Virus record (IMG/VR): IMGVR_UViG_3300025674_007777
Coordinates: 1-64,000 of that record
Direction: 5' to 3' (one strand)
Length of the DNA: 64,000 nucleotides
From: a virus
Under the pieces are notes generated by a model, which did not search any database, was not told where the DNA came from, and saw only the letters and a list, made by a program, of their open reading frames with translations. Made by a program: the position numbers and the translations under genes. This document shows, piece by piece, positions 1 through 64,000 of the stretch; position 1 is the first letter of the stretch, and every line of letters begins with the position of its first letter.

Positions 1-1381
1 TAAAATCCTGGCCTGATAATGGATATACCTGTTTGATATCTGCAGTAGCAATTGCTGGTAATGTCAAATTGTTATCAATCACCCATGACCGGTTTGAACT
101 ATCAAACCATACCAAAGTGCTTTCTCCTTGCACTACTCCTGTATATCTCGGAGCTCCGTTGAACTCAGCCCCACGTGTCAGATTCCCGAAATTCAATTTA
201 GAGTTGGTGCTACCACTGATGTAACTCATGGTTGATGGAAACCTAGATGTTTCCGGCGCTGTTCTGTTAGTCTGGCCTGCGAATATCGTTCCCAGATTTT
301 CTGCTTCTGCTGTTTCATTTTGCTGAACAAATCGACTAGCACTTGCATTTAATTGTGTCGGAACAGTACTACCACCATAAGCAGTTATCACAGATTTAAG
401 ATCTCGTTTTGCTATACGGTTCTGAGTCATCACAGTTGTCACACCATAATTTTTGTCTATGTCGGTATCATTCACAACTTCTCTGACTCGATCAAGTGAT
501 ACTTGCAAAGCCGGTTCAATGGTATTATAGTAATTCAGGTTACCTGGTCTCCCGCTGTAACCTAATAATCTCACTATGTTCTGTCTGATGCCTCTACCTA
601 ATGTACTGCCAGCACCGAATGAATCCCAATTCACTCCACTGCCAGGTCTTAACTGAGTCTTATAATTATCAGCTTGGCCAGCTAAACTTTTGTAGAATGC
701 TTCTTTACCTGATTTTAATGTCTCACCAGAGAACTGTTGATTAACTTGCTCTCCCGTAACTTCAGCTGAGGATTCCAGGAATGATGCAAATCCTGTCACT
801 TTCAGAAAATTGGCATCTGTCTCAGCCAATGTGATGAAGTTCTCTGTTTTCACTCGATCATGTACACTTGAATCAATGTCAATACCATATATCTCTCTGG
901 CCAAATCGAATACTGCAGTGGTGGCTACAGCTTCTGTGTTACCAAGATCCATCACTTCTTTGATGGCAGTTGTGATAGGAGATATAACTGTGGAACCTAC
1001 TGGCGCTTTCAATACACCTGTAAATGCAACGCCTGTCACTGTGTCTGTTCCTCCTTCAATTGTAATATCACCAGCTGGGACAAAATCCAAAGTGAAAGCT
1101 CCAACACCATTTGTTGTTGTCGATACAACAAAATTACCATTGGAATCAAATACTTTAACTGTGGCCCCTGATATTGGGCCATCAATACCTTGACCTACGA
1201 ATACAGAGTTGCTGGTAGCGGATGCTCCGTATAGAGCAGGTTGAGATGTTGCCATCCAACGGTCATAGTAAAACTGCTCTTTCAGATATTTCTGACGAGC
1301 TTCTTCAATGGTAATTCTGGTGTTATCTGATCTCCTAAGGAACTGTTGCCAAGTCCCTGGATGGCCAACGTGTTTATGCAT
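1..1381 (-). CDS. Probable virion/adhesin-like protein, 3'-truncated by the window edge (missing from the ORF track)
   Basis: Manual translation from ATG at 1381 (MHKHVGHPGTWQQFLRRSDN...GQGIDGPISGATVKVFD...SPITT...) stays open to base 1; preceded by the ATATTTATA motif at 1395-1403. Confidence 0.7.
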   Translation of the reverse strand, partial: MHKHVGHPGTWQQFLRRSDNTRITIEEARQKYLKEQFYYDRWMATSQPALYGASATSNSVFVGQGIDGPISGATVKVFDSNGNFVVSTTTNGVGAFTLDFVPAGDITIEGGTDTVTGVAFTGVLKAPVGSTVISPITTAIKEVMDLGNTEAVATTAVFDLAREIYGIDIDSSVHDRVKTENFITLAETDANFLKVTGFASFLESSAEVTGEQVNQQFSGETLKSGKEAFYKSLAGQADNYKTQLRPGSGVNWDSFGAGSTLGRGIRQNIVRLLGYSGRPGNLNYYNTIEPALQVSLDRVREVVNDTDIDKNYGVTTVMTQNRIAKRDLKSVITAYGGSTVPTQLNASASRFVQQNETAEAENLGTIFAGQTNRTAPETSRFPSTMSYISGSTNSKLNFGNLTRGAEFNGAPRYTGVVQGESTLVWFDSSNRSWVIDNNLTLPAIATADIKQVYPLSGQDF

Positions 1382-1394
1382 GACTACTTTTTCG

Positions 1395-1403
1395 TATAAA
1401 TAT
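1395..1403 (-). promoter_or_regulatory. Putative late-promoter motif ATATTTATA
   Basis: Recurring intergenic 9-mer, 13 nt upstream of the ATG at 1381. Confidence 0.55.
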
Positions 1404-1406
1404 GGA

Positions 1407-2090
1407 TTACTGCACTGAATACCTTTTGCGATTCAGTACCAAATTGATGGTATCTGAATACAAAGTGTCAGCGTCCAGATCTATCACATCATTGGGATTG
1501 AACTGAGCACCCATGAATCTCATTTCAAAGTGTAGGTGAGGTCCTAATGAGTTACCTGTACTTCCAATGATGCCTATAGGATCGCCACATTGTACAGTGT
1601 CTCCATCTTCTGCCAACAGCTCTCTGAAGTGAGCATAGTATGTCTCAATGCCATTAAAATGTCTGATGATGACCAGGTTACCATAACCTCCATTGTATCC
1701 ATACTTGGACCAACGAATCACTCCATCGAACATGCTCACAGCAGTGTCTCTGTTGTTATATCCAATGTCCAATGCACCGTGCCATCCCTGGCGACGATAT
1801 CCGTAGCCACTTGTAAGTTTTCCTCCTACCGGGAATGTGTACTCTCCTGTGTCCAACACAAGCACAAGCTGTGCCGAATCTGGATAGCCATGGAATGGTT
1901 TGAAATGCATGTAACTCAGATCACCGCCTTCATACAGTGTGTCTGCTTTCAGTGTGTCAGGTAATGGTAAAACTGTATCTTGAATCTGAATTGGAATCAG
2001 TTCTGGTACTGGATATCGTTGTGTGAATGTACCTTGCATGAACATAAATGCAATGGCCAGTAGTAACATTGATAAATAATACTTCTTCAT
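1407..2090 (-). CDS. M23 (LytM-type) metallopeptidase with N-terminal signal/TM segment
   Basis: HxxxD (HGALD), GYGNLV, YAH, GSTGNSLGPHLHFE (HxH) motifs. Confidence 0.92.
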   Translation of the reverse strand: MKKYYLSMLLLAIAFMFMQGTFTQRYPVPELIPIQIQDTVLPLPDTLKADTLYEGGDLSYMHFKPFHGYPDSAQLVLVLDTGEYTFPVGGKLTSGYGYRRQGWHGALDIGYNNRDTAVSMFDGVIRWSKYGYNGGYGNLVIIRHFNGIETYYAHFRELLAEDGDTVQCGDPIGIIGSTGNSLGPHLHFEMRFMGAQFNPNDVIDLDADTLYSDTINLVLNRKRYSVQ

Positions 2091-2146
2091 GATGATATGT
2101 TTTTTGGTTAATGAATCGGCCAGAATAGGCCTGATATATGATTTAA

Positions 2147-2155
2147 TATAAATAT
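2147..2155 (-). promoter_or_regulatory. Putative late-promoter motif ATATTTATA
   Basis: Intergenic, upstream of the M23 peptidase. Confidence 0.5.
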
Positions 2156-2158
2156 GTA

Positions 2159-2818
2159 TCAGACCGATTCAACCTTCATATTTTTCAATGGTTCGTGCCA
2201 TTTTTCAATGAACCAACCTATCATTACAGAGAAACCTTTGCCATCTGACCAATCACATCCAGTATCTTCAAGCTCCACACCATCATAGAACATTTTTTCT
2301 ATGAAGTCACCAAATTCAGTCTCGAGAATACCTATGGTCAATTTCTTAGCATCAAACTCTCCATCTAGCTCTAGCTCCCAGTTGTTCAACCATCCTTTCT
2401 CATGACTCATGCATGCCAGTACTGGTTGAAAATCTTCTTTGGTCAGGCCTGTTGGTAAATTTTTCCAATCTGGCTCTTCAGTAACAATATATCCGCCTTC
2501 TCTGCTCCATTCTGTCTCCACAACATCGATCTTGATCTGATCTTCAGTCTCATCGTCTATTACAAATATTGGTCCATCAGCATGTGATCCATAGTGATGC
2601 AATATGTCATCTATATCGTGCCAATACATGTTCTCACCTTCATACATCACAGGGCCTTTCTCACCGCCTTCATGTTCCCAATCTGCACTGAACAGATAAT
2701 TTTCCAATTCCGAATCACTTCGACTATACCAATAGTTTCTGAATGATTCAGATATCTTACCTATAACTAACTCTCCGCCGTAGGCACTGCCTCGAATATT
2801 GTATTTTGTTTTAGCCAT
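2159..2818 (-). CDS. Hypothetical acidic protein
   Basis: Start MAKTKY at 2818 overlaps the upstream stop (TAATG coupling). Confidence 0.65.
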   Translation of the reverse strand: MAKTKYNIRGSAYGGELVIGKISESFRNYWYSRSDSELENYLFSADWEHEGGEKGPVMYEGENMYWHDIDDILHHYGSHADGPIFVIDDETEDQIKIDVVETEWSREGGYIVTEEPDWKNLPTGLTKEDFQPVLACMSHEKGWLNNWELELDGEFDAKKLTIGILETEFGDFIEKMFYDGVELEDTGCDWSDGKGFSVMIGWFIEKWHEPLKNMKVESV

Positions 2819-3228
2819 TATATGTAAATGTTTGTATCTTGATGAATTAATATCCAATCAGGTCTCTTCTTGACCTCATTGAGTTTTCTCATTCGCAGAG
2901 TAGGATGTGGTGGAGTGACCAATCTGGTACAGTCCGAAAAAAGACCATCACCCTCATATAAACCATAATGATATCCTATCTGCACATTCTTCCATTCTAT
3001 TTTACCAGAACTATCAATTTTCCATGGTAACCAGGTCCACTCCATATCCTTGTCCCATAATATGATTGTCCCAGGCTCCAATTCAACTTCTTTCTTTGGA
3101 AATGGGAGCTGAGTAAAGTATTCGTGAATTGAATTATGATCACAATATGTCGGTTCCAAGCCTAAACGCTTCAGAGCATATGTCAGACACGTATCAGTTT
3201 TAGTTAATTTTACTTGTGCTAGTCCCAT
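2818..3228 (-). CDS. Hypothetical protein, possible papain-fold (NlpC/P60-like) Cys-His hydrolase
   Basis: DTCLTYAL...PGTIILW...HYGLY pattern resembles a Cys/His dyad; weak. Confidence 0.45.
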   Translation of the reverse strand: MGLAQVKLTKTDTCLTYALKRLGLEPTYCDHNSIHEYFTQLPFPKKEVELEPGTIILWDKDMEWTWLPWKIDSSGKIEWKNVQIGYHYGLYEGDGLFSDCTRLVTPPHPTLRMRKLNEVKKRPDWILIHQDTNIYI

Positions 3229-3235
3229 GATAATA

Positions 3236-3532
3236 TTATCTTGTTAAATAAGAATACCTTACTCTGAATACTTTCCAGTCTGCCCAATATTCTCGATCCA
3301 CGAAATATACTTTGTAATCAGCTTGATATGCATAATCACACCAATACCAATGATGTTTTTCTTCATCAGCTTCATATCGATAATCAGTAACCCAATATTT
3401 GATATCAGCTTCCCAATGGTAATCTACTTCGTATAACAGAATATCAGCTTGATATGGATAATCTACTTCATACATCAGTTGTGAAAAGCTAACGCTTGGT
3501 ATAAACAGTAAAGCAAGTAAAATTTTTTTCAT
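3236..3532 (-). CDS. Secreted repeat protein (DUF6150-like, Bacteroidota type)
   Basis: Signal peptide followed by about five (Y/W)xVDYxYxAD repeats. Confidence 0.65.
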   Translation of the reverse strand: MKKILLALLFIPSVSFSQLMYEVDYPYQADILLYEVDYHWEADIKYWVTDYRYEADEEKHHWYWCDYAYQADYKVYFVDREYWADWKVFRVRYSYLTR

Positions 3533-3546
3533 TTCAATATTTTTAG

Positions 3547-3620
3547 TACTCCCGGTAGGGCACGATCCTACAACCTACTGCTTAGAAGGCAGTTGCTCTA
3601 TCCAATTGAGCTACGGGAGC
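3547..3620 (-). tRNA. tRNA-Arg (anticodon UCU), CCA not encoded
   Basis: Minus strand GCTCCCG-TA-GCTCAATTGGATAGAGC-A-ACTGC-CT-TCT-AA-GCAGT-AGGTT-GTAGG-ATCGTGC-CCTAC-CGGGAGT-A folds into a full cloverleaf. Confidence 0.93.
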
Positions 3621-3626
3621 ATATTA

Positions 3627-3869
3627 TTATTCTATGGCACCATTTTCATCATAATGATCATAGATTATTTTCTGATACATGTCATCTTCATCTAAAGCAG
3701 TCCAACCATCATCTGTCAATACAAGTAGGTCACAATGCTTAGGAGATTCTGCAATTCTGAATTTCAAAGTCTTACCATCTGTGAACTGAAGTTCATATTG
3801 CCTAGTAGTTTCCCACCAAACCTCTTTGCTGTCAAGTACTTCAAAATTTAACTTATCGTTTACCTCCAT
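3627..3869 (-). CDS. Hypothetical protein
   Basis: ORF in the gene-dense minus-strand run; start uncertain. Confidence 0.55.
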   Translation of the reverse strand: MEVNDKLNFEVLDSKEVWWETTRQYELQFTDGKTLKFRIAESPKHCDLLVLTDDGWTALDEDDMYQKIIYDHYDENGAIE

Positions 3870-4203
3870 AATATTTTTTTGCATGACCTTCCGTGATCAA
3901 CATTTCATTGATGCTCCAACCATCTTTCTGTAGAAACAGTTCGCCTAAACATCTGCCATATTTGCCTACACCATGAGAAACCAAAACAAATTTGTTATCA
4001 TTTGATTCCAGTTTATCAATCAGATACTGTTTAGCTGCCAATCCCTTCTTTTTCTCATCAAGATCTCTGGTTCTAGATTCCCATGCGTCCAAACCATATA
4101 ATCTGATACGAACTTTTTTCCAGGTATCAAATCCTAGATCCACTAGAGCATCGACCGTGTCACCGTCTACCACTCTGTCTACTGTTGCATTGTATGTGTA
4201 CAT
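3853..4203 (-). CDS. Thermonuclease (SNase-like) family nuclease
   Basis: RVVDGDTVD, RIRLYGLDAWE, KYGRCLG motifs. Confidence 0.9.
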   Translation of the reverse strand: MYTYNATVDRVVDGDTVDALVDLGFDTWKKVRIRLYGLDAWESRTRDLDEKKKGLAAKQYLIDKLESNDNKFVLVSHGVGKYGRCLGELFLQKDGWSINEMLITEGHAKKYYGGKR

Positions 4204-4204
4204 A

Positions 4205-4621
4205 TTAAAATTTTATATAAGTTAAATTTCTCAACCTATAAATATTCTTGTATCGGTCCCATTCTGGTATATATTCTATGCAAATATTCAACATACCTTC
4301 ATCATAGAAAACATATATGCGATTGTCTGATAATGATGCATTTATATATGAATAAACATCAGCATTCATATCTTTATTATATTCGATGAAATGTACCCGT
4401 AGTTCGTGAGCGACATGCGTTACATGATCATAAATTACAATGTAATTTTCAAGAAATGAAATTTCTAGATCTACTACTCTTGTTTCTTCTATAACATAAT
4501 ATTCATCTGAATATTTTACTGGGTCTAGGATTTCCATTGTCTTACAAGTGAAATCAAAACCTGTTAGTGATTGGGAAACTGCTACTAACGGAGCAAATAA
4601 TAATAAAAATAGTAAACGCAT
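4205..4621 (-). CDS. Hypothetical secreted protein
   Basis: Signal peptide MRLLFLLLFAPLVAVSQ (Bacteroidota-style Q after cleavage site). Confidence 0.6.
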   Translation of the reverse strand: MRLLFLLLFAPLVAVSQSLTGFDFTCKTMEILDPVKYSDEYYVIEETRVVDLEISFLENYIVIYDHVTHVAHELRVHFIEYNKDMNADVYSYINASLSDNRIYVFYDEGMLNICIEYIPEWDRYKNIYRLRNLTYIKF

Positions 4622-4630
4622 TATAATAAT

Positions 4631-5062
4631 TTAGTGGTAATAAGCTAATAAATCAAGTTCTTTTTTTACTTTATGCCAATAGCATTTAGTATTATGATGA
4701 CTACTACCAGATGGTCCTCCATTCCAGCATCGAGCTATTGTCTCCCAGTCTGAATCAGAATGATAGTATTCTCTCCAGATATGAAACATTTCAATTGATT
4801 TTTTTACACTATATCGGTCAGTATACCCGTAACGAACATCGCTACCATCTTTTTCTAGGATACGATTTACTTCTCTAACCATAATAGGCCATATTTGTAA
4901 TACTCCAATAGCCCAACCTCGATCTCCTACTGCTGTAGAGTCACCTCTTGATTCAACTTGGATTAATGCTTCAACTAAAAAGTCAATAGGCATATCTTCA
5001 TACTGTGCTTGGGCATTATTGATAAACAGGGTTGCAGTAAATAATAGTAACAGTTTCTTCAT
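4631..5062 (-). CDS. Lysozyme-fold muramidase/lytic transglycosylase (destabilase/i-type-like) with signal peptide
   Basis: ALIQVES (catalytic Glu), GVLQI, ARCWNGGP motifs; N-terminal signal peptide. Confidence 0.8.
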   Translation of the reverse strand: MKKLLLLFTATLFINNAQAQYEDMPIDFLVEALIQVESRGDSTAVGDRGWAIGVLQIWPIMVREVNRILEKDGSDVRYGYTDRYSVKKSIEMFHIWREYYHSDSDWETIARCWNGGPSGSSHHNTKCYWHKVKKELDLLAYYH

Positions 5063-5078
5063 AACATTAATTTATACT

Positions 5079-5109
5079 TAAATATAAGAAATAAAATGCA
5101 ATGATCAAA
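5079..5109 (-). promoter_or_regulatory. Bacteroidota-type sigma-A promoter
   Basis: Minus strand TTTG-N19-TATATTTA. Confidence 0.7.
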
Positions 5110-5440
5110 GAGTTTTTCGAAGTTTTTTTATATCAGCTTTCAGCTTTTTCAATTCTTTGATCTGATCGCCGGTATGTAAGTTTCTTACTGTCATTACTAC
5201 TTTACATAACATAGTAGACACAATTGATAATCCAATCCCTATTGCAAACTCTTTCAAGTTGCTAGCTCTGGAAGCTACTACTAAAACATAACTCCCAGCT
5301 GCTACCAAATTGAAAAACATTGCTCCTCCTATGAAAAGAAACACTGCCCGGGCATCATGTCTGAATGACATCATGGTCAAAGTGATATTGACCGGTAATA
5401 TGATCAATGCCAAGCAAAGACCTAACAATAAACTATTCAT
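5105..5440 (-). CDS. Three-TM membrane protein with basic C-terminus
   Basis: Three hydrophobic segments, Lys-rich tail. Confidence 0.6.
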   Translation of the reverse strand: MNSLLLGLCLALIILPVNITLTMMSFRHDARAVFLFIGGAMFFNLVAAGSYVLVVASRASNLKEFAIGIGLSIVSTMLCKVVMTVRNLHTGDQIKELKKLKADIKKLRKTL

Positions 5441-5832
5441 TAATCTAAATTAGGGTGTTTTGTATCATATAGATCCTGCAACGCCTTTACTCTGATACAT
5501 TCTTCGTAATTTTCAATGTCTTCATAAAATTCCAATGATTCCTGTAAACATGTAGGCCATTCTGACAATTCAATCCAGACATCCAGATCTTCATTGCTCT
5601 CCTGATGTATGAGTATTGCTAATAGGATATCTTCTACCATGTTGTTGTTCAGATAATCTTCAATCATGGCAACCATTTTAGTATATACATCTGATTTAAA
5701 ATCTGCAAACGCCTGTTCAATCAGCGTGTCCATATCGCCATAGTCCAGTTCCAGGTCACTGATATCCAATATCAATGGATCTAATGGTCCACCGTAATTT
5801 GGCTCATCAAATTGTGAGTTTAGTTCTTCCAC
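5440..5832 (-). CDS. Hypothetical acidic protein with C-terminal UVR-like motif
   Basis: FYEDIENYEECIRVK resembles the UvrB/UvrC (E-x-Y-E-x-A/C) coiled-coil motif. Confidence 0.5.
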   Translation of the reverse strand: MEELNSQFDEPNYGGPLDPLILDISDLELDYGDMDTLIEQAFADFKSDVYTKMVAMIEDYLNNNMVEDILLAILIHQESNEDLDVWIELSEWPTCLQESLEFYEDIENYEECIRVKALQDLYDTKHPNLD

Positions 5833-6334
5833 CGCACGGATTGTTTACTTCTAAATAATAACAGTTCAAACATAAGAATCTTAAGTTCTCTCTGCGATGA
5901 TTGGTAGTATCTCCATCTATCCAATCCAACATCAACGGAACTGTGTAATCAGTTACCCGTCGCTCATCAAAACCACATCGACTGCATTTTTCTTCAAACA
6001 GGCCACTCTTCAGTAGTCTATGTTTGAGTTTATGTTTGTCGTACTTAGGATGTTTGCCATCCAGGATATCATTCAGACCATATTGACCGGTGAATCTGTT
6101 TTTTGGCATTGTCCTTTTAATGCCTTTGCCTTGTTGATTTTTATGCAATTCAAACAGTGATTTACCTGTAGCCTCATCTTTGTACATTGTGGCATATTTG
6201 CGAAATGTCTCATATGACACTCGCAGGAATCTAGCAGCAGATGCAGCTGACTTTGTGTTCTCCATGGCATATCTGATTTCACTTTCTGATATGTCCATCG
6301 AAGGTCGGCCTTCTCCGAATCCAAAACCTGACAT
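5807..6334 (-). CDS. HTH plus degenerate HNH-fold zinc-binding protein
   Basis: N-terminal SAASAARFLRVSYETFRKY helix-turn-helix; CSRCG...LDWIDGD..N..ENLRFLCLNCY. Confidence 0.75.
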   Translation of the reverse strand: MSGFGFGEGRPSMDISESEIRYAMENTKSAASAARFLRVSYETFRKYATMYKDEATGKSLFELHKNQQGKGIKRTMPKNRFTGQYGLNDILDGKHPKYDKHKLKHRLLKSGLFEEKCSRCGFDERRVTDYTVPLMLDWIDGDTTNHRRENLRFLCLNCYYLEVNNPCGGRTKLTI

Positions 6335-6335
6335 A

Positions 6336-6494
6336 TTATCCGTTTAACAATTTTCGATTGGCATCACCTTCTTTTGACGACTCCTGCAATTGTATGAATT
6401 CTTGTTTCTCAGAATGATTCAATGATCTGAACCAGGCTTCAAAATCGCCGCCATTCAAGTTGATATATTCTTGCCAAAGATCTCGTTTACTCAT
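6336..6494 (-). CDS. Small hypothetical protein
   Basis: Likely start MSKRDLW at 6494, overlapping the end of the upstream gene. Confidence 0.5.
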   Translation of the reverse strand: MSKRDLWQEYINLNGGDFEAWFRSLNHSEKQEFIQLQESSKEGDANRKLLNG

Positions 6495-6834
6495 AAACTT
6501 CTGCTCCGTTTTCGTTATCCTCAAATACTGAAACATATGTACATCCAAACTGTTTACATATCTCACGTGCTAACATTTCACAGCTCATTGCACCAAACTC
6601 ATGTGTTCTGGAGTTTTCATCATAATACTTTGCACGAAGATATTCTTCAATGTCTCGTTTGAACATGATAAACTCCACATCACGATCATCATGATATACT
6701 CGCTTCTTTGCAGTGATGTGCCAAATATGACGATGCATATTGCTCAGAAAACCTACTTCAGGAAAATGTGCCTGGGCATCTGGCCAATTATGCATACCAT
6801 CCAATTGTAATGTTGCTATAACGTTTGTTCTCAT
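6487..6834 (-). CDS. QueD-like T-fold protein, DpdL-like (candidate 7-carboxy-7-deazaguanine decarboxylase)
   Basis: GMHNWPDA...FLSNMHRHIWH...HDDRDVEF...SCEMLA...VSVFEDNENGA; LxxxHRHx(F/W) matches the DpdL signature as I recall it. Confidence 0.65.
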   Translation of the reverse strand: MRTNVIATLQLDGMHNWPDAQAHFPEVGFLSNMHRHIWHITAKKRVYHDDRDVEFIMFKRDIEEYLRAKYYDENSRTHEFGAMSCEMLAREICKQFGCTYVSVFEDNENGAEVYE

Positions 6835-6838
6835 TGTA

Positions 6839-6870
6839 TTAATATAAGATAAATTTTTCAAATAATCAAA
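6839..6870 (-). promoter_or_regulatory. Bacteroidota-type sigma-A promoter
   Basis: TTTG-N20-TATATTAA, 4 nt upstream of the ATG at 6834. Confidence 0.7.
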
Positions 6871-7105
6871 TCAATTCCACATATAAATCTTTCTTACGCA
6901 GAGCTATGTAATAACGCATTAGTTCTGATTCAGTACCGGTCATTATGCAACTTCGGCCTTTGTAATGTGTTATCTGTGCCACTTGTTCTGCTCGAATAAC
7001 ATTGTAATCTGGAATGAGATTTGCTAAACAAAACACTACATGACGAAACGAATTGTGATTATCATCTAGCAAATATAATTTCTTTTTATTGGATCGTTTA
7101 GGCAT
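6866..7105 (-). CDS. clpS: ClpS-like N-degron adaptor
   Basis: LYLLDDNHNSFRHVV..L...AEQVAQITHYKGRS.I.TG matches the ClpS core pattern. Confidence 0.75.
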   Translation of the reverse strand: MPKRSNKKKLYLLDDNHNSFRHVVFCLANLIPDYNVIRAEQVAQITHYKGRSCIMTGTESELMRYYIALRKKDLYVELI

Positions 7106-7108
7106 GCA

Positions 7109-7336
7109 TTAAGAGTTGACATTGATTCTCTTTTCTAATATATAACCTTTGTGGTTATTTTCCAAATTTTTCATTTCATTTATTGCATCGTCGAACATTA
7201 TATGAATCGAAGCTGATATATTGTTACCATTTAGATCTTGCAGTGCTACAAGATATGATGGCTCTGCAGATGGCAAGCTTTTAACTAATATATTAAATTT
7301 GATCGAGTCTTCGTTGTAGTTCTGCACATTTTTCAT
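7109..7336 (-). CDS. Hypothetical protein
   Basis: Fills the gap between neighbours; overlaps the upstream gene, start uncertain. Confidence 0.35.
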   Translation of the reverse strand: MKNVQNYNEDSIKFNILVKSLPSAEPSYLVALQDLNGNNISASIHIMFDDAINEMKNLENNHKGYILEKRINVNS

Positions 7337-7505
7337 ATTGTTCCGTTCCCTGATAATGTTCAATCATCAGATCAAACATTTCCATTTTCTTTGCATTGTC
7401 CCAATTCATTGGCCAAAGATCTGTGTTCGTGATCAGATCATATACCTCTTCAATTGTAGCATCTGTGTAACTACTGGACAATGGTATTTTTTCTTCGTGT
7501 GACAT
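7293..7505 (-). CDS. Small protein with C-terminal UVR-like motif
   Basis: EHYQGTEQYEKCAELQRRLD. Confidence 0.55.
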   Translation of the reverse strand: MSHEEKIPLSSSYTDATIEEVYDLITNTDLWPMNWDNAKKMEMFDLMIEHYQGTEQYEKCAELQRRLDQI

Positions 7506-7526
7506 TTAACTTCTTATATACAATTA

Positions 7527-7557
7527 TAAATATAAGAATATCAGCAATCGAAACAAA
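7527..7557 (-). promoter_or_regulatory. Bacteroidota-type sigma-A promoter
   Basis: TTTG-N19-TATATTTA. Confidence 0.65.
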
Positions 7558-7569
7558 ATGTATTCGGTG

Positions 7570-8361
7570 CTATTTTTTCTTTGCCTTGGACTTTTTTACT
7601 ATGGCCCAAGATTTGGATGGTGTGGCTGCATTCACTCTGGCCATGGCCCATTGATGTTGAGACATGCCTCTACGGCTTCCTGAAGATGCCCATGCTGCCA
7701 ATCCTTTCTTATACTCTGCATAAACTGATCCTGGAGTCAATCCTCTCTTTTCAGCTTTCTTCTTCAGAGTTGCTTTGGTCTTTTTGCTGAGAGCTTCGCG
7801 TAGTTCCTGTTCAATCAATTTCGCAAATGACCCATAGGTCATGTTTTCATTTCTTGCTTTCTTTTCCATACGCTCTCTTCTGCGATATGCTCTCTGTTCC
7901 AATTCATCGGCTTGTTTAGCCTTTCCTTGCTTTCTCAGATCTTTTGCTCGTTTCAGATCCTTCTGAGTCTGATCCAGTTGTTTGTCTCTCTTACTGCCTT
8001 CTGGCGCATCATATTGTTTTGGATGTTGAACATCTTCATCCATATCGTCAAGCATCTGCCCTAATGACAATCTGGCTGCACCAGCTCCTGGCGATTTTCT
8101 TGCTTCTGAATCTATGATGTTAGCCACAACCGCAGCTGCCATTGTCGGATGTATCATGAACTCATCACTGACCTTCTTCATAAGACGTCTGAGTTGAGAC
8201 CCATATTTCTGTTTGATCTGATCTGTCTTTGTAAGTTCTGTAATAATGCGTTCAATTACAGTACTGTCATCTTCTGATCTGTCAAATGGTTTGAAGTCAG
8301 CTGTTCCTAGCTGATAATAATCAGGTTTATGTGCTCTGCTCAATTTAGAATGATAATCCAT
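7570..8361 (-). CDS. Hypothetical protein with basic C-terminal module, probably head-associated
   Basis: Start MDYHSK at 8361; C-terminal LKKKAEK.G...YKKGLAAW.SSGSR.GMSQHQWAMARVN module after LRE|A. Confidence 0.6.
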   Translation of the reverse strand: MDYHSKLSRAHKPDYYQLGTADFKPFDRSEDDSTVIERIITELTKTDQIKQKYGSQLRRLMKKVSDEFMIHPTMAAAVVANIIDSEARKSPGAGAARLSLGQMLDDMDEDVQHPKQYDAPEGSKRDKQLDQTQKDLKRAKDLRKQGKAKQADELEQRAYRRRERMEKKARNENMTYGSFAKLIEQELREALSKKTKATLKKKAEKRGLTPGSVYAEYKKGLAAWASSGSRRGMSQHQWAMARVNAATPSKSWAIVKKSKAKKK

Positions 8362-8714
8362 TATTTCAACATGTTTTTTATGGCATCTGGCCCGGACCAC
8401 ATTCTGCATGACCAATATCTTGCTGATGTTTTATCCTTTGCAGTATCGCATTTATGTCTTGCTCTGAATGATTTCCTGCGATCCGGGTCTTTAGTTTTGA
8501 TACTAAGACCGGTACTATCTCCGAATTGAATCTTTCTGATATTACCGGTCTTAGGATCTTTTACATACACATAGAATTTTTTGTCTCCGCCTCTCTTCAC
8601 TTTGTTAAGTTTCACAGTTCTACCTTTGTATTCAGCTTCCTGAAATATGATAGGTTTATTATGTTCAACTATTTCCAAGCCGAGCGATTCTGATATGTAT
8701 ATTGATTTGTTCAT
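8361..8714 (-). CDS. Conserved T4-like phage basic protein
   Basis: EAEYKGRTVKLNK...KKFYVYVKDPKTGN...FGD...RRKSFRARHKC...ARYWSC; start MNKSIY at 8714. Confidence 0.7.
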   Translation of the reverse strand: MNKSIYISESLGLEIVEHNKPIIFQEAEYKGRTVKLNKVKRGGDKKFYVYVKDPKTGNIRKIQFGDSTGLSIKTKDPDRRKSFRARHKCDTAKDKTSARYWSCRMWSGPDAIKNMLK

Positions 8715-8715
8715 A

Positions 8716-8880
8716 TTAACTACCCAGCACACCCCAAAGTTTTGTAGCAGCAACTCCAATTGCAATACCTCCGATTAGTGGTAAACCTTTGAAAAATACA
8801 ACTGCTCCGGCTAGACCTGCTACTCCGATTACAAAATATGGTGATGTTAACACTGATTTGATTTTTCCTAACTTGCTCAT
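8716..8880 (-). CDS. 54-aa glycine-rich two-TM membrane protein (missing from the ORF track)
   Basis: MSKLGKIKSVLTSPYFVIGVAGLAGAVVFFKGLPLIGGIAIGVAATKLWGVLGS; fills the gap exactly. Confidence 0.65.
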   Translation of the reverse strand: MSKLGKIKSVLTSPYFVIGVAGLAGAVVFFKGLPLIGGIAIGVAATKLWGVLGS

Positions 8881-8895
8881 TTTTAACTCCTTTTT

Positions 8896-9570
8896 TTAAT
8901 ATGACAATTTAGTTAGTGCATGCTGGTAGCGTTTATTCGCCATTGACCAACATACCAATTTGAAAAAGGCATCCACATATTTGGGACGCTCATTCTTGAA
9001 CTTCAGATAATAGGAATGTTCCCATAGATCCAAAGCCATTATGATTTCACCCGATTCTGGAATGTAATCCATTAATGGGTTGTCTTGATTATCTGTTGTA
9101 GTGATTCTGAACATGGACTTGTCATAAATTAACCAAGCCCATCCAGAACCAAAATGTGAATTAGCAATTTCCTTGAACGTTTCAATGAACTTCTCCATGG
9201 AACCATACTGCTCAATCAGTTTTGTTTCCAATTCTGAATCAGCCAATTTACCTTTCTCATCTGGATTGAGACCTTCAAAGAACAAAGTATGATTATAAAA
9301 TCCTCCTGCATTGTTCTGAAGTTTTGGAGAGTACATAGATGCTCTGCTCAATACTCCTTTGATGCCTTGCATATCATCACCCATGACAACTGTAATGTTT
9401 TCCTCTGCAACGGCTTCATTGAGTTTATCTGTATATCCTTTATAATGCTTGTTGTAATGAAGTTTCATAGTTTCTTCATCAAAAGGAGCATATTCGCCGG
9501 GTTTATGTGATAACTTCACACGCTCAAACTTTGGCGTTTCCTGTTCAAATAATAGTGACTTAAGCTTCAT
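8896..9570 (-). CDS. sod: Fe/Mn superoxide dismutase (Mn-type signature)
   Basis: HYNKH, GGFYNH, FGSGWAW, NQDNP, DLWEHSYY; all four metal ligands present; start MKLKSLLFEQ. Confidence 0.93.
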   Translation of the reverse strand: MKLKSLLFEQETPKFERVKLSHKPGEYAPFDEETMKLHYNKHYKGYTDKLNEAVAEENITVVMGDDMQGIKGVLSRASMYSPKLQNNAGGFYNHTLFFEGLNPDEKGKLADSELETKLIEQYGSMEKFIETFKEIANSHFGSGWAWLIYDKSMFRITTTDNQDNPLMDYIPESGEIIMALDLWEHSYYLKFKNERPKYVDAFFKLVCWSMANKRYQHALTKLSY

Positions 9571-10090
9571 CATCTGCAGCTGCCTTCTTTTCATCTGTTA
9601 TTGGTCCACCGCTTACCCATGATTGACATGTTCTGGCAGCGGCGCATTTGAATTTCAGAAACTGACAATATCCCAATTCTCCAGCCTCCACAATTGTTTC
9701 TGGATCAGTTTCGTCACCAATTCCTTTTTCAATGCAATCCTTCATTGTGCTAGTAACATCAAATGCTGCACAATTACCACATCGTTGCTTTATAATGGCA
9801 TCAATGGAATCTGCATTATATATCTCTACTAATTTGGCCCAATAAGAACTATTAGGCGACTCTTGTAGTCCTTCAGTAGATATGATATCATCATCCGTTA
9901 ACTTGGCAAAGTCAATATCTTCTATATCTCTTGCAAGATCCGGTCTAGGGTCTGCAGGGCCATATAGATAATCTTTGAATGCCTTGTTGCGATTCTTCAG
10001 ATTGATATCTATATCCTGAGTAGCCGGAGGGCATCCAGTTTGCTCAGTAATGATATTTTCATATATTCTGAATAACTTAGTCATCGTCAC
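9560..10090 (-). CDS. Cys-rich conserved phage protein
   Basis: CPPATQD...CGNCAAF...C...LGYC...FKCAAARTC.SW. Confidence 0.65.
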   Translation of the reverse strand: MTMTKLFRIYENIITEQTGCPPATQDIDINLKNRNKAFKDYLYGPADPRPDLARDIEDIDFAKLTDDDIISTEGLQESPNSSYWAKLVEIYNADSIDAIIKQRCGNCAAFDVTSTMKDCIEKGIGDETDPETIVEAGELGYCQFLKFKCAAARTCQSWVSGGPITDEKKAAADDEA

Positions 10091-10328
10091 CTGTTCCTGT
10101 TAATAGATAATCTCTTGATTTATTCAAATATGAATATGCCATTGTAATTTTTGCCATCCACCAACTTGGCAGATCATCCTCATCATCCATTTGCTGTAAA
10201 GCTTGTAGAATTTGATGTGCATCTTCCATAGCCAATATCATTTTACGCTTAGCATATGCCACATCTGTATGGCCATCTTCGGTCAGAAGCCTGATAGCCT
10301 CTTCTTTTAATAATTTCTTGTTAATCAT
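10077..10328 (-). CDS. Conserved small phage protein
   Basis: LLTE|DGHTDV...DLPSWWMAKIT.A..YL...DYL. Confidence 0.65.
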   Translation of the reverse strand: MINKKLLKEEAIRLLTEDGHTDVAYAKRKMILAMEDAHQILQALQQMDDEDDLPSWWMAKITMAYSYLNKSRDYLLTGTGDDD

Positions 10329-11337
10329 CGTACTGAACTCCAGTTAATTGATCTCCGGTTTTGGTCAACACATCGCCGGCTTTGTAAGTAGGTCCATTGT
10401 TAGTGACTCTGTATGTCACCAATCTGCCAATCATATCTGGAAGGTCAATAATCTTACTCACGACGCCCATTGATCCATAATGTGGGCATGATTTATTTTT
10501 GTTCTTCACAATGTCACCAATGCCGTAAGTGTAATGAGCGCCTTCGGTAATTGGTTCTGAAGCTAATTGCGATTTCTCTGCACTCACTGATTTCATCTTT
10601 TCCTGTGCTGCTTTCTGAGCATCTTTTGCCTGCTTCTGCTCATCTTTTGCTATTGCAATCTCATCCTTAGCAACTGCAATTTCATCTTTAATTGTTTTTA
10701 TTTTATCTTTGACGTATTTTTGCATTTCTTTAGCACTCTTAACCTCTTCTTTGGAAATCTTTTGTTGCTCTTTAGCAGCCTTGATCTGATCTTTCACTAT
10801 ATTGGTTTCATCTTTCAAAGCTTTCTGTTTATCCTTTGCGCCTTTGGCATTATCCTTTGCTACTTTGGCCAATTCTTTGGCAGCTTTGAGTTCATCCTTT
10901 GCTACATCTTCTTTAGCATCCAATGCAGCTAACTGAGCTTTTTGTTCTGCGGCTGTGATCTCACTGACCATATCCCTCATAGTCGGGAACAAGCCTTCTT
11001 CAGTTACTTCTTCTTCACCTTCTTCCTCAGCAGCTGGCTCTTCTTTGGCAGGCTCTTCTTTTTTAGCAGTATCATCGCTTCCAAATTCTTTAGCCATGGC
11101 ATCATTGAATGCATCCAATGTGATGTTGTTACCATTCACTAGCAGATGATCAATTCGGCGATAATCAAATTCATGCATACGACCGTCTTCATCCATTCCG
11201 AAACCATATATAGGATCTTCTAGATCATCTGCTGATGTGATAGTATAATAAACTCCATCAACATAAACTTTGATGGGAATACCAGTAAGTACGAACTGGC
11301 CTAATATTACATTGTTAAATGTGTTCAACGGTTTCAT
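10321..11337 (-). CDS. Coiled-coil protein (scaffold/internal-head-like)
   Basis: Long K/A/E/D heptad repeats (AKD/AKE), acidic linker, VTE/ITE sites. Confidence 0.6.
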   Translation of the reverse strand: MKPLNTFNNVILGQFVLTGIPIKVYVDGVYYTITSADDLEDPIYGFGMDEDGRMHEFDYRRIDHLLVNGNNITLDAFNDAMAKEFGSDDTAKKEEPAKEEPAAEEEGEEEVTEEGLFPTMRDMVSEITAAEQKAQLAALDAKEDVAKDELKAAKELAKVAKDNAKGAKDKQKALKDETNIVKDQIKAAKEQQKISKEEVKSAKEMQKYVKDKIKTIKDEIAVAKDEIAIAKDEQKQAKDAQKAAQEKMKSVSAEKSQLASEPITEGAHYTYGIGDIVKNKNKSCPHYGSMGVVSKIIDLPDMIGRLVTYRVTNNGPTYKAGDVLTKTGDQLTGVQYDD

Positions 11338-11353
11338 AGAATAAACAGTTTAA

Positions 11354-11362
11354 TATAAATAT
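11354..11362 (-). promoter_or_regulatory. Putative late-promoter motif ATATTTATA
   Basis: Intergenic, upstream of 11337. Confidence 0.5.
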
Positions 11363-11372
11363 ACTACTATAG

Positions 11373-11717
11373 CTACTTCCAAAATATTTGTATCAGTACA
11401 ATTGCTATAGATAACAGAATACTGATAAAACTTTTCATGTTAATGCCTTCGCCCATTATGCAATAGATCAAAGTTGCAAAAACTAAACTACCCATGCCAA
11501 AACCGAGCAGCCGGCCGGGCCAGAACAGTCCATCAAAATGTGCTACCAGGAACGAAGTAGATTTGATCACACATAATGAAATTGGTATCGCAAATATCAA
11601 CGCAATAGCTATTGTATTGTTTTTGGCCCACGTGTTAAAAAATTGCAGATTTGCCTGAAACCAGATCATTATATGAGCTAATAATGATAAGCCCATTCCT
11701 AATAACAAATTTTTCAT
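11373..11717 (-). CDS. Four-TM membrane protein (DMT/SMR-like size)
   Basis: Start MKNLLLG at 11717; four hydrophobic helices, ..GE.I..K.F.SI.L pattern. Confidence 0.6.
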   Translation of the reverse strand: MKNLLLGMGLSLLAHIMIWFQANLQFFNTWAKNNTIAIALIFAIPISLCVIKSTSFLVAHFDGLFWPGRLLGFGMGSLVFATLIYCIMGEGINMKSFISILLSIAIVLIQIFWK

Positions 11718-11724
11718 ATATAAC

Positions 11725-12657
11725 TTATTTTTTACGATTTGCACGCATGAAGTTGATAACCATGTTCGCCTGTGCCTTGTCATGCGCTGTGGCACCTTTT
11801 CTGTTCTTGAATTTCTGTAATTTTGATATGGTGATCTTACCTCCATACCCAGCTCTGGTCATCTTTCTTTTGAGAGTACCTTTACCACCCTTCTTCGTAG
11901 TTCGAGTACTATCCTCTTGGATACCCTCTGACTTTGCTTTATTGATTTCGATAGCCGCTAATTGTTTTAAAGCAGCTTTTTTGGTCTTATGAGTACCTAA
12001 TCGTTTACCACCTTTCTTAGGATATACCACCCAATCATTGTCAACCTTCCTGATGGTCTCTGTTCTTCTCTTCTTCTTGGTAGGTTTATATCCAGAACCA
12101 TATGGTGCTGCTTTGCCATCATGATCAGGCGCTACATTTTCTGCCAACTGAGTTACAATCTTCACTCCTGGATATCTGTTGCGAAGTAGTTCTACAGCTC
12201 TGAGATTCTTTTTGGAATCATCCATGAAGAATATGTCATCATATCCTTTCTGAATATGTTTTTCTATCCATCTGGATTTCAATCTCGGATCAGCGCCTGC
12301 AACACCTACTACGTATGGTTCAATGCCTATTTGATGTTTAAAGAAGTGTCGTAATGGAAATACCAATGCTCGAGCAGTTAACACAGTGACTTTGTTCTGA
12401 GGATTTGACATTGCCTTTTTCAGAAGATTGATGTTCTGTTTAATTGCTCTAGGATTTCTGAGCATTTTATTGAAATCTCGAAAATCAAATTCATCGCCTG
12501 GCTCTTCTTTGTATACTGCATACTCGCCTGGATCTAATTCAATCTCAGTACCGTCCGCCTTTGTAAGATAGATCAGTGCATCTGATTTTGCTAATGTGTC
12601 ATCAAAATCAAAAACCCGCAACTTTCTGCCTTCAAGCAATGTACGTAATTTCAACAT
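11725..12657 (-). CDS. HAD-superfamily phosphatase domain plus basic C-terminal modules
   Basis: VFDFDDTL, LTAR, K, FMDDS HAD motifs I-IV. Confidence 0.8.
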   Translation of the reverse strand: MLKLRTLLEGRKLRVFDFDDTLAKSDALIYLTKADGTEIELDPGEYAVYKEEPGDEFDFRDFNKMLRNPRAIKQNINLLKKAMSNPQNKVTVLTARALVFPLRHFFKHQIGIEPYVVGVAGADPRLKSRWIEKHIQKGYDDIFFMDDSKKNLRAVELLRNRYPGVKIVTQLAENVAPDHDGKAAPYGSGYKPTKKKRRTETIRKVDNDWVVYPKKGGKRLGTHKTKKAALKQLAAIEINKAKSEGIQEDSTRTTKKGGKGTLKRKMTRAGYGGKITISKLQKFKNRKGATAHDKAQANMVINFMRANRKK

Positions 12658-12950
12658 CAGCTTTTCAGTTCTGTTACAAGATTATCAATCAGTGTACCAT
12701 CAATGCTATTATACGTCACATTGTAAGAACATCCATCAGCACTGCTAATGTATTGTGATCTAACACCTTTGAATATTCTTATGACATGATAATCACCTTC
12801 TGCTACGCCATCAGGTCTCAGACTTTTAACATTATCAATCAATGGCTGTAAAGAAGTCAGATCTGAATTATTTTTTGTTAGATGTTGATCTCCGTTAGCC
12901 AATTGGGCATAACCCTTTGCAAATATGTACAAACTATTGAAATTACTCAT
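12657..12950 (-). CDS. Hypothetical protein (possible fibre-associated chaperone)
   Basis: Translationally coupled downstream of the fibre gene. Confidence 0.5.
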   Translation of the reverse strand: MSNFNSLYIFAKGYAQLANGDQHLTKNNSDLTSLQPLIDNVKSLRPDGVAEGDYHVIRIFKGVRSQYISSADGCSYNVTYNSIDGTLIDNLVTELKS

Positions 12951-15900
12951 ACTACTATTTTTAATTCATCAAATGCTGAACCAGTTCTGTAAACTGCCCC
13001 TACCGGTAATCCTGCAGCCGATGTTGGTAAATTTGTTAATGATAAATTGGCAGCATAAACTGTGTCAGATCTATCTGCTTTGATATTATGACCAGCTACG
13101 ATGGTGGAACCTGATACATCTGGCATTATTATGTTGTTAGCTCCATTTACAATGGTGTTATATAATCCTGACACATCGGATGTGATGCCTGAACCTGAAA
13201 TTAAATTATTAGTTCCATTTACAATTGTATTATATTTGTACAAGGTTTGTGTCGTAGCCCCGCCGGTCTGGATTCTATTTGATTCGCCATTAATAATTGT
13301 ACTGAATTTTCCACATTGATCCTTCGCTGCATCGGTTGTAGGTGCGGAACCAGTTATCTGATTGGAATTTCCATTCAGAATGGACAAATATGATTCATTT
13401 GTTTGACTAGTCGGTTGAACGCTATCATCAATGATGTTACCATTACCAGTTAATATAACACTGTTACCAACTCTACCATTCAATGTATTATTATTACCTC
13501 CCACAATGATTTGGCCTCTAGCAATTGCAGGGCCTAATGTATTATTTGCTCCGGCAAAGATACCTCCTGGATTTTGTGAGCTATTTTCAGTACCACTAAT
13601 GGTATTATCGCGACCTCCAATTCGGTACAAATTGGTTTCAGTTGATATAGTATTACCTCGTCCTGTGACAAAGGAACCAGGTGCCATACTACTATTACTT
13701 AAACCATGCACAAATGACTGATTATTCAAAACATATGTCAAAGTATTACCACTACCAAGTGCCACATTCTGACTACCCGCATCTATCACATTGCCATTAC
13801 CTGCAATGAGATTATCATTGCTACCACTGATACTGTTATTTCGGCCGCCAATGATCGCATTAGCATTGCCTGACTCAATAATACTACCAGAACCGCCTGC
13901 TATAAATGAATTAGAGCCAAATGCCTGATTACCTTGACCTCCGCCGACTGTATTAAATGAACCGCTTGATAAATTACTTCCTAATTTTGGCCGAATATCA
14001 CCAATGCCAGATCCTGATGTATATGGGGAAAGATCTGCGTATGAACCAGTATAATAAACTCTGCCAGTCGCAAGATCTTGTACCAAGACACGGTAAGACT
14101 GTCCCGAATTTTCAGAAGCCGATACGAACAACAATCCAGATGCACTGACATTTCCAGCCACAGTTAGTAATTCTGACGGAGCACCGGTGCCAATACCTAC
14201 ATTACCTGATGATGACACAAACATTATGTTGTCATTACCAGTAGCATCAAATCGGACAATTGATGTCGGAGCATTGGAACCTGTTAACAAATTGATATGT
14301 AATTTTGATGCAATGCTAGCAGTTGCTACACCTAAACCAATTCTACCTTGACCATCAACGTCATTGTCATAATGAGTAGGATCGAATGCAAATATTGCTC
14401 TAGGCGTATCATCGGCTTGGATAGCAAGTATATCAACTTGTGTCGCATTTTCGCGAATTTTAAATGTACCATTATTGTTTTCTTCAAGCATAAACAGTGA
14501 ATTACCTGTTATGTTGATTGTATCTGTTTGACTATCTCCTATGGCGGCCAGGTTTGACACTGACAAGTTAGCAAATGAAGCTGACAATCCAATGATGTCC
14601 CCACTTGCACTGATGTTGTTAGAAGCGGTAAGATTACCAGTCAATGTCAATGCATTGCTTGTCTTATTGAATGTGAATGCTGATGATCCACCGAATATAC
14701 CACCATCATTGAACTGTACTTGTGTATCCGAGCCTCCTGGATTAGTAATTGTCGCAGATACGGTATTGGCTCCGCCCGTTGTTCTGTCTGGGCTGAAGTA
14801 CATTGTGTTAGCGCCGAGATAATATCCAACAGGTATTGAGAAATGCGCAGGATTGCTTGGTGGTACTGCTGATGCAGATCCGTTATCTCCTAGATATAAC
14901 AACTGTCCGACACGGTCGCCAGGTGCATATGGTAAATTCACAATGCCATTTAACAGATATTCTCCAGTGCCTTGATCTCCGCCTGTCAGTGCAATTGCCA
15001 GAGATGATGATGCACATGCGCCGGAACCTGAGCTGGCAACTCCCCATTGACTTCCTGTGAGTGCGACTATGGCACCTTTTGGGCTGGTGTTAGGGCCGCT
15101 ACTATATGAACCTACGCCGACAATGGCATCACCTCTGTAATCCAATGTCTCTGTGTTCAATGCAGTAGCCGCTCGCAGTGATGATGTGACAAACACATTG
15201 GCAACGCCATCCTTAGCATATAAGAAACTAGTTGATATGTTCCTCAATGTAGGACCAGGCTCCAATGTTTGAGAGCCACTCTTCGCGCCGAACATTTCTG
15301 TATTACCTTTGGCAAGTATACGAACTACATTACCTCCATCAGCTTGCAACGCAATCTGATCACCGGTTGTGGTGATGTTCAATCTACCACTTGCAGATAT
15401 CTCAGAGGCAATGTCTGATCTGAATATCAATCGACCATCCATATGAATGTTACCGCCATAATCTATGACCAGATTTTCTGATGTCAGATCAGTGACATCT
15501 TTATTGATAACGAAGGCAGGGTTGGTATCATCTACCTGTGCCAAAGTGCTCAGTGCAAATGGTCTTGTATATTGCTGTTGATTTGAAAATGCTGATGCGG
15601 AAAAATAACCAGCAAATGAGGATGTTTGTGTTGTACTAGAAGCACCGCCCCTATATACAGACAATACACCATAACCAACATTGAGATGCTCACCAACAAA
15701 GAATTCTAATTCGCCCTGAGCATTTGTAAATATACCTGATGGTTCATAGGTCACATAAAAGTTATTTTGGTTGGCTCCACCTAAGTTAGATAGATCTCGT
15801 TTACCAAATGTCATGGAAAGTTCACCTTCGGATGCACTAGAACCTGATGTGTATTTTAACCCAAATATTTGGTTAGATATGGGTTGACCTGCTGCTGTAG

Positions 15901-16507
15901 CAATACCTTGTCCAAAATATGATTCTAATCCCCCTCTACCTGTATCGGGTGATGTTTGAACTATAAATGAGCCTGAATTAGCGGCTCCTGTTAGGAACTC
16001 AAATGAAGCAGATTCATTCATTTCCATGGACAGAGCAGATGCTTCGGATGCCAACAATATTGTGGAACCAGTCATCTCCAAAGTGTCAGTGGTCTTATCA
16101 AAAGTCAGAACTGATGATCCTGATAAATTTCCGTTATCATTAAACTGTACCGATCGGTTAGGTCCTTTAGCACTCATATCACCGGTAACTACAAAACTAC
16201 CAGTCAAGTTCAGAGTACTTTCAGCATCAACAAATGTGAAATTGCTAGATCCAGATATTACACCATTATTATGTATCTGTACTGAATTAGCTGGGCCGCC
16301 TGGATTATTTGATATTGAAAATACGTCAGCCGATGATGTGATGTACAATTTACCAGATCCGGTATCATATGTTACCAGATTATAAGTAGGATCACCATAT
16401 GAGGCACTGAATAGCAATTCTCTAGTACCACTAACAGCATTATGTACAGTGAATGTGTCGGAACCGGTGACAATCAGTCTTCCAGTAGTATAAATTATTT
16501 TAGCCAT
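12947..16507 (-). CDS. Long tail/capsid fibre-like protein
   Basis: G/S/T/N-rich; three G-x3-(S/Q)VQ-x-N-x2-G-x3-GSS-x2-TF repeats; GNVGIGT motif; C-terminal beta-solenoid-like GG-x-NN repeats. Confidence 0.75.
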   Translation of the reverse strand: MAKIIYTTGRLIVTGSDTFTVHNAVSGTRELLFSASYGDPTYNLVTYDTGSGKLYITSSADVFSISNNPGGPANSVQIHNNGVISGSSNFTFVDAESTLNLTGSFVVTGDMSAKGPNRSVQFNDNGNLSGSSVLTFDKTTDTLEMTGSTILLASEASALSMEMNESASFEFLTGAANSGSFIVQTSPDTGRGGLESYFGQGIATAAGQPISNQIFGLKYTSGSSASEGELSMTFGKRDLSNLGGANQNNFYVTYEPSGIFTNAQGELEFFVGEHLNVGYGVLSVYRGGASSTTQTSSFAGYFSASAFSNQQQYTRPFALSTLAQVDDTNPAFVINKDVTDLTSENLVIDYGGNIHMDGRLIFRSDIASEISASGRLNITTTGDQIALQADGGNVVRILAKGNTEMFGAKSGSQTLEPGPTLRNISTSFLYAKDGVANVFVTSSLRAATALNTETLDYRGDAIVGVGSYSSGPNTSPKGAIVALTGSQWGVASSGSGACASSSLAIALTGGDQGTGEYLLNGIVNLPYAPGDRVGQLLYLGDNGSASAVPPSNPAHFSIPVGYYLGANTMYFSPDRTTGGANTVSATITNPGGSDTQVQFNDGGIFGGSSAFTFNKTSNALTLTGNLTASNNISASGDIIGLSASFANLSVSNLAAIGDSQTDTINITGNSLFMLEENNNGTFKIRENATQVDILAIQADDTPRAIFAFDPTHYDNDVDGQGRIGLGVATASIASKLHINLLTGSNAPTSIVRFDATGNDNIMFVSSSGNVGIGTGAPSELLTVAGNVSASGLLFVSASENSGQSYRVLVQDLATGRVYYTGSYADLSPYTSGSGIGDIRPKLGSNLSSGSFNTVGGGQGNQAFGSNSFIAGGSGSIIESGNANAIIGGRNNSISGSNDNLIAGNGNVIDAGSQNVALGSGNTLTYVLNNQSFVHGLSNSSMAPGSFVTGRGNTISTETNLYRIGGRDNTISGTENSSQNPGGIFAGANNTLGPAIARGQIIVGGNNNTLNGRVGNSVILTGNGNIIDDSVQPTSQTNESYLSILNGNSNQITGSAPTTDAAKDQCGKFSTIINGESNRIQTGGATTQTLYKYNTIVNGTNNLISGSGITSDVSGLYNTIVNGANNIIMPDVSGSTIVAGHNIKADRSDTVYAANLSLTNLPTSAAGLPVGAVYRTGSAFDELKIVV

Positions 16508-16522
16508 GGAATATGCTTTTCA

Positions 16523-16531
16523 TATAAATAT
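16523..16531 (-). promoter_or_regulatory. Putative late-promoter motif ATATTTATA
   Basis: 15 nt upstream of the fibre ATG. Confidence 0.55.
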
Positions 16532-16533
16532 GA

Positions 16534-16779
16534 TCAATTCTCTCTTATCTGTAATGTTTTGATCTCTGTTAAGAATGTCTCAACATCAATTTGCTTTCCT
16601 TGTTCAGTGAATATTCTGGCCTGGCTGATTAGTTCAGATTCGGTTTCAATCATTTTCCTCATTGTCCTGAAACCTTCGGAGGCCCAGAATACTCCAAAGC
16701 CATTATTTTCTCCTAATTTACGATCCTCATATATGGTATCAGATTCTTTGTCTCCTGGATAAAGTATGTAGTATGTCAT
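16534..16779 (-). CDS. Hypothetical protein
   Basis: ORF coupled to the upstream GT. Confidence 0.6.
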   Translation of the reverse strand: MTYYILYPGDKESDTIYEDRKLGENNGFGVFWASEGFRTMRKMIETESELISQARIFTEQGKQIDVETFLTEIKTLQIREN

Positions 16780-17954
16780 CGTTTACAATTTATTAATTCA
16801 TGCTCATATGTAACCATTGCATTTATTTCAATATGAAGATTGCCTAATTCAAACTCTCCTATCTCTCCATTATCTGCTATGATGGATGATATCTCCTGAA
16901 TGTAGTACATGTCTTCATTTGTGAATGTATTACCATCAATATAAATAGTGATGTCATTTGTTATGTCATCTTCAATGCCGTACATTTTATTTAGTATATT
17001 GAAATCAGTGTTAGGCTGTTCCATATGAACATATGACTGAAAATTTATATCCGTATACATGCTCGTACACCATGGTTCCAGAACTTCTAACAATTGTCCC
17101 GTAGTATTTTTGATATGAATACCGATATCATACTTAGGAGGGACTATTGGCTTCATTAGAGCATCATGCTTCACAAAATGACCCCACTTTCTTATGAAAT
17201 TTCTAGTAGATCTCATATTCTGCGCTAACCACTCGGGAGAATCCTGATAAATGCTTGTAGCTTTATCAACTGTATTGCGTCTGCTGCCCCTGCATGTCAT
17301 ATGATATACGCACCCATGCCATGTCTGAACAAATTTGATACCATTCAGTTGAAATCTATTGAAAATATCAGAATCTTCCTTACTCTGCGGAGCATATAAT
17401 GGATCATGACCGCCTATTTCTTGAAAGTCTTTTCTATAAAATGCCCAAGGAGCAAAGATACCTTCTGTTGTATCATTTGTCGGTATCCTCTGGCTAATGA
17501 ATTCAAGCAATTCATCTTCTTTGAACTCTTCTGGCTCAACTCCGTAATCTTTTAAAATCTTTTCAGGTCCATCAGGATGTAATGGCGGTTCAATTCTTGT
17601 CAATGAAACAATGATACCTGGCTCAATTTCATTTTCTATAGCATCTAATGCTCCAGGGCATAAATACATATCAGCATGGTATATCATTGCAATATCATGT
17701 ATGGCAACTTCATTAATCAAACGATCATATAGAATGGTATGACCTAATCTTTCGCCTGTATCATTTCTTATAGCACTGAAATGTTCATCTGCGGTCATGC
17801 GTTCTTGACACCATTCCCAAGTTCCATCAGTTGATGCATCATCAGCTACGCAGATCTGTACCGTATGATCGCCTTGATTCTTTCTGATGGCGTCATATGA
17901 CCATTTGAGATATTTCAAATTATTTCTCGATGGTTGAATTAAACTTATTTTCAT
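16776..17954 (-). CDS. GT2 family glycosyltransferase
   Basis: ISLIQPSRN, DDASTDGT, HADM, GGHD...EDSD. Confidence 0.88.
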   Translation of the reverse strand: MKISLIQPSRNNLKYLKWSYDAIRKNQGDHTVQICVADDASTDGTWEWCQERMTADEHFSAIRNDTGERLGHTILYDRLINEVAIHDIAMIYHADMYLCPGALDAIENEIEPGIIVSLTRIEPPLHPDGPEKILKDYGVEPEEFKEDELLEFISQRIPTNDTTEGIFAPWAFYRKDFQEIGGHDPLYAPQSKEDSDIFNRFQLNGIKFVQTWHGCVYHMTCRGSRRNTVDKATSIYQDSPEWLAQNMRSTRNFIRKWGHFVKHDALMKPIVPPKYDIGIHIKNTTGQLLEVLEPWCTSMYTDINFQSYVHMEQPNTDFNILNKMYGIEDDITNDITIYIDGNTFTNEDMYYIQEISSIIADNGEIGEFELGNLHIEINAMVTYEHELINCKR

Positions 17955-18829
17955 AATCTTGTTTTTACATTTGTACCGTGAATTGGTTTAACGAAGGTAT
18001 CATTATCATGGTCTGGCAATCTGCCCCATTTTCTTATAAATTTCTGCATATTGATCTGCTCTGCGGTCTGCTGTCTCTGCGACTTTCCTTTGAAATTGTC
18101 TTTTGCTTCGTCTCTGAAGTGACTGCCCCTAGCTGAAAAATGATATACTACTGATTTGCTGGTCATTTTGAATTCATACCCCTCTAACTGCATTCTAATA
18201 AATAAGTCCATGTCTTCCCAGCTGGCTGGAGCGAATAATGGATCATTTCCTCCTATCCATTCATAATCTTCCTTCTTGCAAAAGAAACCTGCACCTCCTC
18301 CTTTTCTAACATCGATATCATTATTGTCACTGAATTCCCGAGCCCAGTCGTCAAAGATATCATTTTCAAAATTATGATGATAGGCACCGAATGCATCTAA
18401 TGGAACAAACACCGTGCCTGGGCGATAATCTGGATCATTAGGAAATATTTTTGGCTGTATTCTAAATGATGAGGCTATGAGTCTAGTATCTCCAATATCA
18501 TCATATAGATTGAGTAACTCCAAATCCTGATTAGGTGCTATCCACATATCTGAATGTATGATATTGACAAATTCTGTCTGGGCTTTATCTACGCAGAAAT
18601 TCATTCCGCCGCCGATGCCTTTTTCCTGTTCATTATGCTCAATGTAATATTCTATATCATATTCATTATCAGCCAGCCATTCATTGGTACCATCTACACA
18701 ATTTTCTGCATAAACTATGATTGGCATATCATTGTAATATGCATTTTGTCGCACAGATTGCACAGCTAGTTTCAAATACTCTAAATTATTATTTGTAGAT
18801 ATGCAAGTTGTTATTTTATGTTGTTCCAT
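17951..18829 (-). CDS. GT2 family glycosyltransferase
   Basis: ENCVDGT, HSDM, GGND...WEDMD; paralogous to the downstream GT2. Confidence 0.88.
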   Translation of the reverse strand: MEQHKITTCISTNNNLEYLKLAVQSVRQNAYYNDMPIIVYAENCVDGTNEWLADNEYDIEYYIEHNEQEKGIGGGMNFCVDKAQTEFVNIIHSDMWIAPNQDLELLNLYDDIGDTRLIASSFRIQPKIFPNDPDYRPGTVFVPLDAFGAYHHNFENDIFDDWAREFSDNNDIDVRKGGGAGFFCKKEDYEWIGGNDPLFAPASWEDMDLFIRMQLEGYEFKMTSKSVVYHFSARGSHFRDEAKDNFKGKSQRQQTAEQINMQKFIRKWGRLPDHDNDTFVKPIHGTNVKTRL

Positions 18830-19749
18830 ACATCTTTCCATGTTAATGCATTATAAGCAGGATTGAATAAGTTATGCGAATTCTTTTCAGACATTTTCCC
18901 TGCTATCTTATACCAGTTATTAGAATTACGACGCTCTCCTAATGTGTCACCATTTTCATCAGCCACATAACAACGCTTCTTAGGATGTTCTCTGTTATGT
19001 ACTAACAAAATATTTTTAATCACATATTGAGGAATGTTTCCTAAAATTTTATTTGTCATATACATGAAAGCCGAATCTTCATGAGTGAAGAATACAGATT
19101 TAGGAATATTCACTCCCGCCTTAATGACTTCAGATGATATGACCAAACCACAACCGTTAAATTTATGAGGTGAGGCGATTCGTACATCCAACTCCTCTAC
19201 ATCATTAATTTTATTCATTTCATCTTTGCTCATAACATATCTAGTGCCCCACCATTTTTTGTTATCCACAGGCTTGTCTGTCATCATAACATGTTCAACC
19301 GGTCTCCAAGAATCATCCCACATCTTACATGTTCCAAAAAATGCTAAATATTTTGGTGATGTAGCTGATTGAGATTGATGCAACATATCCAATACTGAAA
19401 ACATTTGTTTAGGAGCTAACATATCAGATTCTCCCCATATCAGCACATCTACTGAATCGCAATATTTTTCATTGAACTCACGCCGATAATCTGCAATGGT
19501 AACAAGTAATGGTGATAAATTGACTGACCACTCTGCTGGAATAGATTGTTTTATTTTAATTAAACATTCAGCCAATTGTTTTTTACTGATACATTTTTCT
19601 AATTGCTGATTGGAACTTATCCAGAAGTCGACAATGACATCACCATCGTATTCGGTCATTGCATCTTTCAATGAATCAATGTATTCATTAATGATATCAC
19701 ATTCATACCATTGCACTAAACATCCTATGGCAAACTTAGTCTTTGGCAT
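18811..19749 (-). CDS. GT-A fold glycosyltransferase-like protein
   Basis: WGESDM (DxD-like), HEDSAF, LVHN motifs; gene context. Confidence 0.55.
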   Translation of the reverse strand: MPKTKFAIGCLVQWYECDIINEYIDSLKDAMTEYDGDVIVDFWISSNQQLEKCISKKQLAECLIKIKQSIPAEWSVNLSPLLVTIADYRREFNEKYCDSVDVLIWGESDMLAPKQMFSVLDMLHQSQSATSPKYLAFFGTCKMWDDSWRPVEHVMMTDKPVDNKKWWGTRYVMSKDEMNKINDVEELDVRIASPHKFNGCGLVISSEVIKAGVNIPKSVFFTHEDSAFMYMTNKILGNIPQYVIKNILLVHNREHPKKRCYVADENGDTLGERRNSNNWYKIAGKMSEKNSHNLFNPAYNALTWKDVWNNIK

Positions 19750-20518
19750 AATTAGCTTCTTCCTCCCAATTTCTAAAATATGGTAACCATCGTTCCTCTG
19801 CATGACCACAATATGCTGGTATTGAACTTATCAAGCCTTTTCCTTTGCCGGCCAATAATCTGAATGTAGCTCCTCCCATTGGTAATGGTTTACCAGTATG
19901 TAATTGCATCATATCATCTCTGTCTTCTCTGATGTTTTCCGCTGTTGTTGCAAACGTCATTGTTGTGCTACTAGTTAATTTCCAATGACATGATTTGGAT
20001 GCATACACAACGGTATCTTCGCCGTGACAATACACATTGAGTGGTTTGCGAACACCATCATCATCAATGTCTATTTTTCCATGTCCCCACTGAAATCTAC
20101 TATCTTCTTTATCCTGATACTTATCTGGATGATCATATAATGTAGCATATGGAGCTCCTAATGCTTCAAAAGCTTCAATCAAAATGTTCTTAGCGCCGCG
20201 ACAATGTATGTAATCATCTTCTACAAGATACACAATTGTATCTGCTGGCATATCTTTTGTTAGTTCATATGCTTTGTTCCAACTGTATAAGAATGAGCCA
20301 GTGTTTCCATTATTTGTCAATTCTACATTGTCAGAATATCGCTTGACCATATCAAATGTCTCTTGAGATACATTATCACATATGACATGCAGGTTTTCTG
20401 AACCAAATTCTCTTACCAATGTTCGTAGGCAATCTTCTTTACTAGCATATGCTGGTTTAATTTTTTCAGGATTGGAATGATCACTGATTCTGTAAATAGT
20501 AACTATATTCATATTCAT
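19736..20518 (-). CDS. GT-A (GT2-like) glycosyltransferase
   Basis: ICDN, YLVEDDYIH motifs. Confidence 0.7.
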   Translation of the reverse strand: MNMNIVTIYRISDHSNPEKIKPAYASKEDCLRTLVREFGSENLHVICDNVSQETFDMVKRYSDNVELTNNGNTGSFLYSWNKAYELTKDMPADTIVYLVEDDYIHCRGAKNILIEAFEALGAPYATLYDHPDKYQDKEDSRFQWGHGKIDIDDDGVRKPLNVYCHGEDTVVYASKSCHWKLTSSTTMTFATTAENIREDRDDMMQLHTGKPLPMGGATFRLLAGKGKGLISSIPAYCGHAEERWLPYFRNWEEEANYAKD

Positions 20519-21312
20519 ATCTCGTTTATTGTTATTCTTTTAAATCTTTCATCTGCTGGATTTGTGTCTGATAATATTTCAACATCTATTTCTTCTCGAA
20601 CAAACCAGTCATACATTGCTGTCGTGCATTCAATTGTATTTTTCAATTCTGTATAGCTAGGACCTCGGCCTACACTTGCTGTATACAGATCCTGCGAATG
20701 CTGTTCAATCCAATTCGGATCACGATCATTTCCTTGATATCTAGATAAGTCCCCAATATCCCAACCTATTGTGACAATTTTCTTCACACCTAGTAGATAA
20801 CATAATGGAAATCCAGATTCATATAATATACCTGGCCCCCACATAACTCTCGTATCAGTTCCCAACTGTTTCCAATTGTCAAAATTTCTTGTATATGCAG
20901 TAGTACCTTCCAATGTTATCCATGGACCTGAAATGACAGGAAAATAGATATCAATATCATGTTGCCATTCATTAATTATCCTATGCAGTTCATTATCCAT
21001 GTTACTAGCAGTAAGTTGCCAGGATTTTATAGTATGCTCATTGTCATATGTATATGGCTGAAAATTATATGTGGATATCAAATGAAAATCGCATATATCA
21101 CTAAGATAATTGAAAGATTGTTTTGCGCAGATGACTAATTTGTCTTTCAGTTTTGATTTCAGTACTTTCTGATCATGTTTAGTTAGACTAGGGCCACATG
21201 TAACAAGATATGCGACATCACCTTCATATGCGCCGTTCAATAATTCTAAACGTTCTTCTATCGAATCCAACGCATGCATTTGCTGTTTTATCTGACTCGT
21301 CTTCTTTTTCAT
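20515..21312 (-). CDS. Maf/DUF115-like (sialyltransferase-related) protein
   Basis: YLVTCGPSL, ICAKQSF, LLGVKKIVTIGWD motifs. Confidence 0.65.
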   Translation of the reverse strand: MKKKTSQIKQQMHALDSIEERLELLNGAYEGDVAYLVTCGPSLTKHDQKVLKSKLKDKLVICAKQSFNYLSDICDFHLISTYNFQPYTYDNEHTIKSWQLTASNMDNELHRIINEWQHDIDIYFPVISGPWITLEGTTAYTRNFDNWKQLGTDTRVMWGPGILYESGFPLCYLLGVKKIVTIGWDIGDLSRYQGNDRDPNWIEQHSQDLYTASVGRGPSYTELKNTIECTTAMYDWFVREEIDVEILSDTNPADERFKRITINEI

Positions 21313-22022
21313 TTCTGTAATATAACTGTCATTGATGGTTTCTGAATACCAGGTGTTTCAATATTGATATGTTTAAATTTATCAGAAAATAACATTCTCA
21401 TTGATTCTTCAGAAAAATAATGATAATGACCATCCCAGCCGCCATCATTTGGATATCTCAAACGTCTTTTAATAGGAACTTCCAATATCAAATAACGATT
21501 TGTAATTTTATCAACTGTATCAACAAACGCATGCAAGTCTTTGATATGTTCTAAGACATGCCAACATGTTACCAGATCATATGATTTGTTAAAGTCAATA
21601 TCATTAATATCTCCATGATATACATTTTCATAGCCATATTCAATAAGATTGTTAACACAAAGATTGCTAATTTCCTGACAATCAATTTGTAAATGTTTGA
21701 ACCGATCACGAACCATATTGACAAATGATCCTCCGCCGGCTCCAATATCTAACATACTATCACAATCATCGACGATGTTTTTTATAATATTACAACGACT
21801 TTTCATGATATGGTGTCTGACACTATGAAACTTATCAGTAAACTTACCATCTATAACTTCACCAGTCGTTCTATTACCATGCTTATTAGTTCTATATTCA
21901 TTGCGATGATAAGATAAACCATCATCCTGATAATCTACGAATACATGCTTACATGATGGACATTTATACACATCCTTCACAGATGCTTCATGCATTACAG
22001 TGTTACAAATAATACATCGCAT
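21309..22022 (-). CDS. Class I SAM methyltransferase with N-terminal zinc ribbon
   Basis: CIIC...CPSC, LDIGAGGG, YDLVTCWHVLEH, LEVP. Confidence 0.88.
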   Translation of the reverse strand: MRCIICNTVMHEASVKDVYKCPSCKHVFVDYQDDGLSYHRNEYRTNKHGNRTTGEVIDGKFTDKFHSVRHHIMKSRCNIIKNIVDDCDSMLDIGAGGGSFVNMVRDRFKHLQIDCQEISNLCVNNLIEYGYENVYHGDINDIDFNKSYDLVTCWHVLEHIKDLHAFVDTVDKITNRYLILEVPIKRRLRYPNDGGWDGHYHYFSEESMRMLFSDKFKHINIETPGIQKPSMTVILQK

Positions 22023-22025
22023 CCA

Positions 22026-23093
22026 TCAATCCTTACAAGTTGAAATAAAATTTTTCAATGACTCATGCCATTTTTTAATTGATGCATTTCTGATCTTATA
22101 CCATGTTTCGCGGTATGTGGAATCCATTAGCAATCTGAAATGTTTGCCGCGCAATTGATCTAACCAATCTTCGTCATTGATATCAATGTTATAATCTTCA
22201 AATCCATTTCTTAATGAAAAGTCACGCACTTTGTCCTGTGTGCTGAAATATAATCCAGGTATATTCATTCCAATGGAAATTAATTGTCCATGACCCCTGA
22301 ATGCTATTATGGAATCGAAATTCAAATACACTTTAACCAACTCTGATGTATAATCAAATGCCAACATATCAGTCAACTGTCTCGAATCAATGATGAAATT
22401 TGAAAAATATCTAAAATCCTTTGGGGTATGTGGCATTGCCACTAATTTACTATTGTTAGCAAATTCGACAATACTTTTAATGTTTGCTTCGCCATTGAAC
22501 CTATGTTCATTAATATGCTGACTAGTATTGAATGCTGGCTGAATTACATTAGTTTCTAATTGACCATACTTTTCAATCTTAGCATAATCGAAAATCAAGC
22601 CTGGATCTGGAACTTCAATGACTTTATCAGTATGCAATCCGAGATCCTTCAAAATATCAACTGAGCCGTCATTTCTCAATGAAAATTTTGATGACAATTC
22701 AATCATAGATTTCAAAGAAGCCTTTGCTTCATCAGAGAAACCCTCTCTACCTCTGAAATAATTGATACCTAATCCAACAAAATATGTGGGACAGTTCAAT
22801 GATTTCATTATCTCTTCATTGAATGGTAACTTGAAATGGGTTTCATGTTGTTCATATCCTCTATATTCAATCAAGCCGCCTCCGCCGACAACTATGGCAT
22901 CGAAATTATTCTGCTTGAAGAATTCAATAACAAATTTAATATTGTTTTTACGATTCCAGAACATTCCTATGTCTAAAGAATGCCATTCGATATCAGAATA
23001 TTGGGCATCAAATTCTTTTCTCACATTATACAATGCAATGTTATCACCTAAATTTCTGTTATACGATCCTATGTGTGCAAATTTATAACTCAT
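22026..23093 (-). CDS. Polysaccharide pyruvyl transferase family protein
   Basis: NLGD, VGGGGL, SLRNDGS, VPDPG, RGHGQL motifs. Confidence 0.85.
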   Translation of the reverse strand: MSYKFAHIGSYNRNLGDNIALYNVRKEFDAQYSDIEWHSLDIGMFWNRKNNIKFVIEFFKQNNFDAIVVGGGGLIEYRGYEQHETHFKLPFNEEIMKSLNCPTYFVGLGINYFRGREGFSDEAKASLKSMIELSSKFSLRNDGSVDILKDLGLHTDKVIEVPDPGLIFDYAKIEKYGQLETNVIQPAFNTSQHINEHRFNGEANIKSIVEFANNSKLVAMPHTPKDFRYFSNFIIDSRQLTDMLAFDYTSELVKVYLNFDSIIAFRGHGQLISIGMNIPGLYFSTQDKVRDFSLRNGFEDYNIDINDEDWLDQLRGKHFRLLMDSTYRETWYKIRNASIKKWHESLKNFISTCKD

Positions 23094-23103
23094 ATATAAT
23101 CTT

Positions 23104-23940
23104 TTATATTAAAAATGGATTTAGTCTTTTCAAAATTAATCTACTACTGTCTCTAACATAACCTTTTGTGGTCGGATACCTTCTATGAAAACCGCTAGTA
23201 TCTGTTATTATAACAGATCCTTTTTTTCCTGTAATAAGTGTTTCTTTCTGCAATCCATATGACGATAAGTATTTATTTATTTGATTTGTGTCAATACAAT
23301 AATCTTTAGTAGTGGCTAGACGTAAACTATCAGTCCATAAAATATGATTAGAATTTCTAGTTACCTTTTTAAATCTTAAGTTATGACTTCTACGCATCGA
23401 TAGATCGTAAAGCAGTGTCAACTTTTCTTTGGAATTTTTATTGGTCCCTAATACATAAGAATATGGACCATTTTCGAGCTTAACATCGTTATTATAACGG
23501 AATACCTTAAAACAAGGATGAAATGTATCTACATGCATTGTACACTGTATATCATAATCAGATGCAGTATCTATTCTTGTACGATTTACCCATGAGCGTC
23601 CTATATCAAAATTTTCATCAGCTGTAACATATTTCATTATATCTAAAAATGTTTCATGCTTTATTCCAGGTTCCAATACTAAAACACCATCATGTAAAAA
23701 CTTATTAGTATATTCATTTACTTCGAAATTTGCACGTTTATAATCAAATATTTTTTCAGCTAATATGCAACGAAGTAAATGAATACCATCTACATCAAAC
23801 TCAGAAACTACATGCTTACTATTATTATTAAACTCATTTAAATCGTTAGAATCGATAACAGCTTTAATCGATTTACCTGTAATAGAATCAATCAATTGCA
23901 TGTCTTCTTCGGTGATAAATTTTTTAATTAGATCTTTCAT
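23104..23940 (-). CDS. PhyH-like 2OG-Fe(II) dioxygenase
   Basis: MHVDT, ENGPYSYVLG, GSVIITDTSGFHRR. Confidence 0.8.
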   Translation of the reverse strand: MKDLIKKFITEEDMQLIDSITGKSIKAVIDSNDLNEFNNNSKHVVSEFDVDGIHLLRCILAEKIFDYKRANFEVNEYTNKFLHDGVLVLEPGIKHETFLDIMKYVTADENFDIGRSWVNRTRIDTASDYDIQCTMHVDTFHPCFKVFRYNNDVKLENGPYSYVLGTNKNSKEKLTLLYDLSMRRSHNLRFKKVTRNSNHILWTDSLRLATTKDYCIDTNQINKYLSSYGLQKETLITGKKGSVIITDTSGFHRRYPTTKGYVRDSSRLILKRLNPFLI

Positions 23941-24692
23941 TACCAAATAATATTTTTTGAAACAATTATGTCATGAGCATTATTAAATTTACTAATATCG
24001 CCTGATCTGTATGTATGAAAATTTTCAGGTATTAATTGTTTTTCATTGTTACCGATACCCATAACTTGTTTACCAACTAAAAACTTATCTATAATATCCA
24101 AAGCTTCTTTGTTATCAAATCTATTAAATTCAAACATTATAACATAATTGATAAAATTATCTTTTTCATGTATTCTTTGTAATATTGTATGTTCTATACC
24201 TTCTACATCAATTTTCATAACAAATTCAGTGACATTACCAAGCACATCTATTACATCAAATTGCTGAACATCTTGTGTTATTACTCCAGTTTTATTAGTA
24301 ATACAATTTAAATCGATACTACCGTTACCAGAACTTTTTGGTATATATAGTTTAACTGTTTTTGTACAATTTCCTACAGCGACGTTATTTATTTCTACAT
24401 TATTACATCCTTTAACTGTTTCTCGTAAACAATTAAATACACTTTCATTAGGTTCATAAGCTTTTATTTTTTTGGCAACATCCAAAACAGGCACTAAGAA
24501 CTCTCCATAATTTGTTCCTATATCAAATACACTATCTGGACTTAATTTTCTAATAATGTTTTTCCATGTTTTAACTTTGCCTTCTTGTGTACCTTTTCTG
24601 GACTCTACTAATCCAGACCTTGTATCGCTCGTATTAACGTATAATTTATAAGGAATATTGTCGTACTCTACTGTAATAACTTTTCTTGCCAT
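23940..24692 (-). CDS. FkbM family methyltransferase
   Basis: FDIGTNYG, AYEPN, MKIDVEGIE. Confidence 0.88.
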   Translation of the reverse strand: MARKVITVEYDNIPYKLYVNTSDTRSGLVESRKGTQEGKVKTWKNIIRKLSPDSVFDIGTNYGEFLVPVLDVAKKIKAYEPNESVFNCLRETVKGCNNVEINNVAVGNCTKTVKLYIPKSSGNGSIDLNCITNKTGVITQDVQQFDVIDVLGNVTEFVMKIDVEGIEHTILQRIHEKDNFINYVIMFEFNRFDNKEALDIIDKFLVGKQVMGIGNNEKQLIPENFHTYRSGDISKFNNAHDIIVSKNIIW

Positions 24693-25351
24693 AACGTTTC
24701 TGCTACTTTAAATTGCCATTCGTAATCAATGTCAAACGCTTCGAGCTCTGACATCACAAATAATTCTGGCTGAGGTGGGTAATTTGTATCCATCCAATAC
24801 CCATTTTTAATAATGTTCAATGGACTGGCATATAAACAATGCGCCGCTTCAAATATTGGTTCCACAACTTTGGTATTCATTATACTAGCCTGTTTCCAAT
24901 CAGTGATCGGCGATCCGGAACTATCCCAATAATATGTCTTCTTTTCAAATACAGCAAATGCTCCTTGTTTATCAGATTTTGCATAATTTCTTATGAACTC
25001 ATCAATTGTTTCAATTTTTAATAACGGATTACATGCGCTGATTAACACCACGTACTTATATGGTAACTTATCATGCCATTCATAGATAAGCTGTAGATCA
25101 TTATCTTCATTGGCAGATGCTTCACTACGATCAAATACATGAACTCCATGTTTTGCAGCAACATCTTTCAATTCCTGTTCCCATGCTGAAAAGTATACAT
25201 TGTCCATGGATATTATTTGAGATGATTTGAGTTTTTCAAATAATATCTCAGTCAGTGTTGTATCAGCAAATGTTCGTAACATTTTCCTGGGCACTCTCTG
25301 AGAGCCAAGTCTTGCCTGAACAATGATTGCTATGTCATCTAATTTTTTCAT
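24668..25351 (-). CDS. neuA: CMP-nonulosonic acid synthetase (acylneuraminate cytidylyltransferase)
   Basis: IVQARLGSQRVPRKM, CNPLL, DIDYEWQF. Confidence 0.85.
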   Translation of the reverse strand: MKKLDDIAIIVQARLGSQRVPRKMLRTFADTTLTEILFEKLKSSQIISMDNVYFSAWEQELKDVAAKHGVHVFDRSEASANEDNDLQLIYEWHDKLPYKYVVLISACNPLLKIETIDEFIRNYAKSDKQGAFAVFEKKTYYWDSSGSPITDWKQASIMNTKVVEPIFEAAHCLYASPLNIIKNGYWMDTNYPPQPELFVMSELEAFDIDYEWQFKVAETLWQEKLLQ

Positions 25352-25985
25352 ATACCTCTGTACGTAATGGAAAATATTTTTTACTTATTTCTGTGCCACA
25401 ATTATAATCAAATCCTTCGCCTAGATTCTGTAAACAGGAATAATCATCATCTAGATATTGCTCGAAACAGTTCACAAAACCTTCATGATATATTTTATAT
25501 TCTCTGCGAGTATCAGTGTCTTTCAATCCTACATGACCAGTAAAGGCATGTGCGTTACTGAAATCTCTGTTAAATCCATCAACTCCAGCAAAATATATGT
25601 TCTTAGCACCGCACATCAAAGCAAGTTTTACTAATCGAGCAGCTGCGCCGGCAATACTATTAAATGGAATGTCGACCCAAAAAACATCAAACTTTGAACT
25701 GAATTCTTTCAACTCTTTGGAATGAACCTTTTCTCTGTAATGATGTGGCTCGATCAAAATCATAGGATCATCCTTGCGTAGCCTGTCACGAAATGATGTG
25801 TTCTCAATGTCTGTATTGTAACCTATCAATGCTAAATCTATCTTAGTGTCTGATAATCTTTCTGATATATAGAAATCATTACATGTCCAAACATAGTCAT
25901 AGTCTAAATTTTCCCATTTAACATCGAGAGTAGATGTACCAGCACCTAAGATTAAAATATTTTTATTTATGAATTTATCCAGCAT
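25335..25985 (-). CDS. Sialyltransferase-like protein (GT42/Cst-II or Maf-related fold)
   Basis: ILILGAGTS, YDYVWTCNDFY, CGAKNIYFAGVDG. Confidence 0.65.
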   Translation of the reverse strand: MLDKFINKNILILGAGTSTLDVKWENLDYDYVWTCNDFYISERLSDTKIDLALIGYNTDIENTSFRDRLRKDDPMILIEPHHYREKVHSKELKEFSSKFDVFWVDIPFNSIAGAAARLVKLALMCGAKNIYFAGVDGFNRDFSNAHAFTGHVGLKDTDTRREYKIYHEGFVNCFEQYLDDDYSCLQNLGEGFDYNCGTEISKKYFPLRTEVYEKIR

Positions 25986-26823
25986 TTTTAATAGCTTCCA
26001 GCTCTTTCCAATTCATTTGCGGTACAATACCATTCACTCCCATCAAGTTACCATATAATTGAGTACGCTGATATTTGTTATGATCATACTGCATTTTTAC
26101 TGCATGCAATGTATCAATATCCGGAGCAAAAAGTACTATTGAATTGTTTTTATTACAAACGACCTCTGATTCGCACCAATCCCATGGTATCCAGCATCTG
26201 TTCTTAGATAAATGTGTTTTCCAATATTCAGGAATGAATTTCCATTCATCTTTAAATTTCAAAAGATGTGTATGAACATCATCATTATCTACATCAGAAT
26301 TTTTATTAATGTTGAGCAGGTACGTCAATGCCTTTTCTCGCACATCTGGATGTGGACTTATCTCATAATGTGACAAGTTCTTCTGAATGGCCGTGATGAT
26401 TCTTGTTTCTGCAGTAATATTGAATTTAGTTGTCAATGCTGCCTTGAACTCAGCCCCATTCAAATAATTCACCAATTCCTGAATAAATGGATTATCATAT
26501 TTTTGCAATCTGAATGTGATACCGAAACTTTCAACTGGATTGCCTTTGCGTCCGGTCGGAAAATCATTATTATTGTATCTTCTGATATATTCATATACAT
26601 CTGTGATACAACCTGGAAACTTCTGCACGGCATAATTCTTTTGATAAAGTTTAGAGATGAGTTCTTCGGTATTTTTTGTCTCATCCCAATGAATCTGTTG
26701 ATCATTTAGAATTTGCTCTAGATGTTCTTCACTTAAGAAGTCTTCGATTAGTAAATGCTTAAACGGTGCATCCGCAAATTCAGCATTCAATATCTTTTCT
26801 GATAAGTATTTAAAATCGTTCAT
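25975..26823 (-). CDS. 2OG-Fe(II) oxygenase
   Basis: PFKHLLIEDFL, ISPHPD..EK.LTYL, TLHAV, R. Confidence 0.8.
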   Translation of the reverse strand: MNDFKYLSEKILNAEFADAPFKHLLIEDFLSEEHLEQILNDQQIHWDETKNTEELISKLYQKNYAVQKFPGCITDVYEYIRRYNNNDFPTGRKGNPVESFGITFRLQKYDNPFIQELVNYLNGAEFKAALTTKFNITAETRIITAIQKNLSHYEISPHPDVREKALTYLLNINKNSDVDNDDVHTHLLKFKDEWKFIPEYWKTHLSKNRCWIPWDWCESEVVCNKNNSIVLFAPDIDTLHAVKMQYDHNKYQRTQLYGNLMGVNGIVPQMNWKELEAIKNAG

Positions 26824-26824
26824 A

Positions 26825-27676
26825 TTATCCTCTCAATTTTTTCCTAACAGGTATTTCTGATTCAGTCACAGTTATGATACCATCTCCGTATGCCTTTTCC
26901 AATTCTCTGATACCTGATACTAATTTAAATAATCCTTGCGGCTCCACTGATGCCATATGATCCGAACCTTCCATGGTTCTGTCCAAAGTGATGTGACGTT
27001 CAATTATAGTAGCTCCTAGATATATGGCTGCTACTGATGTTCCTAATCTGAATTCATGGCCCGAATATCCAATTTCAAAATCAGGATACATTTCTGTCAA
27101 TGTTTTTATGCCGGACAAATTTAACTCTTCGATCGGAGCTGGATATGTGGAATTGCAATGCAATAATCCTATTTCATGCTCATTATTAAACTCATCTTTC
27201 GCTTCACGTAATACATGTACAGCTTCATGAATTTCTTGCTGGGTAGACATTCCCGTTGAAAATATTACACGCTTTCCGGTTGCTACACATGCACGGAGCA
27301 ACTCATGATTTGTTAACATGGCTGATGGTAGTTTGATAAATGGTATATCATACTGACTTAGAAAGTTCAATGAATCCATATCCCATGGTGATGCTGACCA
27401 ATCAATTCCTTGCTGTTTACAATAAGCATCAATTTCATCATATTCTGCCTTTCCAAATTCCACTTTGTATTTGTATTCGAGATATGTCATATCTTCGCCC
27501 TGCCAACTCCTAGGCTTACTTTTCTGATCTTCAGGTACACATACATCTGGATTTCTCTTCTGGAACTTCACAGCATCACAACCAGCAGCTGCTGCAATAT
27601 CAATTAAACGTTTTGCAATGTTAATATCACCTTGATGATTGATACCTATTTCGCCTATGATATATGTCTTTTTCAT
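26825..27676 (-). CDS. neuB: Nonulosonic acid (N-acetylneuraminate/Kdn-type) synthase, short form without C-terminal AFP-like domain
   Basis: IIGEIGINHQG, AVKFQKR, STGMS, LHCNSTYP, GYSGHE, IERHITLD, GSDH. Confidence 0.93.
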   Translation of the reverse strand: MKKTYIIGEIGINHQGDINIAKRLIDIAAAAGCDAVKFQKRNPDVCVPEDQKSKPRSWQGEDMTYLEYKYKVEFGKAEYDEIDAYCKQQGIDWSASPWDMDSLNFLSQYDIPFIKLPSAMLTNHELLRACVATGKRVIFSTGMSTQQEIHEAVHVLREAKDEFNNEHEIGLLHCNSTYPAPIEELNLSGIKTLTEMYPDFEIGYSGHEFRLGTSVAAIYLGATIIERHITLDRTMEGSDHMASVEPQGLFKLVSGIRELEKAYGDGIITVTESEIPVRKKLRG

Positions 27677-28455
27677 TAGTTATTTTTTATATGATTTTTA
27701 CTGTAAATGTCGTGTTTATGCTTATCGCCTGGCAATAAGAATGATAAATGCATGCAATGTCTATAACCTGCTTTTGGTAAATTGGCTCTATGCAATATAT
27801 GACTATTAAAACTAGCACATGTGCCAGACTTTCCTATCACTTCATGACCTTCAATTGAATCAGCTTTATATCGCTTTCCTTCTTCGTGTAGTACACATTT
27901 TTCGTCAATCATTTTAGGTGACATGATAGGATCTGCTATCATTAGACCTCCCTGATCAATATCGATATCATTGAGATATACCAATAATTTGTAATTGTTC
28001 AGTTCAAATGATTTGTCTGTATGCCATAATGCACTGTAAAATATACTATGCTCATAATCAAATGGCATATCATCTTCCAGTACTGGTTCAATCTCTCCGA
28101 ATCTACATCGTTTTAAATGTATATCATCTACATACTGATTAGGACCTATGCATTCAAATTTTATTTCATTCACAGATAATTCTGACAATCCCAGATAATC
28201 AATCACATCGTTCTTAAATGAATCTGCTAATTCTGGCGGTAGATTATTCATGATATAATCGGTAGAATTTGTTCCACTGATACCAAATACCCACCGATAA
28301 TCAATATCATTGAATGAGTGGCTAGCTTCTAATTTATCATTATCTAAAAGCCAATTCATAATATCAATACCAGCATTAGCTAATTTTGTATCCAATGAAA
28401 CATTATATGATTCAGAATCTATGGGAACAATAGATTTTAATTTATCATTGATCAT
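27676..28455 (-). CDS. PhyH-like 2OG-Fe(II) dioxygenase
   Basis: LWHTD, KLLVYLND, GKSGT..FNSHILHRA. Confidence 0.75.
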   Translation of the reverse strand: MINDKLKSIVPIDSESYNVSLDTKLANAGIDIMNWLLDNDKLEASHSFNDIDYRWVFGISGTNSTDYIMNNLPPELADSFKNDVIDYLGLSELSVNEIKFECIGPNQYVDDIHLKRCRFGEIEPVLEDDMPFDYEHSIFYSALWHTDKSFELNNYKLLVYLNDIDIDQGGLMIADPIMSPKMIDEKCVLHEEGKRYKADSIEGHEVIGKSGTCASFNSHILHRANLPKAGYRHCMHLSFLLPGDKHKHDIYSKNHIKNN

Positions 28456-28745
28456 ATCTCTTCAATCCTTTTAGTTTTATCACAAATTAACAAATCATAT
28501 GCAGGCTTCTCACCTGTAATTAATTTTTGATATTTACATCCCCAACTATCTAACTGTCGCTTTGTTACATCGTACCAGTCAATACCAGTAACAGAGCCTC
28601 GAGCTGTCCAGTAGGTAATGGTATTACCTTCATCATATAATATATTAATTTTTTTGATATTTTCCAAATTTGGCTCGGCTTTTTTATAGTCTCGATCGCC
28701 AGAATAGAAACATATCGTTTCGTCAATGTCAACGTAAATGTTCAT
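28452..28745 (-). CDS. Small capless HAD phosphatase (capsule-biosynthesis type)
   Basis: YVDIDETI, YWTARG, GEKP.YD..ICDK. Confidence 0.85.
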   Translation of the reverse strand: MNIYVDIDETICFYSGDRDYKKAEPNLENIKKINILYDEGNTITYWTARGSVTGIDWYDVTKRQLDSWGCKYQKLITGEKPAYDLLICDKTKRIEEI

Positions 28746-29362
28746 AACGTATTATAGAAATTGTTTTGCTTTTCTTGTCGGTCAATAGATTTAGGATGCT
28801 GTAGACAGTACATATCATTGGTAGGTAACTTAGCTTCAGATGTCTGTCCTATGATGATTTCATGTACCTTGTTTATCCATTTGATGCGATCGACATTTTT
28901 AAGTATTCTGCACTGATAATCTGGAAAATTGATACGATTATCAGCATCCATTCTCCAACCCCATTGCTGTAAATGTTCTGCGCGAATACCATTCACAATA
29001 TTGATTCGTGGTACCCAGTAAACTTCAGTGTCTGGATTTTCCTTGAGTATCCATGGTAAGGTTGCTACAAGATCTGGATCTGGATATTCATCAGCATCTA
29101 TCTGGAATATGTAATCACCTGAACACGCCTCTTTCAATTTATTTTTGAAGTTAGCAAAATGATTCATTAATGGATATTCGGTATGAACAATATCATCACC
29201 ATGTTTTCGAATAATATCATAAACATCTGATGTAGTATTGCCTTCATCATTTTGAACAACTACTTCATCTTCATCACGTTTGTGTTTGATGAGAAATGAA
29301 ACTAGCCGATCAAGTTCCTGAGCTTCGCTGCATACTGTTATGGCATAACTAATCCGCATCAA
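28742..29362 (-). CDS. GT2 family glycosyltransferase
   Basis: ISYAITVCSE, DYIFQIDADE, PDYQ.R, VHE. Confidence 0.88.
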   Translation of the reverse strand: MMRISYAITVCSEAQELDRLVSFLIKHKRDEDEVVVQNDEGNTTSDVYDIIRKHGDDIVHTEYPLMNHFANFKNKLKEACSGDYIFQIDADEYPDPDLVATLPWILKENPDTEVYWVPRINIVNGIRAEHLQQWGWRMDADNRINFPDYQCRILKNVDRIKWINKVHEIIIGQTSEAKLPTNDMYCLQHPKSIDRQEKQNNFYNTL

Positions 29363-29837
29363 CTACCATCTTTTTGTTAACAGTTTCATAGAAAAAATTC
29401 AGAGCAGTCTCAAATTGATTCATTTCAAACTGAGTCGCATTATCCACATCTAATCTAGCTGTAAAATATTCACCCTCTTTACCAGGCACAGGATACTTTT
29501 TACGCTCTTCTCCTATTATTTCCACAACCTCTGCTACTTCATAATGAAATTTATCAGCAGCACCATCTGGATATATCATAGCACCTGGTAATTGCATAAA
29601 TGCAGGATACCAGCATAGACCGACGGCGTCAATTATTCGAGCTTCTTTCATTAATTCAGTTAAACCTGCTTCATATGCCTCTTGAGCATCTGATTCGTGC
29701 ACTAACTGATCTGTGGTTGTATAACCAGTTTCCATACAAATCATAGAAACTACTCCTGTCTGTTCATCTGCTTCTTCTAATACAGTATTATTTCCGGTTA
29801 CCGGAGATATGGCATCATAAGTAATTTTAGGCTTCAT
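29349..29837 (-). CDS. Hypothetical protein
   Basis: ORF embedded in the GT operon. Confidence 0.65.
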   Translation of the reverse strand: MKPKITYDAISPVTGNNTVLEEADEQTGVVSMICMETGYTTTDQLVHESDAQEAYEAGLTELMKEARIIDAVGLCWYPAFMQLPGAMIYPDGAADKFHYEVAEVVEIIGEERKKYPVPGKEGEYFTARLDVDNATQFEMNQFETALNFFYETVNKKMVVDAD

Positions 29838-31158
29838 TTGCTACTTTTTTTAATTTAGGTAATTTAACTTTAGATGTATTTGCCGAATTCACTTTCTTTA
29901 ATTTTGGCAAATTTAATTTCATTTCTTTTGGTACTGATTCCAATGCTTTATCAATACGTTTCACAAATAATTCACTCATATGATCGAATGTGAAATTATT
30001 TAATACATATTCCTGCTGCTTCTTAGCCTGTTTCTGATAAGTTTTATAATTATCAATTACATCAATCAGTACCTGAGCTGCGTATGAATAATTTACTCTG
30101 AACCATTCAGACTCTTTCAGTAACCAATTGTTAGCAGCTGATGAATCTACCTTCATAAGTTCGCCTGGTAACAATACTGCATGTTTGAGAAAATCGACAT
30201 GTCCGGACCAGTTAGATGCGATGACAGGCTTGCCAATTGCAGAAAATTCTAATAATGGGCGACCAAAACCTTCTCCATGCGTAAATGATACCATGGCTTT
30301 CACTCTTGGATGATTGTATAGATCATTCATTTCTTCATCAGTAAGATCTCCATGCAACAAATAAATGTTAGGTGCTTTGTTACCATATGGAGCTATTATC
30401 TGCTGTATCTTCTTTTGTATTTGATCTCGATCTATGATAGAAAATTTAGCAGATGATGTTTTCAATATCAGGCCTGGACGTTTACTGCTCGGTTTACGTT
30501 TGAAAGCTTCACAGAATGTTTTGATCATCATACCTATATCTTTTCTGTCATGGCCAATGTTCCCATTCAGCCAATGTCCCACAAATAGATAACAAAAATC
30601 ATCTTTTATATCTGATAATTCAGACTTTATTTCTGGTCCGATCTGTGACGTTTTATTGAATATATGAGTCCTAAGACCTTCAAATAATACTTCACATGGT
30701 TTTTCCATCTTGATTTCGCCTATCTTTTGTCTAGTTTTCTCATCATGCTTATTAAAAACAGAAGATTCAATTGATTGTTTAGAATGTTCTGATGTTGTTA
30801 TGATAAGATCCATGCGATTGCACCCTTCTAACTGCTCGCCTGGAATGATAGTTGTTTCAAAACCTGCTGTAACTCCAATGCTATATTTACCCATCGGCTG
30901 AAACTCACTCGGTATTGATACTTGTATGAAAATATCTGGCTTTCTAGTTATGTTACCTTTTGCAAAACGCTTCAATATTTCTGAATGCTCTGGATCATTC
31001 GGATCTAATGCATTCATTGGAGTACTGCCCCATGGTAATGATATCAATTCAATATCATACCGGTCTTCTTTAATTAATGATAATACCAATTCTCTGGTAT
31101 GGGCGCCGTATCCAGATCTGGTGGCTACCGGTCCTTGTATAACAATATATGGTCTCAT
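29827..31158 (-). CDS. GT4 (GT-B) glycosyltransferase
   Basis: RSGYG, RKDIG, HGEGFGRPLLE, PVIASNWSGHVDF. Confidence 0.88.
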   Translation of the reverse strand: MRPYIVIQGPVATRSGYGAHTRELVLSLIKEDRYDIELISLPWGSTPMNALDPNDPEHSEILKRFAKGNITRKPDIFIQVSIPSEFQPMGKYSIGVTAGFETTIIPGEQLEGCNRMDLIITTSEHSKQSIESSVFNKHDEKTRQKIGEIKMEKPCEVLFEGLRTHIFNKTSQIGPEIKSELSDIKDDFCYLFVGHWLNGNIGHDRKDIGMMIKTFCEAFKRKPSSKRPGLILKTSSAKFSIIDRDQIQKKIQQIIAPYGNKAPNIYLLHGDLTDEEMNDLYNHPRVKAMVSFTHGEGFGRPLLEFSAIGKPVIASNWSGHVDFLKHAVLLPGELMKVDSSAANNWLLKESEWFRVNYSYAAQVLIDVIDNYKTYQKQAKKQQEYVLNNFTFDHMSELFVKRIDKALESVPKEMKLNLPKLKKVNSANTSKVKLPKLKKVANEA

Positions 31159-32621
31159 TTTAATACTATTCCTGTGTTTTGAATTTTTTCTTGCTGATTA
31201 ATCTTATATAATGTAAAGCGTTTACGTGGCTTCCATGATTTTAGACATTCATCAATGCATTCAGACATTGCCTGGCACATCTTCCTAGATGACATTTTGG
31301 ATTCATCACCAAGAACCCATTCTCTACCTGCCTGACCCGCTTCTGCTCTGAATTCTGGTGACATATCATACCAATACCGGATTGCTTTCGCTACATCTTG
31401 GAAATCGGCTCTGTCGTCAAAGATATATGGTGTTTGTGGAGATCCTTGCAATGAACGATTTGACGGAAATACTGGTCGTGCCCATATACCATGTTGTTCG
31501 TATCGACCAATATGATTGCTTGAAAATTCAGTATCAAACTCTATCCAATTTCCTTCTTCATCTTCAAATCTACAACCATCTTGCAATCCACCAGTCACAT
31601 TATTGATAATAGGAGTACCGGTATGTAATGATTCACACCACGAAATACCAAAACCTTCATTACTAGCAATATTAATCGTAACATCTGAAATATTATACAA
31701 ATAGTTCAAATGCCGAGTATCGACTCTATCTGTAGAAAACATTACATTATAATCTGGGCATATAGCTTCTTTGACAGCATAAAGATCAGTACCATTACCA
31801 TCTACCGGTGATGTATGCATTAATAAACAAGTTTTGCGTGCTTTCTCTTTGGGTAAACCATCACAGAATGTTTTATATGCTAAAATTACATCACCCGGTT
31901 GCTTACGTCGTATGTTTCTATTGTTCCAAAATAAAATGAAATCAAAATTATTGTTACCAGCAAATCCAGTTTTAAATTGTTGGAAATCTTCCCATTCAGG
32001 ATGCAGTTCATCTATCTTGTAAAATTGTGTCTCATTAACACCATGAGGTACCCACTGTACGGCCCAATCTGGTTTAGGATGTTTCCGTATCACGTTCTTA
32101 ACAAGATTTTGTGTCTGCCGTGAAATGTTCATTAGTAGATCACAACTTTCATAATATGATTCATTCCAATGAGGATATGGAACATCATCCCAGATGTTAT
32201 AATACATGATCGGAACCTGTTGCCTGATTTCATGTTCTATATCATACAACCAAGTCCAGTATCTAGGATCAGTGAAATGGAGAATGGCATCAGGCTTTTC
32301 CAAGTCAATAATTTCCTTCAATGCTGATTCATTACCATAACCAGAAAATGGATAGAATCGCAGATAAGCATCATGTACTCCTGTCTGCTGTGCTACATCG
32401 TCTGATGCATCCATCACTTTACCATGATCTGGATGTTTCACTGCGGCTGCTAATTGTACCCAATCATACTTATCAATTGTACCCATCACAAATTCGCGTG
32501 ACATTACACCGATACCTGAAGGCATTCGGAGGTCATCTGACATTAATAAGATCTTTGGTTTTTTTCTTTTTGGCTTAGAAGGGTCTATCTTTCTAAGCTT
32601 TGGTAACTTTATTTGACTCAT
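31155..32621 (-). CDS. GT4 (GT-B) glycosyltransferase
   Basis: KILLMSDD, PHGV, NRNIRRKQP, SNEGFGISWCES. Confidence 0.88.
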   Translation of the reverse strand: MSQIKLPKLRKIDPSKPKRKKPKILLMSDDLRMPSGIGVMSREFVMGTIDKYDWVQLAAAVKHPDHGKVMDASDDVAQQTGVHDAYLRFYPFSGYGNESALKEIIDLEKPDAILHFTDPRYWTWLYDIEHEIRQQVPIMYYNIWDDVPYPHWNESYYESCDLLMNISRQTQNLVKNVIRKHPKPDWAVQWVPHGVNETQFYKIDELHPEWEDFQQFKTGFAGNNNFDFILFWNNRNIRRKQPGDVILAYKTFCDGLPKEKARKTCLLMHTSPVDGNGTDLYAVKEAICPDYNVMFSTDRVDTRHLNYLYNISDVTINIASNEGFGISWCESLHTGTPIINNVTGGLQDGCRFEDEEGNWIEFDTEFSSNHIGRYEQHGIWARPVFPSNRSLQGSPQTPYIFDDRADFQDVAKAIRYWYDMSPEFRAEAGQAGREWVLGDESKMSSRKMCQAMSECIDECLKSWKPRKRFTLYKINQQEKIQNTGIVLK

Positions 32622-32636
32622 ATATATAACCTTTAA

Positions 32637-32645
32637 TATAAATAT
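32637..32645 (-). promoter_or_regulatory. Putative late-promoter motif ATATTTATA heading the glycan operon
   Basis: 15 nt upstream of the ATG at 32621. Confidence 0.5.
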
Positions 32646-32843
32646 TTATTGTTCTGCTTTTGATTTTTTCATATTGAAAATAAATTTGTCAATTGGCCAG
32701 AAAATTAATGCCCCTACAAATTGAAAACCGATTACGGTTGCCCAATGTGGCCAATGAAAAACATCTTGAAATAAATACATGCACGGCAATGATACTATGA
32801 TACCAAGTTGCCATTTCAAATGATATGTTAAATACTGTTTCAT
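32646..32843 (-). CDS. Small two-TM protein, GtrA-like half module
   Basis: Two hydrophobic helices, QFVGALIFWPIDKFIF. Confidence 0.5.
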   Translation of the reverse strand: MKQYLTYHLKWQLGIIVSLPCMYLFQDVFHWPHWATVIGFQFVGALIFWPIDKFIFNMKKSKAEQ

Positions 32844-33241
32844 GATATAATTGTAACTGGTTTATCTAATTTCTTTGCTGCTTTGATTGCTGAGGCACAT
32901 CCGTTAACAGATTCGCCTTGTTGCACAAACACCATCATCACGTCACAAGACTTTGCAATGAGCCCATTACGGTGATGAAACTGAGATACATGATACTTAC
33001 GGCCATAATATCCTTCAGACATTCCTGAATACAAATTATGCGGCGTATGTGCTGGATTGTACTCTTTGTAATCAATACCAAATTCAATTGCATATTTTTT
33101 GATCATGGCATCAGCTCCGTGACGACCTCCTCCGGATATGATAAGCAGATCATCAAGAAACTTATTGCGCAAAGCTGTTAACGTTTCTTTGATCTTTCTG
33201 CTGTTCTGATAATGCTTACTGCCGATCATTGCAACTTTCAT
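32840..33241 (-). CDS. SLOG family (DUF2493/YspA-like) protein
   Basis: MKVAMIGS, ISGG..GAD, RNGLI...CD, G....I..A. Confidence 0.75.
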   Translation of the reverse strand: MKVAMIGSKHYQNSRKIKETLTALRNKFLDDLLIISGGGRHGADAMIKKYAIEFGIDYKEYNPAHTPHNLYSGMSEGYYGRKYHVSQFHHRNGLIAKSCDVMMVFVQQGESVNGCASAIKAAKKLDKPVTIIS

Positions 33242-34167
33242 TCTCGTATACGATTTGCTTTAGGACATAATTCTTCAGTATTGAATTGACAATACTTGCA
33301 GTTCTTCAATGCTTTACCACCAACTGCCGGATAATTCTTATTTGTATTGTAACTACCATCTGGCTGGAAGCTGTTATTCACAAAATTATTCACATCTCTG
33401 GTCAAACGATTCCTGGTCACTGTACCACTTGCCGGAACAAATTCTGTGATTCGTTTCTGCGGAAACATTGCTCCTTCAATAAGCTTACGCTTCAATATCA
33501 TGTAACTGATATTGATCTTCTCAGGATCGAACCCATATTGATCAGCAAAATACTTCTTATACAATACTAACTGAGATGCTTTCAGTTTATCTGCTTTCTG
33601 ATACTTGTTCCATCCATGTGTCGATGTCTTGAAATCAATGATTGTTATTTCATTGCTATTCTTATGACGAATAACAAGATCTATGAATCCTAACATCTTC
33701 ACCGGAGATGATTCATTTACCGGATGATATATCGGAACCTCTATACCTAACAATTCATCTGACTTAGTACTGAAATATCCTCCTCGCTTTCTTTTGAACC
33801 AATCTATGATGGCAACCCCGTCTTCATAGAACTCCTGCAGCTCGAACTTGTTAGAGAAATGTTCACCCATTTCTTCAACAGCTTCTTTATAAAGATTGTA
33901 CATCTTATCTTTGAGCATGCCAGGCAGATCCATTTGATTGGCTGCCTTCACAGTTTTATTGAACATTGTGTCAAGATATTCCTGTAACACTTCATGCATA
34001 GCCGTACCAAATATGGTATGTATGGACTGCTGAAATGTTCTTAATTTTTTCACATATGCCAACTCCCATTGCTTGGGACATTTGCTATACATGGCATATT
34101 GTGAATATGATATCTTTGCAACGCCAGACTCTGGCTCTTTGTAATTGTACTTCAATAACTTATGCAT
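33238..34167 (-). CDS. PD-(D/E)XK (Cas4/AddB-like) exonuclease
   Basis: ISYSQ...CP, FGTAMHEVL, GFIDL, IIDFKT, QLVLY, CKYC...C. Confidence 0.85.
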   Translation of the reverse strand: MHKLLKYNYKEPESGVAKISYSQYAMYSKCPKQWELAYVKKLRTFQQSIHTIFGTAMHEVLQEYLDTMFNKTVKAANQMDLPGMLKDKMYNLYKEAVEEMGEHFSNKFELQEFYEDGVAIIDWFKRKRGGYFSTKSDELLGIEVPIYHPVNESSPVKMLGFIDLVIRHKNSNEITIIDFKTSTHGWNKYQKADKLKASQLVLYKKYFADQYGFDPEKINISYMILKRKLIEGAMFPQKRITEFVPASGTVTRNRLTRDVNNFVNNSFQPDGSYNTNKNYPAVGGKALKNCKYCQFNTEELCPKANRIRE

Positions 34168-34172
34168 ATACC

Positions 34173-34204
34173 TTAATATAAGGAAATATTCTAACGATTC
34201 CTAA
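34173..34204 (-). promoter_or_regulatory. Bacteroidota-type sigma-A promoter
   Basis: TTAG-N20-TATATTAA, 5 nt upstream of the ATG at 34167. Confidence 0.6.
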
Positions 34205-34637
34205 TCATTGACTTGATTTCTTTATCTGATTTACCATATTTTTTCAAGATGTCAGATAAAGTGTCAGGGCATTGTTTTGTCATGATATCAACATATGCCG
34301 TGACTTCAGATTTGGATAGTTGAAAGTGTTCTGATAACAATTTTATCAGATCGTTATTATATTTGGCAGCTTTTTTGCCTTTTATATATTTGAACCTAAA
34401 TCGTTGTTTCGGCAACAGATCTAGATACAGTTTATATACTTCTCGAACTGATAATGGGCCTATTGTGTATTGTTGAAATGCATCTACATATTCTATCAGA
34501 TCTTCGTTCATGCTCAACCATCGATTGATCAGATATGGTGAAAATGATTTACGATCTGCTTCCGATAATGATTCCCAAGGTGTTTTCTTATATGTGATAC
34601 CAGCTAGGTGATCAAATATAGTAGCTGCTTTCGCCAT
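34191..34637 (-). CDS. Clamp loader small subunit (T4 gp62-like)
   Basis: FSPYLINRWLS, LPK...F.KYIK; adjacent to the gp44-like gene. Confidence 0.7.
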   Translation of the reverse strand: MAKAATIFDHLAGITYKKTPWESLSEADRKSFSPYLINRWLSMNEDLIEYVDAFQQYTIGPLSVREVYKLYLDLLPKQRFRFKYIKGKKAAKYNNDLIKLLSEHFQLSKSEVTAYVDIMTKQCPDTLSDILKKYGKSDKEIKSMIRNR

Positions 34638-34874
34638 TTACTTGATTAAGAATTCCTCATTGATATGACCACAATCTGAGCATCGGAATGATGGTACAGG
34701 TGCAATCTGTTCTTTACCTGTAGGTGATAGCAATGCTGATACTCGTTTGAATGCATGTACCTGATTGAAATATCGGCATCCGCAGTTTTCACAAACAATG
34801 TCTGTCATATCTTCTAATTTCAATCCCATGGATTGACCTGCGTTATCATTTGGCATATTAACTGTTTTACTCAT
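34638..34874 (-). CDS. Zinc-ribbon protein
   Basis: CENCG...CSDCGH. Confidence 0.7.
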   Translation of the reverse strand: MSKTVNMPNDNAGQSMGLKLEDMTDIVCENCGCRYFNQVHAFKRVSALLSPTGKEQIAPVPSFRCSDCGHINEEFLIK

Positions 34875-34879
34875 AACTT

Positions 34880-35809
34880 CTATTTTATTTCATTTAACAA
34901 TTTGATTAACATTGCCATGACATGAAGTTCCTTGTCAACAGCAAATGTGTCTTGATACTGTGCTTCTGCCAATATAAGAATGGCTGCGGCAATACTACCT
35001 TCCGCATAAGTATCTAGTTCATCAAATAAATATCTGTACAAGGCCGTAAAGTCCTTCACTTTGCTATCATTGATCAATTGACGCGCATCTCTGAATGCAG
35101 TTTTCTTATCAGATGGGCCTTTCAAGATCTCCAATAATTTAGTCATGTAATTTGCTTGAACTAAACTGTTATCATCTATCACTAACTGATTATCAACAAT
35201 CTGACTTTGACATGAATTCAATATGCGTCTGATGTCTGGATATCCCGAATTGATAACTGTAACTAGATCCTGATTGTCGTACTTAATACCACGTTCATTC
35301 AAAATGTTCACAATACGCTTAGCTACCTCCTTTCTATTAGGCGGTTCAATAGCAAATGCCTGGCATCTGGACTGTATAGGATCGATGATCTTTTCAACAT
35401 AGTTACATGTCAATATGAACCTACATGTCTTTGAGAAGGTCTCCATTAGATTACGAAGTGCTGCCTGACCATTAGGAGTCATGTAATCGGCCTCATCTAA
35501 TATCACAATCTTCCAACGACGAAATCCTACTGTACTTGCAAAGTTCTTGATCTTAGTTCTGACAGTTTCAATGTTGTTTTCATCCGATGCATTGATATAC
35601 ATTACATCTGAATCAACTCCTTTTGCTATAATCTTTGCTAATGTAGTTTTACCTGTCCCTGCTTGCCCGTAGAATAACAGATGCGGAACATCTCCTGATT
35701 CCAGATAAACTTTCACTTTGCTGACAACATGTTCATTGCCAACATAACCATCTAACGTGTCGGGCCGAAACGCTTCAACCCATAGTGTATTCTCCTGATT
35801 TCCGAACAT
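34880..35809 (-). CDS. Clamp loader large subunit (RFC/gp44-like AAA+)
   Basis: WVEAFRP, GQAGTGKT, INASD, LDEAD, SRC. Confidence 0.95.
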   Translation of the reverse strand: MFGNQENTLWVEAFRPDTLDGYVGNEHVVSKVKVYLESGDVPHLLFYGQAGTGKTTLAKIIAKGVDSDVMYINASDENNIETVRTKIKNFASTVGFRRWKIVILDEADYMTPNGQAALRNLMETFSKTCRFILTCNYVEKIIDPIQSRCQAFAIEPPNRKEVAKRIVNILNERGIKYDNQDLVTVINSGYPDIRRILNSCQSQIVDNQLVIDDNSLVQANYMTKLLEILKGPSDKKTAFRDARQLINDSKVKDFTALYRYLFDELDTYAEGSIAAAILILAEAQYQDTFAVDKELHVMAMLIKLLNEIK

Positions 35810-35815
35810 ATAAAC

Positions 35816-36253
35816 CTATTTTCCAGTTGAACCAAACCCTTCTTCTCCTCGCTCTGAACTTGATAGATTTTCCACCTCTAAAAGTTCGATATAAGGGATT
35901 GGCATAATAACTAATTGACCTACTCTGTCGCCATCTGCATATCGCTTCAATGATGGCCAATGAGCTTCTTCTTTGAATTTGAATCTCAATTTGATTTCAC
36001 CTCTGTAACCTGAATCTATCACACCTACTGAATTTGCTAACATCAGATCCTTTTTGGAATTTGATGATCTAGGAAATATCAATCCTACATGACCTTCTGG
36101 AATCTCAATGGCAATACCTGTATGATATTCTGCAAAGTGATGGCGTGTATCAATCTTATGCGTTACTGCAAACAGATCCATACCTGCATCGCCAGGATTT
36201 GCATATGAAGGCACTTTAGCTTTTGGTGTCAATTTTTTGAACTTGACCTGCAT
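35816..36253 (-). CDS. dut: Trimeric dUTPase
   Basis: AGMDL, PRSS, GVIDSGYRGE, GQL, RGEEGFGSTG. Confidence 0.95.
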   Translation of the reverse strand: MQVKFKKLTPKAKVPSYANPGDAGMDLFAVTHKIDTRHHFAEYHTGIAIEIPEGHVGLIFPRSSNSKKDLMLANSVGVIDSGYRGEIKLRFKFKEEAHWPSLKRYADGDRVGQLVIMPIPYIELLEVENLSSSERGEEGFGSTGK

Positions 36254-36969
36254 TAGCTTACTTGTAATTGGACTAGGAAATATGTACACTCATAATCAGA
36301 TCCGGTGAATGTGGCACGAGCCAATCCTGCGGCAGACACTTCCAACTTAGCCTGAGTTGCATCTTTGTTAGCCATCATCATTTCTTTTAGCAACGAAGCT
36401 GAAAAGCATGTCATGCCCATATCAGTAGCATCATCGGCATCGATATTGAATTTGATTCTATTGTTATTGATAGTGGAATAATTGATAACTAACTCTGCCG
36501 TACCGGCACTGACATGCACTCCAAAGTTATCTGCATCCGGAATAGCATTCTTTGCCTTAATAAACTTGTTACGAAAATCATCTGTGATAGGAATAGTCAC
36601 ATTCCAATCAGGCATATTCTTCAGTTCTGGAACCTGACGGATGATGCTAAGATCTGCCAACATGAATGTCATGTTAACTTCTCCATCTGAGATAGCTAAA
36701 CTGACAGCCTTGTCTCCAACCTTGTTCACATCAATGTCCACATCATCTGATACGGCTGATAACATTTTTGTTAGTAATGGAGTAGCATAAACTCCTAATT
36801 CAGATGTACCTAAATTAATGGAATCGCTTGTCAATGTTCCTATCACATTCTGATCATCTGATATGAACTCAATAGTACAACCGTTATCTGATGTTTTCCA
36901 TTTCACAGAATTCACTGCTCCATTCAGATAATAACGATTGATAAAACTTAATAATTCTGTTTTCTTCAT
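36253..36969 (-). CDS. DNA polymerase sliding clamp (gp45/PCNA-like)
   Basis: 238 aa, LADLSII motif, position next to the clamp loader. Confidence 0.75.
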   Translation of the reverse strand: MKKTELLSFINRYYLNGAVNSVKWKTSDNGCTIEFISDDQNVIGTLTSDSINLGTSELGVYATPLLTKMLSAVSDDVDIDVNKVGDKAVSLAISDGEVNMTFMLADLSIIRQVPELKNMPDWNVTIPITDDFRNKFIKAKNAIPDADNFGVHVSAGTAELVINYSTINNNRIKFNIDADDATDMGMTCFSASLLKEMMMANKDATQAKLEVSAAGLARATFTGSDYECTYFLVQLQVS

Positions 36970-36971
36970 AA

Positions 36972-38159
36972 TTATGTAACGTTAAAAAAATGGTTTAATA
37001 CACTGTCGTTTGATATTTCTTGCGTCGAACTGTATTTCTTATATAAAGGCAGCGACTTCTCATAGATTTCATATGCCTTATCTGGATGCGCAAACATCTC
37101 TCTCATTGATGTCATTGCTCGATAAAATTCATTAGGGAGCATCAAACTTACTAATTCATCATGACACTTCACAAGTTCTGTAACCTGACGAACTGTTTCA
37201 TTGTAAACAATCAGATTGTTTATGGTCATCTTATTCATACACGGAGCATCATACTTGGCCACATCTCCAAATGTAAATCCTTCTGCTACCGGATGGCCAT
37301 ATGGATTAGGAACCGGATCTGTCTCTTTGTATGGCAATGCATCACCTTTTGGAAAATGAAGTTGATTGAACACCATCTTACCTAATTGCGGCGAATGCAG
37401 ATAAATACCATAAACAGGATACTGTCCGGGAGAACTTGAGTCAGTTGATATCTGAATTCTACCTCCGTAATATTCGTTTATCATTTTCTGAAAGTATGCC
37501 AATATGAAGAAGTCAGATACTTTGGAAATACCCAGGATGTGAATGTAACGATTTCGTTCCTTATCAAACTCTCCGTTCTGTAACATCACTGCAATGGCTT
37601 GCATTAGCAACACAAGACCACTTTGAGTACCTCCGATACACCAACCATTGAAATCAAAATCAGCTACCTTCTTATACCAATACTCATACTCTGCCAAATT
37701 GTTACCTTGAATTACATTCAGAAAATCACACTTACCGGATTGGTTATCTGCAAAATATTTGAAGTTCTCATAACTGATGTCTAAACATTCATAGAACTTA
37801 CCCTCATACTTCACTCTTGGCGGAATATCAAGATTAACTCCAATATCACAGTTATTCTCTAACCAATGAAATATAGTTTCTTTGAACTCTGGTTTCCATT
37901 TGATTGCGCCAGTAGCCAATTGGAATCCTCCAGAGTCTCCCATAACTTTCACATTATCACCTAACCCATACTCTTTTCGAGACTCAGGCTTCTTGTAATG
38001 ATGACCTGCTGTGATCAGAAAATATTCATGACGCCATGGTTCTGGAAATTCCGGAGAATAGAATCTAGCTGGAATGCCAGGTGCCACCTCTTTGTCTTTC
38101 TTCAACCAGCTGGCAAAACCTCCTGATGACAGTGATGGATAATATACTAACTCTTTCAT
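36972..38159 (-). CDS. dpdA: TGT-superfamily DNA 7-deazaguanine transglycosylase (DpdA, DpdA2-like)
   Basis: DSGGFQ, LDIPP, NVIQG, GWCIGG, HILG, STDSSS; no Tgt CxCxxC zinc site; linked to folE/queD/queE. Confidence 0.82.
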   Translation of the reverse strand: MKELVYYPSLSSGGFASWLKKDKEVAPGIPARFYSPEFPEPWRHEYFLITAGHHYKKPESRKEYGLGDNVKVMGDSGGFQLATGAIKWKPEFKETIFHWLENNCDIGVNLDIPPRVKYEGKFYECLDISYENFKYFADNQSGKCDFLNVIQGNNLAEYEYWYKKVADFDFNGWCIGGTQSGLVLLMQAIAVMLQNGEFDKERNRYIHILGISKVSDFFILAYFQKMINEYYGGRIQISTDSSSPGQYPVYGIYLHSPQLGKMVFNQLHFPKGDALPYKETDPVPNPYGHPVAEGFTFGDVAKYDAPCMNKMTINNLIVYNETVRQVTELVKCHDELVSLMLPNEFYRAMTSMREMFAHPDKAYEIYEKSLPLYKKYSSTQEISNDSVLNHFFNVT

Positions 38160-39355
38160 TCGAAATCCAATGTTAACTGATTGTTATATGCTGGCCCGGC
38201 AATCAATGCTTCAATGTACTCCTTCTCATGCCAAACATTAAGTTCTTTATCAAAATCATTTGCCACAATAAATGCTTCTGTTCTACGACCAAGATCAGAA
38301 CGATCGACAATATGTGGATGTGCCATCGGAGCTTCGATTGCATCTTCAATGGTTTCCAGAGCATCTGAAACATCAAACGGTTTATACATACGCTTCGGTG
38401 TAATGAATTCAGGAAAACTTCTGAAGAATGGATATACAATGTCTGCACCAAATGCTGTAGCTTCAATTGCTGTCCAGGAAACATAATCTTGAAGTGATGA
38501 ATTGAACTGAATCTTACAAGTTGCTAATTCTGTATAATATTCCTGTTTAGTCAATCCACTCAAGAGTTTGAATCGGGGCTGACGCTTCGCCAATGCTTTC
38601 AATTCTTCAATGACTCCTGGTACCATACTTCTGAACTCCTTACCAGAGGTAGTGACATGCCATTCATAATCCGGACGATAAGATAAAAAGGATTCGGCAA
38701 CCTTCATCATGAAGAAAGGATTTTTTTCTTTATCCAATCGAGAAGAATATACAATTACCTTCTTCTTCTCATAATTGCCGGCAGGTAGTTTAGTTAGAGT
38801 TGCGTCCTTATGAATAGGCAATGACACTACATGGATTGGAGCATTAAATCCTGCTTCACGTAGCTGCTGTTTATGAATGGTACTACCTACAAATATACCA
38901 GACATTCGTTTATCTAAACCTAGTTCGTAATGTCTCATCCAATCTCGCATTGGATAAGTGAAATCATATTCATCGACTGATTGTGCATGTAACATGGCAT
39001 ACACTTTCACATTAATACCATAAAGATCTAATGCGTACCATATGGCATCCAAACCAGGTGTCCAATAATCTTGCAAGAAGATAATGTCATTGTCTTTAAC
39101 TTTACCTTCATTGATCATTTTCAGAAACTGATTGCATTGGCTCAGTGAATATACACCTCTGCCAACCGCATCTAACACTGCGCCGACCTTTATTTCCTGA
39201 TCAACCATTTCTCCCTCGACTTCGACGAAGTTCAAGCTTCTTGCATAAGGTTCGAATGCCTTAGGCATCCACTCTTTTGATAATTGAAAAGTATATCTAC
39301 TTTTAATTGGTTCTAAACTGAAATACCACAAATTTCTTTTCATATCTTTTTTCAT
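38156..39355 (-). CDS. GT-B (GT4-like) glycosyltransferase coupled to dpdA
   Basis: YSSRLDKEKNP, LTKQEYY..L, SSLQDYVSWTAIEA..FG; 4-bp overlaps with both neighbours. Confidence 0.8.
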   Translation of the reverse strand: MKKDMKRNLWYFSLEPIKSRYTFQLSKEWMPKAFEPYARSLNFVEVEGEMVDQEIKVGAVLDAVGRGVYSLSQCNQFLKMINEGKVKDNDIIFLQDYWTPGLDAIWYALDLYGINVKVYAMLHAQSVDEYDFTYPMRDWMRHYELGLDKRMSGIFVGSTIHKQQLREAGFNAPIHVVSLPIHKDATLTKLPAGNYEKKKVIVYSSRLDKEKNPFFMMKVAESFLSYRPDYEWHVTTSGKEFRSMVPGVIEELKALAKRQPRFKLLSGLTKQEYYTELATCKIQFNSSLQDYVSWTAIEATAFGADIVYPFFRSFPEFITPKRMYKPFDVSDALETIEDAIEAPMAHPHIVDRSDLGRRTEAFIVANDFDKELNVWHEKEYIEALIAGPAYNNQLTLDFE

Positions 39356-39789
39356 AATGCTCTATCAAATTTATAATCATCCGGTGTCACATGCTGCATG
39401 TTCTGTATACTTGTACAATATAATGAATAATCTGCATACAACACTTTGATGCTGTCATTTTCTTTCAACAAGGATGCATCCTCCGCTTCCATCATGAACA
39501 TGATATGAGCATATACTCGTACCATGGCTGGAATGTGTTTCAACATACCTGGTTGCACTTCTATGGTCACCGGAACCTCTTGTACAATCATTAAGTTCAA
39601 TAACCAATCCCAATCCAATGGAGATGTCCTATCAATGAGCTGTCTAGTTGCTGGCGTACATATGTAGATATGTGGGGCATCTGGACGCTTTGGCGTTTCC
39701 GGAGTGAAGTTTCCAATGAAAAATGTCATGATGTCTGTGAATCGACCTTCACATTCTTTTCCGTACCAATAATCTTTTATTCCTAACAT
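39352..39789 (-). CDS. Hypothetical protein, first gene of the GT-dpdA cassette
   Basis: YWYGKECEG...TFFIG...PHIYI...VTIEV; no recognised family. Confidence 0.7.
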   Translation of the reverse strand: MLGIKDYWYGKECEGRFTDIMTFFIGNFTPETPKRPDAPHIYICTPATRQLIDRTSPLDWDWLLNLMIVQEVPVTIEVQPGMLKHIPAMVRVYAHIMFMMEAEDASLLKENDSIKVLYADYSLYCTSIQNMQHVTPDDYKFDRAL

Positions 39790-39793
39790 AAAC

Positions 39794-39825
39794 TAAATAT
39801 AAGTTAAATAATTCAATTATCCTAA
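39794..39825 (-). promoter_or_regulatory. Bacteroidota-type sigma-A promoter
   Basis: TTAG-N20-TATATTTA, 4 nt upstream of the ATG at 39789. Confidence 0.6.
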
Positions 39826-42305
39826 CCAAATGAGAAGAATTTTTGCAAATTGTTGTTATCTGGTATCTTGCCCCAATTCAATGCACCATAGAAGTCATCC
39901 AATTTGTTCTGAAATGCTGATCTGAATATCTTATCATGATCAATAAATTGGGTAACGTAATCATAAAGGGCTTCTGGATCTTCCATACCTTTCAGTGCCA
40001 TCACATCTAATCGCAATGGATTATTCTTCAGATATGTCCATCTGATCTTTTCGCCGTTCACAATCTCTCTGACATTGAACACATTATGATATCTAAGCAT
40101 GTCATTGTAATTCAGCGCTGCTTTGGCGTGAACCGGCGTACCCTTAGGCCTTGGAGCAAATGTGTCAGCCCCTGATATCTGATACTTCTTGATGTTCTTG
40201 ATACCCGTAGGGAACATGATCTGATCTATGGTCATGCCTTTGATATCATCTTTGAATTTCAATATCTTGGCATCCAGATCATTCTTCTCAATGTCATTCA
40301 GAATATCCTCCAGAACTTCGGCCATGAAGGATCGGAATGCAGGTGGGAATGAAGATCTTACCACATCCAATCCTTTGACATCTAATCTGGAAATGGTGTG
40401 CCCTTCCTGATTGATCAACCACTGAGCATATCTTTTCTTAGCAATCCAGAGACCTGCCTTTGCAACGAACTCCTGTTTGATGTCAAATCTATGTTTATCT
40501 ACATGATGGAACCGTTTAGCATAGATGTTATATGCATTGTTAATGAATGACTGCATTTCAGTTGCAATCTCAATGGTGCGATCGGCCATCCACTTTTCAT
40601 CAGTCTCATCAAATGTTTCAAACCGTTTCTCAATCAGAGGCAATGATGAGAAGAACACTGAATCAGTATCAATGTATATGTTATAATCTTTCTTCACTCC
40701 AAGTTCATTCTCATAGAACTTGTTACCAATGTCTGCAGTGAATTTGATCAACTGCTGGCCTGTACTTGTGATGGCGACAGCATTGTCGGGGTCAAAGAAT
40801 CTGAAAGTAGGATTACCCAATACTCCATAAAATGAATTCAGAAGAATCTTAGTCACCAACTGCATACGATCAAAGTATTCAGCTTGTTCCTTGTTACCCT
40901 CCTTCTCATATTTCTTACGCAGATTCTTATATTCAACTCGCTCATTGAACCAGTTATCAAGAATGGTTGGCAGAAAGCCATTCAGCTTCTTATCATAGAT
41001 AACACCGTTGGCTGCAATGGAATAATCATTCTCATCCAGATATTTTTTCAATGCAGTCGTATCCTCCCAACCATTCCATCCATCAGTGTAATGTTGACCT
41101 TTGCCCTTCACATAACTGTTGCCATCAAAATTATCTATCTTTGTGACTTTGGTTTCTGGTGATATGTTCAGAGTCATGATGATTGACGGATATAGAGATG
41201 TCAAATCCAAATCATATACCCATTTATATCTACCTGGATTAGGTGGCTTCACATATGCTCCTAACAAATCTAATGGTTCCGAAGAATCTCTGGTCGCACG
41301 TGATGGTGCCACAATGTTCAAGCGTTTCAGATATGTGAGAGCAGCTCCATCCAGATATCTGGTTGCAAATATGAAATCATCATATGCGACATGACCTTTG
41401 TGACAAATACCTCTTGCAAGATCAATCAATTTCATTTTCTCATCAAGCTCATAGACCAGATCCACATCCGTCATGTTGTAATCAATGAACTTCATGATAT
41501 CTTCTCTCATCAGATCATCCAATGAGCCATCATACTTCACTTTACCTTTGCCTAACTCTTTCTGTGAAATAGCTTCCAGAGAATAACTACTCTCCTGCGA
41601 ATATGTAAAGTTCTTATACAATGCCATGTAATCCAAACTAGCAACACCTGAAATACGATAACGATTTCTATGCTTCATCCAGATCACATCTTTGATAGGA
41701 GACAACTGCCTTGCTCGAGATTCTCCTAACAATTTGCTCATTCGATTGAACAGATAAGGAACGTCAAAGAAATCAATGTTCCAGCCTGTTATGATGGTTG
41801 GTTGTATCTCAACATATTTTCTGAGAAACTTATCTAACAGCTCATGCTCTGTGGCACAGGACACAACTGTCTTGTTGTCAATGATCTGATTCTCTACTGT
41901 ACCATCAGGATCTAAAATCCATACCACTCGCTGCTTCTTTGATGCATCCAATATTGCTATGGATGTAACTGCATTCTCTGCAGTCTCTGGAGTAGGAAAC
42001 TTATCTGTGGTGTCAACCTCAATATCAAAAAACAATGTTCGATGACCCGTTGATATCTCATCTGAATCAGTATACAGATCTATCAGTGTTCTTGTCTCTG
42101 GACTTATGTCTGCCTCATATAATCCAGGTTCTCCTCTTTCAAATTCAAATACCTTTTCTACCTGCTGCCCATCCAATGCCACATACTTACCATATCTGCT
42201 TTTGCGATAAGCATATGGCTTGTATTTGATCTTCTTGTAACCTGTAGTGTCGTCCCATAAATGTATGGTGTTATCACTTTTTCTATATGATATTGCTTGA
42301 TACAT
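39822..42305 (-). CDS. polB: Family B DNA polymerase (gp43-like)
   Basis: Exo FDIE, GWNIDFFD, YNMTD; pol DLTSLYPS, KILLNSFYG, YIDTDS. Confidence 0.96.
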   Translation of the reverse strand: MYQAISYRKSDNTIHLWDDTTGYKKIKYKPYAYRKSRYGKYVALDGQQVEKVFEFERGEPGLYEADISPETRTLIDLYTDSDEISTGHRTLFFDIEVDTTDKFPTPETAENAVTSIAILDASKKQRVVWILDPDGTVENQIIDNKTVVSCATEHELLDKFLRKYVEIQPTIITGWNIDFFDVPYLFNRMSKLLGESRARQLSPIKDVIWMKHRNRYRISGVASLDYMALYKNFTYSQESSYSLEAISQKELGKGKVKYDGSLDDLMREDIMKFIDYNMTDVDLVYELDEKMKLIDLARGICHKGHVAYDDFIFATRYLDGAALTYLKRLNIVAPSRATRDSSEPLDLLGAYVKPPNPGRYKWVYDLDLTSLYPSIIMTLNISPETKVTKIDNFDGNSYVKGKGQHYTDGWNGWEDTTALKKYLDENDYSIAANGVIYDKKLNGFLPTILDNWFNERVEYKNLRKKYEKEGNKEQAEYFDRMQLVTKILLNSFYGVLGNPTFRFFDPDNAVAITSTGQQLIKFTADIGNKFYENELGVKKDYNIYIDTDSVFFSSLPLIEKRFETFDETDEKWMADRTIEIATEMQSFINNAYNIYAKRFHHVDKHRFDIKQEFVAKAGLWIAKKRYAQWLINQEGHTISRLDVKGLDVVRSSFPPAFRSFMAEVLEDILNDIEKNDLDAKILKFKDDIKGMTIDQIMFPTGIKNIKKYQISGADTFAPRPKGTPVHAKAALNYNDMLRYHNVFNVREIVNGEKIRWTYLKNNPLRLDVMALKGMEDPEALYDYVTQFIDHDKIFRSAFQNKLDDFYGALNWGKIPDNNNLQKFFSFG

Positions 42306-42805
42306 TAAACTATGTGTATATCCTTTAAGTTTCTGTTCAGTGAATTATTGTCCATACCATACCCGTACACCCAATCATCGCCAATTTCAAATCCATAAAA
42401 ATCTGCTCTTTGTGGACCATTCTTACGTTGCAGTAATGCTACAACACGAACTTCTTCTGGTAACATTTCGTTTACTCGAAGTACAACTTCTAACATGGTG
42501 TTACCCGTGTCCAAAATGTCATCAACAATGTATGCTCGCTGACCACGAATATGCATTTCCATATCTTTGGTGAATATCACTCCTCCGGAATTGTCTTTGC
42601 CGACATATGATTTGGCTCGAACAAAATCTACCTGCACATCTAGATCCATCTCTCTGATCAGATCTGCAAAGAATATGCTAGCCCCGTTCAATACACATAC
42701 CATAACCGGAGGATGTTCATTACCTGAACTTCTATGGTCTTCCACAATTTCCTGAGCCAACTGTTTAACTCTGGCTTTGATATCTGCCTCTTTAATTAGT
42801 ACCAT
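42305..42805 (-). CDS. hpt: Hypoxanthine-guanine phosphoribosyltransferase-like PRTase
   Basis: VCVLNGASIFFADL, AKSY, IVDDILDTGNT, WVYGYGMD. Confidence 0.9.
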   Translation of the reverse strand: MVLIKEADIKARVKQLAQEIVEDHRSSGNEHPPVMVCVLNGASIFFADLIREMDLDVQVDFVRAKSYVGKDNSGGVIFTKDMEMHIRGQRAYIVDDILDTGNTMLEVVLRVNEMLPEEVRVVALLQRKNGPQRADFYGFEIGDDWVYGYGMDNNSLNRNLKDIHIV

Positions 42806-43463
42806 ATCCTCTGACAAATTCGTAATATTCATTTCTGGTCGCAGAATCATCTTTGAATGCGCCAGTTAACTTACTAGTCTTCATGCTAGCGCCACCGTGC
42901 TTCACACCACGACATTGCACGCAATTATGAGTGGCTTCTATCATTACTGCCACACCTGCATTGTCTTCTATGATGGCATCAACTGCATGATGTATTGCAA
43001 CAGTTAACTGTTCCTGTATAGCACCTCTTCTGCCGAAATGCTCTACCAATCGATTCAGTTTTGATAATCCAATCACTTTACCATCTTTACCTGGTATGTA
43101 TGCAACATGTACCACACCCATGATAGTTTGATGATGATGTGAACACATGGAAGTCAAAGGAATACCTCCTTCAAACACAATACCATCATATCCATCAGAT
43201 GGGAATGTAGTTATCTCAGGTGGGGCATCATATCGACCAGCCCAAAGATCTCTCACATATGCTTTTGCAACACGATAAGGTGTTTTATCTGAATTCGGAT
43301 CATTGCGCCAATCCACACCTAAGGCATCTAAAAATTTACCAAATGCTTCTTCAGCATCTGCAATCATTAGTTGTTTCTCTTCTTCTGTCAAAGGCCTACC
43401 TTCAGCTGCGCCATTGGCATAACCGGCCTTTACTAGTTCTAAATTTACTTTGTTTTCACACAT
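42792..43463 (-). CDS. folE: GTP cyclohydrolase I
   Basis: TPYRVAK, SMCSHH, IGLSKLNR, IQE, HNCVQCRG. Confidence 0.96.
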   Translation of the reverse strand: MCENKVNLELVKAGYANGAAEGRPLTEEEKQLMIADAEEAFGKFLDALGVDWRNDPNSDKTPYRVAKAYVRDLWAGRYDAPPEITTFPSDGYDGIVFEGGIPLTSMCSHHHQTIMGVVHVAYIPGKDGKVIGLSKLNRLVEHFGRRGAIQEQLTVAIHHAVDAIIEDNAGVAVMIEATHNCVQCRGVKHGGASMKTSKLTGAFKDDSATRNEYYEFVRGYGTN

Positions 43464-43490
43464 ATAATTCTTCAGTGTTTTTATTACGAA

Positions 43491-43787
43491 TTATTGATTT
43501 GATACCATTACAATTTCTGATTCTCTAACTAAAACATATGTCTCATCATCAAATGACACTTCATTGTCTCCTTTCAACCATCGTGATGCAACTAATACTG
43601 TATCATCAACTTTACAAGTCATTGCAATTCTGTCTCCTGTCTGAGTGAACAATCCTGGGCCAACAGCTATGACATCTGCATATTCATAATTGTTAGACTC
43701 AGTGGTCAGAATTATACCACCTTTAGTAGTTTCCTGACCCTCTTGCTTTTTGAGAAGAACATAATCGCCCATAGGTTTCATTTTCAT
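43491..43787 (-). CDS. groES: Co-chaperonin GroES
   Basis: KPMGDYV, TKGGIIL, VIAVGPG, VRESEI. Confidence 0.92.
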   Translation of the reverse strand: MKMKPMGDYVLLKKQEGQETTKGGIILTTESNNYEYADVIAVGPGLFTQTGDRIAMTCKVDDTVLVASRWLKGDNEVSFDDETYVLVRESEIVMVSNQ

Positions 43788-43805
43788 ACTCGTTCCTTTA
43801 TACTA

Positions 43806-43837
43806 TAAATTTAAGAAATATTTGGCAATTAACCAAA
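43806..43837 (-). promoter_or_regulatory. Bacteroidota-type sigma-A promoter
   Basis: TTTG-N20-TAAATTTA upstream of groES-folE-hpt-polB. Confidence 0.65.
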
Positions 43838-43854
43838 TTTATACGCATTTTTTT

Positions 43855-44631
43855 CTACACCATTCTCTCAGTTCCGAACGCCATAATATGGCTTCTTCCA
43901 GTAAACCTCCATCCTCTATCTCTAACAAAGTTCATTACTACAGGATAGGATTCTTGTAGAGCTGGAATATCATCACCTGCTGGCATACACCAAACCTTTT
44001 CATCTGGTATCTCTAGATCTTTAACGAATTCTTCTACTTCCGGAAGAATGCTTAGTTCTTTATCTAATACAGGTTTGATATGATAATCTTTATGATATTC
44101 GATAGAAGCTTTGATTGCTTCTTTATTCAATCGCTTACTGTTATGTTTTATAATCATCTTTTCATCCACTATTTCTCCTAATGGAGTTTTTGTTCCTACT
44201 ACAGGAATGGAATTGCTGAACTTAGGTGAAATAGATAAAAGATCAATAGGATAATCAGTTTCTAAGAAATGAGATCCTTCAGTTTCAATGGTAATGAAGA
44301 TTCCTCGCTCATGAGCAAAATGAGTTAATTCATTTACTAGAGCAGGATGCATTGTAGGAGAACCTCCTGTTAGCATCATCTCTTTGATATGAGGATTATC
44401 ATCATACATTTTGATAATGTCGTTAAAACAGAAGGTTCCTTTTTCCGGATGGATGGAGGTGTACCATGAATCACACCACCCGCCTTCACCGAAAAAACAT
44501 CTGTGAGTACATCCTGATGTTCTAACCACAATGGTAGGATAACCTTGTCTTGAGCCTTCAGATTGAACTGCCGTATAGAGTTCTAATACCTGTAAAGGCT
44601 TTTCATAACTTCTTAATCTTTTACACTTCAT
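43855..44631 (-). CDS. queE: 7-carboxy-7-deazaguanine synthase (radical SAM)
   Basis: ELYTAVQSEG, RTSGCTHRC-x7-CDS, LTGGSP, TIETEG, SISPK. Confidence 0.9.
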   Translation of the reverse strand: MKCKRLRSYEKPLQVLELYTAVQSEGSRQGYPTIVVRTSGCTHRCFFGEGGWCDSWYTSIHPEKGTFCFNDIIKMYDDNPHIKEMMLTGGSPTMHPALVNELTHFAHERGIFITIETEGSHFLETDYPIDLLSISPKFSNSIPVVGTKTPLGEIVDEKMIIKHNSKRLNKEAIKASIEYHKDYHIKPVLDKELSILPEVEEFVKDLEIPDEKVWCMPAGDDIPALQESYPVVMNFVRDRGWRFTGRSHIMAFGTERMV

Positions 44632-45088
44632 ATATTGCACTATTTTTTTCGTGTTCTTTAACTTCTACTGATACTACACGACATCTGCCATTCGTATCTT
44701 TTGTCACCCACTCATTGAGTTTATGATAAAAATATTCTGCAAACTTCTCTGCTCCTACAGCAGGTAACACTCGTAACTGAACTATGCCATGTTGATCCAA
44801 AGCTTCGAAAGTTGACAATGCAGGATCATCCTCTGATAAGATAACTGTATGATCTAACATGTATGCCAACCAGTCTTTAAGATTCATGCCATCGATAAGT
44901 TCCTCAGATCTTTTTGCTCTGCCGAAATCAACTACCCAGTTTCTGAAATCTAGATCGCCTTCATAGGTCACTTTCAGAGATACTGAATATCCATGTAGAA
45001 ATTGGCAATGTGTATCAATTGCTTTCCATTGACGAAAGCAAGTAGAATAACCATCATATATTTTTGTAGATCTAAATCTTTCCTGCAT
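44621..45088 (-). CDS. queD: 6-carboxy-5,6,7,8-tetrahydropterin synthase
   Basis: HCQFLHGY, WVVDFG, LDH, GAEKFA, EHEKNSA. Confidence 0.9.
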   Translation of the reverse strand: MQERFRSTKIYDGYSTCFRQWKAIDTHCQFLHGYSVSLKVTYEGDLDFRNWVVDFGRAKRSEELIDGMNLKDWLAYMLDHTVILSEDDPALSTFEALDQHGIVQLRVLPAVGAEKFAEYFYHKLNEWVTKDTNGRCRVVSVEVKEHEKNSAIYEV

Positions 45089-45206
45089 ACTGTAACAATT
45101 TATATACTATGAAATTCAGTGAAGCAAAACCGCCCACCAATAACGTCCAAATGTTCATATGACCTTCGCCACATAAACCAAAAACATGTCTCAGAAATTC
45201 TGTCAT
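45072..45206 (-). CDS. 44-aa single-TM protein (missing from the ORF track)
   Basis: MTEFLRHVFGLCGEGHMNIWTLLVGGFASLNFIVYKLLQYAGKI; H-x4-CGE-x-H motif; overlaps both neighbours. Confidence 0.55.
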   Translation of the reverse strand: MTEFLRHVFGLCGEGHMNIWTLLVGGFASLNFIVYKLLQYAGKI

Positions 45207-45385
45207 TGCGTTTCTTCATATGGTATCAACTCAATACCATCTGTTAATAAATACGATGTAGACTCCAAATGAAGTGGTTTGGCCATTGACCAGTCATCAC
45301 TCCATTGAAAAACGCCTTTCATCATACCAATATAAACTTTGCCCATTGCATTCACAACTGCATATTGTTTATCACTACTATACAT
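45203..45385 (-). CDS. Hypothetical protein
   Basis: Start MYSSDK at 45385, directly after a promoter. Confidence 0.55.
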   Translation of the reverse strand: MYSSDKQYAVVNAMGKVYIGMMKGVFQWSDDWSMAKPLHLESTSYLLTDGIELIPYEETQ

Positions 45386-45391
45386 ATAGCT

Positions 45392-45423
45392 TAAATATAA
45401 GAAATTTTTTGCAATGAACCAAA
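45392..45423 (-). promoter_or_regulatory. Bacteroidota-type sigma-A promoter
   Basis: TTTG-N20-TATATTTA heading the queD-queE unit. Confidence 0.7.
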
Positions 45424-45729
45424 TCAATATTCTCCAAAATGTGTCCAAGCCAACCAATACTTTCTGCCATTCATTCGATATGATGACACCTTATCAAAGT
45501 CAGCATCATAGCTGGTCATCTCATTGAGCATCTTATGCTCATTGTCAAAGAAAGTGAAATTGTCTGGACTATCATATTTGGATTTGATACCACCCGGTGA
45601 TGACTTATGTTCTCGACCATTGAGCAGATCAAAAAACATGTCTTTCAAAGCCAATTGGTCTCGACGGTCCATAGATTTGCGATCAAACGCATAACGCACA
45701 TTCTTGTAACTAATATTTCTTCTTGCCAT
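45424..45729 (-). CDS. Hypothetical protein
   Basis: ORF with its own promoter. Confidence 0.65.
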   Translation of the reverse strand: MARRNISYKNVRYAFDRKSMDRRDQLALKDMFFDLLNGREHKSSPGGIKSKYDSPDNFTFFDNEHKMLNEMTSYDADFDKVSSYRMNGRKYWLAWTHFGEY

Positions 45730-45745
45730 TTATTTAATTTATACC

Positions 45746-45776
45746 TTAATATAAGAAATTATTCTGTAATATCAAA
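45746..45776 (-). promoter_or_regulatory. Bacteroidota-type sigma-A promoter
   Basis: TTTG-N19-TATATTAA. Confidence 0.65.
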
Positions 45777-46431
45777 GTCTTTTTTTACTTTTAAATGCCT
45801 GATCTAATCCGAAATATTTGGATTTGTAATCGCCTTGATCATCAGCATTCAAATTCATCCATTCAGATTGATGTCGCATCAACAGTTTTGCAAAATGTTC
45901 CCAATCGGTTGCCAACACTCGTTGCTGCATGTCATACAAATGATCTTCAAGTTCGTTCCATTCATATGCCAGGAAGTCCCATTCCCAATGCACCAACTCT
46001 ATACATTCATGTTCCGTCATGTAATCAATGCAGAAATCTGTACCCCACTTTCTGAATGCATGCGCAAACTTCCAAAGTTCTGGTCTTGTTCTTGCAGCTC
46101 TCTTCACCTGCTCCAAAGCATCTCCGGCCAACTGATATGCAGTACAGCAATATGAATGATCCAGATATATGTTATCATGATAATCAGGTTGATCGAACCA
46201 AGGTAGTATAGCAGCATGCCAACTATCATCTCCACCCGTTTCTTTTGCTATCACATCCTTCTCGGTGAGTGCAATGCCTTGAGCCTTGTAAAATTCTTGC
46301 TCTATAGGCAGAAGTTCATAACCTTCTCTGTCAAAATTATCCAATCTGCAACTATGTAACAGTGATTCATCTTCAATTGGTGTTGTCAAGAAACAATCTT
46401 TAACAAGCTGAACGTTATGGAGTTTGAGCAT
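45772..46431 (-). CDS. Hypothetical conserved phage protein
   Basis: FDREGYEL, LDHS, KWGTDFCIDY. Confidence 0.65.
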   Translation of the reverse strand: MLKLHNVQLVKDCFLTTPIEDESLLHSCRLDNFDREGYELLPIEQEFYKAQGIALTEKDVIAKETGGDDSWHAAILPWFDQPDYHDNIYLDHSYCCTAYQLAGDALEQVKRAARTRPELWKFAHAFRKWGTDFCIDYMTEHECIELVHWEWDFLAYEWNELEDHLYDMQQRVLATDWEHFAKLLMRHQSEWMNLNADDQGDYKSKYFGLDQAFKSKKRL

Positions 46432-46817
46432 TATTTTATCCTACTATCTGATGCACTGAATTTAGATTTTTCAAAACCTTCATAACTCATTTCACCATTA
46501 GTGGACTTCACTCTACCTACAATGTTACCAACCATATCACCACCGGTCAATTCATAAATCATCTCAATGATGGCTTCCTTCTTTTCCAGATCAACTCTAG
46601 CTTCTGCCATCACATGACCTTGTTTCACAATCAGATCAAAATCACCAAGATCCTTCACATTGTGAATGAAGAAATGCTTGTCATCTTCTGTTTTCTGATA
46701 TTGAAATGCATATTTGTTTCCAAATCTGCTGTTGAAGTACTGCACATACTTTTCCGCTTCTGTGACTATGTTAGCGTCAAAGCTTTCTTTTATAAGAGAT
46801 GTTAATTTGATAGACAT
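46431..46817 (-). CDS. Hypothetical protein with putative head-targeting leader
   Basis: MSIKLTSLIKE|S...IVTE|A; preceded by ATATTTATT at 46824-46832. Confidence 0.6.
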   Translation of the reverse strand: MSIKLTSLIKESFDANIVTEAEKYVQYFNSRFGNKYAFQYQKTEDDKHFFIHNVKDLGDFDLIVKQGHVMAEARVDLEKKEAIIEMIYELTGGDMVGNIVGRVKSTNGEMSYEGFEKSKFSASDSRIK

Positions 46818-46831
46818 TTTTCTAATAAATA

Positions 46832-47059
46832 TTATGATAATTGGACTATCATCATACCATAATTTTTAGGATCTGTTTCTCCTACGAGCTGATATTCTGC
46901 TAACACTTCATGCACTTTCATCTTCATGTCTGAACTGTTACCTGTTATGATGAATGCCTGATGCATACCTGTTAACAAAGCATCTCCCAGGAACATGTCC
47001 ATGGTTCTACGCACATCTCGATGTCGAACTCCATGCAGATCCAATTCCATTGTCTTCAT
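46832..47059 (-). CDS. Stand-alone Smr domain protein
   Basis: ELDLHG, IITGNS, N.G motifs. Confidence 0.8.
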   Translation of the reverse strand: MKTMELDLHGVRHRDVRRTMDMFLGDALLTGMHQAFIITGNSSDMKMKVHEVLAEYQLVGETDPKNYGMMIVQLS

Positions 47060-47060
47060 A

Positions 47061-47186
47061 TCATTTACCTAAATTTGTATTGCCTTTCTGATGCTTAGGA
47101 TAATATGGACAATTGCGACACTTCAAACCACAACAATAACCTCTCGCTTTGAGCTGCTCTGCTGTCATTGGCCGCAATTGTCCCAT
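47061..47186 (-). CDS. Small Cys-rich protein, DUF5522-like (missing from the ORF track)
   Basis: MGQLRPMTAEQLKARGYCCGLKCRNCPYYPKHQKGNTNLGK. Confidence 0.65.
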   Translation of the reverse strand: MGQLRPMTAEQLKARGYCCGLKCRNCPYYPKHQKGNTNLGK

Positions 47187-47192
47187 TATCAC

Positions 47193-49049
47193 CTACACAA
47201 TTTCACATGCACCGCCAGCACATGCAATCTCACCTTTCAGATCTGTCTCATCTTCTGTTTCAACAATTCTTGAAAGATCCACATCAACAAGGCTCTGCAT
47301 TAGCTGATCATATTGTTCTTCTGTGATGTCCTCAAATGGAGCCTGCTTATAAGTACCTCCCATATAAGGTAGTACTGAGAGACCATTATAAAATTCACGA
47401 TTCTCCCACATCCAACTGCCTACAGCATCCCATTCATGTTCACGCACTGAAATGGTGGCTGAAATGTTATGACTGTTAGCACCTGTTCTATGTCCTGGGC
47501 GAATCCAATCCTTTGTGACATGTTTCACTCGCTCCAACAATTGTAGAGGTGATTCTGTTCTGAGGATTGCCGTCTCAGGAGATTTCTGTGGTACTGATAT
47601 CACAGCAGTGTCATGTGGTCTGAAATATTCATCTTCAATAAGCTCTGGATGATTTTCTACCAAATAAGAATAAATTGCTTCATTCTTGCCAACACGTACT
47701 CTTCTGATATAGAAATCATTGTGCCATGCATGAATACCTGATGATGTTCCCAATGTCAATGATGTGGTTCCTGCAGGCTTAACTGTGGTACATCTTGCTG
47801 CTTTGTTGATACCGATGAGACCAGCAACTCTAACGTTCTCATCTTTCACAACCTTAGCAGCTTCCTTCATGTTATAATCCAATATAACACCGGAACCGAT
47901 GCCTGTCATTGAAATACCTACCAATGCATCCTTCTCAGTGGTTCTTTGCCATACCGGACGCAGATAATGAAAATCTGTGTATCCTGCTTGTAATGTACCT
48001 ATCAGAGATGCTGCACGTACTCGCTCATTCAGATCTTCCTGAGATTCAATATTGGAAACATTCACTTCAGTTAGATTACAGAACTGGAATGGTCTCAGTC
48101 CAATCTCACAACATGGATTTGTTCCCCAATCTTTGTCATTGGAAAGATAAATGCCAGGTTCGCCGGCTCCACTCAACTCAATACGCTTCCAAAGATCCAT
48201 GAAGAAATCTTTTTCCAAGCGATGGCGAAGTAACACAGCTGAATTATTGGCACGACCTCTCTGTGGATTGTTCTCCCACCAATTACCAGACTTGCATCCA
48301 ATCATTTCATCATCATCTGCTGAGAACAAACTGATCAAAGCTGCTCGACGAATACCTCCTGCCAACACTGCATCTGCAATGTGACAAATGATGTCATGCA
48401 CTTCCAATGGAGTCAATTTATCACCGTTCTGCTTTTCATTCAGGATACCTTCCACTTTCACCAAGCATTCTCTCAGTGGCTGTGGTCCAGGTGCCTTACC
48501 TCCTGATGTTATGAGTCTAGCACCTTTTGGTCTGATGTCTGAAAAGTCAAACTTGATCTTTGATCCGCTATAGAAATACGTCTTCACTAACGCCTTAACT
48601 GCATCAGCCCAACCTTCAATTGAGTCTGCAATCAGGAATCTTCGTGTACGAGCTGGATTAGGTTTGTTGATCTCAGGTAGTTTGTCTACATGATGACGCT
48701 GGACCGAATATCCAACTCCTGTACCTCCTAACAATAGGAACATCACTTCACCAAATACTCTCCAATCATCAATTGGTGCAAATGCACAATTGTATACACG
48801 GTTAGGTGATATCTCAATAGGCTTACCAGCAAACTGCATACTACGCATTGATGGTAAAACTTTCTTGTCATATACTAATTTATATGCCGTTTCAATTGCT
48901 TCTGACAATGCAGGGTATTTTTTCAAATGCATTGCCTTGTTCCGATCCACAAGTTCTGTCCATGTCTCTCTCCTGTTCTTTTCAGGCAGAAACTTAGCAT
49001 ACTTCATGTGTACGGTGATATCACTGAGTATCTGGGTAGATATATCCAT
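47193..49049 (-). CDS. nrdJ: Class II (B12-dependent, monomeric RTPR-type) ribonucleotide reductase
   Basis: YNCAF, TNPCCEI, FCNL, TTVKPAGT, C-terminal CAGGAC; no small subunit gene adjacent. Confidence 0.9.
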   Translation of the reverse strand: MDISTQILSDITVHMKYAKFLPEKNRRETWTELVDRNKAMHLKKYPALSEAIETAYKLVYDKKVLPSMRSMQFAGKPIEISPNRVYNCAFAPIDDWRVFGEVMFLLLGGTGVGYSVQRHHVDKLPEINKPNPARTRRFLIADSIEGWADAVKALVKTYFYSGSKIKFDFSDIRPKGARLITSGGKAPGPQPLRECLVKVEGILNEKQNGDKLTPLEVHDIICHIADAVLAGGIRRAALISLFSADDDEMIGCKSGNWWENNPQRGRANNSAVLLRHRLEKDFFMDLWKRIELSGAGEPGIYLSNDKDWGTNPCCEIGLRPFQFCNLTEVNVSNIESQEDLNERVRAASLIGTLQAGYTDFHYLRPVWQRTTEKDALVGISMTGIGSGVILDYNMKEAAKVVKDENVRVAGLIGINKAARCTTVKPAGTTSLTLGTSSGIHAWHNDFYIRRVRVGKNEAIYSYLVENHPELIEDEYFRPHDTAVISVPQKSPETAILRTESPLQLLERVKHVTKDWIRPGHRTGANSHNISATISVREHEWDAVGSWMWENREFYNGLSVLPYMGGTYKQAPFEDITEEQYDQLMQSLVDVDLSRIVETEDETDLKGEIACAGGACEIV

Positions 49050-49173
49050 GAATTCCTAATTTTTTAATGTTATTTAATAAAGTGTTCGTCGTAACTAATT
49101 TGGCGTAAAAAGAACGATTTACTGCAATATATATACGTCATGAGAGCGTAGAATAGCCATTTGAACAACAAAA

Positions 49174-50529
49174 TCACCCGAAATCTTTTCCAATTGTTTC
49201 ATTGTATTTTCGGGCAAGCAATTGTCTAGCCAACGTATTCCCATTATCCATTTGCTTTTGCGTCTGTTGACCGTTAATGGACGTATCCGTATATATGTTA
49301 AATTGCCCGTTACTAAGATTCATCTTGCTTGGCAGTGTGATACCATCTGGACCAAAACGATTCTTGATGATGTGCCAACGACCTGTTCCAGCTAATTTGT
49401 CCTCAACCTTTCTGGACAATGATATGATGAAATCTGCAACCATCACTTTACCATATGATTCAGCAACTTTACTTGCATCAATTACATCTTCCTCCAATGC
49501 AGATCTGTTTGCCTGAGATGCTGTCCATACTGGCAATTCATATTCGCCGGCCATACCTCTGAGATCTTCATATATACTTTCCAGTTCATGTCGTTTCTCT
49601 GTCCCATTGCCTCGTAACAGGTCAGCATAGTCCACAATGATCACATCAGGCTTCTTACCTTGCATTATGCATTTCTCAACATGAGCACGAATACCTAACA
49701 CTGAAGTGGTCTTGGTTGGATAATGTTTGATGATCAGATCGCCATCTATCTTAGCCAACCGTTCCTTCACTTCAGACTGATAATGTTTCAGATTCTGATT
49801 TGCAATACCTGTTATCACAGAATCATATCTGAGACCTACATATGCTTCATTGAGCTCCAATGTATAATGCAGAACTGTTTTACCTTTCTTCACAGCAGAT
49901 GCGCCAATGTTCATCAATGCCCATGATTTACCAATACCGGCCGGAGCAACCATCACACCTAACTCCCCTTTGCCTAGGCCGCCATCTGTAAGATCATCTA
50001 TCACGTCCCAACCAGTTGATTGAACATGACGAACAGCGTCTGTATAACGTTCTTCAATGGCAGTCATGTAATCATGTCCAATATCTTTGTCTGCTCCTGC
50101 TTTTAGAGCATCATCTATCTGAACTTTGATTTCTTCATAACGACCATGTTTGAGTAATTCAACACTGCTCATGATGGCTTTCTTGATCTCCTGATTCTTA
50201 CAGAAGTCCAAAGCCTGCACCTTTATGAACTCCAGATCATCTGATTCAGTGTACTTCCAGGCATCCTTCAAATGGTCTTTGATCTGTGTAGCAAGAACAT
50301 CATGATCAACATCATCCAGTTTCACTTTCATCACATCCAATGATGGTGATGCCTTATGCTCCAAATGATATTTCAATACAGTGTCGACTATCCAATGATT
50401 AGCCTCTGACTCAAAATATTTCGGAGATAGGATATCTGCAATCTGTTGCAAAAATGTCTTGTCAGTCATCAGTGATGTGATCACCTTGATCTGAAATGAA
50501 TATCCATAGGACGAAAGACGGTCGGTCAT
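49174..50529 (-). CDS. DnaB-like replicative helicase (gp41-like)
   Basis: APAGIGKS, YTLEL, IVDYADL, TASQANR, KNRFG. Confidence 0.93.
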   Translation of the reverse strand: MTDRLSSYGYSFQIKVITSLMTDKTFLQQIADILSPKYFESEANHWIVDTVLKYHLEHKASPSLDVMKVKLDDVDHDVLATQIKDHLKDAWKYTESDDLEFIKVQALDFCKNQEIKKAIMSSVELLKHGRYEEIKVQIDDALKAGADKDIGHDYMTAIEERYTDAVRHVQSTGWDVIDDLTDGGLGKGELGVMVAPAGIGKSWALMNIGASAVKKGKTVLHYTLELNEAYVGLRYDSVITGIANQNLKHYQSEVKERLAKIDGDLIIKHYPTKTTSVLGIRAHVEKCIMQGKKPDVIIVDYADLLRGNGTEKRHELESIYEDLRGMAGEYELPVWTASQANRSALEEDVIDASKVAESYGKVMVADFIISLSRKVEDKLAGTGRWHIIKNRFGPDGITLPSKMNLSNGQFNIYTDTSINGQQTQKQMDNGNTLARQLLARKYNETIGKDFG

Positions 50530-50533
50530 ACGT

Positions 50534-50564
50534 TAAATATAATAAAATTTTTCAAATAATCAAA
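50534..50564 (-). promoter_or_regulatory. Bacteroidota-type sigma-A promoter
   Basis: TTTG-N19-TATATTTA, 4 nt upstream of the helicase ATG. Confidence 0.7.
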
Positions 50565-51609
50565 TGCTTCCATAAGCATTTAGTGACATAAATGATGAAT
50601 TCAGCCAACTGTCCAGATCTTTGATAACCGTGTACATCTTATCACGCATGAACATCTTCTTGAACTCCAGCACATCCAGTTTCTGAATGTCCTGTTTACA
50701 CATATTCAGAGCCAACATTTTGGCATTGCCATGAATATCCACTTCTTTGAGTTGCATCAATCTGTAATTCAGATCCAACTGATCTTTAGCAGCTGCCAAC
50801 GTGTTCACAACTTTGTATTTGGAATCTTGCTGCACTGCATAGTCAATGATCTCATCAACTGACACTTCTCGGTCCTCTGTCAACATTGGAAAATACTTGA
50901 TCAGTGATTTCAGGCCTACTCCTTTGATACCCTCAATATTATCCGATTTATCCCCCGTTATCGCCCTGTACAAGAGGTAGTTCTTTTCATTTATACCTAT
51001 TTCTTCTTGTAGAAGACTTGGAGTATATAAGCGCTTTTTGATGGGGCTCCATACACTGATTCTGTGATTAACCAACTGCAGAAAATCTCTGTCTGTGGAC
51101 ACAATTGTACACTTCTGATGATCTTCTGTGTACACTTCATTTGCAATGTATGCAATGATGTCATCTGCTTCCACATTGTCAATGGACATGGTGGTAACTG
51201 GTAAACAGTTCAGATACTGTATCATTCGACCAAATTGCCGGCGCATACTTTCCTGTTCATCCTCCAATGATGCAAACTCCTGATATCTGTTGAAAGCAGT
51301 TTTGTTTGCTCTATTGGCTTTGTAGTTCGAGTAAATGCTCTTTCTACGCTTGGAACCTCCCTTACCATCAAACACAATGATACATCTGGTTGGTTTCAGT
51401 TGTCGTATCACTGCACCTATTGATCTGAGAAATCCAGTTACTCCTCCAATATGTTGTCCATCATCATTGAGAGCAGGAACGGCAGAGAACACTCTGATGA
51501 AAGTGTTCAATCCGTCTATAACCATTATATGAGAATTCTTATCTCTACCCGTTCCATCCTGCCGTTCCTGCTCAATCTGCTGAAGCAGCTCTTTATACCG
51601 TTTCTGCAT
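50560..51609 (-). CDS. 5'-3' exonuclease / T4 RNase H-like flap nuclease
   Basis: IDGLN, VFDG, YKANR, EADD, STDRD, GDKSDNI.G..GVG. Confidence 0.93.
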   Translation of the reverse strand: MQKRYKELLQQIEQERQDGTGRDKNSHIMVIDGLNTFIRVFSAVPALNDDGQHIGGVTGFLRSIGAVIRQLKPTRCIIVFDGKGGSKRRKSIYSNYKANRANKTAFNRYQEFASLEDEQESMRRQFGRMIQYLNCLPVTTMSIDNVEADDIIAYIANEVYTEDHQKCTIVSTDRDFLQLVNHRISVWSPIKKRLYTPSLLQEEIGINEKNYLLYRAITGDKSDNIEGIKGVGLKSLIKYFPMLTEDREVSVDEIIDYAVQQDSKYKVVNTLAAAKDQLDLNYRLMQLKEVDIHGNAKMLALNMCKQDIQKLDVLEFKKMFMRDKMYTVIKDLDSWLNSSFMSLNAYGSI

Positions 51610-52745
51610 TAACCTTCTTCATTAACAAACTCTTCATCAATCTCGATGTCATCTACTCCAAAATCTTCTCCTGGCTTGTACTTCAGGATATATGCTTTAC
51701 AGATGGCATCATAGATCTCTTGTTTCAATCCATCTTCTTCAGCTATTTTCTTCTCAAAATCTTTTGATAGAAACTTCACATCAGAACCATCTGTTCGAGT
51801 ATATGTATACCATGCACCGGACTGATTAAGTAGTTTGTAGTCCTTCATAACATTTAGCCATCCACCGTAATTGTCAATACCTGACTCAAAATAGATGTCA
51901 TAATCGATTGACTTCAATGGCGGCCCCATTCTGTTCTTCACAACCTGAACTCTGGTCTTGATACCAATGACCTGATCAACACCATCCTTCTTCATTTTGA
52001 TCTGTCCTACTGATTTCAGACGTAATCGAACTGAAGCGTGGAATGGAATGGCCTTACCACCTGATGTTGTATACGGATCACCAAATGCAACACCAAGTCT
52101 TGTTCTGAGCTGATTTGTGAATAACAAACAGATCTTTTCACGACCAATCATGTTAGTGATCTTACGCATACCTTTGCTCAGAATGATTGCCTTGGAAGTG
52201 GCATAACCATCTTTGTCAAATTCTTTGGCCATCTCAATCTTAGTGGATGCTCCCATCACTGAATCAACAACAATGGTAACGAGTCTGTCTTTACTGCTTT
52301 TTCGAACACCTTCCACAATGCTTTCAATTGCTTCAAAAACATCTTCAATGGTGTCCAAAGGCACATACAACATCTTCTCAAGATCCAGACCAATGGCTTC
52401 CAGAAAATCACGGCTAACTGCATTCTCAGTATCAATATATACTGCCAATCCTCCTTGTTTCTGAGTACTGGCCAATGCATGAGCTGCTAACAGAGACTTA
52501 CCAGATGCTTCCAATCCTGTTATCTCAGTGATACGCCCGACCGGAAAGCCTCCATTCTCTCTGTTTGAGATTGCAAGATCCAACATATCAGATCCTGTCG
52601 GAATCCATCCTCGCACTTCTGAAGGCGAATCAGTGTCCTGGTTAAGAAAGTAAGCTGTCTTGTAGCCAGTATTCTTAAACTTCTTGTTTATGGCACTGGC
52701 GAGTTCTCCAGCCAGAGAGTCCTGTAACTCATCTTTAGACTTCAT
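51609..52745 (-). CDS. recA: RecA/UvsX recombinase
   Basis: GLEASGKS, YIDTE, VVDSV, NQLR, GGKA..FHAS.R, KNR. Confidence 0.93.
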   Translation of the reverse strand: MKSKDELQDSLAGELASAINKKFKNTGYKTAYFLNQDTDSPSEVRGWIPTGSDMLDLAISNRENGGFPVGRITEITGLEASGKSLLAAHALASTQKQGGLAVYIDTENAVSRDFLEAIGLDLEKMLYVPLDTIEDVFEAIESIVEGVRKSSKDRLVTIVVDSVMGASTKIEMAKEFDKDGYATSKAIILSKGMRKITNMIGREKICLLFTNQLRTRLGVAFGDPYTTSGGKAIPFHASVRLRLKSVGQIKMKKDGVDQVIGIKTRVQVVKNRMGPPLKSIDYDIYFESGIDNYGGWLNVMKDYKLLNQSGAWYTYTRTDGSDVKFLSKDFEKKIAEEDGLKQEIYDAICKAYILKYKPGEDFGVDDIEIDEEFVNEEG

Positions 52746-52758
52746 AAGTCCTCCTTAA

Positions 52759-53532
52759 TTAATCGTTAAATAATTCATCAAATGCTGATGACACATCATC
52801 AACACGATTTACCGTCGAAGGCACTTCACCTTCTTTTGGTGCTGGAGGAATTCCGTCTGAACTAGCATCAGATGATGCTTCTTCTGGATTCAACCATGTC
52901 TCCAAAGCTTCTTTGAGTTCATCATATGTTGGTTCCTTGAAGATCTCTGTGAGAGCCTGCTGATTCTTTGCAATCTGCTCAGCAACATTTCGATCTTCAG
53001 TCATTGGAGAAACATTTGGTTTCACTCTGATAGCTGTCTTAGGATATGCTCCTGGGCCTTCTGCCGGAGTGAACTCAACAACAATGTCACGTCCTCCCAT
53101 TGGATCTGTGATGTCACCATAATCAGGATCTGCAATGAATCCTAGAAGTTCAGTGTACACAGTTTTTCCAAAGCCCCAAAATTTCACACCTTCAGATTCT
53201 TGGCCTCGAACGATGATTGGCGCATACACACGCATCTTTGGTTCCATCTTTTTGCCAAGTTTCCATTCATCTGAATTACCTGAAGCTTTGAGTTTCTCAG
53301 TGAACTCCACAACTGGATCAGCCTTGCCAAATGTTGTAGGAGACAGAAAGTTCTTCTTGCCTAAGTTGTAATGAAAATAAAGTTCCTGGAATGGGTTTGC
53401 TCGATCATGCTGATAAGGCACAATTCTAATAACCTGCTTGCCCGGTTCTGGGCGCCATAATGTTTGACGGCGGTTGCCTGTCGTTTGAAGTTGATTAAGC
53501 TTCCTTTTAATCGCATCTAAATCAATTGCCAT
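52759..53532 (-). CDS. Single-stranded DNA-binding protein (gp32-like)
   Basis: IRIVP, FWGFGK, DITDP..GRD, acidic tail ending FDELFND. Confidence 0.85.
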   Translation of the reverse strand: MAIDLDAIKRKLNQLQTTGNRRQTLWRPEPGKQVIRIVPYQHDRANPFQELYFHYNLGKKNFLSPTTFGKADPVVEFTEKLKASGNSDEWKLGKKMEPKMRVYAPIIVRGQESEGVKFWGFGKTVYTELLGFIADPDYGDITDPMGGRDIVVEFTPAEGPGAYPKTAIRVKPNVSPMTEDRNVAEQIAKNQQALTEIFKEPTYDELKEALETWLNPEEASSDASSDGIPPAPKEGEVPSTVNRVDDVSSAFDELFND

Positions 53533-53577
53533 TTTTCAATTCCTTTTTTGGTTAAACAATAAAATACTAATCAATTC

Positions 53578-53609
53578 TTAATATAAGTGCTTAGATTCAA
53601 ATATCCAAG
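53578..53609 (-). promoter_or_regulatory. Bacteroidota-type sigma-A promoter
   Basis: CTTG-N20-TATATTAA upstream of the SSB gene; an ATATTTATA motif also lies at 53644-53652. Confidence 0.55.
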
Positions 53610-53654
53610 TCTTTTAATGGTTATTTTTTATTTTTTTTACAAATATAAATATGC

Positions 53655-54041
53655 TTAAACATCCAATCGTTTGAGCATTTTCAATTTGATTTGTCTGAGT
53701 TGGTCACCATCCGTTAACAACAGAGAGTTTCTGTAGAGTTGCCATGGAATGATGAAACTCTTGTCCAGAACACCATTGTTACATTCCTTGATCACTGTGT
53801 TGAGAGCATTGATGCTATACAATGTGTTGCTCTCTTTCTTTCTGTGAATGGATATGGTGTTAGCAGATCTTCTAGGCGATGGTAACACAATGTTGTAGGT
53901 TATGTACAGATCATCTGGACGCTCCTGATCACAGAACAGAAACATACGATTCTCACTGAGGTCATATGTTGCAATGATATGTTCTGTGATGATGTCCTGA
54001 TTGCGTCTATGTGCAAATGTACATAGTAATTGTGTTTTCAC
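53655..54041 (-). CDS. Conserved hypothetical phage protein
   Basis: LLCTF...TISIHRKKESNTLYSINALN...NNGVLD...W..YRNSLLL. Confidence 0.7.
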   Translation of the reverse strand: MKTQLLCTFAHRRNQDIITEHIIATYDLSENRMFLFCDQERPDDLYITYNIVLPSPRRSANTISIHRKKESNTLYSINALNTVIKECNNGVLDKSFIIPWQLYRNSLLLTDGDQLRQIKLKMLKRLDV

Positions 54042-54088
54042 CTACCCCATCCTTTTTTAATATATATGTAAATTATATTGCAATATGA

Positions 54089-55354
54089 TTAATTCAGAGC
54101 AACACCTGGATTGGTATTATGCCACATAAAACTGCTTTCTGGTTTCTTTGAACCTAATGTAATGCTGCCAGCATCGACTACATCATCAATATCATCTCTA
54201 GTCACAACTATGAATGATGTAGACATATATTTAGGCGGTCTATGCTCATGAAAAATAATCGTATCAACATTGATCTTGTCCATATATGATTCCAGATTAG
54301 TTTTGGCCAATGCTCTACCAACATCGACTACATCATTATAATTCAGTGATGCATCAAAATATTTTCTTGCAACAGAGTCTTTATTGAAAAAAATGTTCCC
54401 AATACCATCCTGTACATTATCAATGAAGTCAGCTTTTGATATAACATCGTTATCAACCAACAGTTCATATGCATTTTTTATGGCATATGCAATATTTCTG
54501 TTATCAGGATTCTTGAGAAATTCTTCCTTGGCTTCCGCATCAACACTCAACATATTAGATAAGAAATTATTTTTTATGTTAAGTTCTTTACCTCGACCAG
54601 CTTGTTGGCCTAGGCGACCACCTTTTCCTTTCAATTCAGTGGTTTGACCATCCACGACTATATCACCACCTGATGTGGAATTGAAAACATTGTCAAATAA
54701 AAGTATGAGAGCAATTTCAGCCGGTCCGGTCGCACTACCACCCGCATCAGCACCTGGTTGTATTTTTATCAGATTACTAATTGTTTTGTCATTTAATCCT
54801 GTCAATTTGCTGATATCACCTTTACCGGCAGCATCCCATTTTAAATCTTTAGGAGATTCAAAATATTCTATCACTTCTTTGGCATTTGGTAGTTTTGCTA
54901 TCTTATTAAAAATAATGTTAACAGCGTCTTGTCCAATCTGATAATTACCTGATGTGATATTTTTCTTTTCAAAATACTGAAGAACAGGTGCTTTGAATGC
55001 GACACTGTTGATGATCTGATTTATTTTAAAAAGATCCTCCGAATCAAGATCTGTATTGTTAATTAGTTTGACAATGTCATCTTTTGAAACCTTATCATAA
55101 TCTTCAGTTAAAACATCATCTGATATGTACTCATAGAACATTTCATTTTCTGATACTGGATCATTTTCTTCAATATCTTTTTCGACCGGTACTGCGTCTA
55201 AGAAGCCTTGATCTAAGATGTCCGGCGACTCCTTGATATGTTCTGATAACACTTCGTGGAAGATATGCATTTCTTCCGTGCTATATGGTGGTTCAGCATA
55301 GCCTTTAGGCAAACGGAAGAACCATTCCTGTATGACTTTTTCTTTGATGTCCAT
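54089..55354 (-). CDS. Putative PD-(D/E)XK restriction-like endonuclease with acidic N-terminal leader
   Basis: GPAEIAL...GGDIVVDGQTTELKG (E...D-x-E-x-K); leader IQEWFFRLPKGY...DVLTE|D. Confidence 0.6.
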   Translation of the reverse strand: MDIKEKVIQEWFFRLPKGYAEPPYSTEEMHIFHEVLSEHIKESPDILDQGFLDAVPVEKDIEENDPVSENEMFYEYISDDVLTEDYDKVSKDDIVKLINNTDLDSEDLFKINQIINSVAFKAPVLQYFEKKNITSGNYQIGQDAVNIIFNKIAKLPNAKEVIEYFESPKDLKWDAAGKGDISKLTGLNDKTISNLIKIQPGADAGGSATGPAEIALILLFDNVFNSTSGGDIVVDGQTTELKGKGGRLGQQAGRGKELNIKNNFLSNMLSVDAEAKEEFLKNPDNRNIAYAIKNAYELLVDNDVISKADFIDNVQDGIGNIFFNKDSVARKYFDASLNYNDVVDVGRALAKTNLESYMDKINVDTIIFHEHRPPKYMSTSFIVVTRDDIDDVVDAGSITLGSKKPESSFMWHNTNPGVALN

Positions 55355-55364
55355 AGGATTTTTG

Positions 55365-55373
55365 TATAAATAT
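55365..55373 (-). promoter_or_regulatory. Putative late-promoter motif ATATTTATA
   Basis: 10 nt upstream of the ATG at 55354. Confidence 0.5.
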
Positions 55374-56716
55374 TAGTTAATTCTTTTAGTCATGTCCTGC
55401 ATTGTGTGAAGATCTGCCCCTGCTTTGATTTTCACAGGAAAGGCTCCTCGCTCTGACATCACATCTTTGAGTTTCAGTATCAGCTCTTTGCCATCTGTGA
55501 GAGCATAATCAAACAACATGCTGTCATATGTATATAGTATGAACTTGCTGTCATGACCTTGCAGTGTGTGCATTATTCTGTGTATCACCGTTATGTTGTG
55601 TTCTGTTTCAGTGGCCTGCAGCATGTAATTGAACAGCTTGTTGGCATTCATGTCATCTGGCAAAGCATCTTTATGTAAAGGCCGTTCAAATATAGGAGTC
55701 ATAACTTTTCCATTGGCTTTGAACTCTTTCCATAACTTCTGCACATAGTCATGGCATGCTGCAAAGAACGGAATGCTTCGAAATTCTTTGTCAATGTTTC
55801 CGTATAGCAGTCTGAAAGTGATCTGCTTGGAACGCTCATACTGTTCTTCTGTGAGATCATCACCGAAATAATATTTGCCTAAATGTTCGTGAACAGATCC
55901 TTCTGGAAAGTTATATCCCAGTATCTTGGCAATGAGTCGCACATGAAATGCATCAAAGTCCATTTCCAACAGCATGCCTCTCTGATGTCTGCTCACAAAT
56001 GCGCTCCTGCAACCATTCTCCTTGTTTAATGCAGCATAATTCACTCCTCCATGCTTGTTGGATGGCCGGCCTGTGGCAGTGTACAGATTGTATTCACTGA
56101 ATGTCTTCGAAGATCTGGTTGCAGTGAAATGCTGTTCAAACACTGACCTGTCAATCTGAAGTCCAGACTGTTCAATGGCATGAAAGGCTGCAATGGACTG
56201 AGATTCATATTGCTGAAATGCTCTGCTGTGACGATGTGTTTCATAACTACACATGAACACTTCTCTCATTGCTCGGCAACGCTCCATATGCTTGGTCATT
56301 GGCAACCAGTCATAACTGTTTGTGGTTCCACTCCACCAGGCTCCCCAGGCATTGTGACATGCTGTGTTGCTGTCATCTAATGGCAGAGGCTTTCCTGTTT
56401 GCCACCAATGCATCATGTCAGCATCCACCGTTCTATACGGGTAGTATGCCATTAATCGCTTTCTGCCCAATGCATAGATCACCTTGGAACTTGTAAGGTG
56501 TTGCAGAAGGTCGTTACTTTGGTTTACGCAGTCGAAATGATGGAATGGAACTATCCAATCCTGTGCATCTGTGATGGTGTATATGTAAATGAAACTCAGT
56601 CTGGTGTCAGCATAATGACGGAAAGCGTCTGAGAACATTGGAATCCAGAAACTATCTGATTCTCTGAGAGATTCCTGCAATGACTTGATGTCGCCTGGAT
56701 GTTCAGCTATTATCAC
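55373..56716 (-). CDS. Compact family A DNA polymerase-like protein
   Basis: TGRPS, motif A MDFDAFHVRL, motif B SKQITFRLLYG, NYMLQATE, motif C YTYDS. Confidence 0.82.
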   Translation of the reverse strand: MIIAEHPGDIKSLQESLRESDSFWIPMFSDAFRHYADTRLSFIYIYTITDAQDWIVPFHHFDCVNQSNDLLQHLTSSKVIYALGRKRLMAYYPYRTVDADMMHWWQTGKPLPLDDSNTACHNAWGAWWSGTTNSYDWLPMTKHMERCRAMREVFMCSYETHRHSRAFQQYESQSIAAFHAIEQSGLQIDRSVFEQHFTATRSSKTFSEYNLYTATGRPSNKHGGVNYAALNKENGCRSAFVSRHQRGMLLEMDFDAFHVRLIAKILGYNFPEGSVHEHLGKYYFGDDLTEEQYERSKQITFRLLYGNIDKEFRSIPFFAACHDYVQKLWKEFKANGKVMTPIFERPLHKDALPDDMNANKLFNYMLQATETEHNITVIHRIMHTLQGHDSKFILYTYDSMLFDYALTDGKELILKLKDVMSERGAFPVKIKAGADLHTMQDMTKRIN

Positions 56717-56720
56717 GCAT

Positions 56721-56752
56721 TAAATATAAGAAGAATATCTCAATGCACCAAA
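56721..56752 (-). promoter_or_regulatory. Bacteroidota-type sigma-A promoter
   Basis: TTTG-N20-TATATTTA, 4 nt upstream of the GTG at 56716. Confidence 0.7.
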
Positions 56753-57391
56753 TTATTCATGAAATTCTGTGAGATCAGATAAAAAGTTTCTTAGACCAGG
56801 CATTTCAGTTTCGTTCACAGATATCACACGTCGATTTGTTTTACGTACTTCTTCTATTGGTCCTCTGATGGTCCAATCCAACTGTATTGTAATGTAAAGT
56901 TCATCATCGATACCTATTGCGTTATATTCATTCTCTGATAAAAATGCATTTGATGATATTTCTAAAATGTCAGGCTCATTTATCTTCTGAGCAAAATATC
57001 TCCTCATTATGCCATTACGTCGTTGCTGTTCATCTGGTACAGGATAATACATAGTAGGTGTCACATAATTATAGAATCTAGTATTTGTCAAACTAGCATA
57101 TACCAGATTGTTTTCAGGAACTGTATTAATAGTTTCCAGATTGGCATTTATTTCAGTTCTGAAATATCTTGTCAGAGGTTGTGACAGAGATGTTGGCACA
57201 GCTCCGGTATATACTGCTCCATTAGGATAGATGTGATAAAGTCCTATATATTCCACAGTTGGTACCAAATCAAAATCTGAACTAGGATCTTCCTGCATGA
57301 TCATATATTCCTTACCATTTGTGAGTTGTCGCAGTATGATGCGATTCAATGGTGTATTCAATGGTCTTAGTCTGAATGATCTATCCGTCAT
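56753..57391 (-). CDS. Hypothetical protein in the baseplate cluster
   Basis: YIGLYH...YTG; RYFAQK.N...EI; LDWTIRG; gene context. Confidence 0.55.
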   Translation of the reverse strand: MTDRSFRLRPLNTPLNRIILRQLTNGKEYMIMQEDPSSDFDLVPTVEYIGLYHIYPNGAVYTGAVPTSLSQPLTRYFRTEINANLETINTVPENNLVYASLTNTRFYNYVTPTMYYPVPDEQQRRNGIMRRYFAQKINEPDILEISSNAFLSENEYNAIGIDDELYITIQLDWTIRGPIEEVRKTNRRVISVNETEMPGLRNFLSDLTEFHE

Positions 57392-57393
57392 AA

Positions 57394-59136
57394 TTACTTC
57401 AATATTCTAGGTATACATTTGACTTCAGTTTTCCAGTCAACACCGTCGGCAATCTGTGTCCATTCTGACACGGTCCATACTAGTTTGCCTGACCCATTGA
57501 TGGTGCTAGGTAAGCCTGACACCTTCACTACTCCGCCAAATTTCCAGCCTGTACAGCCATTTGTCACAAAGGAGAGTTCCAATGGTATGGGAGGAGGATC
57601 AAGCTTCGCAGACTTCTTAAATTTTTCATTTGCTCTAATGTTCACCAATTTTCTCAAAGCGCCACGTGATGCTTCATCAAAACCTGCTCTTCCCATCTGT
57701 ATCAATGCATTGCTGTATTCAGTGCCTGTGGCAGTTTTCTGAGGATCTTTTGATGTGATACCTGTGCCGACTTTCGATGCTGCATTTGCTGTACCATCTG
57801 CGTCAGGAGCATCGCCAAAATATTTGGCTGTCAAACTGCTGGGAATGGCACCGGTGAGTGACACATCTCTTATGCCTGATGTCGCACCACTGGAACCACC
57901 TGGCAAACTGATTGACAATCCGGAAGGCGCTGCAGCTTTATCATAATCCTGATTCTTGTTCACTATGTAAATGGTGTTAGGATCTTCAGGTGGAACATCC
58001 AATGTGAGATCAACCCAATTACCAGTGTTCTGTCTGATCACAGCAAAGATCTGATCAAAGAATTTTTTCAATGGCAGTCTGCCAGACTCTCTGTCCTCAA
58101 CTTCAACTGTGCTGTCCTCGTTCAATGCCTGATCAGATTGTCCGATGATTTGACTGATAAAAATCATGTTTATGTATAACGACGTAGCATAGGTTGGGTC
58201 TGAGAAATTGTCCACGCCCATTTGGGTTTCCGTATTCTGCTCTCCATAACCACCTCCATTACTTGTAAATTTCCAGCACACGGCTGTAGGATCAGATGAT
58301 ATCATGCCAGGAAATTTGTTTAATTTGCAGTATTTAGTATCAGAAGATAATTTGAACTTTGTTCCTTTGAGACAGAACTTATTGATAAGTTGTACAAGAG
58401 ATTCGAGTTTCACAAAATTGGCTGGGACGTTCTTTTCCGAGACTGCCCCAGGATGTATCAGTCCAGGAGTTTCCTTGCTCAGGCCGGGCATTTCTGCCAC
58501 CATAACCTTGACAGTAACACCTCCGACAGGTAGTGAATAAAAAGAATTCCATCCGTTGGTATTGCGACCAGGATTGTTCTTGACATCATTAAGTTGGTTA
58601 CTTTCTTTCTGACATACATAATTGATGTAGTCAAAGAATGTCACAGTTGTTGATAGTTCATTTCTTCCATCGTAATTCGATACGAAATCCACAGATTTAT
58701 CGAATGACTGATTCATGACGTCCACCTCGTCATAGAGACGACCAGGCCCATCTCCTTTGCTCAGACCTTTCACAACCACATCAAATCCTCCGAGTCGATC
58801 CATTTCAAAACTGAAGTCATATGTAGTGAATGTACCTGAGTCACCGAAGCTGACACTGAATTCAGACCCTAGCTGTACCAATGCACTATACATTGTACTG
58901 AACTGTGATTTGGTATATGCCTTCAGCGACACTTCACATCTTTTCAGAAGACCTATGCCCTGTGTAGTGATCTTGATGGACTTGCAGTAGGCGCTGGGAG
59001 TAGGAGATACATCAGATGTGCTGTCTGAGCCTCCGTAAGTCACGCCTCCTGCACTGACTGATGGTGAACTAAGTCGTGATCTCAGTGCTCCAGAGCTTGG
59101 AATACTGACACTCATGGATCTCATGAAGAAGCTCAT
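57394..59136 (-). CDS. Putative baseplate hub-like protein
   Basis: Follows the LysM/tail-X gene; C-terminal PLELSF..G..G.KFG....V..LP...W.T pattern. Confidence 0.5.
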   Translation of the reverse strand: MSFFMRSMSVSIPSSGALRSRLSSPSVSAGGVTYGGSDSTSDVSPTPSAYCKSIKITTQGIGLLKRCEVSLKAYTKSQFSTMYSALVQLGSEFSVSFGDSGTFTTYDFSFEMDRLGGFDVVVKGLSKGDGPGRLYDEVDVMNQSFDKSVDFVSNYDGRNELSTTVTFFDYINYVCQKESNQLNDVKNNPGRNTNGWNSFYSLPVGGVTVKVMVAEMPGLSKETPGLIHPGAVSEKNVPANFVKLESLVQLINKFCLKGTKFKLSSDTKYCKLNKFPGMISSDPTAVCWKFTSNGGGYGEQNTETQMGVDNFSDPTYATSLYINMIFISQIIGQSDQALNEDSTVEVEDRESGRLPLKKFFDQIFAVIRQNTGNWVDLTLDVPPEDPNTIYIVNKNQDYDKAAAPSGLSISLPGGSSGATSGIRDVSLTGAIPSSLTAKYFGDAPDADGTANAASKVGTGITSKDPQKTATGTEYSNALIQMGRAGFDEASRGALRKLVNIRANEKFKKSAKLDPPPIPLELSFVTNGCTGWKFGGVVKVSGLPSTINGSGKLVWTVSEWTQIADGVDWKTEVKCIPRILK

Positions 59137-59426
59137 TATCTCTCCTCTTCTGCCTGTTCCAACATTTCCAGGAATGGCATTGCACTGTCAGGAATGCGTA
59201 ACTGAATGCCCGGTGGTACAACTAATGTTCCTTTGCCAATCTGATTGGCTTCTGCCAGAATCCACCATGCCTCAGGTGTTCCGTAGAATCGATTAGCCAA
59301 CAGATCTAAACGATCGCCTGTTCTGCTGATAATGAACAGATCATTGTCTGATCTAGGTATCACAGGATATCTGCTGCTGCGATATCTATCCTGATCAATC
59401 TCTGTGTATTCATATCTTCTCTTCAT
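59136..59426 (-). CDS. LysM-like baseplate wedge/tail protein X (gp53-like)
   Basis: GDRLDLLANRFYG...WWILAEAN...PGIQLRIP. Confidence 0.85.
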   Translation of the reverse strand: MKRRYEYTEIDQDRYRSSRYPVIPRSDNDLFIISRTGDRLDLLANRFYGTPEAWWILAEANQIGKGTLVVPPGIQLRIPDSAMPFLEMLEQAEEER

Positions 59427-59430
59427 ATGT

Positions 59431-59439
59431 TATAAATAT
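59431..59439 (-). promoter_or_regulatory. Putative late-promoter motif ATATTTATA
   Basis: 4 nt upstream of the ATG at 59426. Confidence 0.5.
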
Positions 59440-59459
59440 GAAACTTCAAAGAATTTGCA

Positions 59460-62042
59460 TTAGCCAGCTAAAGGAAAGAATGAAGAGTCATGAGTAAGTG
59501 TGTTGAACAGATCAGTATTGCCTGTTGCAGACAACACCTTGAAGGTAATGCTCACTTCAGTGTAGATTGGTTTGGCTCGATCTGGATCAATGTCCCATGG
59601 GTACTCCACATCCCAGTTATATGTCATGTCAGTTATGATGCTTGAGAGATTCTGATGTACGCCGCCTATGTTCACATCCAACGCTGTACCACCCCAGGAA
59701 TGTTCATAGAGCGCTTTGAGATTTCGCCACATTGCATCATAATGTTCCTGATCAAATGCCGCTGCTATGAATGTGATTGATATGGTGCGTTCATAGGATG
59801 TGTATTGATATCGCGGATTGATGGTTCCAAGATCCTGTCCAGTATCAAAGTTGGGGCTGGACTGATCAGTGAGAGATGTTATGTAGGCATAGAACTGATA
59901 AGAACCGAACATCATGAAAATAAGATCTGACTGTCGCTTATTTCTAGTGTCTTTGCTTCCCTGAGTTTGGTAATGTGTATATCTAGCCCCGACTCCTTCT
60001 TTGACCGGATCAGTATTGTCATACAAAATGTCTGCTGAATTATTCTGTATAGCTGTCACAGCATCATTCACATCTGTAATTGCATTCACCTTTCTGAAGT
60101 CTATTGGCTTACCAGTTTGTCTGTTCTTTGCCATTGCTCTGATGCGGTTGTAATCTGAACTCTGCAGTGTATTGACAGTGCTGGTGACTTCGCCAGTCTC
60201 TGCATCAGCTGTGATCTCGGCGGACTTGACAGCATTTCCTCCTCCATACTGTGTTTCATTCACTGCTCCTAACGGAGTCAGTACTGTGTTATCACTATGA
60301 TTTAACCATAGTTCATTGTTGGAAACTATGTTGAACAGAGAATCATGATAAATGCGTCTGGCCTGTAGATCAGGTATTCCAAAAGTATCACTTGATCTTT
60401 CTTCGTCTGGCCTGACACTCAGAAAATTATCTTTTTCTTTCACAGCTATCAGCAGTCTATTATATCCATCATCAACATCTCTTCTTCCGTCAACACTTCC
60501 GATGTATCCAAAACCTCTACTCGTTGGATTCTTTGCTATGATGTCATTGTAACTCTGATTTCCCAGATATCGTAATGGAACAATTGCTCCTTGTGTTATG
60601 TTGTTACCAGAGAAGAAGAACTGATTGGTCTGATCTCCTCTGCTAATTCTGGTGACGCCAATGCCTAACACACTCTTTGGTCCAGCACGTCCGGTCAGTA
60701 TTGAACTGGCTTGTCCTTTTGGAAAATAACTTAGACCTAGCACGGCGCCAGAGTTTCCAGTACCCTCTAGACTGGTAACAACGTTTGTAGAACTACCTTG
60801 GTAGACATCGAAATCTGTATCTCCTACACCGCCGGCGCCTCCTAAGTTTGATGATATGTTTTCAACTGTGACAATTGCCTGGCTCCTAGATCCTTTGACA
60901 AGCCCATACTCGCCTCCTAACTGTACAAGTCTATTGAATCTAACACGTTCTGTGGGGTCAAATGCTCCCCTGTCCTGATGTATCTGTTCATATTTGCCTC
61001 TGGTAACAATGGGAGGTAAATGTCTGTCAAATCTGATGCCAAGACCAGAACTGACTGCATTCACTATTGCCGAAGTCGGATCATAGAGCTGAGTTGGTCT
61101 CAATCCCATAGCCGTTCCGAATATGTTCTCCACATTTGGATTCATGAACTGAAGTCCAAACTGTTTTGTCAGGAATGCAAGACCTTTTGGCGATATTGCA
61201 AATTTGCCTAATCGCACAGCATCAAACACCGCTCTGGTTGCAAATGTCAATGGCCCTCCTCTTGGTATGTCCAATAGACCTGATATCTGACCACCTATGG
61301 TGTTGTCAAGTCCCCACCGTTGTGGATCAGAATTGTCATCTCTCTGAATACCTCTGAGCACAAATGGCTGTCTGGTGACACCAAATGTGAATGGATTATG
61401 AGACTCGTCTCTGATCTTGTACTTGTTGTACATGTCATCTATTGGAGAATTGGCAGTATATGTGTCTGCCAAACCACTGTTGCTCTGAGCATTATAGATG
61501 CTGCCATATCGATTTTGATCAAAGAATCCTGTTCTTAAGATGTCAAAACTATGAATCTGCCCAGCTGGGCCGATAGGAAATTTGCTGCCATCGCCTAGCT
61601 GTGCTCTGCGTTTCGCAATACCTCTGTTTGAAAATGTGACATTGTCAACTAAGAATTCATCTTTGGCAGTTCTTGTGAAAGATATACTACTCGCACCATC
61701 ACGTTCAAAACCTCGAGCTGTTATGCTAGGTATGTTATCTGAATTGTTCTGATATCTGGTAGTGAAGTTTCCGACACTTCCTCTGACAAATGTATCTCTT
61801 GCAGGATTGCCTTGTGAATCAAATGGTCTCAGATTAGTGGTCATGTTACCAAGATTTCTGATACCTGTATGTTGATATTGCATTGTACCTGGAACATTAC
61901 CTTGTACGCCGACGAAATCTGAAGCTCCTTGTTCCTGTTTTCTTGTCACAAATCCCTTGGCATCAGTGTTAGGGATGTAATCTACTGCAGGTGGCTGATT
62001 ACCATACCAGGAGTACAAAGATTGATAGGTCATTAATGGCAT
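59460..62042 (-). CDS. Baseplate/tail-tube initiator-like structural protein
   Basis: C-terminal FYAYITSLTD...YTSYERTISITF...ITDMTYNW..E.PWDID...P...EVSITF tube-like domain; lies between TMP and the LysM gene. Confidence 0.6.
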   Translation of the reverse strand: MPLMTYQSLYSWYGNQPPAVDYIPNTDAKGFVTRKQEQGASDFVGVQGNVPGTMQYQHTGIRNLGNMTTNLRPFDSQGNPARDTFVRGSVGNFTTRYQNNSDNIPSITARGFERDGASSISFTRTAKDEFLVDNVTFSNRGIAKRRAQLGDGSKFPIGPAGQIHSFDILRTGFFDQNRYGSIYNAQSNSGLADTYTANSPIDDMYNKYKIRDESHNPFTFGVTRQPFVLRGIQRDDNSDPQRWGLDNTIGGQISGLLDIPRGGPLTFATRAVFDAVRLGKFAISPKGLAFLTKQFGLQFMNPNVENIFGTAMGLRPTQLYDPTSAIVNAVSSGLGIRFDRHLPPIVTRGKYEQIHQDRGAFDPTERVRFNRLVQLGGEYGLVKGSRSQAIVTVENISSNLGGAGGVGDTDFDVYQGSSTNVVTSLEGTGNSGAVLGLSYFPKGQASSILTGRAGPKSVLGIGVTRISRGDQTNQFFFSGNNITQGAIVPLRYLGNQSYNDIIAKNPTSRGFGYIGSVDGRRDVDDGYNRLLIAVKEKDNFLSVRPDEERSSDTFGIPDLQARRIYHDSLFNIVSNNELWLNHSDNTVLTPLGAVNETQYGGGNAVKSAEITADAETGEVTSTVNTLQSSDYNRIRAMAKNRQTGKPIDFRKVNAITDVNDAVTAIQNNSADILYDNTDPVKEGVGARYTHYQTQGSKDTRNKRQSDLIFMMFGSYQFYAYITSLTDQSSPNFDTGQDLGTINPRYQYTSYERTISITFIAAAFDQEHYDAMWRNLKALYEHSWGGTALDVNIGGVHQNLSSIITDMTYNWDVEYPWDIDPDRAKPIYTEVSITFKVLSATGNTDLFNTLTHDSSFFPLAG

Positions 62043-62045
62043 GGC

Positions 62046-64000
62046 TTAAGCTTTTTTCCTAAATGAATCTTCAGATCTGAGTTGTCGATTTACTCTTGCC
62101 CCATCCAGTTCTACTTTCATAGGCTTGTCTCTGATCTGTTCTAATATACCACGCATTGACACAATGGCATTTACTACAGGTGTCATGTCAACTGAAGCTC
62201 CGCCTCCGCCGCCTCCGCCTCCAGCGCCACCCTCTGTTCCAAAGCCTGGCCCCATTGATAGGCCATCTCGCTTATCTCCTTGGAAAAGACCACCAACCTT
62301 AGGAGATGCCACAATTGGACCGCCGTTTGGATCGATTCCAAGGTCACCTGTTTTTCTGAACAACTTCATACCTAGTCCAATGGCAGCGGCAGCGGCTGCT
62401 GCTCCTAATACTGGTCCTATGACAGGTATGGAAGCTGCAGATTTAAATGCTGTCATGGCAGCGCTGGCCAATGTTTTAAAGAATCCGCCGGACTGTATTG
62501 CATTAGATGCTGCCTGAATACCTATACCAGCTTGTACTCTTAAGTTTCTCAATTGCTCCATGGCAGCTATAGCTGTAGTTGTTATCAAACTCCTCTGTTG
62601 GAAACCTAATAATATCAAGAAAGCAGAACCAAAAGCAATTGTTGCTGCTTTGGACTTTTCAATGAAATCATATATTGCTGACACGCCTTTCAGTATCATG
62701 TTAACCGGAAACATTATCACTTTGAAAGCGAAACCAATCACTTTGAGTATTGGTGATAATGCTGAGAAAACTTCCATGAATGCTTCTGCTAATGGTAATA
62801 AAGCCATACCTAACTGTTGCTGCATTTTCTGCATTTCTTTCTGCATTTTCATTGCAGCCTGTTCCTGCTCCAACCTTGTCTGAAGTTCTGTCGCTGACAT
62901 GTTCATGATCTCTGCCTGAGATAATCCTAATCGCTCAGCAGCTGCTGCCTGGGCCTCTGTCATGCCAGGTAATTTTTCTTGCAATGCTAATGATTTGCCT
63001 AGCTGTTCAACTGACATACCCGTCGCTTCAGCTAATTTCTGTTTGGCCATGAAGTCCAATTGATTGAATTCATGTATGGAACCAACCTGATTCAGCACTT
63101 CCTGAGTAGCACCTGCTATGTCTCCTTGCAATGCCAATTGTCTAGCCAGATCAAAGTTAATGTTCTTGCCTGTCAATGCCTGGAATTCAAATTGAGCTGC
63201 CAAAGAGTTTTCAAAATCTAATAACTGCTCAGCTACACCAGCCATATCAGCAATGGACATTCCCAACTTGTTAGCCTGTATTGCAGCTCGCTTCAATTCT
63301 TCGGTGTTACCTGAAAAGTATTTTGAAACCACAGCAGTGTTACTGGTTATGTCATCAAAGACCTGATCAACATTAGCTCCTGATTTGGTTATGTCAGCTG
63401 CAAACTCTCTTTGCGTATCCACAAGATCAGTGGATGCCACGCCCATGCTCATTAAAGTGCTATTCATTCGGCCGGCCTGTTCAGCACCATAACCAAATGC
63501 AATGCCTATCTCCGCCGTTTCGGCTGCGGCTTCTGCTGACAACATGCCCACATTACCCATATTAGCAATCATAGCAGTCTGCACTTCCAATATGTCTTCA
63601 GATGCTACTAACTGATTACCTAATTGATTGGCAACATTCTGAGACTCAATTACCATCTGCTTTGTCTGAGCAACGTTTAATCCTGTTTCTTCTGCTAGAT
63701 TCCTCGCAGATTCTTCATGGTTGACAGCAAGTTTCAATAGCCCAGTCAATGCTGCAGCAGCTGCTGCAATTGCTAGACCGACCAACAGCATTGGATTGGC
63801 CATGACAGCTCCATTAAATGCTATCATACCTGCTCTCAATGACCCCATAAGGCCTACACCTTGCTGCATTGATCGAGCCATTGCTGAAAAACCGGCTGTT
63901 ACTGCCATTGATAACTGATTATTTAACTCTTCACTACCTAAATTTAATCTACTAACAGCATCTTGTGCTTTATCAAACACCGTTCCTAATGGAGAACTGG
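62046..64000 (-). CDS. Tape measure protein (5'-truncated by the window edge)
   Basis: Ala/Gln/Met-rich helical protein, LLDFENSL.A.FE...LTGK.IN...AR.LAL.GD; frame remains open upstream of 63980. Confidence 0.85.
   Translation of the reverse strand, partial: SSPLGTVFDKAQDAVSRLNLGSEELNNQLSMAVTAGFSAMARSMQQGVGLMGSLRAGMIAFNGAVMANPMLLVGLAIAAAAAALTGLLKLAVNHEESARNLAEETGLNVAQTKQMVIESQNVANQLGNQLVASEDILEVQTAMIANMGNVGMLSAEAAAETAEIGIAFGYGAEQAGRMNSTLMSMGVASTDLVDTQREFAADITKSGANVDQVFDDITSNTAVVSKYFSGNTEELKRAAIQANKLGMSIADMAGVAEQLLDFENSLAAQFEFQALTGKNINFDLARQLALQGDIAGATQEVLNQVGSIHEFNQLDFMAKQKLAEATGMSVEQLGKSLALQEKLPGMTEAQAAAAERLGLSQAEIMNMSATELQTRLEQEQAAMKMQKEMQKMQQQLGMALLPLAEAFMEVFSALSPILKVIGFAFKVIMFPVNMILKGVSAIYDFIEKSKAATIAFGSAFLILLGFQQRSLITTTAIAAMEQLRNLRVQAGIGIQAASNAIQSGGFFKTLASAAMTAFKSAASIPVIGPVLGAAAAAAAIGLGMKLFRKTGDLGIDPNGGPIVASPKVGGLFQGDKRDGLSMGPGFGTEGGAGGGGGGGGASVDMTPVVNAIVSMRGILEQIRDKPMKVELDGARVNRQLRSEDSFRKKA

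What the first reader, a model, noticed from the sequence alone, without database searches (positions are those of the whole stretch)
42305..43463. HPRT wedged between folE and polB: guanine recycling or pre-replicative deazaguanine nucleotide synthesis
Seen: hpt overlaps folE and polB in one unit (groES-folE-hpt-polB). Established: DpdA releases free guanine, FolE consumes GTP, and in toyocamycin-type pathways a PRTase (ToyH) ribosylates preQ0. Two inferences are possible. (a) A closed loop: excised guanine is salvaged to GMP/GTP and fed back to FolE. (b) The PRTase makes deazaguanine nucleotides, which the phage triphosphate-type class II RNR reduces for direct PolB incorporation. The PRPP loop reads DDILDTG and LNG, versus the more usual EDIxDTG and LKG.
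Basis: partly seen in the sequence, partly recalled or inferred. Interest (0 to 1): 0.75.

Follow-up and report, generated by a model that had tools for sequence, protein, structure and literature searches.

The report
Guanine-salvage enzyme inside phage deazaguanine cassette
An uncultured T4-like phage keeps a hypoxanthine/guanine salvage enzyme gene between its 7-deazaguanine synthesis genes and its DNA polymerase, most likely to recapture the guanine that DNA modification expels, and unrelated salvage enzymes fill the same slot in many other phages.

Summary
An intact HPRT-family gene (42305-42850, minus strand; likely start 42805) overlaps the folE stop and shares one base with the polB start (TAATG). 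It is a conserved core gene: 165 IMG/VR relatives, and in 81 loci read polB follows in 78 and GroES (42) or FolE (38) precedes.

- The LNG and DDILDTG motifs are not unusual.
- No QueC is present, but a DpdL homologue is, so the phage-made base is CDG or 7-deazaguanine, not preQ0.
- The "DpdA" has a TGT fold but no Pfam TGT hit.

The pairing is general. A different 6-oxopurine PRTase family (Gpt type) sits beside, or is fused to, FolE in every cultured-phage record inspected and in 75 of 80 IMG/VR loci. Other Hpt-type genes lie in other que clusters.

Best reading (0.55): a guanine PRTase that recaptures guanine displaced by the transglycosylase and returns it towards GTP for FolE. A TubE-like deazapurine PRTase feeding PolB is not excluded (about 0.17).

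The scan found the Gpt-type pairing before on other DNA. This window adds an Hpt-type enzyme in the same slot. No paper I could search discusses it.

The parts
42305..42850 (-). hpt: HPRT-family 6-oxopurine phosphoribosyltransferase. Longest ORF is 181 aa; the probable start is ATG 42805, giving 166 aa.
   Evidence: Pfam PF00156 83.1 bits. TIGR01203 142.6 bits against a cut-off of 150. PDB HGPRTs to E 6.9e-28. Invariant PRPP loop, Ser-Tyr dyad, D114, D167 and R173 in 66 distinct homologues.
42792..43463 (-). folE, GTP cyclohydrolase I
   Evidence: PF01227 157.9 bits. 68% identical to FolE of Flavobacterium phage immuto_2-6A.
43491..43787 (-). groES co-chaperonin, conserved at this position
   Evidence: PF00166 70.5 bits. 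Present in 75 of 81 related loci.
43855..44640 (-). queE, CDG synthase (radical SAM)
   Evidence: phrog_2076 E 1.2e-49. 70% identical to QueE of Cellulophaga phage phiST.
44621..45088 (-). queD-like 6-carboxytetrahydropterin synthase
   Evidence: PF01242 53.5 bits. phrog_2389 E 1.5e-40.
39822..42305 (-). polB, T4 gp43-like DNA polymerase. Its ATG shares one base with the hpt stop.
   Evidence: PF00136 and PF03104. It follows hpt in 78 of 81 loci.
36972..38159 (-). DpdA-like transglycosylase with a TGT fold. The Cys triad of the zinc site is lost in this branch.
   Evidence: AF2 pLDDT 78.3, pTM 0.82. Foldseek top 5 are all tRNA-guanine transglycosylases, best 1j2b at E 4.2e-9. No Pfam TGT hit. 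Cys triad present in 12 of 18 homologues but not here.
38156..39355 (-). GT-B type glycosyltransferase coupled to the DpdA-like gene
   Evidence: Weak PF00534 hit. Homologous to PA5oct gp167, E 4e-15.
39352..39789 (-). 145-aa protein of unknown function heading the GT and DpdA-like genes
   Evidence: No family hit. Present in 69 of 81 loci.
6487..6861 (-). DpdL homologue, the proposed CDG decarboxylase (T-fold)
   Evidence: 38% identical, E 2e-26, to phiST CGPG_00067 with an HRH motif. Found in 5 of 5 records.
47193..49049 (-). Class II (B12-dependent) ribonucleotide reductase, RTPR-like
   Evidence: TIGR02505 285 bits. PF21995 and PF02867.
35816..36289 (-). dUTPase
   Evidence: TIGR00576 116.5 bits against a cut-off of 102.55.

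Best explanation
The gene encodes an active 6-oxopurine (guanine/hypoxanthine) phosphoribosyltransferase that serves the phage's 7-deazaguanine DNA-modification module.

Proposed pathway:
1. FolE, QueD and QueE convert GTP to CDG.
2. DpdL probably decarboxylates CDG to 7-deazaguanine.
3. The TGT-fold DpdA-like enzyme swaps this base for guanine in phage DNA and releases free guanine.
4. HPT joins that guanine (and any other free guanine or hypoxanthine) to PRPP to give GMP or IMP.
5. Host kinases return GMP to GTP, the substrate of FolE.

This would halve the guanine-nucleotide cost of modification. It would also remove a poorly soluble product that can compete with the deaza base for the transglycosylase.

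Shown here: family membership, an intact active site, conserved synteny, and recurrence of the pairing. Inferred: the substrate, guanine release by this DpdA-like protein, and the loop itself.
For: (1) Family and active site. The protein matches HGPRTs at E 6.9e-28 and TIGR01203 at 142.6 bits. In 66 distinct viral homologues these are invariant: the PRPP loop, the Ser81-Tyr82 dyad, D114 (by my recall of HGPRT structures, the aspartate that pairs with purine N7), D167 and R173.

(2) Base-exchange route. A TGT-fold gene lies in the same cassette and appears in 62 of 81 loci, the rest being cut contigs. DpdL is present in 5 of 5 records.

(3) Non-orthologous displacement.
- A different 6-oxopurine PRTase family (Gpt/XGPRT type; PDB 1vdm E 3.7e-16, 1a95 E 3.5e-13) fills the same slot elsewhere.
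- It is next to FolE in Flavobacterium phage immuto_2-6A and Brevundimonas phage MaInes.
- It is fused to the N-terminus of FolE, with an intact PRPP loop, in VpKK5. The same 297-300 aa FolE with an unmatched N-terminal ~117 residues is seen in the Stenotrophomonas phage.
- It is next to QueE in PA5oct.
- It is elsewhere in the genome of phiST.
- In IMG/VR, 75 of the 80 best loci carry deazaguanine genes within 10 kb.
- The base rate of FolE in cultured phage records is 389 of 50,697.

(4) Common substrate. PRTases accompany clusters with different end products (QueC in 32, QueF in 3, DpdL in 5 of those 80 loci). Canonical-like Hpt genes sit in QueC+DpdA clusters such as L174 and L199. Guanine is the metabolite common to all of them.

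(5) No pool-level partners. Five records (40-83% complete) hold no guanylate kinase, MazG or UbiD. The neighbouring dUTPase passes the dUTPase equivalog cut-off.

(6) Dispensability. No Campylobacter phage record appears among the hits of either PRTase query. By my recall of Crippen 2019, and as cited in PMC10516641, these phages replace all G. A phage PRTase is therefore dispensable for full replacement, as expected of a helper.
Against: - No assay exists. DpdA3-type enzymes have not been reconstituted (PMC10516641, passages).
- In this lineage hpt is linked most tightly to polB (78 of 81 loci). FolE is adjacent in only 38, and the DpdA-like gene lies about 4 kb away.
- The TIGR01203 score is below the equivalog cut-off.
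- The loop that in HGPRTs carries the O6-binding lysine has a 3-residue deletion. It has an invariant Arg142, and position 141 varies (K 42, R 13, Q 9; Q in the window). Specificity may therefore differ from cellular Hpt.
- The window's DpdA-like branch has lost the zinc-site cysteines.
- Relatives that fully replace G carry NMP-kinase-like and MazG-like genes in the cluster. That pattern is typical of pool-level pathways.
- Hosts normally have their own hpt or gpt.
Confidence: 0.55

Rival explanations
1. Deazapurine PRTase for a pre-replicative route. HPT joins CDG (as TubE does in tubercidin synthesis) or 7-deazaguanine to PRPP. Kinases and the RTPR-type reductase then yield the deaza-dGTP, which PolB polymerises. 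The DpdA-like enzyme has another or a mop-up role.
For: - The cassette has FolE, QueD and QueE plus a PF00156 PRTase and no QueC. Tubercidin clusters have the same composition (bioRxiv 10.64898/2026.04.15.718813, passages).
- TubE is a proven CDG-PRPP transferase (PMC6112128, passages).
- The hpt stop is coupled to the polB start, and polB follows in 78 of 81 loci. An RTPR-like reductase is in the cassette.
- Close relatives of QueE and FolE belong to phages with complete G replacement (PMC10516641). DpdA3+DpdL could not be reconstituted in those phages. Their clusters hold MazG-like and kinase-like genes.
- The purine-binding loop of the viral HPT subfamily is remodelled.
Against: - A TGT-fold base-exchange enzyme is conserved in the cassette.
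- No phage guanylate kinase, MazG-type pyrophosphatase or UbiD decarboxylase was found in 5 records.
- The aspartate that pairs with N7 is invariant.
- Two or three different 6-oxopurine PRTase families were recruited to the same slot, alongside clusters with different end products. These include Queuovirinae-type clusters with QueC and DpdA. That points to their shared ancestral activity.
- TubE rejects 7-deazaguanine, whereas this phage has DpdL.
- Similarity to TubE or ToyH could not be tested because no sequence was available.
Confidence: 0.17
2. Generic auxiliary purine-salvage gene of the replication module. It boosts GMP/IMP supply for DNA and RNA synthesis and has no specific tie to deazaguanine.
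For: - It sits in a nucleotide and replication block with RTPR, dUTPase, PolB and the clamp loader.
- 44 of 70 further viral-contig loci with canonical-like hpt show no que gene within 10 kb.
- In 42 of 81 loci FolE is not the neighbour.
Against: - Hpt-type genes are almost absent from cultured phages. Only 18 weak hits turned up, mostly unannotated fragments or bacterial-looking records whose context I did not inspect.
- All 81 loci of this subfamily carry the que cassette where the contig reaches far enough.
- Gpt-type PRTases are tied to que genes in 75 of 80 loci, against a FolE base rate of 389 in 50,697 records.
- FolE-PRTase fusions exist.
Confidence: 0.12
3. A regulatory or counter-defence role. 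Examples: a host-regulation-insensitive (such as ppGpp-insensitive) GMP source during infection, or a sink for PRPP or purine bases produced by a host defence.
For: The only support is the subfamily-specific changes in loops I, II and IV. By my recall, cellular Hpt is a ppGpp target.
Against: Nothing in the context points to a defence. This reading does not explain the specific pairing with FolE and QueE across phages.
Confidence: 0.04

Closest known systems
Cellular Hpt/HGPRT (T. thermophilus HGPRT 3acb, E. coli Hpt 1g9s, NCBIfam TIGR01203)
   Same: Same fold family and full-length alignment at 35-39% identity. Shares the PRPP loop, Ser-Tyr dyad, catalytic Asp, Mg-binding Asp and PPi-binding Arg. 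3acb also has the VLNG loop I.
   Different: It forms a separate viral clade of 165 IMG/VR relatives. It scores 142.6 against the cut-off of 150. It has a 4-residue insertion after helix 1, a one-residue shorter loop II with an invariant D-N-S-G-G, and a 3-residue deletion at the lysine loop with an invariant Arg. It is encoded as a phage core gene beside deazaguanine genes.
Gpt/XGPRT-type PRTases of phage deazaguanine clusters (immuto_2-6A gp211, MaInes MAINES_00780, PA5oct gp163, the PRTase-FolE fusion of VpKK5)
   Same: Same genomic slot beside FolE or QueE, same superfamily (PF00156), and the same presumed 6-oxopurine activity.
   Different: A different family. It is 115-161 aa and Gpt-like, and matches HPRTs only at E about 5e-4. 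BLASTP of the window HPT against gp211 aligns only 54 residues. The window lineage has the Hpt type instead, and only one PF00156 gene in 4 of 5 records.
TubE (and the hypothetical ToyH) of tubercidin/toyocamycin biosynthesis
   Same: A PF00156 PRTase encoded with FolE, QueD and QueE homologues in a cluster lacking QueC. It would work like TubE if CDG were the substrate.
   Different: No UbiD decarboxylase, GMP reductase or Nudix partner was found (for UbiD; the other two were not searched). A TGT-fold transglycosylase and DpdL are present instead. Sequence similarity to TubE was not testable here.
dDG system of Cellulophaga phage phiST (FolE, QueD, QueE, DpdL, DpdA3; PMC10516641)
   Same: QueE is 70% identical, FolE is 63% identical to that of the sister phage phi13:1, and DpdL is 38% identical. 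QueC is absent in this window and, per PMC10516641, phiST also stops at CDG without QueC. A divergent TGT-like gene lies near the polymerase.
   Different: The TGT-like protein here is 395 aa, against 259 aa. tblastn does not match it to phiST; it matches PA5oct-type proteins. It is coupled to a glycosyltransferase. The PRTase is Hpt type and sits inside the cassette. No MazG-like or kinase-like gene was found.

Membership tests
HPRT/HGPRT (type I 6-oxopurine PRTase, Hpt type) | PF00156 domain and full-length similarity to solved HGPRTs | tested here: met
   83.1 bits against a cut-off of 26.3. 58 PDB sequences matched, best 3acb at E 6.9e-28 over residues 19-177.
HPRT/HGPRT (type I 6-oxopurine PRTase, Hpt type) | NCBIfam equivalog TIGR01203 score over its cut-off | tested here: not met
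   142.6 bits against a cut-off of 150. It is by far the best family. The shortfall is small, so the protein is a divergent member rather than an outsider.
HPRT/HGPRT (type I 6-oxopurine PRTase, Hpt type) | PRPP loop (two acidic residues, then D-T/S-G-x-T), loop II Ser-Tyr, Mg-binding Asp and PPi-binding Arg | tested here: met
   D110-D111, D114-T-G116-x-T118, S81-Y82, D167 and R173. All but position 110 are invariant in 66 distinct homologues. The residue roles are recalled from HGPRT structures.
HPRT/HGPRT (type I 6-oxopurine PRTase, Hpt type) | Lysine that binds the purine O6 (L-L-x-K loop) | tested here: inconclusive
   The loop has a 3-residue deletion. Arg142 is invariant and position 141 is K 42, R 13, Q 9, with Q in the window. 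HMMER aligns R142 to the lysine of 3acb.
HPRT/HGPRT (type I 6-oxopurine PRTase, Hpt type) | Catalysis with guanine or hypoxanthine plus PRPP | not testable with these tools
   Needs an enzyme assay.
TubE/ToyH-type deazapurine PRTase | Encoded with FolE, QueD and QueE homologues in a cluster without QueC | tested here: met
   Composition of tubercidin clusters from the passages.
TubE/ToyH-type deazapurine PRTase | Sequence relationship to TubE or ToyH | not tested
   No TubE or ToyH sequence could be obtained with the tools. The accessions MG706975 and ACF06639.1 are named in PMC6112128.
TubE/ToyH-type deazapurine PRTase | Nucleotide-level tailoring partners (UbiD decarboxylase and others) | tested here: not met
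   UbiD PF01977 is absent from 5 records. A T-fold DpdL is present instead.
Phage 7-deazaguanine DNA modification system (DpdA type) | GTP-to-CDG enzymes FolE, QueD and QueE | tested here: met
   68-70% identical to those of the immuto and phiST phages.
Phage 7-deazaguanine DNA modification system (DpdA type) | A DpdA/TGT-family transglycosylase | tested here: met
   The fold matches (Foldseek top 5 are TGTs). The D-S-G-G-F-Q and L-D-I-P-P motifs are invariant. Pfam TGT does not hit. The subfamily is unassigned, and the zinc cysteines are lost in this branch.
Phage 7-deazaguanine DNA modification system (DpdA type) | A modified base is present in virion DNA | not testable with these tools
   The virus is uncultured. 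Nucleoside LC-MS would be needed.

The most novel reading that the evidence does not exclude
The phage-encoded purine PRTases of deazaguanine clusters (Hpt type here, Gpt type elsewhere) are deazapurine PRTases. They turn CDG or 7-deazaguanine into a ribonucleotide that the RTPR-type reductase and PolB carry into DNA. Phages with fully substituted genomes would then make them before replication, contrary to the current view that all 7-deazaguanine DNA modification is post-replicative.
Probability: 0.15. Interest if true: 0.88.

Novelty: new variant of a known kind. Interest (0 to 1): 0.6.

Why it matters
Phage 7-deazaguanine systems are described as base synthesis plus a DpdA transglycosylase. 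A purine PRTase appears to be a recurrent third component, recruited at least twice from different enzyme families and even fused to FolE.

If it recycles guanine, it explains how a phage can afford to exchange tens of thousands of guanines per genome. By my estimate that is about 65,000, from roughly 175 kb at 38% G+C if all are replaced. It also suggests a helper that may be missing from the failed DpdA3 reconstitutions.

If it instead makes deaza-nucleotides, it overturns the post-replicative model.

Either way the question is directly testable with one purified enzyme and five bases. Cultured phages with the Gpt-type pairing (immuto_2-6A, phiST, PA5oct, VpKK5) are available for genetics.

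Tried and rejected
- **Motif argument.** I rejected the idea that LNG and DDI mark an unusual specificity.
- **preQ0 as substrate.** I rejected this because no QueC was found. One sub-threshold PP-loop hit of 14.7 bits in G002 was not followed up.
- **Near-identical cultured phages.** Megablast of 8.2 kb found none.
- **Hpt type in cultured phages.** tblastn gave only 18 weak hits, whose contexts I did not inspect.
- **u238 as a pathway enzyme.** I considered this and dropped it. It is probably the sliding clamp (weak NCBIfam clamp hit; a homologue sits next to PolB in Mel-JY01).
- **Profile search of the DpdA-like protein against PDB sequences.** It gave only E 0.1 to ArcTGT. The fold search settled the question.
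- **DpdA in Brevundimonas phage MaInes.** phmmer with six DpdA queries found none, so that lineage shows FolE-PRTase plus QueC, QueD and QueE only.
- **Literature.** Searches found no paper that discusses hpt or gpt in phage deazaguanine clusters. 'phosphoribosyl' has 0 hits in the main texts of PMC10516641, PMC6884629 and PMC10484667. PMC11097641 and PMC11309003 mention only NAMPT.
- **TubE/ToyH comparison.** Not possible, because no sequence was available.
- **Selection bias.** The 80 loci are those most similar to a PRTase taken from a que cluster, out of 218 relatives. The 81 loci are one phage lineage and count as one evolutionary event.

Full report
**What is there.** The window is 64 kb of a 72.5-kb IMG/VR virus record, estimated 40% complete. 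Every gene discussed here lies on the minus strand, and the GC skew is negative throughout. The ORF at 42305-42850 encodes a type I phosphoribosyltransferase of the hypoxanthine/guanine (Hpt) kind.
- Pfam PF00156 scores 83.1 bits.
- NCBIfam TIGR01203 'HGPRTase' scores 142.6 bits, just under its equivalog cut-off of 150.
- 58 PDB sequences match. All but the last two (Gpt-type purine PRTases 4z1o and 1vdm) are hypoxanthine/guanine(/xanthine)-type PRTases. The best is T. thermophilus HGPRT 3acb at E 6.9e-28.

Its stop codon shares one base with the polB start (TAATG at 42305). From the first ATG it overlaps folE by 59 nt. The 167-169-aa relatives begin at the position of Met16, so the likely start is ATG 42805. 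That gives 166 aa and a 14-nt overlap with folE.

The surrounding gene order, read along the minus strand, is:
gp32 - RecA - FEN - DnaB - RTPR-like class II reductase - Smr - three unknowns - QueD - QueE - GroES - FolE - HPT - PolB - unknown (145 aa) - glycosyltransferase - TGT-like protein (395 aa) - probable clamp - dUTPase - clamp loader.

Genes from queD to the dUTPase are separated by overlaps or by gaps of at most 67 nt. Terminator-like sites are no more frequent than in shuffles, 5 against 5.2.

- Motifs. They exist but are not unusual. VLNGA is the loop I of the solved T. thermophilus HGPRT and occurs in bacterial-like homologues. Among 66 distinct viral homologues position 110 is D in 61 and E in 5.
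- QueC. None is found in the record or in five related records of 60-83% completeness. The phage pathway therefore stops at CDG, not preQ0.
- DpdL. It is 38% identical at E 2e-26 and has the HRH motif. CGPG_00067 is DpdL, the CDG decarboxylase proposed in PMC10516641 (section 16 read whole). The homologue is present in 5 of 5 records. The expected base is thus 7-deazaguanine or CDG.
- The "DpdA". It has no Pfam TGT hit. An AlphaFold model (pLDDT 78.3, pTM 0.82) has tRNA-guanine transglycosylases as its five best Foldseek matches, with 1j2b at E 4.2e-9. The D-S-G-G-F-Q and L-D-I-P-P motifs are invariant. In the window's branch the three zinc-site cysteines, present in 12 of 18 aligned homologues, are lost.
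- ToyH. PMC6112128 calls its role hypothetical. The proven enzyme is TubE, which uses CDG and rejects 7-deazaguanine (passages).

**A conserved viral subfamily.** A protein search found homologues of about 55% identity and 167-169 aa. They share a 4-residue insertion, a D-N-S-G-G loop II and a 3-residue deletion in the loop that carries the O6-binding lysine in cellular HGPRTs.

A scan of IMG/VR found 165 relatives. The best 80, plus one more distant locus, gave 81 loci. All belong to one T4-like lineage with the same cassette. Gene counts over the 81 loci were: PolB 79, GroES 75, QueE 68, FolE 67, glycosyltransferase 66, TGT-like 62 and QueD 58, with the shortfalls at contig ends.
- The gene after hpt is polB in 78 loci, FolE in 1, and the contig end in 2.
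- The gene before it is GroES in 42 loci, FolE in 38, and the contig end in 1.
- The polB frame opens within 50 nt in 45 of 78.

A FastTree places all viral HPTs, including the distant L004, in one clade apart from the bacterial-like ones (midpoint root, no support values read). This lineage counts as one evolutionary event, so on its own it does not show functional coupling.

[quoted passage not shown] According to PMC10516641 these phages replace all their G (passages).

In immuto_2-6A a 131-aa PF00156 gene lies between queE and folE. tblastn with it found 40 cultured-phage records. I inspected one record for each of six lineages:

| Phage | Arrangement |
|---|---|
| immuto_2-6A | queE - x - x - PRTase - folE |
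| Brevundimonas phage MaInes | RNR - dNMP kinase - folE - PRTase, with queC/D/E 8 kb away |
| Vibrio phage VpKK5 and Stenotrophomonas phage ply2008005c | FolE of 297-300 aa with the cyclohydrolase domain from about residue 117. In VpKK5 the N-terminal part was read and is a small PRTase with an intact PRPP loop and the Gpt-like W-V-V-F-P-W-E tail. |
| PA5oct | PRTase gp163 next to QueE gp162; gp168 homologous to the window's TGT-like protein; gp167 homologous to its glycosyltransferase |
| phiST | PRTase about 17 kb from the cluster |

In 13 of the 40 rows the match lies under a CDS annotated GTP cyclohydrolase.

This small PRTase is of the Gpt/XGPRT type. It matches 1vdm at E 3.7e-16 and E. 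coli XGPRT 1a95 at E 3.5e-13, but HPRTs only at about 5e-4. It is therefore a different 6-oxopurine PRTase family from the window's enzyme.

In IMG/VR, 218 relatives of the small PRTase were confirmed. Of the best 80 loci, 75 hold at least one deazaguanine gene within 10 kb: FolE 67, QueE 67, QueD 56, DpdA 35, QueC 32, DpdL 5 and QueF 3. Four of the five empty loci have the PRTase at the contig edge. For scale, FolE is found in 389 of 50,697 cultured-phage records.

A further scan used canonical-like Hpt sequences and gave 70 new loci.
- 44 have no que gene.
- 8 belong to the window's arrangement.
- 1 is a related T4-like arrangement with HPT-DpdL-DpdA-PolB.
- 17 are other arrangements. These include QueD-QueE-DpdA-QueC-FolE-HPT (L174) and QueC-QueD-QueE-FolE-HPT (L199, L200).

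The window lineage has only the Hpt-type gene: one PF00156 hit in 4 of 5 records and two in one.

**What this says about mechanism.** At least two different 6-oxopurine PRTase families occupy the same slot. They sit beside clusters that end in different bases (preQ0 type with QueC, preQ1 type with QueF, DG type with DpdL). This points to an activity the families share by descent and a metabolite all the clusters share.
- Guanine fits. It is what TGT-family enzymes release, and GTP is what FolE consumes.
- The active site of the viral HPT is complete, including the invariant Asp114. By my recall of HGPRT structures this residue pairs with purine N7, the atom that deazapurines lack.
- No guanylate kinase, MazG or UbiD is found in five records. 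The neighbouring dUTPase is a bona fide dUTPase. The usual companions of a pool-level pathway are therefore missing in this lineage.
- By my own estimate, full replacement in a genome of roughly 175 kb at 38% G+C would free about 65,000 guanines per copy. Guanine is poorly soluble and competes in TGT exchange reactions (both recalled). This gives a physiological reason for a dedicated sink.

I therefore favour the recycling loop at 0.55.

**What speaks for the rival.**
- The cassette has the same composition as tubercidin clusters: FolE, QueD and QueE homologues, no QueC, and a PF00156 PRTase.
- hpt is coupled to polB more constantly than to folE.
- The reductase is of the triphosphate type: TIGR02505 at 285 bits, below its cut-off.
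- The lysine loop is remodelled, with an invariant Arg142 and a variable position 141.
- The TIGR01203 score misses the equivalog cut-off.
- DpdA3 plus DpdL could not be reconstituted.
- phiST and immuto carry MazG-like and kinase-like genes in their clusters.

I could not compare the enzyme with TubE or ToyH because no sequence was obtainable. I give a CDG- or DG-based pre-replicative route about 0.17, a generic salvage gene 0.12, and a regulatory or counter-defence role 0.04.

**Comparison with what is known, and novelty.** The enzyme is a divergent member of a well-known family. The host system is a known kind: phage 7-deazaguanine modification, nearest to the DpdL/DpdA3 type of phiST.

What is not in the papers I could search is the PRTase as a recurrent component.
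- Six searches found nothing on it.
- 'phosphoribosyl' is absent from the main texts of PMC10516641, PMC6884629 and PMC10484667.
- Supplements were closed, so their gene tables may list these genes.

Earlier follow-ups of this scan reached the same reading for Gpt-type genes on other DNA. I looked them up only after (only searches came later), and they are not independent evidence. First-reader notes on Hpt-type genes in other genomes prompted the scan.

This window adds the Hpt-type enzyme as a non-orthologous replacement in the same slot. That strengthens the case that 6-oxopurine PRTase activity as such is what these systems need.

**Verdict.** Observation confirmed. Interpretation partly supported. 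A new variant of a known kind. Interest 0.6.

Noticed in passing
window 36972-39789 (-); L088 (PA5oct) 6986-9669: The TGT-like gene is translationally coupled to a GT-B glycosyltransferase and a 145-aa unknown. The TGT-like and GT pair is homologous to PA5oct gp168 and gp167. A preprint reports that PA5oct DNA has a modified G (PMC12191111, passages). This may be a glycosylated or otherwise extended deazaguanine.
   Followed up: partly
window 36972-38159 (-), residues about 280-300: The window's branch of the TGT-like protein has lost the C-x-x-x-C-x-x-C zinc motif that 12 of 18 aligned homologues keep. The catalytic-type motifs stay invariant.
   Followed up: partly
window 43491-43787 (-); L085 18629-18774: A GroES gene sits inside the que cassette in 75 of 81 related loci. 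In Flavobacterium phage immuto_2-6A a GroES gene also lies just past the polymerase next to the deazaguanine cluster.
   Followed up: no
window 16776-32621 (-): A block of about 16 kb of glycan-synthesis genes: GT2 and GT1 transferases, methyltransferases, a polysaccharide pyruvyl transferase and a CMP-sugar cytidylyltransferase.
   Followed up: no
window 8896-9594 (-): A phage-encoded Fe/Mn superoxide dismutase (PF02777 at 111 bits).
   Followed up: no
window 55373-56716 (-): A 447-aa ORF with a DNA polymerase family A domain (35.9 bits against a cut-off of 34.3) in a phage that also has a full PolB.
   Followed up: no
window 44621-45088 (-): By my reading of the translation, the QueD-like protein reads C-x-x-x-H-G-Y where the QueD signature quoted in PMC10516641 is C-x-x-x-H-G-H.
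   Followed up: no
L230 10064, L233 6765, L240 5876: In some sub-lineages the DpdL homologue lies between the 145-aa unknown and the glycosyltransferase, next to the TGT-like gene. In the window it lies 30 kb away.
   Followed up: no
L084 (phiST) 11374-11853 and 10472-11059; L085 (immuto) 11704-12228 and 13903-14427: Clusters of phages with complete G replacement hold an AAA_18 kinase-like gene and MazG- or PRA-PH-like pyrophosphatases, plus a gene annotated as thymidylate kinase in the record (immuto; I did not scan it myself). These are typical of pool-level nucleotide pathways.
   Followed up: partly
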